This document shows, piece after piece, positions 1 through 64,000 of a DNA stretch of 64,000 nt. The notes beneath the pieces were generated by a model. That model saw only the letters and a program-made list of their open reading frames with translations. It was not told the origin of the DNA and searched no databases. The position numbers were made by a program, and so were the translations under genes. Where the stretch lies: assembly GCF_036365525.1 (NCBI RefSeq), contig NC_090378.1:122249593-122313592 (forward strand), written 5' to 3'. This DNA comes from Heterodontus francisci (lineage: Eukaryota). Position 1 is the first letter of the stretch. Each line of letters opens with the position of its first letter.

Positions 1-3000
1 AGTTATATATAATATAAAAGAATGGACACACAGTCCCACCTCCTATACTGACAGATCCCACAGTTATATATAATATATAATAATGGACAAACAGTCCCAC
101 CTCCTGTACTGACGCATCTCACAGTTATATATAATATACAATAATGGACACACAGTCCCACCTCCTGTACTGACACATCCCACAGTTATATTCAATATAT
201 AATAATGGACACACAGTCCCACCTCCTGTACTGACACATCCCACAGTTATATTCAATATACAATAATGGACACACAGTCCCACCTCCTGTACTGACACAT
301 CCCACAGTTATATACAATATATAATAATGGACACACAGTCCCACCTCCTGCACTGACACCTCCCACAGTTATATATAATATATAATAATGGACACACAGT
401 CCCACCTCCTGCACTGACACCTCCCACAGTTATATATAATATATAATAATGGACACACAGTCCAAGTTCCTGCACTGACACCTCCCACAGTTATATATAA
501 TATATAATAATGGACACACAGTCCCACCTCCTGTACTGACACGTCCCACAGTTATATATAATATATCATAATGGACACACATTCCCACTTCCTGTACTGA
601 CACATCCCACAGTTATATATAATAAATAATAATGGACACACAGTCCAACTTCCTGCACTGACACCTCCCACAGTTATATATAATATATAATAATGGACAC
701 ACAGTCCAACTTCCTGCACTGACACCTCCCACAGTTATATATAATATATAATAATGGACACACAGTCCCACCTCCTGCAATGACACCTCCCACAGTTATA
801 TATAATATATAATAATGGACACACAGTCCCACCTCCTGTACTGACACGTCCCACAGTTATATATAATATATCAAAATGGACACACATTCCCACTTCCTGT
901 ACTGACACGTCCCACAGTTATATATAATATATAACAATGGATATACATTCCCACTTCCTGTAGTGACACGTCCCACAGTTATATATAATATATAATAATG
1001 GACACACAGTCCCACCTCCTGCACTGACACATCCCACAGTTATATATAATATATAATAATGGACGCACAGTCCCACCTCCTGCACTGACACATCCCACTT
1101 GTTATATATAATATATAATAATGGACACACATTGCCACTTCCTGTCCTGACACGTCCCACAGTTATATATAATATATAATAATGGACACACAGTCCCACC
1201 TCCTGCACTGACACATCCCACAGATATATATAATATATAATAATGGACACACAGTCCCACCTCCTGCACTGACACATCCCACAGTTATATATAATATATA
1301 ATAATGGACACACATTCCCACTTCCTGTACTGACACATCCCACAGTAAAAAATAATATAAAATAATGGACACACAGTCCCACCTCTTGTACTGACACATC
1401 CCACAGTTATATCTAATATATAATAATGGACACACAGACCCACCTCCTGTACTGACACATCCTACAGTTATATATAATATATAATAATGGACACACAGTC
1501 CCACCACCTGCACTGACACATCCCACAGTTATATATAATATATAATAATGGACTCACGGTCCCACCACCTGCACTGACACATCCCACAGTTATATATAAT
1601 ATATAATAATGGACACACAGTCCCACCTCCTGGACAGACACGTCCCACAGTTATATATAATACATACTATTGGACACACAGTCCCACCTCCTGGACTGAC
1701 ACATCCCACAGTTATATATAATATATAATAATGGACACACAGCCCCACATCCTCTACTGACACAACCCACAGTTATATATAATATATAAGAATGGACACA
1801 CAGGCCCACCTCCCGCACTGACACATCCCACTGTTATATATAATACATAATATAGGACACAGTGTCCCACCTCCTGTACTGACACATCCCACAATTATAT
1901 ATAATATATAATAATGGACTCACGGTCCCACCCCCTGCACTGACACATCCCACAGTTATATATAATACATAATATAGGACACACTGTCCCACCTCCTGCA
2001 CTGACACATCCCACAGTTATATATAATATATAATAATGGACACACAGTCCCACCTCCTGCACTGACACATCCCACAGTTATATGTAATATAGATTAATGG
2101 ACACACAGTCCCACCTCCTCTACTGACACAACCCACAGTTATATATAATATATAATAATTGACACACAGTCCCACCTCCTGCACTGACACCTCCCACAGT
2201 TATATATAATATATAATAATGGACACACAGTCCAACTTCCTGCATTGACACCTCCCACAGTTATATATAATATATAATAATGGACACACAGTCCCACCTC
2301 CTGCACTGACACCTCCCACAGTTATATATAATATATAATAATGGACACACAGTCCAACTTCCTGTACTGACACGTCCCACAGTTATATATAATATATCAT
2401 AATGGACACACATTCCCACTTCCTGTACTGACACATCCCACAGTTATATATAATATATAATAATGGACACACAGTCCCACCTCCTGGACAGACACGTCCT
2501 ACAGTTATATATAATATATAGTAATGGACTCACGGTCCCACCACCTGCACTGACACATCCCACAGTTATATATAATATATAATAATGGACTCACGGTCCC
2601 ACCACCTGCACTGACACATCCCACAGTTATATATAATATATAATAATGGACACACAGTCCCACCTCCTGGACAGACACGTCCTACAGTTATATATAATAT
2701 ATAATAATGGACACACAGTCCCACCTCCTGTACTGACACATCCTACAGTTATATATAATATATAATAATGGACTCACGGTCCCACCACCTGCACTGACAC
2801 ATCCCACAGTTATATATAATATATAATAATGGACTCACGGTCCCACCACCTGCACTGACACATCCCACAGTTATATATAATATATAATAATGGACACACA
2901 GTCCCACCTCCTGGACAGACACGTCCTACAGTTATATATAATATATAATAATGGACACACAGTCCCACCTCCCGCACTGACACATCCCACAGTTATATAT

Positions 3001-6000
3001 AATATATAATAATGGACTCACGGTCCCACCACCTGCACTGACACAACCCACAGTTATATATAATATATAAGAATGGACACACAGGCCCACCTCCCGCACT
3101 GAGACATCCCACAGTTATACATAAGATATAATATTGGACACACAGTCCCACCTCCTGTACTGACACATCCCACAGTTATCCATAATGTATAATAATGGAC
3201 ACACAGTCCCACCTCCTGTACTGACACATCCCACAGTTATATATAATGTATAATAATGGACACACAGTCCCACCTCCTGTACTGACATGTCCCACAGTTA
3301 TATATAATATATAATAATGGACACACAGTCCCACCTCCTGTACTGACACATCCCACAGTTATATATAATATATAATAATGGACACACAGTCCCACCTCCT
3401 GCACTGACACATCCCACAGTTATATATAATACATAATATAGGACACACTGTCCCACCTCCTGTACTGACACATCCCACAGTTATATATAATATATAATAA
3501 TGGACTCACAGGCCCACATCCTCTACTGACACAACCCACAGTTATATATAATATATAAGAATGGACACACAGTCCCACCTCCCGCACTGACACATCCCAC
3601 AGTTATATATAATATATAATATTGGACACACAGTCCCACCTCCTGTACTGACACATCCCACAGTTATCCATAATGTATAATAATGGACACACAGTCCCAC
3701 CTCCTGTACTGACACATCCCACAGTTATATATAATACATAATATAGGACACACTGTCCCACCTCCTGTACTGACACATCCCACAGTTATATATAATATAT
3801 AATAATGGACTCACAGGCCCACATCCTCTACTGACACAACCCACAGTTATATATAATATATAAGAATGGACACACAGGCCCACCTCCCGCACTGACACAT
3901 CCCACAGTTATATATAATATATAATATTGGACACACAGTCCCACCTCCTGTACTGACACATCCCACAGTTATCCATAATGTATAATAATGGACACACAGT
4001 CCCACCTCCTGCACTGACACATCCCACAGTTATATATAATACATAATATAGGACACACTGTCCCACCTCCTGCACTGACACATCCCACAGTTATATATAA
4101 CACATAATATAGGACACACTGTCCCACCTCCTGTACTGATACATCCCACAGTTATATATAATATATAATAATGGACTCACGGTCCCACCTCCTGTACTGA
4201 CACATCCCACAGTTATATATAATATATAATAATGGACACACATTCCCACCTCCTGCACTGACACATCCCACAGTTATATGTAATATAGATTAATGGACAC
4301 ACAGTCCCACCTCCTCTACTGACACAACCCACAGTTATATATAATATATAATAATTGACACACGGTGCCACCTTCTGCACTGACACATCCCACAGATATA
4401 TATAATATATGATATTGGACACACAGTCCCACCTCCCGCACTGACACATCCCACAGTTATATATAATATATAATAATGGACACACAGTCCCACCTCCCGC
4501 ACTGACACATCCCACAATTATATATAATATATAATAATGGACGCACAGTCCCTCCTCCTCGACTGATACGTTCCACAGTTATATATAATATATAATAATG
4601 GACGCACAGTTCCACCTCCTCGTCTGACACGTTCCACAGTTATATATAATATATAATAATGGACACACAGTCCCACCTCCTGCACTGACATATCCCACAA
4701 TTATATATAATATATAATAATGGACGCACAGTCCCACCTCCTGCACTGACACGTTCCACAGTAAGATACAATGTATAATAATGGACGCACAGTCCCACCT
4801 CCCGCACTGACACGTTCCACAGTTATATATAATAAATAATAATGGACGCGCAGTCCCACCTCCTGCCTTGACACATCCCACAGTGATATATAATATATAA
4901 TAATTGACACACAGTCCCACCTCACGCACTGACACATCCCACAGTTATATATAATGTATAATAATGGACGCACAGTCCCACCTCCTGTACTGACACATCC
5001 CACAGTTATATATAATATATAATAATGGACGCACAGTCCCCGCTCCTGTACTGACACATCCCACAGTTATATATAATATATAATAATGGACACACAGTCC
5101 CACCTCCTGCACTGACACATCCCACAGTTATATATAATATATAATAATGGACGCACAGTCCCCGCTCCTGTACTGACACATCCCACAGCTATATATAATA
5201 TATAATAATGGACACACATTCCCACCTCCTGTACTGACACATCCCACAGTTACATATAATATATAATAATGGACGCACAGTCCCACCTCCTGTACTGACA
5301 CATCCCACAGTTATATATAATATATAATAATGGACACACAGTCCCACCTCCTGTACTGACACATCCCACAGCTATATATAATATATAATAATGGACACAC
5401 ATTCCCACCTCCTGTACTGACACATCCCACAGTTACATATAATATATAATAATGGACGCACAGTCCCCGCTCCTGTACTGACACATCCCACAGTTATATA
5501 TAATATATAATAATGGACACACAGTCCCACCTCCCGCACGGACACATCCCACAGTTATATATAATATATAATAATGGACACACAGTCCCACCTCCTGTAC
5601 TGACACATCCCACAGCTATATATAATATATAATAATGGACACACATTCCCACCTCCTGTACTGACACATCCCACAGTTACATATAATATATAATAATGGA
5701 CGCACAGTCCCACCTCCTGCACTGACACATCCCACAGTTATATATAATATATAATGATGGACGCACAGTCCCACCTCCTGTACTGACACATCCCACAGTT
5801 ATATATAATATATAATAATGGACACACAGTCCCACCTCCTGTACTGACACATCCCACAGTTATATATAATATATAATAATGGACTCACAGTCCCACCTCC
5901 TGTACTGACACGTCCCACAGTTATATATAATATATAATAATGGACACACAGTCCCACCTCCTGAACTGACACATCCCACAGTTATATATAATATATAATA

Positions 6001-9000
6001 ATGGAAACACAGTCCCGCCTCCCGCACTGACACATCCCACAGTTATATATATATATATAATAATGGACACACAGTCCCACCTCCTGAACTGACACATCCC
6101 ACAGTTATATATAATATATAATAATGGAAACACAGTCCCGCCTCCCGCACTGACACATCCCACAGTTATATATAATATATAATAATGGACACACAGTCCC
6201 ACCTCCTGAACTGACACATCCCACAGTTATATATAATATATAATAATGGAAACACAGTCCCGCCTCCCGCACTGACACATCCCACAGTTATATATATATA
6301 TATAATAATGGACACACAGTCCCACCTCCTGAACTGACACATCCCACAGTTATATATAATATATAATAATGGAAACACAGTCCCGCCTCCCGCACTGACA
6401 CATCCCACAGTTATATATATATATATAATAATGGACACGCAGTACCACATCCTGTACTGACACGTCACACAGTAATATATAATATATAATAATGGACGCA
6501 CAGTCCCACCTCCTGTACTGACACATCCCACAGTGATATATAGTATATAATAAGCGACACACTGTCCCACCTCCTGCACTGGCACATCCCACAGTTATAT
6601 ATAATATATAATAATGGACACACATTCCCACCTCCTGCACTGACACATCCCACAGTTATATATAATATATAATAATTGACATACCGTGCCACCTTCCGCA
6701 CTGACACATCCCTCCGATATATATAATATATAATAATTGACACACAGTCCCACCTCCCGTTCTGACACATCCCACATTTATATATAATATATAATAATGG
6801 ACACACAGTCCCACCTCCTGTACTGACACATCCCACAGTTATATATAATATATAGTAATGGACACGCAGTACCACATCCTGTACTGACACGTCACACAGT
6901 AATATATAATATATAATAATGGACGCACAGTCCCACCTCCTGTACTGACACATCCCACAGTTATATATAATATATAATAATGGACTCACGGTCCCACCTC
7001 CTGTACTGACACATCCCACAGTTATATATAATATATAATAATGGACACACATTCCCACCTCCTGCACTGACACATCCCACAGTTATATGTAATATAGATT
7101 AATGGACACACAGTCCCACCTCCTCTACTGACACAACCCACAGTTATATATAATATATAATAATTGACACACGGTGCCACCTTCCGCACTGACACATCCC
7201 ACAGATATATATAATATATGATATTGGACACACAGTCCCACCTCCCGCACTGACACATCCCACAGTTATATATAATATATAATAATGGACACACAGTCCC
7301 ACCTCCCGCACTGACACATCCCACAATTATATATAATATATAATAATGGACGCACAGTCCCTCCTCCTCGACTGATACGTTCCACAGTTATATATAATAT
7401 ATAATAATGGACGCACAGTTCCACCTCCTCGTCTGACACGTTCCACAGTTATATATAATATATAATAATGGACACACAGTCCCACCTCCTGCACTGACAC
7501 GTTCCACAGTAAGATACAATGTATAATAATGGACGCACAGTCCCACCTCCCGCACTGACACATCCCACAGTTATATATAATATATAATAATGGACGCACA
7601 GTCCCAACGTCTCGACTGACACGTTCCACAGTTATATATAATATATAATAATGGACGCACAGTCCCACCTCCTGCCTTGACACATCCCACAGTGATATAT
7701 AATATATAATAATTGACACACAGTCCCACCTCACGCACTGACACATCCCACAGTTATATATAATGTATAATAATGGACGCACAGTCCCACCTCCTGTACT
7801 GACACATCCCACAGTTATATATAATATATAATAATGGACGCACAGTCCCCGCTCCTGTACTGACACATCCCACAGTTATATATAATATATAATAATGGAC
7901 ACACAGTCCCACCTCCTGCACTGACACATCCCACAGTTATATATAATATATAATAATGGACGCACAGTCCCCGCTCCTGTACTGACACATCCCACAGCTA
8001 TATATAATATATAATAATGGACACACATTCCCACCTCCTGTACTGACACATCCCACAGTTACATATAATATATAATAATGGACGCACAGTCCCACCTCCT
8101 GTACTGACACATCCCACAGTTATATATAATATATAATAATGGACACACAGTCCCACCTCCTGTACTGACACATCCCACAGCTATATATAATATATAATAA
8201 TGGACACACATTCCCACCTCCTGTACTGACACATCCCACAGTTACATATAATATATAATAATGGACGCACAGTCCCCGCTCCTGTACTGACACATCCCAT
8301 AGTTATATATAATATATAATAATGGACACACAGTCCCACCTCACGCCCTGACAAATCCCACAGTTATATATAATATATAATAATGGACACACAGTCCCAC
8401 CTCCTGTACTGACACATCCCACAGCTATATATAATATATAATAATGGACACACATTCCCACCTCCTGTACTGACACATCCCACAGTTACATATAATATAT
8501 AATAATGGACGCACAGTCCCACCTCCTGTACTGACACATCCCACAGCTATATATAATATATAATAATGGACACACATTCCCACCTCCTGTACTGACACAT
8601 CCCACAGTTACATATAATATATAATAATGGACACACAGTCCCACCTCCTGTACTGACACATCCCACAGCTATATATAATATATAATAATGGACACACATT
8701 CCCACCTCCTGTACTGACACATCCCACAGTTACATATAATATATAATAATGGACGCACAGTCCCACCTCCTGCACTGACACATCCCACAGTTATATATAA
8801 TATATAATGATGGACACACAGTCCCACCTCCTGTACTGACACATCCCACAGTTATATATAATATATAATAATGGACACACAGTCCCACCTCCTGTACTGA
8901 CACATCCCACAGTTATATATAATATATAGTAATGGACACGCAGTACCACATCCTGTACTGACACGTCACACAGTAATATATAATATATAATAATGGACGC

Positions 9001-12000
9001 ACAGTCCCACCTCCTGTACTGACACATCCCACAGTGATATATAATATATAATAATGGACACACAGTCCCACCTCCTGCACTGGCACATCCCACAGTTATA
9101 TATAATATATAATAATGGACACACAGTCCCACCTCCTGCACTGACACATCCCACAGTTATATATAATATATAATAATTGACATACCGTGCCACCTTCCGC
9201 ACTGACACATCCCTCCGATATATATAATATATAATAATTGACACACAGTCCCACCTCCCGTTCTGACACATCCCACATTTATATATAATATATAATAATG
9301 GACACACAGTCCCACCTCCTGTACTGACACATCCCACAGTTATATATAATATATAGTAATGGACACGCAGTACCACATCCTGTACTGACACGTCACACAG
9401 TAATATATAATATATAATAATGGACGCACAGTCCCACCTCCTGCACTGACACATCCCACAGTTATATATAATATATAATAATGGACACACAGTCCCACCT
9501 CCTGCACTGACACATCCCACAGTTATATATAATATATAATAATGGACACACAGTCCCACCTCCTGCACTGACACATCCCACAGTGATATATAGTATATAA
9601 TAATCGACACACTGTCCCACCTCCTGCACTGGCACATCCCACAGTTATATATAATATATAATAATGGACACACAGTCCCACCTCCTGCACTGACACATCC
9701 CACAGTTATATATAATATATAATAATTGACATACCGTGCCACCTTCCGCACTGACACATCCCTCCGATATATATAATATATAATAATTGACACACAGTCC
9801 CACCTCCCGTTCTGACACATCCCACATTTATATATAATATATAATAATGGACACACAGTCCCACCTCCCGCACTGACACATCCCACAGTTATATATAATA
9901 TATAATAATGGACGCACAGTCCTTCCTCCTCGACTGATACGTTCCACAGTTATATATAATATATAATAATGGACACACAGTCCCACCTCCCGCACTGACA
10001 CGTTCCACAGTTATATATAATATATAATAATGGACGCACAGTCCCACCTCCTGCCCTGACACATCCCACAGTGATATATAATATATAATAATGGACGCAC
10101 AGTCCCACCTCCTGTCCTGACACATCCCACAGTTATATAGAATATATAATAATGGACGCACAGTCCCCCCTCCTGTCCTGACACATCCCACAGTTATATA
10201 GAATATATAATAATGGACGCACAGTCCCACCTCCTGCACTGACTCATCCCACAGTTATATATAATATATAATAATGGACACACAGTCCCACCTCACGCAC
10301 TGACACATCCCACAGTTATATAGAATATATAATAATGGACGCACAGTCCCACCTCCTGTACTGACTCATCCCACAGTTATATATAATATATAATAATGGA
10401 CACACAGTCCCACCTCCTGTACTGACACATCCCACAGTTATATAGAATATATAATAATGGACGCACAGTCCCACCTCCTGCACTGACACATCCCACAGTT
10501 ATATATAAAAGATAATAATGGACACACTGTCCCACCTCCTGTACTGAGACATCCCACAGTTATATATAATATATAAGAATGGACGCACAGTCCCACCTCC
10601 TGTACTGACACATCCCACAGTTATATATAATATATAATAATCGACACACTGTCCCACCTCCTGTACTGACACATCCCACAGTTATATTTAATATATAATA
10701 ATGGACGCACAGTCCTTCCTCCTCAACTGATACGTTCCACAGTTATATATAATATATAAGAATGGACGCACAGTCCCACCTCCTGTACTGACACATCCCA
10801 CAGTTATATATAATATATAATAATGGACACACAGTCCCACCTCCTGTACTGACACATCCCACAGTTATCTATAATGTATAATAATGGACACACAGTCCCA
10901 CCTCCTGCACTGACATATCCCACAGTTATATATAATATATAATAATGGACACACAGTCCCACCTCCCGCACTGACACATCCCACAGTTTTATATAATATA
11001 TAATAATGGACACACAGTCCCACCTCCCGCACTGACACATCCCACAGTTATCTATAATGTATAATAATGGACACACAGTCCCACCTCCTGCACTGACATA
11101 TCCCACAGTTATATATAATATATAATAATGGACGCACAGTCCCACCTCCTCGACTGACACATCCCACAGTTAAATATAATATATAATAATGGACACACAT
11201 TCCCACTTCCTATACTGACACATCCCACAGTTATATATAATATATAATAATGGATACACATTCCCACTTCCTAGACTGACACATCCCACATTAAAAAATA
11301 ATATATAATAATGGACACACAGTCCCACCTCCTGTCCTGACTCATCCCACAGTTATATATAATACATAATATTGGACACACAGTCACACCTCCTGTACTG
11401 ACACATCCCACAGTTATATATAATATATAATAATGGACACACAGTCCCAACTCCCGCACTGACGCATCCCACAGTTATATATAATATATAATAATGGACA
11501 CACAGTCCCACCTCCCGCACTGACACATCCCACAGTTATATATAACATATAATAATGGACTCACGGTCCCACCTCCTGTACAAACACATCCCACAGTTAT
11601 ATATAATATATAATAATGGACGCACAGTCCCACCACCTGTACTGACACATCCCACAGTTATATATAATATATAATAATGGACACACAGTCCCACCTCCCG
11701 CACTGACACATCCCACAGTTATATATAATATATAATAATGGACGCACAGTCCCACCTCCTGTACTGACACATCCCACAGTTATATATAATATTTAATGAT
11801 GGACGCACAGTCCCACCTCCTGTACTGACACATCCCACAGTTATATATAATAAATAATAATGGACACACAGTCCCACCTCCTGTACTGACACATCCCACA
11901 GTTATATATAATATATAATAATGGACACACAGTCCCACCTCCTGTACTAACACATCCCACAGTTATATATAATATATAATAATGGACGCACAGTCCCACC

Positions 12001-15000
12001 TCCTGTACTGACACATCCCACAGTTATATATAATATATAATAATGGACACACAGTCGCACCTCCTGGACTGACACATCCCACAGTTATATATAATATATA
12101 ATAATGGACACACAGTCCCACCTCCTGGACTGACACATCCCACAGTTATATATAATATATAATAATGGACACACAGTCCCACCTCCTGGACTGACACATC
12201 CCACAGTTATATATAACATATAATAATGGACACACAGTCCCACCTCCTGTACTGACACATCCCACAGTTATATATAATATATAATAATGGACACACAGTC
12301 ACACCTCCTGGACTGACACATCCCACAGTTATATATAACATATAATAATGGACACACAGTCCCACCTCCTGTACTGCACATCCCACAGTTATATATAATA
12401 TATAATAATGGAATCACAGTCCCACCTCCTGTCCTGACACATCCCACAGTTATATATAATATATAATAATGGACACACAGTCACACCTCCTGGACTGACA
12501 CATCCCACAGTTATATATAACATATAATAATGGACACACAGTCCCACCTCCTGTACTGACACATCCCACAGTTATATATAATATATAATAATGGACACAC
12601 AGTCACACCTCCTGTACTGACACATCCCACAGTTATATATAATATATAATAATGGACACACAGTCCCTCCTCCCGCACGGACACATCCCACAGTTATATA
12701 TAATATATAATAATGGACACACAGTCCCACCTCCTGTACTGACACACCCCACAGTTATATATAATATATAATAATGGACACACAGTCCCACCTGCTGTAC
12801 TGACACTTCCCACAGTTATATATAATATATAATAATGGACACACAGTCCCACCTCCTGTACTGACACATCCCACATTTATATATAATATATAATAATGGA
12901 CACACAGTCCCACCTCCTGCACTGACACCTCCCACAGTTATATATAATATATAATAATGGACACACAGTCCCACCTCCTGTACTGACACATCCCACAGTT
13001 ATATATAATATATAATAATGGACACACAGTCCCACCTCCTGTACTGACACATCCCACAGTTATATATAATATATAATAATGGACACACAGTCCCACCTCC
13101 AGTACTGACACATCCCACAGTTATATATAATATATAATAATGGACATAGTCCCACCTCCCGCACTGACACATCCCACATTTATATATAATATATAATAAT
13201 GGACACACAGTCCCACCTCCTGTACTGACACATCCTACAGTTATATATAATATATCATAATGAACACACAGTCCCACCTCCTGTACTGACACATCCCACA
13301 GTTATATATAATATATAATAATGGACATAGTCCCACCTCCCGCACTGACACATCCCACATTTATATATAATATATAATAATGGACACACAGTCCCACCTC
13401 CTGTACTGACACATCCCACAGTTATATATAATATATAATAATGGACACACAGTCCCACCTCCAGTACTGACACATCCCACAGTTATATATAATATATAAT
13501 AATGGACATAGTCCCACCTCCCGCACTGACACATCCCACATTTATATATAATATATAATAATGGACACACAGTCCCACCTCCTGTACTGACACATCCTAC
13601 AGTTATATATAATATATCATAATGAACACACAGTCCCACCTCCTGTACTGACACATCCCACAGTTATATATAATATATAATAATGGACATAGTCCCACCT
13701 CCCGCACTGACACATCCCACATTTATATATAATATATAATAATGGACACACAGTCCCACCTCCTGTACTGACACATCCCACAGTTATATATAATATATAA
13801 TAATGGACATAGTCCCACCTCCCGCACTGACACATCCCACATTTATATATAATATATAATAATGGACACACAGTCCCACCTCCTGTACTGACACATCCCA
13901 CAGTTATATATAATATATAATAATGGACACACAGTCCCACCTCCTGTACTGACACATCCCACATTTATATATAATATATAATAATGGACACACAGTCCCA
14001 CCTCCTGTACTGACACATCCCACAGTTATATATAATATATAATAATGGACACACAGTCCCACCTCCCGCACTGACACATCCCACAGTTATATATAATATA
14101 TAATAATGGACACACAGTCCCACCTCCTGCACTGACACATCCCACAGTTATATATAATATATAATAATGAACACACAGTCCCACCTCCTGTACTGACACA
14201 TCCCACAGTTATATATAATATATAATAATGGACACACAGTCCCACCTCCTGCACTGACACATCCCACAGTTATATATAATATATAATAATGAACACACAG
14301 TCCCACCTCCTGTACTGACACATCCCACAGTTATAAATAATATATAATAATGGACATAGTCCCACCTCCTGCACTGACACATCCCACAGTTATATATAAT
14401 ATATAATAATGAACACACAGTCCCACCTCCTGTACTGACGCATCCCACAGTTATAAATAATATATAATAATGGACATAGTCCCACCTCCTGTACTGACAC
14501 ATCCCACAGTTATATATAATATATAATAATGAACACACAGTCCCACCTCCTGTACTGACACATCCCACAGTTATAAATAATATATAATAATGGACACACA
14601 GTCCCACCTCCTGTACTGACACATCCCACAGTTATATATAATATATAATAATGAACACACAGTCCCACCTCCTGCACTGACACATCCCACAGTTATATAT
14701 AATATATAATAATGAACACACAGTCCCACCTCCTGTACTGACACATCCCACAGTTATAAATAATATATAATAATGGACACACAGTCCCACCTCCTGTACT
14801 GACACATCCCACAGTTATATATAATATATAATAATGAACACACAGTCCCACCTCCTGCACTGACACATCCCACAGTTATATATAATATATAATAATGAAC
14901 ACACAGTCCCACCTCCTGAACTGACACATCCCACAGTTATAAATAATATATAATAATGGACACACAGTCCCACCTCCTGGACTGACACATCCCACAGTTA

Positions 15001-15993
15001 TATATAATATATAATAATGGACTCACAGTCCCACCTCCTGAACTGACACATCCCACAGTTATAAATAATATATAATAATGGACACACAGTCCCACCTCCT
15101 GGACTGACACATCCCACAGTTATATATAATATATAATAATGGACTCACAGTCCCACCTCCTGAACTGACACATCCCACAGTTATAAATAATATATAATAA
15201 TGGACACACAGTCCCACCTCCTGGACTGACACATCCCACAGTTATATATAATATATAATAATGGACTCACAGTCCCACCTCCTGAACTGACACATCCCAC
15301 AGTTATAAATAATATATAATAATGGACACACAGTCCCACCTCCTGGACTGACACATCCCACAGTTATATATAATATATAATAATGGACTCACAGTCCCAC
15401 CTCCTGAACTGACACATCCCACAGTTATAAATAATATATAATAATGGACACACAGTCCCACCTCCTGGACTGACACATCCCACAGTTATATATAATATAT
15501 AATAATGGACTCACAGTCCCACCTCCTGAACTGACACATTCCACAGTTATAAATAATATATAATAATGGACACACAGTCCCACCTCCTGGACTGACACAT
15601 CCCACAGTTATATATAATATATAATAATGGACTCACAGTCCCACCTCCTGCACTGACACATCCCACAGTTATATATAATATATAATAATGGTCACACAGT
15701 CCCACCTCCTGAACTGACACATCCCACAGTTATAAATAATATATAATAATGGACACACAGTCCCACCTCCTGGACTGACACATCCCACAGTTATATATAA
15801 TATATAATAATGGACTCACAGTCCCACCTCCTGTACTGACACATCCCACAGTTATATATAATATATAATAATGGACACACAGTCCCACCTCCTGTACTGA
15901 CACATCCCACAGTTATATATAATATATAATAATGGACATAGTCCCACCTCCCGCACTGACACATCCACAGTTATATTTATTATATAATAAACA
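1..15993. repeat. 61-bp tandem satellite array (~260 units), consensus CACAGTTATATATAATATATAATAATGGACACACAGTCCCACCTCCTGTACTGACACATCC
   Basis: 61-bp periodicity is directly visible from base 1 to ~15990 and runs off the left edge of the window. The minus-strand ORFs here are permutations of one repeat translation. Confidence 0.98.
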
Positions 15994-16449
15994 GACGGTG
16001 TATTAAAACAGTTGCTTCAATCTCCTGTCTTATCTATCTGGGAAATATTTCCTGTTTTGTGCATTGCTGCCACATGTGTCGATGAGAGTGTTGACAGAAA
16101 CATTCCCCTGAACGGTGTGACAAATTGGGAAAGGATGGAGGAGTTTAGAGAGGACGAGGAGCTGCTGTCTTCATCAGTGAGAATCTCACAGCTCTGGAGA
16201 TTTGACATTTTGCTTCATTCGATTCTCTCTGGGTTCTGGTGGAGTCGCTTCATGAGCACAGACTAATTATTGATCATTATTATTGACCCCCCATCCCAGG
16301 TCAGACACCCCAGGTCAGTTACTATGGAAACAGGTTTATTCTCATCTGGTTGAACAATCTGGTTGACACAATTTTCACCAATCAAAATCCAATTTCGAAA
16401 AGTGTCTAAATGAATAAAACTGAAATCATAAATAGAAAGCAAACTGAAC

Positions 16450-16850
16450 AAATTAAAGCCTGATTTTATTTTCACTATCCACTACACACTCCTGTCCCTG
16501 TGGTGCCCACTGCAGCCTGAAGGCCTCAAGTGACCCAGCAGACACCCCCTGCTCCTTCTCCAGGGCCACCCGGGTGGGGACAATGCCATGGTAGAGAGAC
16601 TGGCAGCCAGTGCCACCACCCCCATGGGTCCCATCCAACTCGGGCCTGTGGATGGACACCTTAGCCAGGCCCAGGAGCAGACCCACGAGGAGGGGCCTCC
16701 AACCTGCCCACTCCCCTCTGCACTGGGTGGCCAAAGATCAGGAGCGTGGGCCTGAATTAGAACCAGAGGATGAGAAGCAGCCCCTTCAAATAATGGAACA
16801 GGGGCCACAACCTCTCCCACTCCATGTAGACATGATCCACCGACTCTGAA
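16450..16850 (-). mobile_element. Tx1/L1-clade non-LTR retrotransposon, degenerate 3' fragment of ORF2
   Basis: The minus-strand translation LLVGLLLGLAKVSIHR...RVALEKEQGVSAGSLEAFRLQWAPQGQEC matches the C-terminus of the longer element at 42179-42718 (LLIGLLLGLAKVAIHR...RVSLEKEQAVSAGSIEAFCDPWSPQGLEC). Confidence 0.85.
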
Positions 16851-17188
16851 ACTCACTGTTTTCAAATGGTCCATGAGGAAGACCAGAGTCAGCAACAGAA
16901 ACATCACATTTACAGAAACACTCCTCCCCTTTTTTCCAGGGCACAGGCAGGTGAGCTCGGTTTGCTGGGAGATTTTCATTTTCCAGGAATTGAGTGGCTC
17001 CAGGCTTTTCCATCTGATGTGGTGGGAAGAGCAGCTGGAAGATTTATCATCGACAAGTAGAATTCCCAACTTTCCCAAGCACGGCAGCATGGAATTCAGA
17101 CAGAGAGAGTGAAACAGAGACAGTAGGAGAGAGAGAGAAACAGAGACAGTGGGAGAGAGAGAATGACAGAAAGAGAGACATTGGGGGA

Positions 17189-17324
17189 NNNNNNNNNNNN
17201 NNNNNNNNNNNNNNNNNNNNNNNNNNNNNNNNNNNNNNNNNNNNNNNNNNNNNNNNNNNNNNNNNNNNNNNNNNNNNNNNNNNNNNNNNNNNNNNNNNNN
17301 NNNNNNNNNNNNNNNNNNNNNNNN
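17189..17324. other. Assembly gap (136 N) flanked by GA-rich low-complexity sequence
   Basis: Run of N; GAGA-type sequence on both sides (about 17098-17188 and 17325-17370). Confidence 0.99.
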
Positions 17325-18147
17325 TAGACAGAGGGAAAGAGCACAAGAGGGACAGCGTGAGAGAGAGAGATGGCTGGTTGTCCCAGTGGACATTGGGACT
17401 CTGACGTCTGGCCTATATGAGGGTCCCGAGCCTGCTCATGTCATCAGCACTCGCCGGAGCAACTTTCTGGGAGGCAGCCTCCTAATTGGTCACCTCCACA
17501 CTCACTGTCCTATTAATGATGGCGGTCAGGCTCCCGAGCCTGCAGGCCCAATCAGAGGGCCCACAGTGATGTCAGGCTGGCAGCTCCACCGGGAGAGGTG
17601 GGCCCTGCTGAAACAGGCAGGCGAGAGTGAGGGCCCCTCAACATGGAGAAGCCCTCGGCTGCCTGCAGAGGAATAGTAAAATAAAAAGGGCTGAAGCCAG
17701 CTGGGCCATCGGTTTGAAGAGGGTTAGGGTTAGGAAACTCCTCCACAGGATTATTCACAGGCGGGACTGCAGCTTTTCATCCCTGTAGCTCTGTCATTGG
17801 GACATAGAGTCTCCGTCCCCGATGGTCCCCTGGCCTGCTGCCGGGAGGGCTCCTCCATTGAGCTGGCGGCCTCCACACTCGGGGGTGGGGAGGCCGCTCC
17901 GACGTTGGTAAAATACCAGCACCGGCTCAAAAATGGCCCCTAAATGTGAACTTCATTGCTCGAATTGTCTGCCCATCTCCATGGAGCCAGCAGATGACCG
18001 GTTCCCAGTACACCCATGGGAAAGTAACCCGGAGGCGGGAATGTGTCAGGGAGCCATGTTGACACGGCTCGTCGTATTTTTCCCAGTCCTGCCCAACCTC
18101 TAAATGAGAACCCCGTCTCCATGGCACCGGGAGAATTCATCCCAGTC

Positions 18148-18796
18148 TGTGAGAGACAGAGAGAGAGAAAGTGAGAGAGAGAGAAAGAGAGAGAGAGTGA
18201 GAGGGAGAAAAAGAGAGACAGAGTGAGAAAGAGAGACAAAGTGAGAGAGTGAGAGAGAGAGAAAGAGAGAGATAGTGAGAGGGAGAAAAATAGAGACAGA
18301 GTGAGACTGAATGAGAGAGAGTGAGAGTGAGAAAGAGAGAGAGAGTGAGAGAGAGAGAAAGAGGGAGACAGTGAGAGGGAGAAAATGAGAGACAGAGTGA
18401 GAGAGAGTGAGAAAGAGAGACAGAGTGAGTGAGAGAAAGAGAGAGACAGATTGAGAGAGAGTGTGAGAGAGAGAGAGCATGTGACAGAGACAGAGTAACA
18501 GGGAGAGGGACATAATGAGAGAGTGAAAGAGACAGAGTGAGAGAAAACAATGAGAGAGAGACAGAATGTGAGAGAAACCCAAAGTAGCAGAGACAGAGTG
18601 TGACACACTGAGAACGACACACACAGACAGAGACAGACAGAAGCACACATAGAGACAGAGACAAATAGATATATATAGAGAGAGTGTGAGAGACAGAGAC
18701 ACACATACACACAGGCAAAGAGTTACAGAGAGAGAGACACAGTGACAGTGAAAGACAGAGAGAGGGTGAGAGTGAGTGAGTGAAACAGAGAGCAGA
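18148..18796. repeat. Degenerate (GA)n polypurine tract directly upstream of the J RSS
   Basis: About 650 bp of GAGAGA/GACAGA/GTGAGA ending at the RSS nonamer. Confidence 0.95.
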
Positions 18797-18835
18797 GGAT
18801 ATTGTACAGCCCCTGCACTGGAAGCTGTCAGTGTG
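18797..18835 (+). promoter_or_regulatory. V(D)J recombination signal sequence, 23-bp spacer, 5' of J
   Basis: Nonamer GGATATTGT (18797-18805; consensus GGTTTTTGT), exactly 23 bp of spacer (18806-18828), then heptamer CAGTGTG (18829-18835; consensus CACTGTG) abutting the J coding sequence. A 23-spacer on J is the kappa-type arrangement. Confidence 0.93.
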
Positions 18836-18870
18836 GTATACGTTCGGTAAAGGAACCAAGCTCAGACTGA
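18836..18870 (+). CDS. IGKJ: Immunoglobulin light-chain J segment (kappa-type), germline unrearranged
   Basis: G TAT ACG TTC GGT AAA GGA ACC AAG CTC AGA CTG A = YTFGKGTKLRL, containing the FGxGT motif. Preceded by the RSS and followed by a perfect donor GTAAGT at 18871-18876 (phase 1). Too short for the ORF track. Confidence 0.95.
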
Positions 18871-19407
18871 GTAAGTAAACCTCAATCCTCCGTTACTAAT
18901 CCTTTAAATACTGAAACTTTCGAAAACACAAATGCTGAATAGTGGAAGGTGTTAGTAAGGAACTGCAGTCAATGAAATGGTTCATTGAAGAGCACTGTGT
19001 ATAACAGGGTGCCCAGCTGTATTTCTTTAGTTACATTCCCCCTTTAACCAGCAAGATATAAGTAACCAACTTTTACCGAGTGTGTAGAGGAGATCTGGAC
19101 GTTTGCAGACTGTGGTCACATTCCTGCTCCATGGAGTGAAATCCCTCACTAGACTCCTGCCAGTCTCAGTGTGAGCTCTGGGTCTCTGTCACAGTCTCTG
19201 ATATAACTGATCTCAGCACCAGCACAGTGAGACACCGAGGTCCCACCTCCCCCAGCTTTAACTCTGCTCTGTCCACTCCCTGCTTATCTCTTGTCAAAGT
19301 TCTGATGACAAACAGTGACAGCAGGGCTCCCAATCCAGTGGCTTCAGTGTTCCAGGGTTTTGGGGAAACTCTCAGTTGCTTTGTCTTTGGGTCGAGTTCA
19401 TGTTGAT

Positions 19408-20359
19408 TGTTCTGACCAGGTGATGAAAGTCTCTAGGGGTCTTTCACAGCCTTCACCTGGTCTTACTGTAACAAGATTTAATTTGAAACACACTGTGTTT
19501 TGAGCTCCTTCCAGGTGAATCCTTGTTCACCGCTTTCCAATTGTGAGGCAAAGAAATGAGCACAAACAGGTTTTCTTAGGTTTAAAGAAGAAAGGTAAAA
19601 TTTATTAAAACTTAAACTAAAACTCTAATTCAGTTAATGCGTACGGATACACGCCATGCCCCATGCTAGCATGCATATGCGATACACACATGCAAATAGA
19701 GACAGAAAAGAGCAGAAGAAAAATAAAGTGCAGAGGTTTGAGGCAATCTCTGAAGAGAGTTTTTGTTACTGTGCTTCGAGCTCACTGTAGTCCTTGCTTG
19801 TCGGTAGATGTTGCTTTTCATTGGGGCCCAGTATTCTTCTTAAACCTTGTTCACTGTGGGAGACTTTTCCCTCTTGCGGTTCATATGTCTTCAATGATTT
19901 CTGAAGCTGGTGAGAGAGATGAAAGCCGACGGGAGAGAGACAGTGGCAAGCCAGCCATGAAAAGTCTTTTCAGTCCAGGAGCAAACAGCTTTCTGAGTTC
20001 AAATTCTCTGTGGCAAGTTCAAATTCAAAAAACTACAACAGCCAGTTAGTCATGTGACGAAACTGGTCTGGCCATGTCCGATGGTGTAGTCGGCCATCTG
20101 AGCAGTCAAGTTGGAATGGGAGCTCCTCCATCCTCAATGTCTGGTAATCAAAAGTCCATTGTGGATTGAATTTGTCAGGAAATGGTCTTTTGTCCCTTCC
20201 AAGTACTGTCTGTTATTATGCCAATGTCTTTCCAGTCAAGGGCCTGGTGTTTTTTTTTAAAAACAAGTTCTTTCTTTACTCCAGCAACAGATTAAAAAGC
20301 AGTGTTCATATGGCGAAATTAATGTGCCTCATTCTTGGCAGGTGGGGGCCTGCATGACA
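19408..20359 (-). mobile_element. Probable solo LTR in the J-C intron
   Basis: Termini TGTT...GACA; near-identical 5-bp flanks TTGAT (19403-19407) and CTGAT (20360-20364); minus-strand AATAAA (TTTATT at 19601-19606); no coding capacity. Confidence 0.65.
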
Positions 20360-20570
20360 CTGATATTTATCTCTGAACCGACGTCACTGAAAATGTTCAT
20401 TTACCTCATTGCTGTTTGTGGGATCTTGCTGTGCACAAATTGTCTGCCACATTTCCTACATTCCAACAGTGACTGCTCTTTAAACAAGTCCTTCATTGTC
20501 TGTAAATGACTTTGGGAGGTCCTGAGGTGTGAAATACTCAATATAAATACAAGTCTTTCTTTTCTTTTTA
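20360..20570 (+). mobile_element. Deu-domain SINE (SacSINE1-like), 3' part
   Basis: GTGGGATCTTGCTGTGCACAAATTG...CTTTGGGAGGTCCTGAGG...AAATACAAGTCTTTCTTT matches the 3' half of the copy at 20965-21360. Confidence 0.7.
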
Positions 20571-20964
20571 TTAACTGGGAGCTCCCACAATACCCTGTTG
20601 ATTAAAGCTGAACCCAGCAGAAAATCCACAGAAAACTGACTAATGTTTGTCTGATTTGTCTGTGTGTTTATTAGACATGACTGAGCAGATAGCAAGAGTT
20701 TCAGCAGCAACAAAGGTGTTACTCTAGTGCCCCTCCCACTTTCCCCATCGACTTACAAAATACTTACGGGGAAAGGGCTCAGCACCTGCCATCGACTGGT
20801 TAAATGTCACCCCTCTAGACTACAGGTCTCCCACAATCTGCTCTCCATCTCTCTCCTGAAGGCACTATCTCTGGCTGGGGCACAGCTCCACCCTCCCCAA
20901 GTGGCCTCATTCCTCAAAGTGTGAGCCGGGAGGGTGAGAATGGCAGGCTATTCGACTGTGAGGT

Positions 20965-21360
20965 GTTAGTGTTGTCTCAGTGGGTAACACTCTCACCTCT
21001 GAGTCAGAATGTTGTGGCTTCAAGTCCCACTCCAGAGACTGGAGCACATAATCCAGGCTGACACTGCAGTGCAGTATTGAGGGAGTGCTGCATTGTCAGA
21101 GGTGCTGTCTTTCAGATGAGACAAACTGACGTCTGCCCTCTCAGGTGAATGTAAAGGATCCCACTGCACTATTAGAAGAGCAGGGGAGTTCTCCTCGGTG
21201 TTCTGGACAATGTTTATCACTCAACCAACGGCACTGAAAATCAGATTATCTGCTCATTATCACTCAGCTGTCTGGGATCTTGCTGTGCACAATTGGCCGT
21301 AAAACACTTTGGGACATCCTGAGGTAGTGACAGGCACTATAGAAATGCAAGTCTTTCTTT
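20965..21360 (+). mobile_element. tRNA-derived Deu-domain SINE (SacSINE1/AmnSINE1-related)
   Basis: tRNA-like head with a B-box-like TTCAAGTCC (~21019). Deu core GTGCTGTCTTTCAGATGAGAC...TCTGCCCTCTCAGGTGAATGTAAAGGATCCC...GAAGAGCAGGGGAGTTCTCC. Tail AAATGCAAGTCTTTCTTT. Family assignment is from recall. Confidence 0.8.
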
Positions 21361-21799
21361 GAGTTTGGAGGCTCCTGATCCTGACCCTCGCGCACACTCT
21401 CACCTTCCAGGCATCATGGGATCATTTGGAGCAGTGACCCTGCCTGACCCCAGTACACTGAGACTGATTATAACCTCACCCTTGACCTCACCCCAGTGTT
21501 GGACAAGAAGGTTTTAAATGAAATCTAAAACCTTCTACACCGACACCCAACATGAATCCTTTCTGACATGTGTTGATACAAGTCTGCTCCAGTGTTCTCG
21601 GAGAAAGTTCTCCGGATGTGTGTGTGATCTGAGATTTGTTAACACTGAGCCTGTTTCCTCCGGATAGACTGATCTACAGTTCGAGCTTCCTGTCAGGTTA
21701 ACAGTGTCTTAAAGGGACACTGAGTCTTTAAACACTCTTACTATTAACCATTTCAGTGCTGAATTGGTGAGAACCCTTCATTATAAAAGTTTAAACAGA

Positions 21800-24700
21800 G
21801 AAACATAGAAAGATTTACAGTGCAGATGAGGCCATTCGGCCCATGGTTTCCATGCCAGCTGAAAATGAGTTAACAAACCTAATCCCACTTTCCAGCTCTT
21901 ATTCCCATATCCCTGTAGGTTTCAGCACCTCAAGTGCATATCCAAGTGTTTTTTCAATGTGATGAGAGTTTCTGCCTCTACCAACCTTTCAGGCAGTGAG
22001 TTCCAGACCCCCAACACCCTCTGGCTGAAAAAATTACTCCTCAACTCACGTCTCATCCTTCCACCAATTAATTTAAATCTATGCTGCCTGGTTATTGACC
22101 TCTCTGCTGAGGGAAATAGGTCCTTCCTATCCACTCTATCTGGGCCCCTCATAATTTTATACACCTCAATTAAATCTCCCCTCAGCCTCCTCTGTTCCAG
22201 AGATAACAATCCCAGCCGATCCTGTCTTTCCTCATAGGTAAAATTCTCCATTCCTGGGAACATCCTCGTAAATCTCCTCTGTACCCCCTCTTGTTTGATC
22301 ACATCCTTCCTGTAATGTGGTGACCAGAACTGTACACAGTTTTCTAGCTGTGGTCTAACTAGTGTCTTCTACAGTTCTGGCATAACCTCCTTACCCTTAT
22401 ACTCCAGGCCTCAGCGAATAAGGGCAAGCATCCCAGAAGCCTTCTTAATCACCTTATCTAGCTGTCCTGCTACCTTCAGGGATCTGTGGACATGAACTCC
22501 AAGGTCCCTCAGTTCCTCTACACTTCTCAGTATCATCCCATTTATTGGATATTCCTTTGCCTCGTTTGTCCTCCCCAAATGCATTACCTCACATTTCTCT
22601 GGACTGAATTCCATTTGCTATTTTTCTGCCCACCTGACCAGTCCATTGATATCTTCCTGCAGTCTACAGCCTTGTTCCTCATTATCAACCGCAAGGCCTA
22701 TTTTTGTATCATCTACAAACTTCTTAATACCCCTTCCATTTAAATCTAAATCATTGAAAGATACTATAATCAGCAGTGGACCCAGTACTGAGCCCTGCAG
22801 AACCCCACTGAAAACAGCTTTCCACTCACAAAAACACCCGTTGACAATAAAACTTTGCTTCCTGTCACTGACTCAATTTTTGATCCAATTTCCCACTTTT
22901 CCTTGGATCCCATGGGCTTTTAATTTTCTGACCAGTCTGCCATGTGGGATCTTATCAAAGGCCTTGCTAAAATCCATGTAGACTCTTTCAAACACGACGC
23001 CCACTTTGACACTCCTTGTAACCTCCTCATGAAATGTAATCGTTAGTCAGACACAAACTTCCCTTAACAAATCCATGCTGACTGTCCTGAATTAATCCCG
23101 TGTTTCTCTAAATGATGGTTTTTACTGTCTCTCAGAACTTTTTCCAATAATTCTCCCACTGCCGAGGTTATGCTGACTGATCTGTAATTACTTGGTCCAT
23201 CCATTCTTTCCTTTTTAAACAACAGTACAACATTAGCAGTCCTCCAGTCCTCAGGCACCATGCCTTTAACCAGAGAGGATTGGAAAATGAGGATCAGAGC
23301 CTCCGCTATTTCTTCCATTGCTTCCTTTGCAGCCTGGGATACATTTCACCTGGGCCTGGTGATTTATCCATTTTCAAGGATGTGAAACACCTTAATATTT
23401 CCTCCCTCACTCAGTTTATCCCATCCAAGATTTCACACTCCTCCTCCTTAACTACAATGTCTGCTTTGTCACTCTCTGTGAAAAAAGGCACAAAGTATTC
23501 ATTCAGAAACATGTCCACATCCTCCACCTCCACACACAGGTTAGGTTTTTGGACTCCAATTTACCCCGCTCTTTTCTTAGTGATTCTCCGGCTCTTTATG
23601 TATTTATTAAACATCTTTGGGTTTTCCTTGATTTTACTAGCTCATATTTTTTCATGTCCTCTCTTTGTTTCCCTAATTTCCTTTTCAATTTCACCCCTGA
23701 ACTCTCTACACTTCTCCAGGTTTTCTGCAGTATCAAGATCTCAGTATCCGATATAAGTTTCCCTTTTGTACCTTATCCTACTGTGTATGCTCTTTGCCAT
23801 CTGCGGTAAATGGAGATTTGGGAGTCTCACCCTTTTTCTTTGTGGGAACATGTTTGTTCTGAGCCCTCACTATCTCCTCCTTGAATGCCTCCCACTGCTC
23901 TGACACTGATTTACCTTCAAGTAGCTGTTTCCAGTCTAATTCTGACAAATCACATCTCAGCTTAGTAAAATTGGCCTTTCCCCAGTTTAAAACTTTTACT
24001 CTTGGTCCATCTTTATCCTTTTCTATAACTGCTCTAAATCTAACTGAATTATAATCACTGCCACTAAAACACTCTCACATTGATCCCCTTCCACCTGCCC
24101 AGATTCATTCCTGAAAACTAAGTCCAGAACTGTATCTTCTCTTGTTGGTCTTTCTACTGATGAGAAAAGTTCTCCCGAATGTATTTTAGGAATTCTGCAC
24201 CCTCTGTACCTTTTATACTGAATTTATCCCAGTTAATATTTGGAAAGTTGAAATCCCCTCCTATTACTGGCCTGTTGTTTCTGCACTTTTCAGTAATTTG
24301 CCGACACATTTGCTCTTCTCTCTCCCTCTGACTGTTTGAGGGTCTATAGCAGGAGTCTGGAACCTGCGACTCCGGAGACACATGTGACTCTTTAACAGCT
24401 CATTTACAGCTGCCAACCTTTTCCAGTTGGATCACATTAACATGAAAAAGGCCGAAAAAATTCAGTCAAGGAAAGTAAACTGTGTTTTTATTGTGGGGAA
24501 AAAAGGCTAATCATTATGTTGTACTTTATAGTTTCAAATGATTATTTAAATGAAAAGCATCATCATTGTCTAAATGAACTTGTTTGAGTGGTACAGCTTC
24601 CATTGGAGGAACAGTTTTTATGTTTGTGACCATTATTGTTTCTAATATCACTGAGATGATAAATTATTCTGCTATTAGAAACTTCTTTTTTATTACGAGA

Positions 24701-25285
24701 ATCAATAGCTGAAAAAATTGTCTTAATTCTGCACGTCTGAATTTAAATTTTTTTTTAAAATTTTGACTTTACTGACAAAATTATACAAAAACAAGTCAAA
24801 AAAATGCAATAATTCAGAGTGAAACCTATTCTGATTTTGACTTTTTTTCTATTGATACATAAATTCAATACATGTATTTTATTTATTATATATACAAAGT
24901 GTGCATTCTACCAGAGACACTTGGCAATTTAGAAGGTATTTGGTTTAGAAATGCTGAATTTTGGTCTTGACACTGCCAGTAGTTTTTATTTTAGGTAATA
25001 TTTTTGAAAACAGTCTCTTCAGGTAATAAAGGTTACCGACCCCTGGTCTATATATAGTGCAGCAATGTGATTGCCCCTTTTTTGTTCCTACGTTCATTCA
25101 GATGTCCTCATTCGATGATCCTGCTTGAATATCATCCCTCCTCACAGCTGCGATTTTTTCTTTTGACTAATATTGTGAAACCCTTCTCCTTTTTTCTCTC
25201 CCTCTCTATCCCGTTGGGAAACTCAGTATCAGGAATATTGAGCTGCCATTCCTGCCCTTCTTTCAGACTCATTTCAGTAATAACT
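21800..25285 (-). mobile_element. CR1 LINE, degenerate ORF2 (endonuclease remnant + RT + 3' end), interrupted by a hAT element
   Basis: Minus-strand ORF pieces VQRRFTRMFPGM..RLRGDLIEVYKIM, MEFSPEKCEVMHLG, PEDWRTANVV..NYRSVSITS and GDFNFPNINW; many stops and frameshifts. Confidence 0.93.
24350..25045. mobile_element. Non-autonomous hAT (Charlie-like) DNA transposon, 696 bp
   Basis: TIRs CAGGAGTCTGGAACCT and AGGTTACCGACCCCTG (reverse complement CAGGGGTCGGTAACCT). 8-bp TSD GTCTATAG (24342-24349) / GTCTATAT (25046-25053). AT-rich interior. Confidence 0.88.
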
Positions 25286-26138
25286 GTCATCAAGGCAGCA
25301 TTTGAGTCTGGAATCAAGGAGCCCGAGCAAAACTAGAGTCAGTGTGAATCAGGGGGAAATCTCTCGACTGTTTGGAGTCATACCTAGCACAAAGGAAGAT
25401 AGCTGTGGTTGTTGGAGGTCAATCATCTCAGCTCCAGGACGTCACTGCAGGAGTTCCTCAGCATAGTGTCCTAGGCCCAACCATCTTCAGTTGCTTCATC
25501 AATGACCTTCCCTCCACCATAAGGTCAGAAGAGCGGATGTTCGCTGATGATTGCACAACCTTCAGCACCATTCGCGAATCCACAGAAACGGAAACAGACT
25601 ATCTAGAAATGCAGCAAAACCTGGACACTGTCCACGCTTGGGCTGATAAGTAACAAGTAACATTCGCGTCACACAAGTGAAAGGCAATGACTATCTCAAA
25701 TAAGAAAGAATCTAACCATCTCCCCTTGACATTCAATGGCATTACGATCGCTGAATCCCCCACTATCAACATCCTGAGGGTTACCATTGACCAGAACCTG
25801 AACTGCAGTAGCCCTGTAAATACTGTGGCTACAAGAGCAGGTCAAAGGCTGGCCACCTAGGAGGAAAGGCCAGCAGTTGCATGGGAACACCACCACCTGC
25901 AAGTTCTCCTCCAAGCCACACACCATCCTGACTTGGAACTATATCGCCGTTCCTTCACTGTCACTGGGTCAAAATCCTGGAACTCCCTGCCTAACAGCAC
26001 TGTGGGTGTACCTACCCCACATGGACTGCAGCAGTTCAAGAAGGCAGCTCACCACCACCTTCTCAAGGGCTATTAGTGATGGGCAATAAATGCTGGCCTG
26101 GCCAGCGACGCCCACATCCCATGAATGAATAAAAAAAA
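25286..26138 (+). mobile_element. CR1/L2-group LINE 3' fragment (second family) with RT remnant
   Basis: IKAAF..., GVPQHSVLGPTIFSCFINDLP...MFADDCT; ends CCCACATCCCATGAATGAATAAAAAAAA. Confidence 0.88.
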
Positions 26139-26329
26139 CTACCATATCATACTTCCAAGAGCAGTCGAACACAATTTAACCAGTTGAACATCAAACCATC
26201 CACTGTCTTTGTATTTTAGACTAAACCTAGCAAGCGAGGCAAATTAAGAAGTGATGGTGCTCATTTCTAACAATTCAACACCAGCTGCAGTTCATTAACT
26301 CAGCTGTCTGTTATCTGATGTGACAATTC

Positions 26330-26565
26330 CAAACACAGAAACACCCACAGAAACATACACATAAATATACACATAGAACACACAAATATACACAGAGAAT
26401 ACACAAATGTACAGACAGAACACACAAATAAATACATAAAACACACAAATATATACAGAGGACACACAAATAGACCGACAAAAGACACAAATATATACAT
26501 AAAACACACAAATATATACAGAGAGCAAAAAATATACAAATAGAACACAGAAATACACAAACATG
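26330..26565. repeat. A/C-rich low-complexity repeat just upstream of the C-exon acceptor
   Basis: Degenerate ~21-bp ACACAAATATACACAGAGAAC-like units. Confidence 0.8.
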
Positions 26566-26597
26566 CAGTGATTAACAGTTTTTCTCTTCTCTTTCAG

Positions 26598-26926
26598 GCC
26601 GAGAGAAGTCTCAACCCACACTGACCCTGATGCCCCCCTCGCCGGAGGAGGTCAAGGCCAAGGGCACTGCCACCCTGGTGTGCCTTGCCGATCACTTCTA
26701 TCCCGATGAAGTGGGGGTGGAGTGGAAGAAGGACGGTGCAGCCATTTCGGCCGGAGTTCAGACCAGCAATTACCTGCGAGCTTCGGACAGCACCTACAGT
26801 GTCAGCAGCCTGCTGACCCTCTCTGGCTCTGACTGGGAGTCCAACGCCCGCTTCTCCTGTGCCCTCACCCACGAGACCCTGTCCTCTCCCCTCAGTAAGA
26901 GTGTGAGCAGATCAGAATGTGTGTAG
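26598..26926 (+). CDS. IGKC: Immunoglobulin kappa-type light-chain constant exon (cartilaginous fish NS4/type III-like)
   Basis: Polypyrimidine tract and AG (26596-26597); splices in frame with J (A|GC = Ser). Translation (S)REKSQPTLTLMPPSPEEVKAKGTATLVCLADHFYPDEVGVEWKKDG...YSVSSLLTLSGSDWESNARFSCALTHETLSSPLSKSVSRSECV*. Has both C1-set Cys, the Trp, the FYP motif and the penultimate Cys used for the H-L bond; no inactivating lesion. Confidence 0.97.
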
Positions 26927-27355
26927 AATGTTAGAGACAGTCCGCAGAGGAGACACAACTTTAAATATAACAGGGGTGAGCTGGGAGGATAAAGGTCATT
27001 GTCAGCACGGAATTTCAACTCTCTTCCTTCTCGTGACTGGGTCTGAGACACCTCTGAGGATCAGGGGTTAAGGCACTAAATTGGGACAGTGTAGAGGGGG
27101 CTTTACTCTGTATCTAACCCGTACTGTACCTGCCCTGGGAGTGTTTGATTGGACAATGTAGACTCGTGATGCCAAGTAAAACCTCTCTAAGATGCTGAAG
27201 ACTGTCAGCTGAGCTAAAATAATATGAACCTCAGAAGTCACCGCTCAGTAAACCAGACCTCCTTCCTGCTCACCCTGCAGTTACAATTTAAAGTTTAGTC
27301 TCTGTTTAAAGCGACAGGATTCTCATGTTATTGAGAAAATCTCCACAACTGTTTT

Positions 27356-27456
27356 AATAAACCTTCATTCTCCCTGTGAATTTCTCCAGCTTCCTCTCAC
27401 TGAGCTGTTTATTCAAGTCTTTTTACTGTAAATGTAAATCTGTAAAAGGTAATAAA
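27356..27456 (+). terminator. Candidate polyadenylation signals for the light-chain transcript
   Basis: AATAAA at 27356-27361 and 27451-27456, 430-530 bp after the C stop codon. Confidence 0.65.
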
Positions 27457-27604
27457 CATTAAGAATATTCAGTAAATGTCTCGGGAGTACTTTGGAAATG
27501 TCCCACATTCCTGTCAGTTGATTGGCTGTATTTCAGCAAGTGATTCTAATGATTGGCTGGTTAAACTCTCAATCAATAGCACATTAGCATAAGATTTGAT
27601 TACA

Positions 27605-28130
27605 AACAGAAATACAAACATATGAATTAGGAGCAGGAGTAGGCCACTCGGCCCCTCGAACCTGCTCCACCATTCAATAAGATCATGGCTGATCTGATTG
27701 TAATCTCAACACCACATTCCCTCCTAGCCATGATAACCTTTCACCCCCTTGCTTATCAAGAATCTATCTTCCTCTGCCTTAAAAATATTTATAGACTCTG
27801 CTTCCATTGCCTTTTGAGAAAGAGAGTTCCAAAGAGTCACGACCCTTGGAAATAAAAGAATTCTCAACTCTGTATTAAATGGGTGACACCTTATTTTTAA
27901 ATAGTGACCCCAAGTTCTAGTTTCTTCAACAAGAAGAAACAACCTTTCCACATCCACCCTGTTAAAACCCCTCAGGAATCTTATATGTCTCCATCAAGTC
28001 ACCTCTTACTCTTCTAAACTCCAGTGGATATAAACCTAACCTGTCCAACCTTTCCTCAGAGGAAAACCTGCACATTCCAAGTATTAGTCTAATAAACCTT
28101 CTCTGAACTGATTCCAACACATTTACATCC
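27605..28130 (-). mobile_element. CR1 LINE 3' fragment, cut off by the 45-bp satellite
   Basis: LESVQRRFIRLILGM..LEFRRVRGDLMETYKI plus the 3' UTR motif GGAGCAGGAGTAGGCCACTCGGCCCCTCG. Confidence 0.88.
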
Positions 28131-29333
28131 TGTAGGTGTGTGTTTCGGAGTGTGTGTGGGTTACCCAATACTGTCTGTTCGGTGTGTGTGTCTGAGTGTG
28201 TGTGGGTTACCCTGTACTGTCTGTAGGTGTGTGTGTCTGCATGTGTGTGGGTTACCCTGTATTGTCTGGAGGTGTGTGTGTCTGAGTATGTGTGGGTTAC
28301 CCAGTACTGTACGTCGGTGTGTGTGTCTGAGTGTGTGTGGGTTACACAGTACTGTCTGTAGGTGTGTGTGTCTGTGTGTGTGTGGGTTACCCTGTACTGG
28401 CTGTAGGTGTGTGTGTCTGCGTGTGTGTGGGTTACCCTGTACTGTCTGTAGGTGTGTGTGTCTGAGTGTGTGTGGGTTACCCTGTACTGTCTGTAGGTGT
28501 GTGTGTCTGAGTGTGTGTGGGTTACCCTGTATTGTCTGGAGGTGTGTGTGTCTGAGTGTGTGTGGGTTACCCAGGACTGTATGTCAGTGTGTGTGTCTGA
28601 GTGTGTGTGGGTTACCCAGTACTGTCTGTAGGTGTGTGTGTCTGAGTGTGTGTGGGTTACCCTGTAATGTCTGCAGGTGTGTGTATCTGAGTGTGTGTGG
28701 GTTACCCTGGACTGTCTGTAGATGTGTGTGTCTGAGTGTGTGTGGGTAACCCAGTACTGTCTGTAGGTGTGTGTGTCTGAGTGTGTGTGGGTTACCCTGT
28801 GCTGTCTGTAGGTGTGTGTGTCTGAGTGTGTGTGGGTTACCCTATACTGTCTGTAAGTGTGTGTGTCTGAGTGTGTGTGGGTTACCCTGTCCTGTCTGTA
28901 GGTGTGTGTGTCTAAGTGTGTGTGGGTTACCCTGTCCTGTCTGTAGGTGTGTGTCTCTGAGTGTGTGTGGGTTACCCAGTACTGTCTGTAGGTGTGTGTG
29001 TCTGAGTGTGTGTGGGTTACCCAGTACTGTCTGTAGTTGTGTGTGTCTGAGTGTGTGTGGGTTACCCTGTCCTGTCTGTAGGTGTGTGTCTCTGAGTGTG
29101 TGTGGGTTACCCAGTACTGTCTGTAGGTGTGTGTGTCTGAGTGTGTGTGGGTTACCCTGTCCTGTCTGTAGGTGTGTGTCTCTGAGTGTGTGTGGGTTAC
29201 CCAGTACTGTCTGTAGGTGTGTGTGTCTGAGTGTGTGTGGGTTACCCTGTCCTGTCTGTAGGTGTGTGTCTCTGAGTGTGTGTGGGTTACCCAGTACTGT
29301 CTGTAGGTGTGTGAGTCTGAGTGTGGGTGTGTT

Positions 29334-29765
29334 ATAGAATCATAGAGTTATACAGCACAGAACCAGGCCCTTCAGCCCATCGTGTCTTTGCCAACCATCA
29401 AGCACCTATCTATTCTAATCACATTTTCTGGCACTTGGCCCATAGCCTTGTATGCTATGGCATTTCAAGTGCTCATCTAAATACATCTTAAATGTTGTGA
29501 GGGTTCCTGCCTCTACCAAGTGTTCAGGCAGTGCATTCCAGATTCGCACCACCCTCTGGGTGAAAATTCTTTTCCTCTAAGCCTCCTGCCTCTTAGTTTC
29601 AATCTATGCACACTGGTTATTGACCCCTCCACTAAGGCAAAAGGTTTCTTCCTATCTATCCTATCAATGCACCTCATAATTTTATATACCTCAATCAGGT
29701 CCTCCATCAGCCTTCTCTGCTCTAAGGAAAACAACCCTAGCCTATCCAGTCTCTCTTCATAGCTA
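29334..29765 (-). mobile_element. CR1 3' fragment inserted in the 45-bp satellite (copy 1)
   Basis: SYEERLDRLGLFSLEQRRLMEDLIEVYKIM; tail ATAGAATCATAGAG. Confidence 0.9.
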
Positions 29766-32597
29766 TCCAGTACTCTCAGTAGGTTTGTATGTCTAAGGAT
29801 GTGTGTATTACACAGTGCAGTCATTTGGTGGGTTCCTCTGAGAATGGGTCTGTTACCCAGTATTGTCTGTAGGTGTGTGTCTCTGAGTGTGGGTGTGTTA
29901 CCCAGTACTGTCTGTAGGTGCGTGTCTCTGAGTATGTGTCTTACCCAGTACTGTCTGCAGGTGTGTGTCTCTGAGTGTGTGTGTGTTAAACAGTACTGTC
30001 TGCAGGTGTGTGTCTCTGAGTGTGGGTGTGTTACCCAGTACTGTCTGTAGGTGTGTGTCTCTGAGTTTGAGTGTGTTACCCAGTACTGTCTGTAGGTGTG
30101 TGTCTCTGAGTTTGAGTGTGTTACCCAGTACTGTCTGTAGGTGTGCATCTCTGATTGTGGGTGAGTTACCCAGTTCTGTCGGTAGGTGTGTATCTCTGAG
30201 TGTGGGTGTGCTACCCAGTTCTGTCTGGAGGTGTGTATCTCTGAGTTTGGGTGTGTTAGCCTGTACTGTCTGTAGGTGTGTGTTTCTGAGTGTGGGTGTG
30301 TTACCCAGTACTGTCTGTAGGTGTGTGTCTCTGAGTTTGAGTGTGTTACCCAGTACTGTCTCTAGGTGTGTAACTCTGATTGTGGGTGAGTTACCCAGTA
30401 CTGTCGGTAGGTGTGTATCTCTGAGTGTGGGTGTGTTACCCAGTTCTGTCTGGAGGTGTGTATCTCTGAGTGTGGGTGTGTTCCCCAGTACTGTCTGTAG
30501 GTGTGTATCTCTGAGTGTGGGTGTGTTACCCAGTTCTGTCTGGAGGTGTGTATCTCTGAGTGCGGGTATGTTACCCAGTACTGTCTGTAGGTGTGTATCT
30601 CTGAGTGTGGGTGTGTTACCCAGTTCTGTCTGGAGGTGTGTATCTCTGAGTGTGGGTGTGTTACCCAGTACTGTCTGTAGGTGTGTGTCTCTGAGTGTGG
30701 GTGTGTTACCCAGTACTGTCTGTAGGTGTGTGTCTCTGAGTGTGGGAGTGTTACCCAGTACTGTCTGTAGGTGTGTGTCTCTGAGTGTGGGTGTGTTACC
30801 CAGTACTGTCTGTAGGTGTGTGTCTCTGAGTGTGAGTGTGTTACCCAGTACTGTCTGTAGGTGTGTGTCTCTGAGTGTGAGTGTGTTACCCAGTACTGTC
30901 TGCAGGTGTGTGTCTCTGAGTTTGAGTATGTTACCCAGAACTGTCTGTCGGTGTGTGTCTCTGAGTTTGAGTGTGTTACCCAGTACTGTCTGTCGGTGTG
31001 TATCTCTGAGTTTGAGTGTGTTACCCAGTACTGTCTGTAGGTGTGTGTCTCTGAGTTTGAGTGTGTTACCCAGTACTGTCTGTAGGTGTGTATCTCTGAG
31101 TTTGAGTGTGTTACCCAGTACTGTCTGTAGGTGTGTGTCTCTGAGTTTGAGTGTGTTACCCAGTACTGTCTGTAGGTGTGTGTCTCTGAGTTTGAGTGTG
31201 TTACCCAGTACTGTCTGTAGGTGTGTGTCTCTGAGTTTGAGTGTGTTACCCAGTACTGTCTGTAGATGTGTGTCTCTGAGTGTGGGTGTGTTACCCAGTA
31301 CTGTCTGTAGGTGTGTATCTCTGAGTGTGGGTGTGTTACCCAGTACTGTCTGTAGGTGTGTATCTCTGAGTGTGGGTGTGTTACCCAGTACTGTCTGTAG
31401 GTGTGTATCTCTGAGTGTGGGTGTGTTACCCAGTTCTGTCTGGAGGTGTGTATCTCTGAGTGCGGGTATGTTACCCAGTACTGTCTGTAGGTGTGTATCT
31501 CTGAGTGTGGGTGTGTTACCCAGTTCTGTCTGGAGGTGTGTATCTCTGAGTGTGGGTGTGTTACCCAGTACTGTCTGTAGGTGTGTGTCTCTGAGTGTGG
31601 GTGTGTTACCCAGTACTGTCTGTAGGTGTGTGTCTCTGAGTGTGGGAGTGTTACCCAGTACTGTCTGTAGGTGTGTGTCTCTGAGTGTGGGTGTGTTACC
31701 CAGTACTGTCTGTAGGTGTGTGTCTCTGAGTGTGAGTGTGTTACCCAGCACTGTCTGTAGGTGTGTGTCTCTGAGTGTGAGTGTGTTACCCAGTACTGTC
31801 TGCAGGTGTGTGTCTCTGAGTTTGAGTATGTTACCCAGAACTGTCTGTCGGTGTGTGTCTCTGAGTTTGAGTGTGTTACCCAGTACTGTCTGTCGGTGTG
31901 TATCTCTGAGTTTGAGTGTGTTACCCAGTACTGTCTGTAGGTGTGTGTCTCTGAGTTTGAGTGTGTTACCCAGTACTGTCTGTAGGTGTGTATCTCTGAG
32001 TTTGAGTGTGTTACCCAGTACTGTCTGTAGGTGTGTGTCTCTGAGTTTGAGTGTGTTACCCAGTACTGTCTGTAGGTGTGTGTCTCTGAGTTTGAGTGTG
32101 TTACCCAGTACTGTCTGTCGGTGTGTATCTCTGAGTTTGAGTGTGTTACCCAGTACTGTCTGTAGGTGTGTGTCTCTGAGTTTGAGTGTGTTACCCAGTA
32201 CTGTCTGTAGGTGTGTATCTCTGAGTTTGAGTGTGTTACCCAGTACTGTCTGTAGGTGTGTGTCTCTGAGTTTGAGTGTGTTACCCAGTACTGTCTGTAG
32301 GTGTGTGTCTCTGAGTTTGAGTGTGTTACCCAGTACTGTCTGTAGGTGTGTGTCTCTGAGTTTGAGTGTGTTACCCAGTACTGTCTGTAGATGTGTGTCT
32401 CTGAGTGTGGGTGTGTTACCCAGTACTGTCTGTAGGTGTGTGTCTCTGAGTGTGGGTGTGTTACCCAGTACTGTCTGTAGGTGTGTGTGTCTGAGTGTGT
32501 GTGGGTTACCCTGTCCTGTCTGTAGGTGTGTGTCTCTGAGTGTGTGTGGGTTACCCAGTACTGTCTGTAGGTGTGTGAGTCTGAGTGTGGGTGTGTT

Positions 32598-33029
32598 ATA
32601 GAATCATAGAGTTATACAGCACAGAACCAGGCCCTTCAGCCCATCGTGTCTTTGCCAACCATCAAGCACCTATCTATTCTAATCACATTTTCTGGCACTT
32701 GGCCCATAGCCTTGTATGCTATGGCATTTCAAGTGCTCATCTAAATACATCTTAAATGTTGTGAGGGTTCCTGCCTCTACCAAGTGTTCAGGCAGTGCAT
32801 TCCAGATTCGCACCACCCTCTGGGTGAAAATTCTTTTCCTCTAAGCCTCCTGCCTCTTAGTTTCAATCTATGCACACTGGTTATTGACCCCTCCACTAAG
32901 GCAAAAGGTTTCTTCCTATCTATCCTATCAATGCACCTCATAATTTTATATACCTCAATCAGGTCCTCCATCAGCCTTCTCTGCTCTAAGGAAAACAACC
33001 CTAGCCTATCCAGTCTCTCTTCATAGCTA
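32598..33029 (-). mobile_element. CR1 3' fragment (copy 2, identical, 3264 bp downstream)
   Basis: ORFs 29513..30148 and 32777..33412 have identical translations. Confidence 0.9.
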
Positions 33030-36000
33030 TCCAGTACTCTCAGTAGGTTTGTATGTCTAAGGATGTGTGTATTACACAGTGCAGTCATTTGGTGGGTTCC
33101 TCTGAGAATGGGTCTGTTACCCAGTATTGTCTGTAGGTGTGTGTCTCTGAGTGTGGGTGTGTTACCCAGTACTGTCTGTAGGTGCGTGTCTCTGAGTATG
33201 TGTCTTACCCAGTACTGTCTGCAGGTGTGTGTCTCTGAGTGTGTGTGTGTTAAACAGTACTGTCTGCAGGTGTGTGTCTCTGAGTGTGGGTGTGTTACCC
33301 AGTACTGTCTGTAGGTGTGTGTCTCTGAGTTTGAGTGTGTTACCCAGTACTGTCTGTAGGTGTGTGTCTCTGAGTTTGAGTGTGTTACCCAGTACTGTCT
33401 GTAGGTGTGCATCTCTGATTGTGGGTGAGTTACCCAGTTCTGTCGGTAGGTGTGTATCTCTGAGTGTGGGTGTGCTACCCAGTTCTGTCTGGAGGTGTGT
33501 ATCTCTGAGTTTGGGTGTGTTAGCCTGTACTGTCTGTAGGTGTGTGTTTCTGAGTGTGGGTGTGTTACCCAGTACTGTCTGTAGGTGTGTGTCTCTGAGT
33601 TTGAGTGTGTTACCCAGTACTGTCTCTAGGTGTGTAACTCTGATTGTGGGTGAGTTACCCAGTACTGTCGGTAGGTGTGTATCTCTGAGTGTGGGTGTGT
33701 TACCCAGTTCTGTCTGGAGGTGTGTATCTCTGAGTGTGGGTGTGTTCCCCAGTACTGTCTGTAGGTGTGTATCTCTGAGTGTGGGTGTGTTACCCAGTTC
33801 TGTCTGGAGGTGTGTATCTCTGAGTGCGGGTATGTTACCCAGTACTGTCTGTAGGTGTGTATCTCTGAGTGTGGGTGTGTTACCCAGTTCTGTCTGGAGG
33901 TGTGTATCTCTGAGTGTGGGTGTGTTACCCAGTACTGTCTGTAGGTGTGTGTCTCTGAGTGTGGGTGTGTTACCCAGTACTGTCTGTAGGTGTGTGTCTC
34001 TGAGTGTGGGAGTGTTACCCAGTACTGTCTGTAGGTGTGTGTCTCTGAGTGTGGGTGTGTTACCCAGTACTGTCTGTAGGTGTGTGTCTCTGAGTGTGAG
34101 TGTGTTACCCAGTACTGTCTGTAGGTGTGTGTCTCTGAGTGTGAGTGTGTTACCCAGTACTGTCTGCAGGTGTGTGTCTCTGAGTTTGAGTATGTTACCC
34201 AGAACTGTCTGTCGGTGTGTGTCTCTGAGTTTGAGTGTGTTACCCAGTACTGTCTGTCGGTGTGTATCTCTGAGTTTGAGTGTGTTACCCAGTACTGTCT
34301 GTAGGTGTGTGTCTCTGAGTTTGAGTGTGTTACCCAGTACTGTCTGTAGGTGTGTATCTCTGAGTTTGAGTGTGTTACCCAGTACTGTCTGTAGGTGTGT
34401 GTCTCTGAGTTTGAGTGTGTTACCCAGTACTGTCTGTAGGTGTGTGTCTCTGAGTTTGAGTGTGTTACCCAGTACTGTCTGTAGGTGTGTGTCTCTGAGT
34501 TTGAGTGTGTTACCCAGTACTGTCTGTAGATGTGTGTCTCTGAGTGTGGGTGTGTTACCCAGTACTGTCTGTAGGTGTGTATCTCTGAGTGTGGGTGTGT
34601 TACCCAGTACTGTCTGTAGGTGTGTATCTCTGAGTGTGGGTGTGTTACCCAGTACTGTCTGTAGGTGTGTATCTCTGAGTGTGGGTGTGTTACCCAGTTC
34701 TGTCTGGAGGTGTGTATCTCTGAGTGCGGGTATGTTACCCAGTACTGTCTGTAGGTGTGTATCTCTGAGTGTGGGTGTGTTACCCAGTTCTGTCTGGAGG
34801 TGTGTATCTCTGAGTGTGGGTGTGTTACCCAGTACTGTCTGTAGGTGTGTGTCTCTGAGTGTGGGTGTGTTACCCAGTACTGTCTGTAGGTGTGTGTCTC
34901 TGAGTGTGGGAGTGTTACCCAGTACTGTCTGTAGGTGTGTGTCTCTGAGTGTGGGTGTGTTACCCAGTACTGTCTGTAGGTGTGTGTCTCTGAGTGTGAG
35001 TGTGTTACCCAGCACTGTCTGTAGGTGTGTGTCTCTGAGTGTGAGTGTGTTACCCAGTACTGTCTGCAGGTGTGTGTCTCTGAGTTTGAGTATGTTACCC
35101 AGAACTGTCTGTCGGTGTGTGTCTCTGAGTTTGAGTGTGTTACCCAGTACTGTCTGTCGGTGTGTATCTCTGAGTTTGAGTGTGTTACCCAGTACTGTCT
35201 GTAGGTGTGTGTCTCTGAGTTTGAGTGTGTTACCCAGTACTGTCTGTAGGTGTGTATCTCTGAGTTTGAGTGTGTTACCCAGTACTGTCTGTAGGTGTGT
35301 GTCTCTGAGTTTGAGTGTGTTACCCAGTACTGTCTGTAGGTGTGTGTCTCTGAGTTTGAGTGTGTTACCCAGTACTGTCTGTCGGTGTGTATCTCTGAGT
35401 TTGAGTGTGTTACCCAGTACTGTCTGTAGGTGTGTGTCTCTGAGTTTGAGTGTGTTACCCAGTACTGTCTGTAGGTGTGTATCTCTGAGTTTGAGTGTGT
35501 TACCCAGTACTGTCTGTAGGTGTGTGTCTCTGAGTTTGAGTGTGTTACCCAGTACTGTCTGTAGGTGTGTGTCTCTGAGTTTGAGTGTGTTACCCAGTAC
35601 TGTCTGTAGGTGTGTGTCTCTGAGTTTGAGTGTGTTACCCAGTACTGTCTGTAGATGTGTGTCTCTGAGTGTGGGTGTGTTACCCAGTACTGTCTGTAGG
35701 TGTGTGTCTCTGAGTGTGGGTGTGTTACCCAGTACTGTCTGTAGGTGTGTATCTCTGAGTGTGGGTGTGTTACCCAGTACTGTCTGTAGGTGTGTATCTC
35801 TGAGTGTGGGTGTGTTACCCAGTACTGTCTGTAGGTGTGTGTCTCTGAGTGTGGGTGTGTTACCCAGTACTGTCTGTAGGTGTGTGTCTCTGAGTGTGGG
35901 AGTGTTACCCAGTACTGTCTGTAGGTGTGTGTCTCTGAGTGTGGGTGTGTTACCCAGTACTGTCTGTAGGTGTGTGTCTCTGAGTGTGAGTGTGTTACCC

Positions 36001-37960
36001 AGTACTGTCTGTAGGTGTGTGTCTCTGAGTGTGAGTGTGTTACCCAGTACTGTCTGCAGGTGTGTGTCTCTGAGTTTGAGTATGTTACCCAGAACTGTCT
36101 GTCGGTGTGTGTCTCTGAGTTTGAGTGTGTTACCCAGTACTGTCTGTCGGTGTGTATCTCTGAGTTTGAGTGTGTTACCCAGTACTGTCTGTAGGTGTGT
36201 GTCTCTGAGTTTGAGTGTGTTACCCAGTACTGTCTGTAGGTGTGTATCTCTGAGTTTGAGTGTGTTACCCAGTACTGTCTGTAGGTGTGTGTCTCTGAGT
36301 TTGAGTGTGTTACCCAGTACTGTCTGTAGGTGTGTGTCTCTGAGTTTGAGTGTGTTACCCAGTACTGTCTGTAGGTGTGTGTCTCTGAGTTTGAGTGTGT
36401 TACCCAGTACTGTCTGTAGATGTGTGTCTCTGAGTGTGGGTGTGTTACCCAGTACTGTCTGTAGGTGTGTATCTCTGAGTGTGGGTGTGTTACCCAGTAC
36501 TGTCTGTAGGTGTGTATCTCTGAGTGTGGGTGTGTTACCCAGTACTGTCTGTAGGTGTGTATCTCTGAGTGTGGGTGTGTTACCCAGTTCTGTCTGGAGG
36601 TGTGTATCTCTGAGTGCGGGTATGTTACCCAGTACTGTCTGTAGGTGTGTATCTCTGAGTGTGGGTGTGTTACCCAGTTCTGTCTGGAGGTGTGTATCTC
36701 TGAGTGTGGGTGTGTTACCCAGTACTGTCTGTAGGTGTGTGTCTCTGAGTGTGGGTGTGTTACCCAGTACTGTCTGTAGGTGTGTGTCTCTGAGTGTGGG
36801 AGTGTTACCCAGTACTGTCTGTAGGTGTGTGTCTCTGAGTGTGGGTGTGTTACCCAGTACTGTCTGTAGGTGTGTGTCTCTGAGTGTGAGTGTGTTACCC
36901 AGCACTGTCTGTAGGTGTGTGTCTCTGAGTGTGAGTGTGTTACCCAGTACTGTCTGCAGGTGTGTGTCTCTGAGTTTGAGTATGTTACCCAGAACTGTCT
37001 GTCGGTGTGTGTCTCTGAGTTTGAGTGTGTTACCCAGTACTGTCTGTCGGTGTGTATCTCTGAGTTTGAGTGTGTTACCCAGTACTGTCTGTAGGTGTGT
37101 GTCTCTGAGTTTGAGTGTGTTACCCAGTACTGTCTGTAGGTGTGTATCTCTGAGTTTGAGTGTGTTACCCAGTACTGTCTGTAGGTGTGTGTCTCTGAGT
37201 TTGAGTGTGTTACCCAGTACTGTCTGTAGGTGTGTGTCTCTGAGTTTGAGTGTGTTACCCAGTACTGTCTGTCGGTGTGTATCTCTGAGTTTGAGTGTGT
37301 TACCCAGTACTGTCTGTAGGTGTGTGTCTCTGAGTTTGAGTGTGTTACCCAGTACTGTCTGTAGGTGTGTATCTCTGAGTTTGAGTGTGTTACCCAGTAC
37401 TGTCTGTAGGTGTGTGTCTCTGAGTTTGAGTGTGTTACCCAGTACTGTCTGTAGGTGTGTGTCTCTGAGTTTGAGTGTGTTACCCAGTACTGTCTGTAGG
37501 TGTGTGTCTCTGAGTTTGAGTGTGTTACCCAGTACTGTCTGTAGATGTGTGTCTCTGAGTGTGGGTGTGTTACCCAGTACTGTCTGTAGGTGTGTGTCTC
37601 TGAGTGTGGGTGTGTTACCCAGTACTGTCTGTAGGTGTGTATCTCTGAGTGTGGGTGTGTTACCCAGTACTGTCTGTAGGTGTGTATCTCTGAGTGTGGG
37701 TGTGTTACCCAGTACTGTCTGTAGGTGTGTATCTCTGAGTTTGAGTGTGTTACCCAGTACTGTCTGTAGGTGTGTATCTCTGAGTGTGGGTGTGTTACCC
37801 AGTACTGTCTGTAGGTGTGTATCTCTGAGTTTGAGTGTGTTACCCAGTACTGTCTGTAGGTGTGGCTGCTATGTTTTGAAGATGCAATGGCACGTTTCAC
37901 TATCACAGACGTCACAAGGAAAAAGGCCTTACTTTGACACTTGGAGGTGAAGAATTAGAA

Positions 37961-39283
37961 TATGGTTTTCCAGCATACGGCCCACGGGCCAGACTTCAGC
38001 CCTGCAAAGCACTTCGGTGGGCAGCTCTATTTTTGTGAGGATCCCCGACCCACACAACGTGGCTGTGCCCAGCGGGAGAGTGTCATTCACATCCTGTCTC
38101 TGTAATCCACATTGATGGAGAATGAACAGATGGGGAATGGGCAGCAGAGACAGGGGAGCCGGGATTGTAGGGCGGGGAGTGGAAAGCGAGGAGTGGAGCG
38201 TGGAGTGGGGATTGGAGAACGGACAGTGGGGAGTGGAGAGCGTGGAGTGGGGAGTGGTGAACGGACAGTGGGGAGTAGAGAGCGTGGAGTGGGGAGTGGA
38301 GAACGGACAGTGGGGAGTGGAGAGCGTGGAGTGGGGAGTGGAGAACGGACAGTGGGGAGTGGAGAGCGTGGAGTGGGGAGTGGAGAACGGACAGTGGGGA
38401 GTGGAGAGCGTGGAGTGGAGAACGGACAGTGGGGAGTGGGGAGCGTGGAGTGGAGAACGGACAGTGGGGAGTGGAGAGCGTGGAATGGGGAGTGGAGAAA
38501 GGACAGTGGGGAGTGGAGAGCGTGGAGTGGGAATGGAGAACGGACAGTGGGGAGTAGAGGCGTGGAGTGGGGAGTGGAGAACGGACAGTGGGGAGTGGAG
38601 AGCGTGGAGTGGGGAGTGGAGTGTGGGTAGTGGGGAGAGGAGAGTGGGCAGTGGAGAGTGGGCAGTGGAGAGTGGGAAGTGGAGGGTGGGGAGCAGGGAT
38701 CAGGGACTGGGGAGCAGGCAGTGAGGAGGAGGGAATGAGAGACAAACAGAGAAAGAGAGCAGGGAGTAAGAGAAAGAAGGGGCAGAGAGAGAGGGAGAGA
38801 GAGAGACAGAGAGAGGGGATAGTGGGACAGACAGAGGGAGACTGATAGAGAGAGTGGGGAGACAGAGGTAGGGGAGAGGGTGGGACTGAGAGGGGGAGAG
38901 AGAGATGGAGGGGGGAAAGAGAGACAGAGAGATACAGAGAGCAAGAGGAGAGAGGAAGAAAGATCAATATCTCTCTGACACATGGACATCATTCTGGAAT
39001 ACACTGCATCGCTACGTCAAGTGTGTGGGCAGAGATTGAGTATTAATGCAAGCAAAAACAATGTCAGGTAGGTCACTAAATCAATGTTCAACATAGTAAT
39101 GAGAAAGTAAGTCAATAAATTACCTCTCATTTAAAGCTTCTTCATAAAAATGCACATTTGTTATAGTTTTCATACAAGGATACATTTTTAATGCCTTTAT
39201 CGTCCGAAATGTTCTCACTGGCCCCCTACTGGAGGGTAAAAATTGTAATCTGGCCCCTGACACGAAAAGGTTGGACATCCCTG
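37961..39283. mobile_element. Degenerate hAT (Charlie-like) element ends bracketing a G-rich minisatellite
   Basis: The right end GGTTGGACATCCCTG (reverse complement CAGGGATGTCCAACC) is a typical hAT TIR. The left end TATGGTTTTCCAGCATACGGCCCACGGGCCAGA resembles a Charlie-type left terminus. No matching TSD, so the two ends may belong to different copies. Confidence 0.5.
38185..38690. repeat. G-rich 42-bp minisatellite built from 7-mers (TGGAGAG CGTGGAG TGGGGAG TGGAGAA CGGACAG TGGGGAG), followed by a GA tract to ~38960
   Basis: 14-aa periodicity SGERGVGSGERTVG in the ORF track; repeat is directly visible. Confidence 0.92.
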
Positions 39284-40520
39284 CTATCAAATCACGAAAG
39301 TGGAAAGACGTGATCGAGAAATGTCTACAGATTAATTCTGACACACTACAAGATCTTCACACCAATGTTCGAAATGAGCTCACTGTTGCAACTACATCTG
39401 ATCTCATATTACACAACAACTGTATGGTCATTCCACACTCATTAAGAGAATGTGTTGTTGATAAAGGACACCAGGGAATAGTCAATAGCAAACAACTCCT
39501 TAGGCAAATGGTTTGGGTTCCAGGAATGAACTGCATGGTGGAGATAAAATCAATCAGTGTTTACCATGTCAACTACCCACAATGTCAAATCTTCATGATC
39601 CTCTCGTGATGTCTGAACTACCTCCAGGACCAGGGATTGTGTCAGTGTTGATTTCACAGATTTACCCACAGGTGAACACCTGCTTGTTGTCACTGACGAC
39701 TACAGCAGATTCCCAATCGTGGAATTAGTTAAGTCAACTCCAACAAAAGCAGTGATTCCAAAGCTTGACCAGATCTTTACCTTGTTTGGAATCCCTCAAA
39801 CAGTAAGAAGTGACAATGAACCCCCATTCAACAGCAATGAGTTCAGTAAATTCACAAACTACCTAGTGTTCACTCATAGGGAAATCACACCCCATTGGCC
39901 AAGAGCTAATGGAGAAGTCGAGACATTTATGTGAACCTTGAAAATAGTGATACGTACAGCTACAGCTGTGAACAAGTCATGGGAGCAAGAGTTATATCAC
40001 TTTCTTCATAATTACAGAGTGACTCCAAACTCAACTACTGGAAAACCTCCAGTTACTCTCATCTTTACACATCCTCTGTGCACACGCCTTCCTCAATTAT
40101 CCTACGGAGATAATGATCAACATATACATCAACACGATCGATATCAGAAGGATAGATTGAAGGTAAATGCAGAACGAAACATGAAACTTCGAGGCTACAC
40201 CACTAAAACCAGGAGATAAAGTACTTGTGAAACGTGATGGTCATGTTGGAAAACAAACAACCCCTTATAACATCCAACCATTTGTTGTGACCAACACAAA
40301 AGGATCAATGATCACTGCTGAGCACGATTCACAAATTATCACAAGAAACGTGTCATTCTTCAAACACTGAAAACACCTCTCGTAAACATTGAATCCGATT
40401 TCAGCATCGACACCTCCGATGAAGAACATGAGTTAAATGAAACTTCACCTGATGTCAGACAATATCCTACTTGTGAGAGAAAATGCCCATCATACATAGG
40501 TGACTATCTAACGAAGTGAA
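39284..40520 (+). mobile_element. Gypsy/Ty3 LTR retrotransposon pol 3' part (integrase), degenerate
   Basis: Zn-binding region HQGIVNSKQLLRQMVWVPGM..CLPCQ; core ..LVVTDDYSRFPIVE..FGIPQTVRSDNEPPFNS..ITPHWPRANGEVETFM; YRVTPNSTTGKPP; frameshifts and stops present. Confidence 0.9.
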
Positions 40521-40593
40521 CTATTTATGTGTAAGTTTATACTTTACATTTTTGGAAACAAACCATTGACACATACTACATCTCTCATTTACT

Positions 40594-40784
40594 GAGAAGG
40601 GGAGGAATGTCGTGTTGCAGTGTTTTGAAATTGCATTGTACATTTTGTTAACTTGAAGCCACTGTAGAACACACAGGCTAGCAAAGGGAAAGTGGAAATA
40701 AAACAGAATAAAGAAGAAGCCTTTGTGTTTAACAGCCTGCAGTCTCAGTCTCACATATCTCATCCTAAACTCGGCTAAACCTCA
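40594..40784 (+). mobile_element. Polypurine tract and short 3' LTR of the Gypsy element
   Basis: PPT GAGAAGGGGAGGAA (40594-40607) directly followed by TG (40608); internal AATAAA motifs; approximate CA end at 40784. Confidence 0.7.
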
Positions 40785-41744
40785 CTAAGTCCCGAGGACA
40801 TCACTCTCCATTGGGCTGGAGTGGGCTGTGAGTGATTGGGCAGTGGAGAGGATCGTCACCCTCTTGGCATCGTGAGGGCAGAAGAACAGGGGGCGAGGCT
40901 GCCACAGACAATTGGGTGGCCATGTGACCAGCGGGAAGGCAGCCAGGCCTCTGGCTTTGCTGGACCATTATGTAAATCAAGTGCTCTGTGTTCTCCCACT
41001 CTGCAGTATGAGCACTCAAACAGCGGCCACAGGAATGGCTGCCGTGGTGAGTTTAAATTGGACTCACACTTGAGCTGCCCCCCAAAACCCCCGTTATTGC
41101 ATTAATTAACTGGTCACCACTGTGAAACCCGGAACTCATTTCTGTTTTCCCCCAGGGACGGGTTTGGGACCCGGAAACAGTCCCAACGTCCATTTCCTGC
41201 CCCCGATATGAAAATCCAGCCCCATCCACCTGATTGGAGAGATTCAAAGAGGGAAGTCTGGGGAAAATGGGCACAGAGTAATGAGGCAAAAATACATTCA
41301 CACTTTGGAGAGGAAAGGGAGATTAGTGATGGGGTAGTTTACAAGGACACATTGGTTGAGTGTGGATTTTTTGAGGAGATGGTGATGGTGATGATGATGA
41401 TTTTGAGAGCGAGGGGGTCATTACCTGTGGAAAGCCCGAACCTCTGATACCTGAACTCTCCCAGTGAAGCTTTCCCTCGGCTACTTTATCTCTCTCATCA
41501 TGGCTCCAAACTGTAATCTGAATAATTCCAATGGTTTTCCCTCTGTTTCCTTGTTTTCCTGATTATTCCAAACATATTCCCCTCTGAGTCAGGACTATTT
41601 ACCTGATCGATGCTGTAATTTTTCTGTCACTACTTTCCATTAATGTCATCAGCTTTTACCATCGAATCCGAGAATCACACAACACTGTAGGAGGCCATTC
41701 AGCCCCTCCGGCCTGTTGTTGGAATCTGCTTTGATCTACATTTT

Positions 41745-42090
41745 AAAAATTCTTTCTTGGGATGTGGGTGCCGCTGGCCAGGCCAGCATTTATTGCCCAT
41801 CCCTAATTGCCCTTGAGAAGGTGGTGGTGAGCTGCCTTCTTGAACTGCTGCAGTCCGTGTGGTGTAGGTGAACCCACAGTGCTGTTAGGAAGGGAGTTCC
41901 AGGATTTTGACCCAGTGACAGTGAAGGAACAGCGATATACTTCCAGGTCAGGATGGTGTGTGGATTGGAGGGGAAATTACAGGTGGTGCTGTTCCCATGT
42001 ATTTGCTGCCCTTGTCCTTCTTGGTGGTAGAGTTCGTGGGTTTGGAAGGTTCTGTCTAAGGAGACTTGGTGCGTTGCTGCAGTGCATCTT
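41745..42090 (-). mobile_element. LINE 3' fragment, same family as 25286-26138
   Basis: ORF 41840.. MNCCSPCGVGEPTVLLGREFQDFDPVTVKE is nearly identical to ORF 25857..26039. Confidence 0.88.
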
Positions 42091-42169
42091 GTTTATTTTG
42101 AAGGAAGCCTTTATACCCCAGGCCCCTGTTATTTTGCTGAGGGGGCCTTTATTGCTCAGGTCCCCTTTA

Positions 42170-45100
42170 AAATGCATTTTATAAAATAACTTTATTAAAA
42201 ACAGATAAATAGAACAAAAATCTAATTAAAATGCCATTCTCAGCATTGATGATGCACTCCAGCCCCTGCGGTGACCACGGGTCGCAGAAGGCCTCGATCG
42301 AACCCGCGGACACTGCTTGCTCCTTCTCCAGGGACACCCGGGCGCGAACATAACTTGGGAAGAGGAGCAGGCAATCAGGGCGGATGGACCCCCTGACGGT
42401 CCGCAGCCTGGACCTGTGAATTGCCACCTTGGCCAGGCCCAGGAGCAGACCGATGAGGAGATCCTTCCCCCGGCCCACGCCCCTCCGCTCCGGGTGGCCA
42501 AAGATCAGGAGCGTGGGACTGAAGTGCAGCCAAAACTTGAGGAGCAGCCCCTTCAAATACTCAAAGACGGGCAGCAACCTCGCACATTCCATATAAACAT
42601 GGAACACAAACTTGTCCAGGCTGCAGAAATTACAGGCGGCCTGGGGGTCCGTGAACCTACTTAAAAGACTAGTGCATGGGACTGCCCTGTGCAGCACCCT
42701 CCACCCCAGGTCCCCCATGTAAAGGGGGAAGAGTCCTGCTTAGAGAGACCTCCACTGTGGTTTCCCCTCGCTGCCAGATGTCAACACGGATTGCCAGGCC
42801 GTGTCCAGCCCGCTGACGAGGGCGAGGAAGTAGAGAGTGTGCAGGAATAGCCTGTACAGGAAACACCTCCACGCCGATTGGAATGGCACGGAGGGCATTT
42901 CCAAGAAGCGGCTTGGTTTGTGCGAGACCGGCTCCCGAGGACGGTTTTGGGGCCTGGGTCCGATGAGCAGTTCCGCCAAATGGGGCTCAGTTCTGCTGGG
43001 AACGCTTCCAAGTCCCCTCGTCACCTGCAATGAGGGGCGTCCCAGAGGCTTCAGCTACTCCTTCACCCGTTGGTCCATCGCCGGAGTTGGCCACCCGGAC
43101 AGCCGAGACGCTCTCCTCCGCCGACGGGGGAACGCGCTGACTGGAGGCGAACATGTTCCAGACTCTGAATAGATCCCGGTAAAAGACAGGCAACTCCCTC
43201 AGAGAGGCACAGCTAACGTTCTCCAGTGGGAGCTGCGTGTTGTCTTGAAGGCAGTGCCCTTGGCAGCACACCCCATCTGGGAGGCAGCTCCGCGTACAGG
43301 GTTTGAAGGCGGAGCGTCACAGCCTGGGCCCGGACGCACACCAGCGACTGGCCGCCCTCCTCAATTGGGAGACTCAGGACCGCAGCAGAGACCCAGTGTT
43401 TCCTCTTGCCCCAGAAGAAATCGACGAGCTTCTTCTGGATCTTGGTGGCAAATGCAGGAGGTGGAGCCAAAATGGCCAACCATACCACAGCATCAAGGCC
43501 ACCAGTTGGTTTATGACCAGCGCACGGCCCCTGTCGGAAAGCACTCGGAGCAGTCCTGTCCAGCGCCCCAGCCAACTGGTGACTTTCGCCTCCAATTCCT
43601 GCCACTTTGCCGGCCAGGCTTCCTCAGTGGGGCTAAGTTGGACTCCCAGATAGAGGAGGTGCGTGTTGCTCCACGCAAAAGGTGTCAACTCCTCTGGCAG
43701 TGAGTCGACCCGCCACTGACCCACCAGGAATCTGGAATATTTCTCCCAACTGATCCTTGCGGAGGACATGGGAAAGGTCTGCCGGCAGTCACGCATCCTC
43801 CGCAAGTCAATGGGACCTATGATCGTGAGGAGCACGTCATCGGCGTAAGCCAAGAGGACAACCCGCATGGCCAGCCCTTCAACTTCCTGTGAAGCAAGCA
43901 AAGGAATGGCTCCACACAGATGGTGTACAATTGGCTGGAAATGAGGCATCCCTGGCGCACTCCTCTCCCAAAGCGAAGGGGCGCCGTCAAGGACCAGTTA
44001 ACTTTGACTAGACACTCTGCAGCGACGTATAAAAGTCATACCCGGGCCACAAAATGCGGCCCAAGTCTGAATGTGCGCAGAGTCCTGAAAAGGTATTCTT
44101 GATCCACCCTGTCGAACGCCTTCTCCTGATCAAGGGAGAGAAAGGCGATCAACAGAGCAATCCTCTGGAAAAGCTGGATCAGGTCTCGGACGAGGAGGAT
44201 GTTGTCCTGGATGGACCGGCCCGGAATATTGTAGAACTGGTCGGGGTGGATCATGTGGGCCAGCACAGAGCCCAGGCTGGTACTGAGGACGGAGACCGGA
44301 CTTTAAGCAAGTGGAGATTGCGCCTCTTCAGCAGCAGGATGATGACCGACCTGCACCACGAGAGGGGCATCTCGCCGGTCGCCTGGCTTTCCACCAAGGC
44401 CCACACGTAATCGTCCCCCAGAACCCATGCATAATCGTCCCCCAGGACGTCCCAGAACATCCTGAGGAACTCCACGGTCAGCCGATCCAGCCCCAGGGAA
44501 TTGCCCTTCGAGAGCTGGTGCAGGGCACCAGTCAGCTCTGCCAACGTGAGCGGAGCCTCCAATCCTTTGGCACCGTCCGGGCTGACCTGCGGCAGGTCCT
44601 CACACAAAACTCTGCTTGTATCCTCATTGGATGGATCCGGAGAGAATAACACACTGTAATAGGTGCGGACAAGGAGGCCCATTCCCTCCGGATCCGTGAT
44701 GGAGGATCCGTCATCAGCCAGCAGCTCAATGAGCTGCTTAATGACGCCCCGCCATTTTTCCAGCGAGTAGAAGAAGGGTGAGACGTGGTCCAAATCTTCC
44801 AGTATCTGGATCCACGACCTCATGTACACGCCTCGGACTCTACGAGCTGCAGGTTCCTCAGCGCACCCTTCTTCTCTTTGTACACCTGCCACAGGGCCGG
44901 GTCCCTGACGTCATGACCGAAGCGGGACTCCAAGTCGAGCATCTCCCTCCCTCAGTGCCCGATCTCGGCTTCCCGCCTCTTGGTTGACACCTTCACGTAC
45001 CCCTGACAGAAGACACGGATGTGAGTGTTGCCCACATCCTACCATAGCGTCAAGGAGGGGAAGCCCCCCCTGCTTCCTTCTCCAGTCGGCCCAGAATCGA

Positions 45101-45215
45101 TGGAACGAATCCTGGAATTGCTCATCCTCCAGCAATCGGTTGTTAAAGTGCCAGTACGTGGACCCTGCCCGCGTGCTGAGTGGAATGAACTCCAACCACA
45201 CCAGGTGGTTCTGTC
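42170..45215 (-). mobile_element. Tx1/L1-clade non-LTR retrotransposon, degenerate 5'-truncated ORF2
   Basis: Post-endonuclease YWHFNNRLLED; FFYSLEK; RT motifs LSLDQEKAFDRVD and LLAYADDV; LSLPIEEGGQSL; C-terminal CNFC..HVYMEC zinc knuckle; minus-strand AATAAA at the 3' end; multiple frameshifts. Confidence 0.9.
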
Positions 45216-45324
45216 CTTGGGCAGCTCCATCTGGACATTGTGTTCTGTCCCAGGGCAGAGTCTTGGGATCCCATGGAAGAAGTGGGAGAAATAGCAATGA
45301 TGGCAGTTGTTGGCACACCCAAAG

Positions 45325-45660
45325 ATTAGAAGGACCTTGGCAGTGTGCATATAGATTTGATAGAATCTCTTCCAACTTCCAGCAGTGGGAATAAATACTG
45401 TTTATTCTGGTTGATAACTTCACCAAATGGGTTGAGGCAGTTCCATGTAACGCAGCTACCCACTGAAGTATCTCGAAAATCCTGGTGAAGGAGATATTCT
45501 CCAGAAGGTGACGACCACGGATCATGGGATCAGATCAGGAAAGACACTTTACTGGAAAGGGAATGCCAGTGACTTTGAAACTGCTGGATATTGAAGGGAA
45601 ATAGCACATAAATCATAATCCACAGTCCTCAGTAATTGTAGAGCACATGAATAAAACCCA
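45325..45660 (+). mobile_element. Retroviral/LTR-type integrase core relic (distinct from the 39.3-kb element)
   Basis: Manual translation across frameshifts: GPWQ..HIDLIESLPTSSSGNKYCL..LVDNFTKWVEAVP..KILVKEIFSR..MGSDQERHFTG..HNPQSSVIVEHMNKT. Confidence 0.8.
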
Positions 45661-45664
45661 ATCG

Positions 45665-46458
45665 GCCCGTCATTTCTGTGAACACCTGGAAGGCATAAAT
45701 GGGATTGGACAAAGTCAGCATGGGTTTACGGAAGGGAGATCATGCTTATCAAATCGACTGGAGTTTTTTGAGGCTGTAACTCGTAGAATAGATAAGGATG
45801 ATAAGGATAATAGATAATAGATAACCAGTGGATGTGGTGTATTTGGATTTTCAGAAGGCTTTTGATAAGGTCCCACGTAAGAGGTTCGTGGGCAAAATTA
45901 AAGCACATGGGATTGGGGGTAATATATTGGCATGGAATGAGAATTGGTTTACAGACAGGAAACAGAGAGTAGGAATAAATGGGTGTTTTCCGAGTGGCAG
46001 GCAGTGACTAGTGGGGTATGGCAGGGATCAGTGCTTGGGCCCCAGCTATTCACAATATCTATTAATGACTTGGGTGAGGGAACTAAATGTTTCCAAGTTT
46101 GCAGACGACACAAAGCTGGAGGAGGGGGGCAGGGGGTGGGGTGCGAGTGATCTGTGAGAAGGATGCAAAGAGGCTTCAATGTGATTTGCACAAGTTGGGT
46201 GAATGGGCAAATGCATGGCAGATGCAGTATAATGTGGATAAATGTGAAGTAATCCACTTTGGTTGTAATAATAGAAAGGCAGATTATCTGTATGGTGATA
46301 GATTGGGTAAGGGGAAGGTGCAACGAGACATGGGTGTCCTTGTGCACCAGTCACTGAAAGCAAGCATTCAGGTGCTGCAAGCAGTTAGGAAGGCAAATGG
46401 TATGTTGGCCTTCATTGCAAGAGGATTTGAGTACCGGAGTAAGGATGTCTTACTGCAG
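45665..46458 (+). mobile_element. Older CR1 LINE, RT region (5' half; continues at 48692)
   Basis: SQHGFTEGRSCL, YLDFQKAFDKVP, SGVWQGSVLGPQLF, WQMQYNVDKCEVIHFG; stops present. Confidence 0.9.
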
Positions 46459-48691
46459 ACGAGAGTGGTCCTAAAGGAAGGGTGCTAAATTGGGGGAAGG
46501 CCAACTATACCAAAATTCGGCAGGAGCTGGGGAATGTAGATTGGGAGCAGCTGTTTGAAGGTAAATCCACTTTTGATATGTGGGAGGCTTTTAAAGGGAG
46601 GTTGATTAGCGTACAGGAGAGACATGTTCCTGTGAAAATGAGGGGTAGAAATGGCAAGATTAGGGAACCATGGATGACAGATGAAATTGTGAGACTAGCT
46701 AAGAGGAAAAAGGAAGCACACATAAGGTCTAGGCGGCTGAAGAAAGACGAAGCTTTGAAAGAATATCGGGATTGTAGGCGCAATCTGAAACGAGGAATTA
46801 AGAGGGCTAAAAGGGGTCATGAAATATCTTTAGCAAACAGGGTGAAGGAAAATCCCAAAGCCTTTTATTCATATATAAGGAGCAAGAGGGTAACTAGAGA
46901 AAGGATTGGCCCACTCAAGGACAAAGGAGGAAAGTTATGCGTGGAGTCAGAGAAAATGGGTGAGATTCTAAACGAGTACTTTGCATCGGTATTCACCGAG
47001 GAGAGGGACATGACGGATGTTGAGGTTAGGGACAGATGTTTGATTACTCTAGGTCAAGTCGGCATAAGGAGGGAGGAAGTGTTGGGTATTCTAAAAGGCA
47101 TTAAGGTGGACAAGTCCCCAGGTCCGGATGGGATCTATCCCAGGTTACTGTGGGAAGCGAGAGAGGAAATAGTTGGGGCCTTAACAGATATCTTTGCAAC
47201 ATCCTTAAACACGGGTGAGGTCCCGGAGGACTGGAGAATTGCTAATGTTGTCCCCTTGCTTAAGAAGGGTAGCAGGGAAAATCCAGGTAATTATAGACCG
47301 GTGAGCCTGACGTCAGTGGTAGGGAAGCTACTGGAGAAGATACTGAGGGATAGGATCTCTTCCCATCTGGAAGAAAATGGGCTTATCAGTGATAGGCAAC
47401 ATGGTTTTGTGCAGGGAAGGTCATGTCTTACCAACTTAATAGAATTCTTTGAGGAAGTGACAAAGTTGATTGATGAGGGAAGGGCTGTAGATGTCATATA
47501 CATGGACTTCAGTAAGGCGTTTGATAAGGTTCCCCATGGTAGGCTGATGGAGAAAGTGAAGGCGCATGGGGTCCAAGGTGTACTAGCTAGATGGATAAAG
47601 AACTGGCTGGGCAACAGGAGACAGAGAGTAACAGTGGAAGGGAGTTTCTCAAAATGGAGACGTGTGACCAGTGGTGTTCCACAGGGATCCGTGCTGGGAC
47701 CACTGTTGTTTGTGATATACATAAATGATTTGGAGGAAAGTATAGGTGGTCTGATTAGCAAGTTTGCAGACGACACTAAGATTGGTGGAGTAGCAGATAC
47801 TGAAGGGGACTGTCAGAGAATACAGCAGAATATAGATAGACTGGAGAGTTGGGCAGAGAAATGGCAGATGGAGTTCAATCAGGGCAAATGCGAGGTGATG
47901 AATTTTGGAAGATCCAATTCAAGAGTGAACTATACAGTAAATGGAAAAGTCCTGGGGAAAATTGATGTACAGAGAGATTTGGGTGTTCAGGTCCATTGTT
48001 CCCTGAAGGTGGCAACGCAGGTCAATAGAGTGGTCAAGAAGGCATACGGCATGCTTTCCTTCATCGGACGGGGTATTGAGTACAAGAGTTGGCAGGTCAT
48101 GTTACAGTTGTATAGGACTTTGGTTCGGCCACATTTGGAATACTGCGTGCAGTTCTGGTCGCCACATTACCAAAAGGATGTGGATGCTTTGGAGAGGGTG
48201 CAGAGGAGGTTCACCAGGATGTTGCCTGGTATGGAGGGCGCTAGCTATGAAGAGAGGTTGAGTAGATTAGGATTATTTTCATTAGAAAGACGGAGGTTGA
48301 GGGGGGACCTGATTGAGGTGTACAAAATCATGAGAGGTGTAGACAGGGTGGATAGCAAGAAGCTTTTTCCCAGAATGGGGGATTCAATTACAAGGGGACA
48401 CGAGTTCAAAGTGAAAGGGGAAAAGTTTAGGGGGGATATGAGTGGAAAGTTCTTTACGCAGAGGGTGGTGGGTGCATGGAATGCATTACCAGCGGAGGTG
48501 GTAGACGCGGGCACGATAGCGTCTTTTAAGATGTATCTAGACAGATACATGAATGGGCAGGAAGTAAAGAGATACAGACCCTTAGAAAATAGGCGACAGG
48601 TTTAGATAGAGGATTTGGATCGGCGTCGGCTTGGAGGGCCGAAGGGCCTGTTCCTGTGCTGTAATTTTCTTTGTTCTTTGTTCTTTGTTCT
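46459..48691 (+). mobile_element. Young 5'-truncated CR1 LINE with an uninterrupted RT ORF (46482-48605, 707 aa), nested in the older CR1
   Basis: Open frame with NYRPVSLTS, QHGF, YMDFSKAFDKVPH, GVPQGSVLGP and KFADD. Endonuclease absent. 3' tail (TTCTTTG)n. The host CR1 reads through as TTACTGCAG|TTATACAGGGCC (LLQLYRALVRP) when the insert is removed. Confidence 0.96.
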
Positions 48692-49280
48692 TTATACAGG
48701 GCCTTGGTGAGACCACGTCTGGAGTATATTGTGCAGTTTTGGTCTCCTCATCTGAGGAAGATGTTCTTGCCATGGAGGGAGTGCAAAGAAGATTTACTAG
48801 GCTGATTCCTGGAATGGCAGGATTGACGTATGATGAGAGAATGGATCGACTAGGCCTATATTCACTAGAGTTTAGAAGAATGAGAGGGGATCTCATAGAA
48901 ACCTATAAAATTCTAACAGGACTAGACAGGCTCGATGCAGGGAGGATGTTCCTGATGGCTGGGGAGTCCAGAACCAGGGGTCACAGTCTCAGGATATGGA
49001 GTATGGCATTTAGAACCGAGATGAGGAGAAATTTCTTCACTCAGAGGGTGGTGAACCTGTGGAATTCTCTACCGCAGAAGGCAATGGAGGCCAAGTCATT
49101 AAAATATATTCAAGAAGGAGAAAAATATATTTCTGAATGCCAAAGGGATCAAGGGATATGGAGAGAAAGTGGGAACAGGAAACTGAATTAAACTATCAGC
49201 CATGATCTTTTTTGAATGGCGGAGCAGGCCTGAAGGGCCGAATGGCCTATTCCTGCTCCTATTTTCTATGTTTCTATGTG
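48692..49280 (+). mobile_element. Older CR1 LINE, 3' half
   Basis: MEGVQRRFTRLIPGMAGL..RMRGDLIETYKIL; tail TTCTATGTTTCTATG. Confidence 0.9.
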
Positions 49281-49369
49281 CTGGTTCTCAGAATGAGCAA
49301 TTCAGAGTGTGCCACACTCCCGCCTTCTCCCCGTAGCCCTGCACATTCTTCCTTTTCAAACAATAATAA

Positions 49370-50290
49370 AAAGGCAGTGGAAGCAGAGTCCTTAAATATT
49401 TTTAAGGCAGAGGGAGATAGATTCTTGATAAGGAAGAGGGAGAAAGGTTCTCAGACGGAGGTGGGAATGTGGAGTCGTGGTTACAATCAGATCAGCCATG
49501 ATCTTATTGAATAGTGCAGCAGGCTCGAGGGGCCGAGTGGCCTCCTCCTGCTCCTAATTCCTATGTTCGGATGCTTGTATCTGTTTCCACCACACTCTCA
49601 GACAGTGCATTTCAGATTCTAACCACTCGCTGTGTGAAAAGGTTTTCTTCATGTCTCCATTGCTTCTTTTGCCGATTATCTTAAATCTGTGCCCTCTGGT
49701 TCTCGATCCTTCCTTCAGTGGGAACAGTTTCTCTCTATCTGCTCTGTCCAGACCCCTCATGATTTTGAATACCTCGATCAAATCCCCTCTCAGCCCCAGC
49801 TTCTCCAATCTATCTACATAACTGAAGTTCCTCGTTCCTGGAACTATTCTTGTGAACCTTTTCTGCACCCTCTCTAATGCCTTCACATCCTTCCTTTCGT
49901 GTGGTGCTCTGAACTGGATGCAATGCTCCAGTTGACGATGAACCGGTGTTTTATACATGTTTAACATAACTTCCTTGCTTTTGTACTCTGTGCCCTTACT
50001 GATAAAACTTAGGATGATGTATGCTTTATTAACCACCCTCACAACCTGTCCTGCCACTGCACTGATTTACACACGTATACACCCAGGTCCCTCTGTTACT
50101 GCACCCACTTTAGAATCTTACCCTTTATTTTATATTGTTTCTCCACATTCGTTCTACCGAAATAAATCACTTCACACATTTCTACATTAAATTCCATCTG
50201 CCACTTGTCTGCCCATTCCACCAACCTGTCTATGTGCTTTGGAAGTTCTACACTATCCTCCTCACAATTCACAATGCTTCCAATGTGATC
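49370..50290. mobile_element. CR1 fragments: short + strand 3' end (~49370-49570) and - strand RT C-terminus (~49580-50290)
   Basis: AVEAESLNIFKAEGDRFL on +; WQMEFNVEMCEVIYFG and LERVQKRFTRIVPG on -. Confidence 0.85.
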
Positions 50291-51321
50291 ACAAATGACA
50301 GAATCTGCCCACACTGACAGTGAGTGAACTACACAGCACATTCAGACAGACCCGAACCACATCCCTATCCTATTAAATGATGCACGAACTTTGTTTCTCA
50401 GTGAAATCAGTAATAATCAACATCACAGGAACCAGCTCGGAAATTATTTTCGAGAAACACAATTTAACTTCAAGCACGAATGCCCAGCAAGCTGTACAAA
50501 GAATGTTACTGTTTATAAAGCAGCAAAGCAGTGAACTGCATTAGGCCCAGGATAGTTTAACTACTTAGTAAAGGGTGCCCTCTATTGACTGTCATCACTG
50601 TCACATACACAGAATACACTGAACCATTAGTCATACTCAAGTATGGTCGACAGGAGTTTATAATCCACCAGGGCCCTGAGCAGACATTTGCTTTGAGGTG
50701 TCTCTTGGTCTGTTGCTCTGGAATGTTGGATGTGGGAGATACACACAAGGATATAGGAAAGCATATAACAAGAAAAGGCCATTCTGCTCATCAAGCCTGC
50801 TCCTTTCACTAACAAGGTACAAATCTTCCCTGTTCTCGATTATATTCCCACTGAATCTCAGAAGAGAAGTTTCTGTGTAAATACACTTTGATTGCCAAAC
50901 ATAATCAAACAAAATTAGAGAATAGTAATTCATCTTCCCATTTTCACCCCTGGATTGCTATCCTCGAGGGATCAATTTACTCTTTGGAATATGTTAACAG
51001 ACCTCATTATCTCAAACTGATATGGTTGTACAAAATGTACCATCCTGGATCAATGGTTTAATTGAAATTAATTTTCACTCCGAGAATGTGTGTGTGTTCT
51101 GTGGAAATAATTCTTCACAAATCAAATTAACAATAGCATCAAATTAATCACCTCAATTGCTCCAAGGTTAAACAGGTTGACAGTGTTTGGCAACAGGCTA
51201 TTCAATCATGGGGGCATCACAGGAAACCTGATTCTGTAATAATCTGACATCCCTACATACAGACTTTCTAGTGAGTAACATGTACAGTGATTGGAAACTG
51301 ACACTTTAATTTAATTCAAGT

Positions 51322-51667
51322 TAGTTTAGAGTTACAGCACTGAAACAGGCCCTTCGGCCCACCGAGTCTGTGCCGACCATCAAGCACCCATTTATACTAA
51401 TCCTACACTAATTCCATATTCCTACCACATCCCCACCTGTCCCTATATTTCCCTACCACCTACCTATACTAGGGGCAATTTATAATGGCCAATTAACCTA
51501 TCAACCTGCAAGTCTTTGACATGTGGGAGGAAACCGGAGCACCCGGAGGAAACCCACGCAGACACAGGGAGAACTTGCAAACTCCACACAGGCAGTGCCC
51601 AGAATTGAACCTGGGTCGCTGGAGCTGTGAGGCTGCGGTGCTAACCACTACGCCACTGTGCCGCCCC
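51322..51667 (-). mobile_element. HE1-type V-SINE (tRNA head, V-domain, CR1-derived tail)
   Basis: Reverse complement begins GGGCGGCACAGTGGCGTAGTGGTTAGCACCGCAGCCTCACAGCTCCAGCGACCCAGGTTCAATTC. V-domain GGAGTTTGCAAGTTCTCCCTGTGTCTGCGTGGGTTTCCTCCGGGTGCTCCGGTTTCCTCCCAC. Tail GGGCCGAAGGGCCTGTTTCAGTGCTGT. Confidence 0.9.
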
Positions 51668-51739
51668 AAGTTTTTATATAAAACTCACAAACTCCTGTTA
51701 AAATGCATTTGTGAAGTTACCAAATATTGTCTTGTATTC

Positions 51740-52125
51740 CTCTGAGTTTAGAAAGTTGAACAGATGATTTAATTAAGGTGCTTAAAGTAATAAAAGGATT
51801 TGATAGGTTTGATAAGAGAAGTTATTTTATCAAGTTCGGGAATCCACAACAAGGTGACATAATCCTAAAATTAGAAGATTCGAAATCAGGAAGTACTTCT
51901 TCACACAAAGGGTGGTGGAAATTGGAATTCTCTCCTCTAAAACATTGGAGATGTTGGTCAATTGACATTTTAAAGGCAGAGATTGACTGATATTTATTAG
52001 ATAAGAATAACAAGGAATATGGATCAAAGGCAGGTAACTGGAGTACAGATCAGACATGATTGAACTGAATGATGGAACAGTCTTGAAGGGGCTGAATGGC
52101 CTACCCCTGTTCCTATATTCTACAT
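51740..52125 (+). mobile_element. Old CR1 3' fragment
   Basis: DLIKVLKVIKGFDRFD..FFTQRVV-like translation; 3' UTR GGGCTGAATGGCCTACCCTGTTCCTAT. Confidence 0.75.
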
Positions 52126-52639
52126 AGCAGAGTAACAGTTAAGTGCTCATTTGGAGGCTCATATCTGGGGCTTTGTTCTTTGCTGGGTTTCTGCTTCTGT
52201 GTTTACTTCCCGAGATAATAAACACAAAACACAACTTCACAAATTGAGTCAGAAGCAGCATCTTCAGCTACAGATGAAAGTTAATTTTCGCTGCCAGTTC
52301 AAAGTGCAGCACATTAGGGTCATTACAGTCGTAACCTTGGAGCGACTTCCAATTTCCACCAGCTGCTCCTGAGGAGTATCGATAAGAGGGAGACGGACAA
52401 GTCCCCACCCTCCCCCGCTCTCCTCCACATGTGGGGGGTGGGGAATAGGTGCTTAACCGTGGTTGCAGCAGGGGGGCTAAATTTTGCTCAGGGTGGGAAT
52501 ACGACATTATTCCCGACTGTCCGATTCTGCTCCCTTTCCCAGACCATGGTGCCATTGACAGGAAACACTGGGTCACTAAACACTGGGCGGACACATACAG
52601 CAATTTTACAGAATAAAAATTGGGTCACACTCACATTCA

Positions 52640-52995
52640 CCTGTGTCTAAAGAATATTCTTGGTCTGATGTTGGATATTGAATCATCAGGTAACAGAAAT
52701 AGGTCCTTGGTATTTATTCTGGAAAAAGTAAATCCCAACAATTACTTCCAATTAAATTATGACAAGAGCGAGAGGCCACACATTCAAACTAGTGAAAGGC
52801 AGCTTCAGGACTAATATCAAGGAGTCTTTCTTCATATCAGAGTGACTAATCATGGAATGGATTCCCAGATAAAGTAATGGAAATGAAAGTCATGGAAGAA
52901 CCAGCTGGATGCTGCATTGGGGAGACTTTAGAGTCATCATCAATGGAGGAGTTAAGGTGGGCCGAATGGCCTTCCTCTTCCATTAATATCTTGTA
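52640..52995 (+). mobile_element. Highly decayed CR1 3' fragment
   Basis: RGHTFKLVKG-like translation; GGGCCGAATGGCCTTCCTC 3' motif. Confidence 0.6.
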
Positions 52996-53654
52996 ATATA
53001 TAGAGGAAAGGGGCAATGTCTGTCATCGTAAATGAAAGAACTGGATATTGAGGATTAGTGACTTGTTGAAACTGAAGTGTTCACACTCTTTGTTTCAGAG
53101 ACAGGATCAGTGACACCTACAATGAGATTTTTCTCAGCAATTTACCGAGACCTCAATATGCTGAGGAAATCTGTCCGAGTGTGGCACTGGGTACAGAAAT
53201 TTAAAGTGAAATATAACCATTATTTCAGAACATCAGGAAATCCTTTTAAAAGTGATTCATTATCTTCACAAAGACTGCTGTGATGAACCAGTTCTCTGAG
53301 GAAGATCTTAATGTGCGTGATGTTTCAAAACATTGGCTTCAAACAGAGACTAGAAACATGCTTTCCTGCCCTCTGTCAGAATAGCTACAGTGATAAACCT
53401 GGGCCTAGGAATTCAGGTGCACCTATTTTTGGGAATGTGAACAATGATCCCAGTACCTGAATGGTGAAGTCCACGGCACCACCAACACTGGGTCACTGAT
53501 CTCATTTCCATTGGGCTGGTGAGTTGTGGACAGCAACAGGTTTCTCTTTCTGAGGTCTGGTCTGCACTTTGGGCCACCAGACAATCCAGTAGAAATGAGG
53601 AACTCACCACAGGAGGAAAAGTGGAGGTGGAATGGCACTGTGATACTTTGAGGA

Positions 53655-54590
53655 ATGGCTGAACGTGTGAGAGAGCGTGCACCAAGCTTTTCTGATGATG
53701 TGTTACAGGTCTTGGTGGAAGAAGTGGAAAGAAGGAGAAACACCCAGTATCCACTGAGAGGCAGGAACTCCTCCAGATAGATGATCAAGAGACAGTGTGA
53801 AGAAGTAATAGCAGAGCTCAATGTCAGGAGTGTTGCTCCAAGAACAAGGATGCAGGAAGAAGTTTAATGATCTGACACGAGTTGTCAAGGTGACTGAGTG
53901 CATCTTCAAATGGCAGATCCTACCAACTGCATCACTAACCTCATCCATTGCTCAATTCACCAAACCCACATCACCCAGCCACCAACAGTCTCTATAAATC
54001 AGTATTCAACCCTTCAATTCATAGGATTTACCTCACCCTCACACACTTAGCATTACTGCCAACCTTGTACCAACAACTCACAGCTAGCACACAGCTATTC
54101 AACCATGACAGCCACATCAAACATATTACAGGACACTCACTCTCACACTTCTCTCTTTCTTATAGGAGAAGGTGGTTCATAATAGAGGCAACAAGAAGGA
54201 ACTGGAGGCGGACAAGCAGATCTGCAGATTTTAACCCTCACGGAGGAGACAGTGCTGGTCAATATGGGAAGGGGCATCGCTGAGGCTATGGACACTGGTG
54301 GGGCTGGAGAGATCGATGATAAGGTTGTCTGTATACCTTATCCTCCTTCTCTCATCACACAATCTCTTCAGACTCTCAAGCTGCAGACGGTGTAAACATG
54401 CACTTCTTACTTTCTCCTCTCCCCTCACCACAACCCAATCCTTGTCCATATTCATTTCAGGTACCCGAAAACTGGGAGCTTCCCAGTCAGGGAGGAAGAG
54501 GCAGAAAACAAGGAAGATAAAGAGACACCATCACTCAATCTTACACTTACAGCCACCAGTATTTTAGAGGCTAAGATAGAGGAGGGATCC
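53655..54590 (+). pseudogene. Spliced Myb/SANT-like DNA-binding protein relic (PIF/Harbinger ORF2 type, NAIF1/MSANTD-like)
   Basis: Exon 1 (53655-53889): MAERVRERAPSFSDDVLQVLVEEVERRRNTQYP..R*MIKRQCEEVIAELNVRSVAPRTRMQ/KKFNDLTRVVK|GT. Exon 2 follows TATAG at 54166: EKVVHNR/QQEGTGGGQADLQILTLTEETVL. Exon 3 follows TTTCAG at 54461. Contains a stop and frameshifts. Confidence 0.8.
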
Positions 54591-54691
54591 AGATAGACTG
54601 ATTTATAGTGAGAGTTTCTGCCAGGTTAACAGTGTCTTAAAGGGACACGGTCTCTTTAATTACTCTTACTATTAACCATTTCAGCACTGAA

Positions 54692-57600
54692 ATGTTTCTG
54701 CCTCCACCACCCTTTCAGACAGTGAGTTCCAGACCCCCACCACCCTCTGGGTGAAAAAATTACTCCTCAACTCACCTCTAATCCTTCCACCAATTACTTT
54801 AAGTCTATGCCTCCTGGTTATTGACCTCTCTGCTGAGGGAAATAGGTCCTTCCTATTCACTCTATCTTGGCCCCTCATAATTTTATACACCTCAATTAAA
54901 CCTCCCCTCAGCCTCCTCTGTTTCAAAGATTATAACCCCAGCCAATCCAATCTTTCCTCATAGCTGAAATTCTCCATTCCTGGTAACATCCTTGTAAATC
55001 TCCTCTGTACCCTCTCTTGTGTGATCACATTCTTCCTGTAATGTGGTGACCAGAACTGTACACAGTATTCTAGCTGTGGTCTAACGATCCACTGATTTAA
55101 GGTGATTGGTGGAAGGATTAGAGAGGACATGAGGAAACACATTTTCACCCAGAGGGTGGTGGGTATCTGGAATTCACTGCCTGGATCGGTGGTGAAGGCA
55201 GAAACCCTCAACTCATTGAAAAGGTACCTGGACCTGCACCTGAAGTGCTGTAACCTGCCAGGCTATGGACCAGGTGCCGGAAGGTGGGATTAGAATGGGC
55301 AGCTTGTTTGTTCAGCCAGCGCAGCCACGATGGGCTGAATGGCCTCTTTCTGTGCCGTAACCTTTCTCTGGTTCTAACTAGTGTTTTATACAGTTCCAGA
55401 ATAACCGCTTTGCTCTTATAGTCTAGGCTCAGCTAATAATGGAAAGTATTCCATATGCCTTTTTGACCACCTTTTCTACCTGTCCTGCTACTTTCAGGGA
55501 GCTGTGCAGATAAACTCCAAGTTCCCTCTATTCCTCTACACTTCTCAGAATCCTCCATTTATTGTATATTCATTTACCTGGTTTGTCCTGCCCAAATTCA
55601 TTCCCTCTCACTTCTCCGGATTAAGTTCCATTTGCCATTTTTCTGCTCACCTGACCAGTCCATTGATATCTTCCTGCAGTCTACAGCTTTCTTCCTCACT
55701 ATCCACCACACGGACAATCTTTGCATCATCTGCAATCTTTTTAATCATGCCCCTACATTGAAGTTTAAATCACTGATATATACACAAATAGTGAGGGACC
55801 CAGTACTGAGACCTGTGGAACCCACTGGAAAGAAACTTCCAGTCACTAAAACACCTGCCAACCAGAATCCTTTGCTTCCTGTCACTGATCCAATTTCCCA
55901 CTTTCCCTTGGATCCCATGGGCTTTTAATTTTCTGAACAGTCTGCCATGTGGAACCTTATCAAAAGCCTTGCTAAACTCCATGTAGACTGCATCAAACAT
56001 GCTGCCCTCATTGACGCTCCTTGTAACCTCCTCAAAAAATTCAATCAACTTAATCAGACATGACCTTCCCTTAACAAATCCAAGATCACTGTCCTGGATC
56101 AATCTGTGCCTCTCTAAATGATGATTTATATGGTCTATCAGAATGTTTCCAATAATCTTCCCACCACTGCAGTTAGGCAGACTGGCCTGTAATTGCTCGG
56201 GTTTTCCCTTCCTTGTGCTGTGCTAGATATTATTTGCTCTTTGACAGGATGTAGAATAGATTGGTTAAAATGTTACCTTGATTTCACTAAGTAGTGAGAA
56301 TCGATGCAAGGTTAAGGGGTATAAAAGTGCTACTCACTTTCGGTGAGGTGATGACAACACATTAAGGTCACTAAAGACTGTTGTAATTCTGTGAAATTGT
56401 TGTAATTCTGTAATTCAGTTGAAATCCCCCACTATTACTGTTTAATTGTTTTTGCAGTTCTGAAATTTATCTACATATTTGCTCTTCTCTCCCCTTCTAA
56501 CAGTTTCAGGGTCTATAGCACACTCCCAGTAGTGTGATTGCCCCTGTTTTGTTCTTCAGTTCAACCCATATGGCAACATTTGTTTATCCTTCTACCATAT
56601 CTTCTCTCCTCACAGCTATAATTGTTTCTTTAATCAATATTGCAACTCACCCCCTCCTGAGATATCCCCATCTCTGTCTCGTCTGAAAACCCTGTAACTA
56701 GGAATGTTGAGCTGCCATTCCTGCCCTTCTTTCAGCCATGTCTCAGTAATCGCTAAAATATCATACTGCCATGTGTCAATCTGTGCTCTCAGCTCATCAG
56801 CCTTATTTCCTCAACTTGGATTATTTAGCTCTGTCAAACTCCCTTGTTTATTTTCTAACCTTCGTTTTCTCTGCCTTCCAAAGACGCTGACTAATTTACT
56901 GCCTTCCATTTCCAACTTTTCTTCTCTCTCTTCTGAATCTACTCTCAGGTTCCCATCCCTGTGCTCAGCTAGTTTAAACTCTCCCCAACAGCACGAGTAA
57001 AACTCACTGCGAGGATATTGGTCCCGGCCCTGTTGATTTGCAAACAGTCCGTCTTGTACAGGTCCCACCTCCTCCAGAAGCAGTCCCAAAGCCTCAGGAA
57101 TCTAAAGCCCTCCCTCCTGCATAATCTCTCCAGCTCTATGTATTCATCAGCTCTATCTTCCTATTTCTGTACTCACTAACACGTGGCACTGGGAGTAATC
57201 TGGAGATTAATACTTTTGAGGTTCTGCTTTTCAATCTCCCTCCTAGCTGCCTAAATTCTGCCTCAGGACCTCATCCCTCCTTCTGCCTCTGTCATTGGTG
57301 CCAATATGGACCACGACCTCTGGCTGTTCACTCTCCCCTGTCAGAATGTCCTGCTGACGCTCAGTGATATCCTTGTCCCTGGCACCAGGGAGGCAACATA
57401 CCATCATGGTAACACCTCTGCAGTCACAGAAGCACCTGTCTATTCTCCTCACTATCGAAGTCCCTCCCACTATTGCTCTTCAACTCTTCTTCCTCCCTCC
57501 CTGTACAGCTGAGACACCCATGGTGCTGTGGACTTGGCTCTGCCTGCACTCCCCAGTGGAACCATCACTCTGACCAGTATTCAGAACTGAATACCAGTTA

Positions 57601-58040
57601 GAGATTGAGACGCACTCATGGGATCACTGTCCTGCATGCCTGGTCCTCCTTGTTCTTCTGGCCCTCACCCATTCCCCCTCTGCCAGCACATTTTTAAACT
57701 GCAGGGTGACCACCTCCAGAAAGCTCTCAGCCTCGTGGATGCTGCATAGTGACTCCAGTCAGTGCTCAAACTCCGAAACCCAGAGCTCGAGCTGCTGTAA
57801 CCGGTGACACTTCCTGTACATGTGGTCATCCAGTTCATGTGAAGTGTCCAGGATTTCCCACATGACACAGGATGTGTATTCCACGGGGCTGAGGTTCCCT
57901 GCCATGTTTTACTTTCTAGACTATTATCTAGAAACACTTAGAGCTGATCACCAGGTCTCGCTGTTTCCCGCTTCATCACTCAGACTGCTCCGTGTTTTGC
58001 AAAAGATCAGAACAGAACCTCTTCAGTCATTGCACTGAAT
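54692..58040 (-). mobile_element. Near full-length but internally deleted, decayed CR1 LINE with ORF1 (zinc finger + SGNH esterase) and ORF2 pieces
   Basis: ORF1 esterase SIVRRIDRCFC..MVCCLPGARDKDITER..QPEVVVHIGTND (57243-57470). N-terminal MAGNLSPVEYTSCVMWEI..RKCHRLQQLEL. RT region GFVKGRSCLIKLIEFFEE..FSKAFDKVPH. Same subfamily as 21800-25285 (DLFPSAERSITR). Confidence 0.9.
55086..55372 (+). mobile_element. Short CR1 3' fragment inserted antisense into the CR1 above
   Basis: Flanked by direct repeat TCTAAC (55080-55085, 55373-55378). The uninterrupted site TGGTCTAACTAGTGT is present in the related copy at ~22351. Confidence 0.85.
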
Positions 58041-58584
58041 TCTCTCAATCCCCAATTCTCCGAGTTAGGTATCTATCAAAGCAGTCCTCCATCAAGCTGG
58101 ACTTGGTGCTGGGCTGCTGTGTGATCCTGCAAGCCCCTTTGAGCACTGGCATCCACAGCCATGATGGCAGCAGTCTGAGCCTGTGTGGCAGCAAGCTCAG
58201 ATTACAATACCACAGTCTGAGCTTCCACTGCAGCACTCAGACATTGGGGTGGCCTCTACTTGTACTGCAATTCACTCATCCATGTCTCTGATAGTCTGGA
58301 AATGTTAATCTGCTCACTTGTGTTTATATTAATCAAATCATCAGAGGAATTTGTAACAGCAATATAATCATGGAGCTTCAGAGGGCAATATAACCATTGA
58401 AACAGGATGATTTGAAGGGATAGAGAGGAATAAAGAGCCTTTGCTGGCTCCATGTGGTTATTCTGATATCACTTTTATGTATCTTTGATGTCCTCTGATT
58501 CAGTGGCAGTATGAATGGAATGTAGATGTAGATAAAGTAGAATTAGGATATGACTTGTGAGTGAAACACTGCATGTTGTATTCA

Positions 58585-61500
58585 TACTGGATTGTGAAGT
58601 GTGATGTTCCTGAGTACACCGACTGGATTGAGAAGTGTGATATACCTGAGGACACAGACTGGATTGAGAAGTGTGATGTACCTGAGTACACAGACTGGAT
58701 TTTGAAGTGTGATGTTCCTGAGCACACAGACTGGATTGTGAAGTGAGATGTACCTGAGTACACAGACTGGATTGAGAAGTGTGATGTTCCTGAGTACACC
58801 GACTGGATTGAGAAGTGTGATATACCTGATTACACAGACTGGATTGTGAAGTGTGATGCACCTGAGTACACAGACTGGATTGTGAAGTGTGATGTACCTG
58901 AGTACACAGACCGGATTGAGAAGTGTGATGTTCCTGAGTACACCGACTGGATTGAGAAGTGTGATGTTCCTGAGTACACAGACTGGATTGAGAAGTGTGA
59001 TGTTCCTGAGTACACAGACTGGATTGTGAAGTGTGATGTACCTGAGGACACAGACTGGATTGTGAAGTGTGATGTTCCTGAGTACACAGACTGGATTGTG
59101 AAGTGTGATGTACCTGAGTACACAGACCGGATTGTGAAGTGTGATGTTACTGAGTACACAGACTGGATTGTGAAGTGTGATGTACCTGAGTACACAGACT
59201 GGATTGTGAAGTGTGATGTACCTGAGTACACAGACTGGATTGTGAAGTGTGATGCACCTGAGTACACAGACTGGATTGTGAAGTGTGATGTTCCTGAGTA
59301 CACAGACTGGATTGTGAAGTGTGATGTACCTGAGTACACAGACTGGATTGTGAAGTGTGATGTACCTGAGGACACAGACCGGATTGTGAAGTGTGATGTA
59401 TCTGAGTACACAGACTGGATTGTGAAGTGTGATGTACCTGAGTACACAGACTGGATTGTGAAGTGTGATGTACCTGAGGACACAGACCGGATTGTGAAGT
59501 GTGATGTATCTGAGTACACAGATTGGATTGTGAAGTGTGATGTATCTGAGCACACAGAATGGATTGTGAAGTGTGATGTACCTGAGTAAGGAGTCTGGTT
59601 TGCGAAGTGTGATGTACCTGTGTACACAGACTGGATTGTGAAGTGTGATGTATCTGAGTACACAGACTGGACTGTGAAGTGTGATGCTCCTGAGTACACA
59701 GACTGGATTGTGAAGTGTGATGTACGTGAGTACACAGACTGGATTGTGAAGTGTGATGTACCTGAGTACTCAGACAGATTTGTGAAGTGTGATGTACCTG
59801 AGTACACAGACTGGATTGTGAAGTGTGATGTACCCGAGTATACAGACTGGATTGTGAAGGGTAATGTACCTGAGCACACAGACTGGATTGTGAAGTGTGA
59901 TGTACCTGAGTGCACAGCCCGGATTGTGAAGTGTGATGTACCTGAGTACACAGACTGGATTGTGAAGTGTGATGTACCTGAGTACACAGACTGGATTGTG
60001 AAGTGTGATGTACCTGAGTACACAGACTGGATTGTGAAGTGTGATGTACCGGAGTACACAGACTGGATTGTGAAGTGTGATGTTCCTGAGTACACAGACT
60101 AGATTGAGAAGTGTGATATACCTGAGTACATAGACTGGATTGTGAAGTGTGATGTACCTGAGTACACGGACTGGGTTGTGAAGTGTGATGTACCTGAGTA
60201 CACAGACTGGATTGTGAAGTGTGATGTACCTGAGTACACAGACTGGATTGAGAAGTGTGATGTACCTGAGTACACAGACTGGATTTTGAAGTGTGATGTT
60301 CCTGAGCACACAGACTGGATTGTGAAGTGTGATGTACCTGAGTACACAGACTGGATTGTGAAGTGTGATGTACCTGAGTACACAGACTGGATTGTGAAGT
60401 GTGATGTTCCTGAGTACACCGACTGGATTGAGAAGTGTAATATACCTGATTACACAGACTGGATTGTGAAGTGTGATGTATCTGAGTACACAGACTGGAT
60501 TGTGAAGTGTGATGTACCTGTGTACACAGACTGGATTGTGAAGTGTGATGTATCTGAGAACACAGACTGGACTGTGAAGTGTGATGCACCTGAGTACACA
60601 GACTGGATTGTGAAGTGTGATGTACCTGAGTATACAGACTGGATTGTGAAGTGTGATGTCCCTGAGTACACAGACTGGATTGTGAAGTGTAATGTACCTG
60701 AGTACACAGACTGGATTGTGAAGTGTAATGTACCTGAGTACACAGACTGGATTGTGAAGTGTGATGTACCCGAGTACACAGACTGGATTGTGAAGTGTAA
60801 TGTACCTGAGTACACAGACTGGATTGTGAAGTGTGATGTACCTGAGTGCACAGCCCGGATTGTGAAGAGTGATGTACCTGAGTACACAGACTGGATTGTG
60901 AAGTGTGATGTACCTGAGTACACAGACCGGATTGTGAAGTGTGATGTACCTGAGTACACAGAACGGATTGTGAAGTGTGATGTACCTGAGAACACGGACT
61001 GGATTGTGAAGTGTGATGTACCTGAGTACACGTACTGGATGGCGAAGTGTGATGTACCTGAGTACAGAGACTGGATTGTGAAGTGTGATGTACCTGAGAA
61101 CACGGACTGGATTGTGAAGTGTGATGTACCTGAGTGCACTGACTGGACTGTGAAGTGTGATGTACCTGAGTACACAGACCGGATTGTGAAGTGTGATGTA
61201 CCTGAGTACACAGAATGGATTGTGAAGTGTGATGTATCTGATTGCACAGACTGGATTGTGAAGTGTGATATACCTGAGTACATAGACTGGATTGTGAAGT
61301 GTGATGTACCTGAGTACACGGACTGGATTGTGAAGTGTGATGTACCTGAGTACACAGAGTGGATTGTGAAGTGTGATGTACCTGAGAACACGGACTGGGT
61401 TGTGAAGTGTGATGTACCTGAGTACACAGACTGGATTGTGAAGTGTGATGTACCTGAGTACACAGACTGGATTGAGAAGTGTGATGTACCTGAGTACACA

Positions 61501-64000
61501 GACTGGATTTTGAAGTGTGATGTTCCTGAGCACACAGACTGGATTGTGAAGTGTGATGTACCTGAGTACACAGACTGGATTGTGAAGTGTGATGTACCTG
61601 AGTACACAGACTGGATTGTGAAGTGTGATGTTCCTGAGTACACCGACTGGATTGAGAAGTGTAATATACCTGATTACACAGACTGGATTGTGAAGTGTGA
61701 TGTATCTGAGTACACAGACTGGATTGTGAAGTGTGATGTACCTGTGTACACAGACTGGATTGTGAAGTGTGATGTATCTGAGTACACAGACTGGACTGTG
61801 AAGTGTGATGCACCTGAGTACACAGACTGGATTGTGAAGTGTGATGTACCTGAGTATACAGACTGGATTGTGAAGTGTGATGTCCCTGAGTACACAGACT
61901 GGATTGTGAAGTGTAATGTACCTGAGTACACAGACTGGATTGTGAAGTGTAATGTACCTGAGTACACAGACTGGATTGTGAAGTGTGATGTACCCGAGTA
62001 CACAGACTGGATTGTGAAGTGTAATGTACCTGAGTACACAGACTGGATTGTGAAGTGTGATGTACCTGAGTGCACAGCCCGGATTGTGAAGAGTGATGTA
62101 CCTGAGTACACAGACTGGATTGTGAAGTGTGATGTACCTGAGTACACAGACCGGATTGTGAAGTGTGATGTACCTGAGTACACAGAACGGATTGTGAAGT
62201 GTGATGTACCTGAGAACACGGACTGGATTGTGAAGTGTGATGTACCTGAGCACACAGAATGGATTGTGAAGTGTGATGTACCTGAGTACACGTACTGGAT
62301 GGCGAAGTGTGATGTACCTGAGTACAGAGACTGGATTGTGAAGTGTGATGTACCTGAGAACACGGACTGGATTGTGAAGTGTGATGTACCTGAGTGCACT
62401 GACTGGACTGTGAAGTGTGATGTACCTGAGTACACAGACCGGATTGTGAAGTGTGATGTACCTGAGTACACAGAATGGATTGTGAAGTGTGATGTACCTG
62501 AGTACACAGTCTGGATTGTGAAGTGTGATGTACCTGAGTACACAGACCGGATTGTGAAGTGTGATGTACATGAGTACACAGATTGGATTGTGAAGGGTGA
62601 TGTATCTGAGTACACAGACTGTATTGTGAAGTGTGATGTTCCTGATTACACAGACTGGATTGTGAAGTGTGATGTACCTGTGTACACAGACTGGATTGTG
62701 AAGTGTGATGTACCTGAGTACACAGACCGGATTGTGAAGTGTGATGTACCTGTGTACACAGACTGGATTGTGAAGTGTGATGTTCCTGAGTACACAGACT
62801 GGATTGTGAAGTGTGATGTACCAGAGTACACAGACTGGATTGTGAAGTGTGATGTTCCTGAGTACACAGACTGGATTGTGAAGTGTGATGTACCTGAGTG
62901 CACTGACTGGACTGTGAAGTGTGATGTACCTGAGTACACAGACCGGATTGTGAAGTGTGATGTACCTGAGTACACAGAATGGATTGTGAAGTGTGATGTA
63001 CCTGAGTACACAGACTGGATTGTGAAGTGTGATGTACCTGAGTACACAGACCGGATTGTGAAGTGTGATGTACATGAGTACACAGATTGGATTGTGAAGG
63101 GTGATGTATCTGAGTACACAGACTGTATTGTGAAGTGTGATGTTCCTGATTACACAGACTGGATTGTGAAGTGTGATGTACCTGTGTACACAGACTGGAT
63201 TGTGAAGTGTGATGTACCTGAGTACACAGACCGGATTGTGAAGTGTGATGTACCTGTGTACACAGACTGGATTGTGAAGTGTGATGTTCCTGAGTACACA
63301 GACTGGATTGTGAAGTGTGATGTACCAGAGTACACAGACTGGATTGTGAAGTGTGATGTTCCTGAGTACACAGACTGGATTGTGAAGTGTGATGTTCCTG
63401 AGTACACAGACTGGATTGTGAAGTGTGATGTACCTGAGTACACAGATTGGATTGTGAAGTGTGATGTACCTGAGTACACAGATTGGATTGTGAAGGGTGA
63501 TGTATCTTAGTACACAGACTGGATTGTAAAGTGTGATGTACCTGAATACACAGACTGGATTGTGAAGTGTGATGTTCAGAGTACACAGAATGGATTGTGA
63601 AGTGTGATGTACCTGAGTACACAGACTGGATTGTGAAGTGTGATGTACCTGAGTACACAGACTGGATTGTGAGGTGTGATGTACCTGAGTACACAGACCG
63701 GATTGTGAAGTGTGATGTACCTGAGTACACAGAACGGATTGTGAAGTGTGATGTACCTGAGAACACGGACTGGATTGTGAAGTGTGATGTACCTGAGCAC
63801 ACAGAATGGATTGTGAAGTGTGATGTACCTGAGTACACGTACTGGATGGCGAAGTGTGATGTACCTGAGTACAGAGACTGGATTGTGAAGTGTGATGTAC
63901 CTGAGAACACGGACTGGATTGTGAAGTGTGATGTACCTGAGTGCACTGACTGGACTGTGAAGTGTGATGTACCTGAGTACACAGACCGGATTGTGAAGAG
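58585..64000. repeat. 36-bp tandem satellite (GACTGGATTGTGAAGTGTGATGTACCTGAGTACACA), runs off the right edge
   Basis: 36-bp period; 12-aa repeat KCDVPEYTDWIV in the ORF track. Confidence 0.98.

Follow-up and report, generated by a model that had tools for sequence, protein, structure and literature searches.

The V, J, and C segments of kappa cluster 19

The window, a stretch of 64,000 nucleotides of horn shark (Heterodontus francisci) DNA (G000:C8:122249593-122313592), holds the J and C segments of an immunoglobulin kappa cluster, number 19 of 28 along contig C8, together with part of the 61-bp tandem array that separates them from their V segment. The V segment and its signals lie outside the window and are listed last, by their coordinates on L011.

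1..15990, plus strand: 61-bp tandem array, in-window portion; the array starts 3.75 kb upstream of the window
15991..18796, no strand: non-array V–J spacer (2.8 kb), which includes a GA-rich tract plus a 136-N stretch at 17189-17324
18797..18835, minus strand: J 23-RSS (CACACTG-23-ACAATATCC), in deletional orientation towards the 12-RSS of V
18836..18870, plus strand: J kappa segment (YTFGKGTKLRL) with a GTAAGT donor
18871..26597, plus strand: J–C intron of 7,727 bp (GT..AG); the joint 18870->26598 is not cluster-specific
26598..26926, plus strand: C kappa exon, open to TAG (Pfam C1-set, E 2e-23)
27356..27361, plus strand: AATAAA, likely polyadenylation signal, by motif only
L011:5564-5571: octamer-like motif ATTTACAT, before the leader exon
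L011:5678-5726: leader exon, followed by a 186-bp intron
L011:5913-6214 (G000:C8:122245505-122245806): V kappa exon, open, 302 bp (Pfam V-set, E 1.7e-17)
L011:6215-6242: V 12-RSS, CACAGTG-12-ACAAAAACT, facing the J 23-RSS

The J–C unit is intact, as had been claimed in the original prediction: the 23-RSS, the GTAAGT donor, and the open C exon are all found. The J 23-RSS deviates from the consensus by 1+2 mismatches and is therefore a non-consensus RSS. Among the genomic copies of the C exon listed, 16 of 28 are identical to it at 100%. The spacer at about 16467-16547 is similar to the V–J spacer of a catshark gene model (P0020).

The further claim that the window contains no V is also borne out, as tblastn with a full shark kappa chain matches J and C only, and blastn with the V gene yields no match on either strand. 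The conclusion that the unit has no V at all does not survive, since a search upstream of the window, which had been proposed as a check, gave one V in 140 kb; it is intact and is located, including its leader and 12-RSS, 3.8-4.3 kb before base 1. The J–C unit looks orphaned because its V falls 3.8 kb beyond the window edge, which makes its apparent orphan state an artefact of where the window ends.

Two explanations offered earlier, that an orphan J–C is used in trans or transcribed as sterile RNA, or that the V was lost in the assembly gap or through misassembly, draw on the window itself being without V. We assign them next to no probability, given that the intact V is found in cis, correctly oriented, 22.6 kb from J, and that the locus has 28 V for 28 C. 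The stretch of 136 N is too short for the 302-bp V exon; therefore, the V cannot sit in the gap. In the sister cluster 25, exactly 136 letters separate the same 25-letter flanks; both flanks are also present in clusters 3 and 14, with 162 and 150 letters between them, and do not occur together in the other 24 paralogs.

The kappa assignment stands: the V of cluster 19 is 94-95% identical to named shark kappa proteins, the best matches being labelled Heterodontus francisci, and its C is identical to the named horn shark chain P0007 at 103/108 positions and to nurse shark P0040 at 91/107. Judged by its sequence, cluster 19 is a cartilaginous-fish Ig kappa cluster of a known family (NS4 / type III). 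The expectation of a compact V–J–C cluster holds in part: V, J, and C are single and share one orientation, but V is not near J (22.6 kb vs. about 500 bp in nurse shark). Of the V-to-J interval, 19.7 kb is 61-bp array, which agrees with the remaining explanation offered, namely a V–J interval enlarged by a satellite; all 28 clusters are alike in this respect.

The 61-bp array across the 28 clusters

Genome searches with C, J, and V queries yield 28, 29, and 28 matches, respectively; one J, the surplus one, is on contig C2. The matches on C8 make up strict V–J–C triplets of matching strand in 28/28 cases (15 minus, 13 plus), which span about 9 Mb. V frames are open in all 28 clusters, with 22 distinct V proteins. 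The V heptamer CACAGTG is seen in 28/28 clusters; the GT leader donor, in 27 (it is damaged in cluster 4); and the J heptamer CACACTG, in 27 (damaged in cluster 13). The leader intron is 186 bp long in 27 clusters and 187 bp in one. V and J RSSs are both present in every cluster, and germline-joined clusters are absent (0/28). The V–J intervals range from 7.5 to 217 kb, with a median of 49 kb.

In 28/28 clusters, the array has the same orientation, starts 6-8 bp past the V nonamer (34-36 bp counted from where the heptamer begins), and stops 2.7-5.4 kb short of J. In cluster 19, the onset is 8 bp past the nonamer, and the array consists of about 324 units and is strongly strand-biased (1573 CAC vs. 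13 GTG). The whole V–J interval was examined for the array in five of the 28 clusters (3, 18, 19, 25, and 26), and the others were sampled at their ends; the 5-kb samples taken inside the intervals of 124 and 217 kb, two of the longest, consist of array alone in 7/7 cases. Array lengths vary approximately 60-fold, from 3.4 to 211 kb per cluster, and, if the sampled filling holds throughout the intervals, they add up to about 1.49 Mb, or some 24,500 units.

The repeat appears to be confined to V–J intervals, since a 34-letter piece of the unit has 7,115 exact matches in the genome, where the 28 arrays alone would give about 7,900 at the sampled density, and has none in a 100-kb stretch that lies between clusters 18 and 19. 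Unrelated arrays with 36-, 32-, and 45-bp units, 4-40 kb in length, are located between clusters. What sets the horn shark clusters apart from the published nurse shark ones is the locus-wide, satellite-stretched V–J interval, which is unusual.

The closest paralog of cluster 19 is cluster 25, located 1.7 Mb away, which has the same V protein and 17 differences per 9.2 kb of flank; its array is 5.8 kb longer. The two arrays are collinear in blocks (98.7-99.9%), shifted by close to whole numbers of units, the main shifts being about 13, 91, 94, 91, 92, and 93 units. The blocks were resolved with gap-strict alignment settings; direct megablast at 97% gave no long match. Internal duplications in array 19 are spaced 5, 6, 41, and 46 units. 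Array length changes by gain and loss of whole-unit blocks while the flanks barely change, a pattern consistent with unequal exchange or slippage.

Clusters 6 and 12, which have equal interval lengths and differ at nine of 40,000 bases, and which may be a false duplication, might suggest that the assembler inflated arrays that are short in the animal. We consider such inflation very improbable: the diversity of units (162 distinct among 286 units of 61 bp) and the order conserved between the distant paralogs 19 and 25 argue against it, and in the inverted duplicate pairs 9/23, 10/22, and 11/21 the two intervals differ in length, though by no more than 0.4%.

To trace where the unit came from, predicted proteins of other sharks whose sequence continues past the end of V were used (22 gathered, eight compared); such predictions may contain false introns. 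Translation through the RSS of V and on into the first unit agrees with the tail of bamboo shark P0041 in 22/28 residues, to the same stop, and the RSS-plus-first-unit translation agrees with catshark P0034 in 19/26 and with basking shark P0029 in 17/27 residues, all three counts coming from spans that take in the RSS. The second array unit alone agrees with bamboo shark P0041 in 12/14 residues. Catshark P0034, P0031, and P0020, as well as basking shark P0029 and P0027, match the unit in another frame; the matches of P0033 and P0080 are shorter. This evidence covers approximately the initial 45 bases, and no more, of the first unit of the array.

Since gene models of other shark genera show the first part of the unit right behind the V RSS, the 61-bp unit is likely the ancestral spacer that adjoined the V nonamer and was amplified where it lay. 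A duplicated RSS as the source of the unit was dropped upon inspection by eye; the other sharks show the unit beside the RSS, not in it. The array would have arisen once, before the multiplication of clusters, and would have been carried along by their segmental duplication, its length probably drifting via unequal exchange or slippage.

Probable V–J joining across the array

Candidate transcripts were studied as contigs from four runs of one sample, presumed to be RNA, for which the splice joints argue. The J–C splice joint 18870->26598 is seen in 4/4 runs. Many clusters share an identical C exon, and the consensuses of loose ends are mixed, with an agreement of 0.53-0.73. Among the contigs listed, V 3' ends pass directly into J in two of the four runs, X1 and X2 (at least 27 and at least 21 contigs, respectively). 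Among the contigs of the four runs, none of the junctions could be assigned to cluster 19 itself. Since every cluster has an array, and V–J joined contigs exist, V and J are likely joined across the array in some of the clusters at least.

Clusters 18, 24, and 28 have intervals of at least 35 kb; pieces that match these three alone exactly, and are two mismatches away from any other cluster, are found in three of the four runs and show transcription of V next to long intervals, not joining. Pieces exact only to cluster 28 (217 kb) are each one mismatch away from other clusters, which is equally explained by hypermutation, and no loose end with J letters at the CDR3 of cluster 28 is seen among those listed. 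Missing contig cover over an RSS carries no evidential weight. The named rearranged kappa chain P0007 differs at six positions from the V that clusters 11, 21, 19, and 25 have; its J is of the FTF type, which is present in clusters 11 and 21.

Our preferred reading, with a probability of roughly 0.8, is that cluster 19 is an intact, unrearranged V–J–C cluster, its V and J set 22.6 kb apart by an array that likely grew in place and is likely deleted by RAG. B cells would likely remove the array by ordinary RAG 12/23 joining, with 7-217 kb cut out, against about 0.5 kb described for another shark. Since rearrangement removes the array, and other giant satellites sit between clusters, we infer that it is neutral and most likely just tolerated as a passenger. 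Should the long clusters be in use, RAG of the shark must unite V and J over tens to hundreds of kilobases, by looping or scanning as in mammals rather than through simple proximity.

Instead, the array might harm the locus, with only the short-interval clusters rearranging and the long ones, perhaps cluster 19 among them, being silent or losing J to cryptic sites in the array. The 1573 CAC sites of array 19 face the J RSS; excerpts of two papers report that scanning mouse RAG uses convergent cryptic RSSs (PMC13190342), and that RAG is able to cut cryptic RSSs of satellites (PMC2193808); and no junction is assigned to clusters 19 or 28. However, open V frames in 28/28 clusters and the integrity of nearly all signals make such damage quite unlikely, as does P0007, which fits clusters 11 and 21 (51 kb in the assembly, although the other animal may differ); the pieces of clusters 18, 24, and 28 point the same way for V transcription only.

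It is also conceivable, if doubtful, that the array is a selected regulator, whose distance or heterochromatin slows joining, sets cluster use, aids one-cluster-per-cell exclusion, or blocks germline joining. The presence of the array in 28/28 clusters with fixed start and orientation is consistent with selection, although shared descent suffices to explain this, the lengths differ about 60-fold, and the unrelated 36-, 32-, and 45-bp arrays lie between clusters. None of the 28 clusters is germline-joined, against nine of 90 joined phage clones for nurse shark kappa (PMC2193156). Array 19 contains 175 weak 23-RSS-like sites in the V orientation (at most 1+3 mismatches; 186 of 20,000 shuffled units match equally well, although the shuffle does not preserve the two-CACAGT build of the unit), but their "nonamer" overlaps the second CACAGT of the unit and is without an A tract.

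A related, tentative proposal, unlikely in our view, is that the spacer-derived satellite could act as a ruler, setting the ease of rearrangement of the 28 near-identical clusters, blocking germline joining, and forcing long-range RAG scanning past convergent cryptic heptamers in their thousands. If true, long-range V–J joining exists in cluster-type loci thought not to need it.

Relation to other immunoglobulin loci

Shark Ig miniloci have been described with segments 300-500 bp apart, which is the basis for the argument that no contraction is needed and for models of the earliest V(D)J systems. The 28 horn shark clusters, with near-identical promoters and RSSs and a 29-fold range of V–J distances, constitute a natural experiment, bearing on the dependence of RAG joining on distance and on one-cluster-per-cell exclusion, which can be read by ordinary repertoire sequencing. 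Short-clone, PCR, and window-based surveys will miscall satellite-stretched clusters as orphan J–C units.

According to excerpts of Lee et al. (2000; PMC2193156), nurse shark NS4 kappa is the orthologue of horn shark type III and has a V–J interval of 502-524 bp and a leader intron of 186 bp; all type III genes are described there as split. The nurse shark figure of about 500 bp rests on size-selected library clones, unable to hold long intervals. Like NS4 / type III, the clusters studied here have one V, J, and C, the 186-bp leader intron, and RSS-flanked split genes; unlike NS4, V and J are separated by 7.5-217 kb with a tandem array, and 0/28 clusters are germline-joined. Shark IgH segments lie some 400 bp from one another, a spacing by which locus contraction is argued to be bypassed (excerpts of PMC2435157). 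The horn shark kappa locus resembles these IgH miniloci in having many separate clusters about 100 kb or more apart, whereas its V–J distances are 20-500 times larger. The same picture of shark clusters is given in the portions of PMC5192425, PMC4279169, and PMC2192082 used here. No paper on long or satellite-filled shark V–J intervals was found among the matches listed; Rast et al. (1994), an early work on type III, is known to us only as a reference, and loose V–J linkage in this family may already be in print.

Compared with mouse Igk, as presented in excerpts of PMC13190342, the V–J distances are similarly tens of kilobases and more, and the V RSSs are near-consensus; in contrast to the single mouse translocon with its CTCF platforms, the horn shark has clusters of one V each, in which a satellite separates V from J. 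The mouse gamma-satellite, in the part of Cowell et al. (2003; PMC2193808) drawn upon, also has CAC-led RSS-like sites in each unit; it is, however, genome-wide and unrelated to Ig loci, whereas the horn shark array, RSS-like by mismatch count, lies inside a recombining interval.

Organization of the kappa locus and its duplications

The kappa locus (G000:C8:115.67–124.82 Mb) consists of two blocks in opposing orientation, with 15 clusters on the minus strand and 13 on the plus strand. The mirror-image pairs 9/23, 10/22, and 11/21 are an inverted duplication, the V genes being identical within each pair; pairs 18/24 and 19/25 are direct. Positions 35141–63998 of the window, 28.9 kb, align at 97.6% to the region 3' of the cluster 18 C exon; hence, the duplicated unit reaches far past the gene. 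Over 40,000 bases, clusters 6 and 12 (stretches L097, L091–L093 and L098, L094–L096, respectively) show 9 mismatches and not one indel, and represent either a very recent duplication or one haplotype assembled twice.

Repeats between clusters and a probable repeat in the J–C intron

Large arrays other than the 61-bp array of the V–J interval are seen between clusters, and the window also holds frames with an apparent resemblance to reverse transcriptases of the LINE type:

28130–37864, 38174–38693, and 58586–64000 of the window, and stretches L012–L018: large arrays with units other than 61 bp
46443–48602, plus strand: open frame of 720 codons
~42200–45500, minus strand: broken, CpG-rich frames

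The array with a 45-bp unit spans 9.7 kb in the window and 4.4 kb after cluster 18, where an array with a 36-bp unit occupies 40.6 kb; a 32-bp-unit array (20 kb), G-rich 14/21-bp-unit arrays, and 23-bp-unit arrays likewise lie between clusters.

The J–C introns fall into classes of about 4.0, 7.7, and 10 kb, with a single one of 6.9 kb. Positions 21800–26160, within the window's J–C intron, lack any long match to the cluster 6 intron, which is of the 4-kb class, and many divergent contigs cover them; hence, they are likely repeat-derived.

A lone J and two probably impaired clusters

Outside the locus, one further J was found on contig C2:

G000:C2:125446249–125446355 (L077:5001–5107): lone kappa J with 23-RSS

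It shows 91% similarity to the window's J. Genome searches with V and C gave no match on this contig, and neither a V nor the array is present in the 10 kb surrounding the J, so that it appears to be the sole orphan J. Its surroundings are dispersed repeats.

Two clusters are both likely impaired: cluster 4 (L028) has AT instead of GT at the leader donor, and cluster 13 (L064) has the J heptamer CATACTG.
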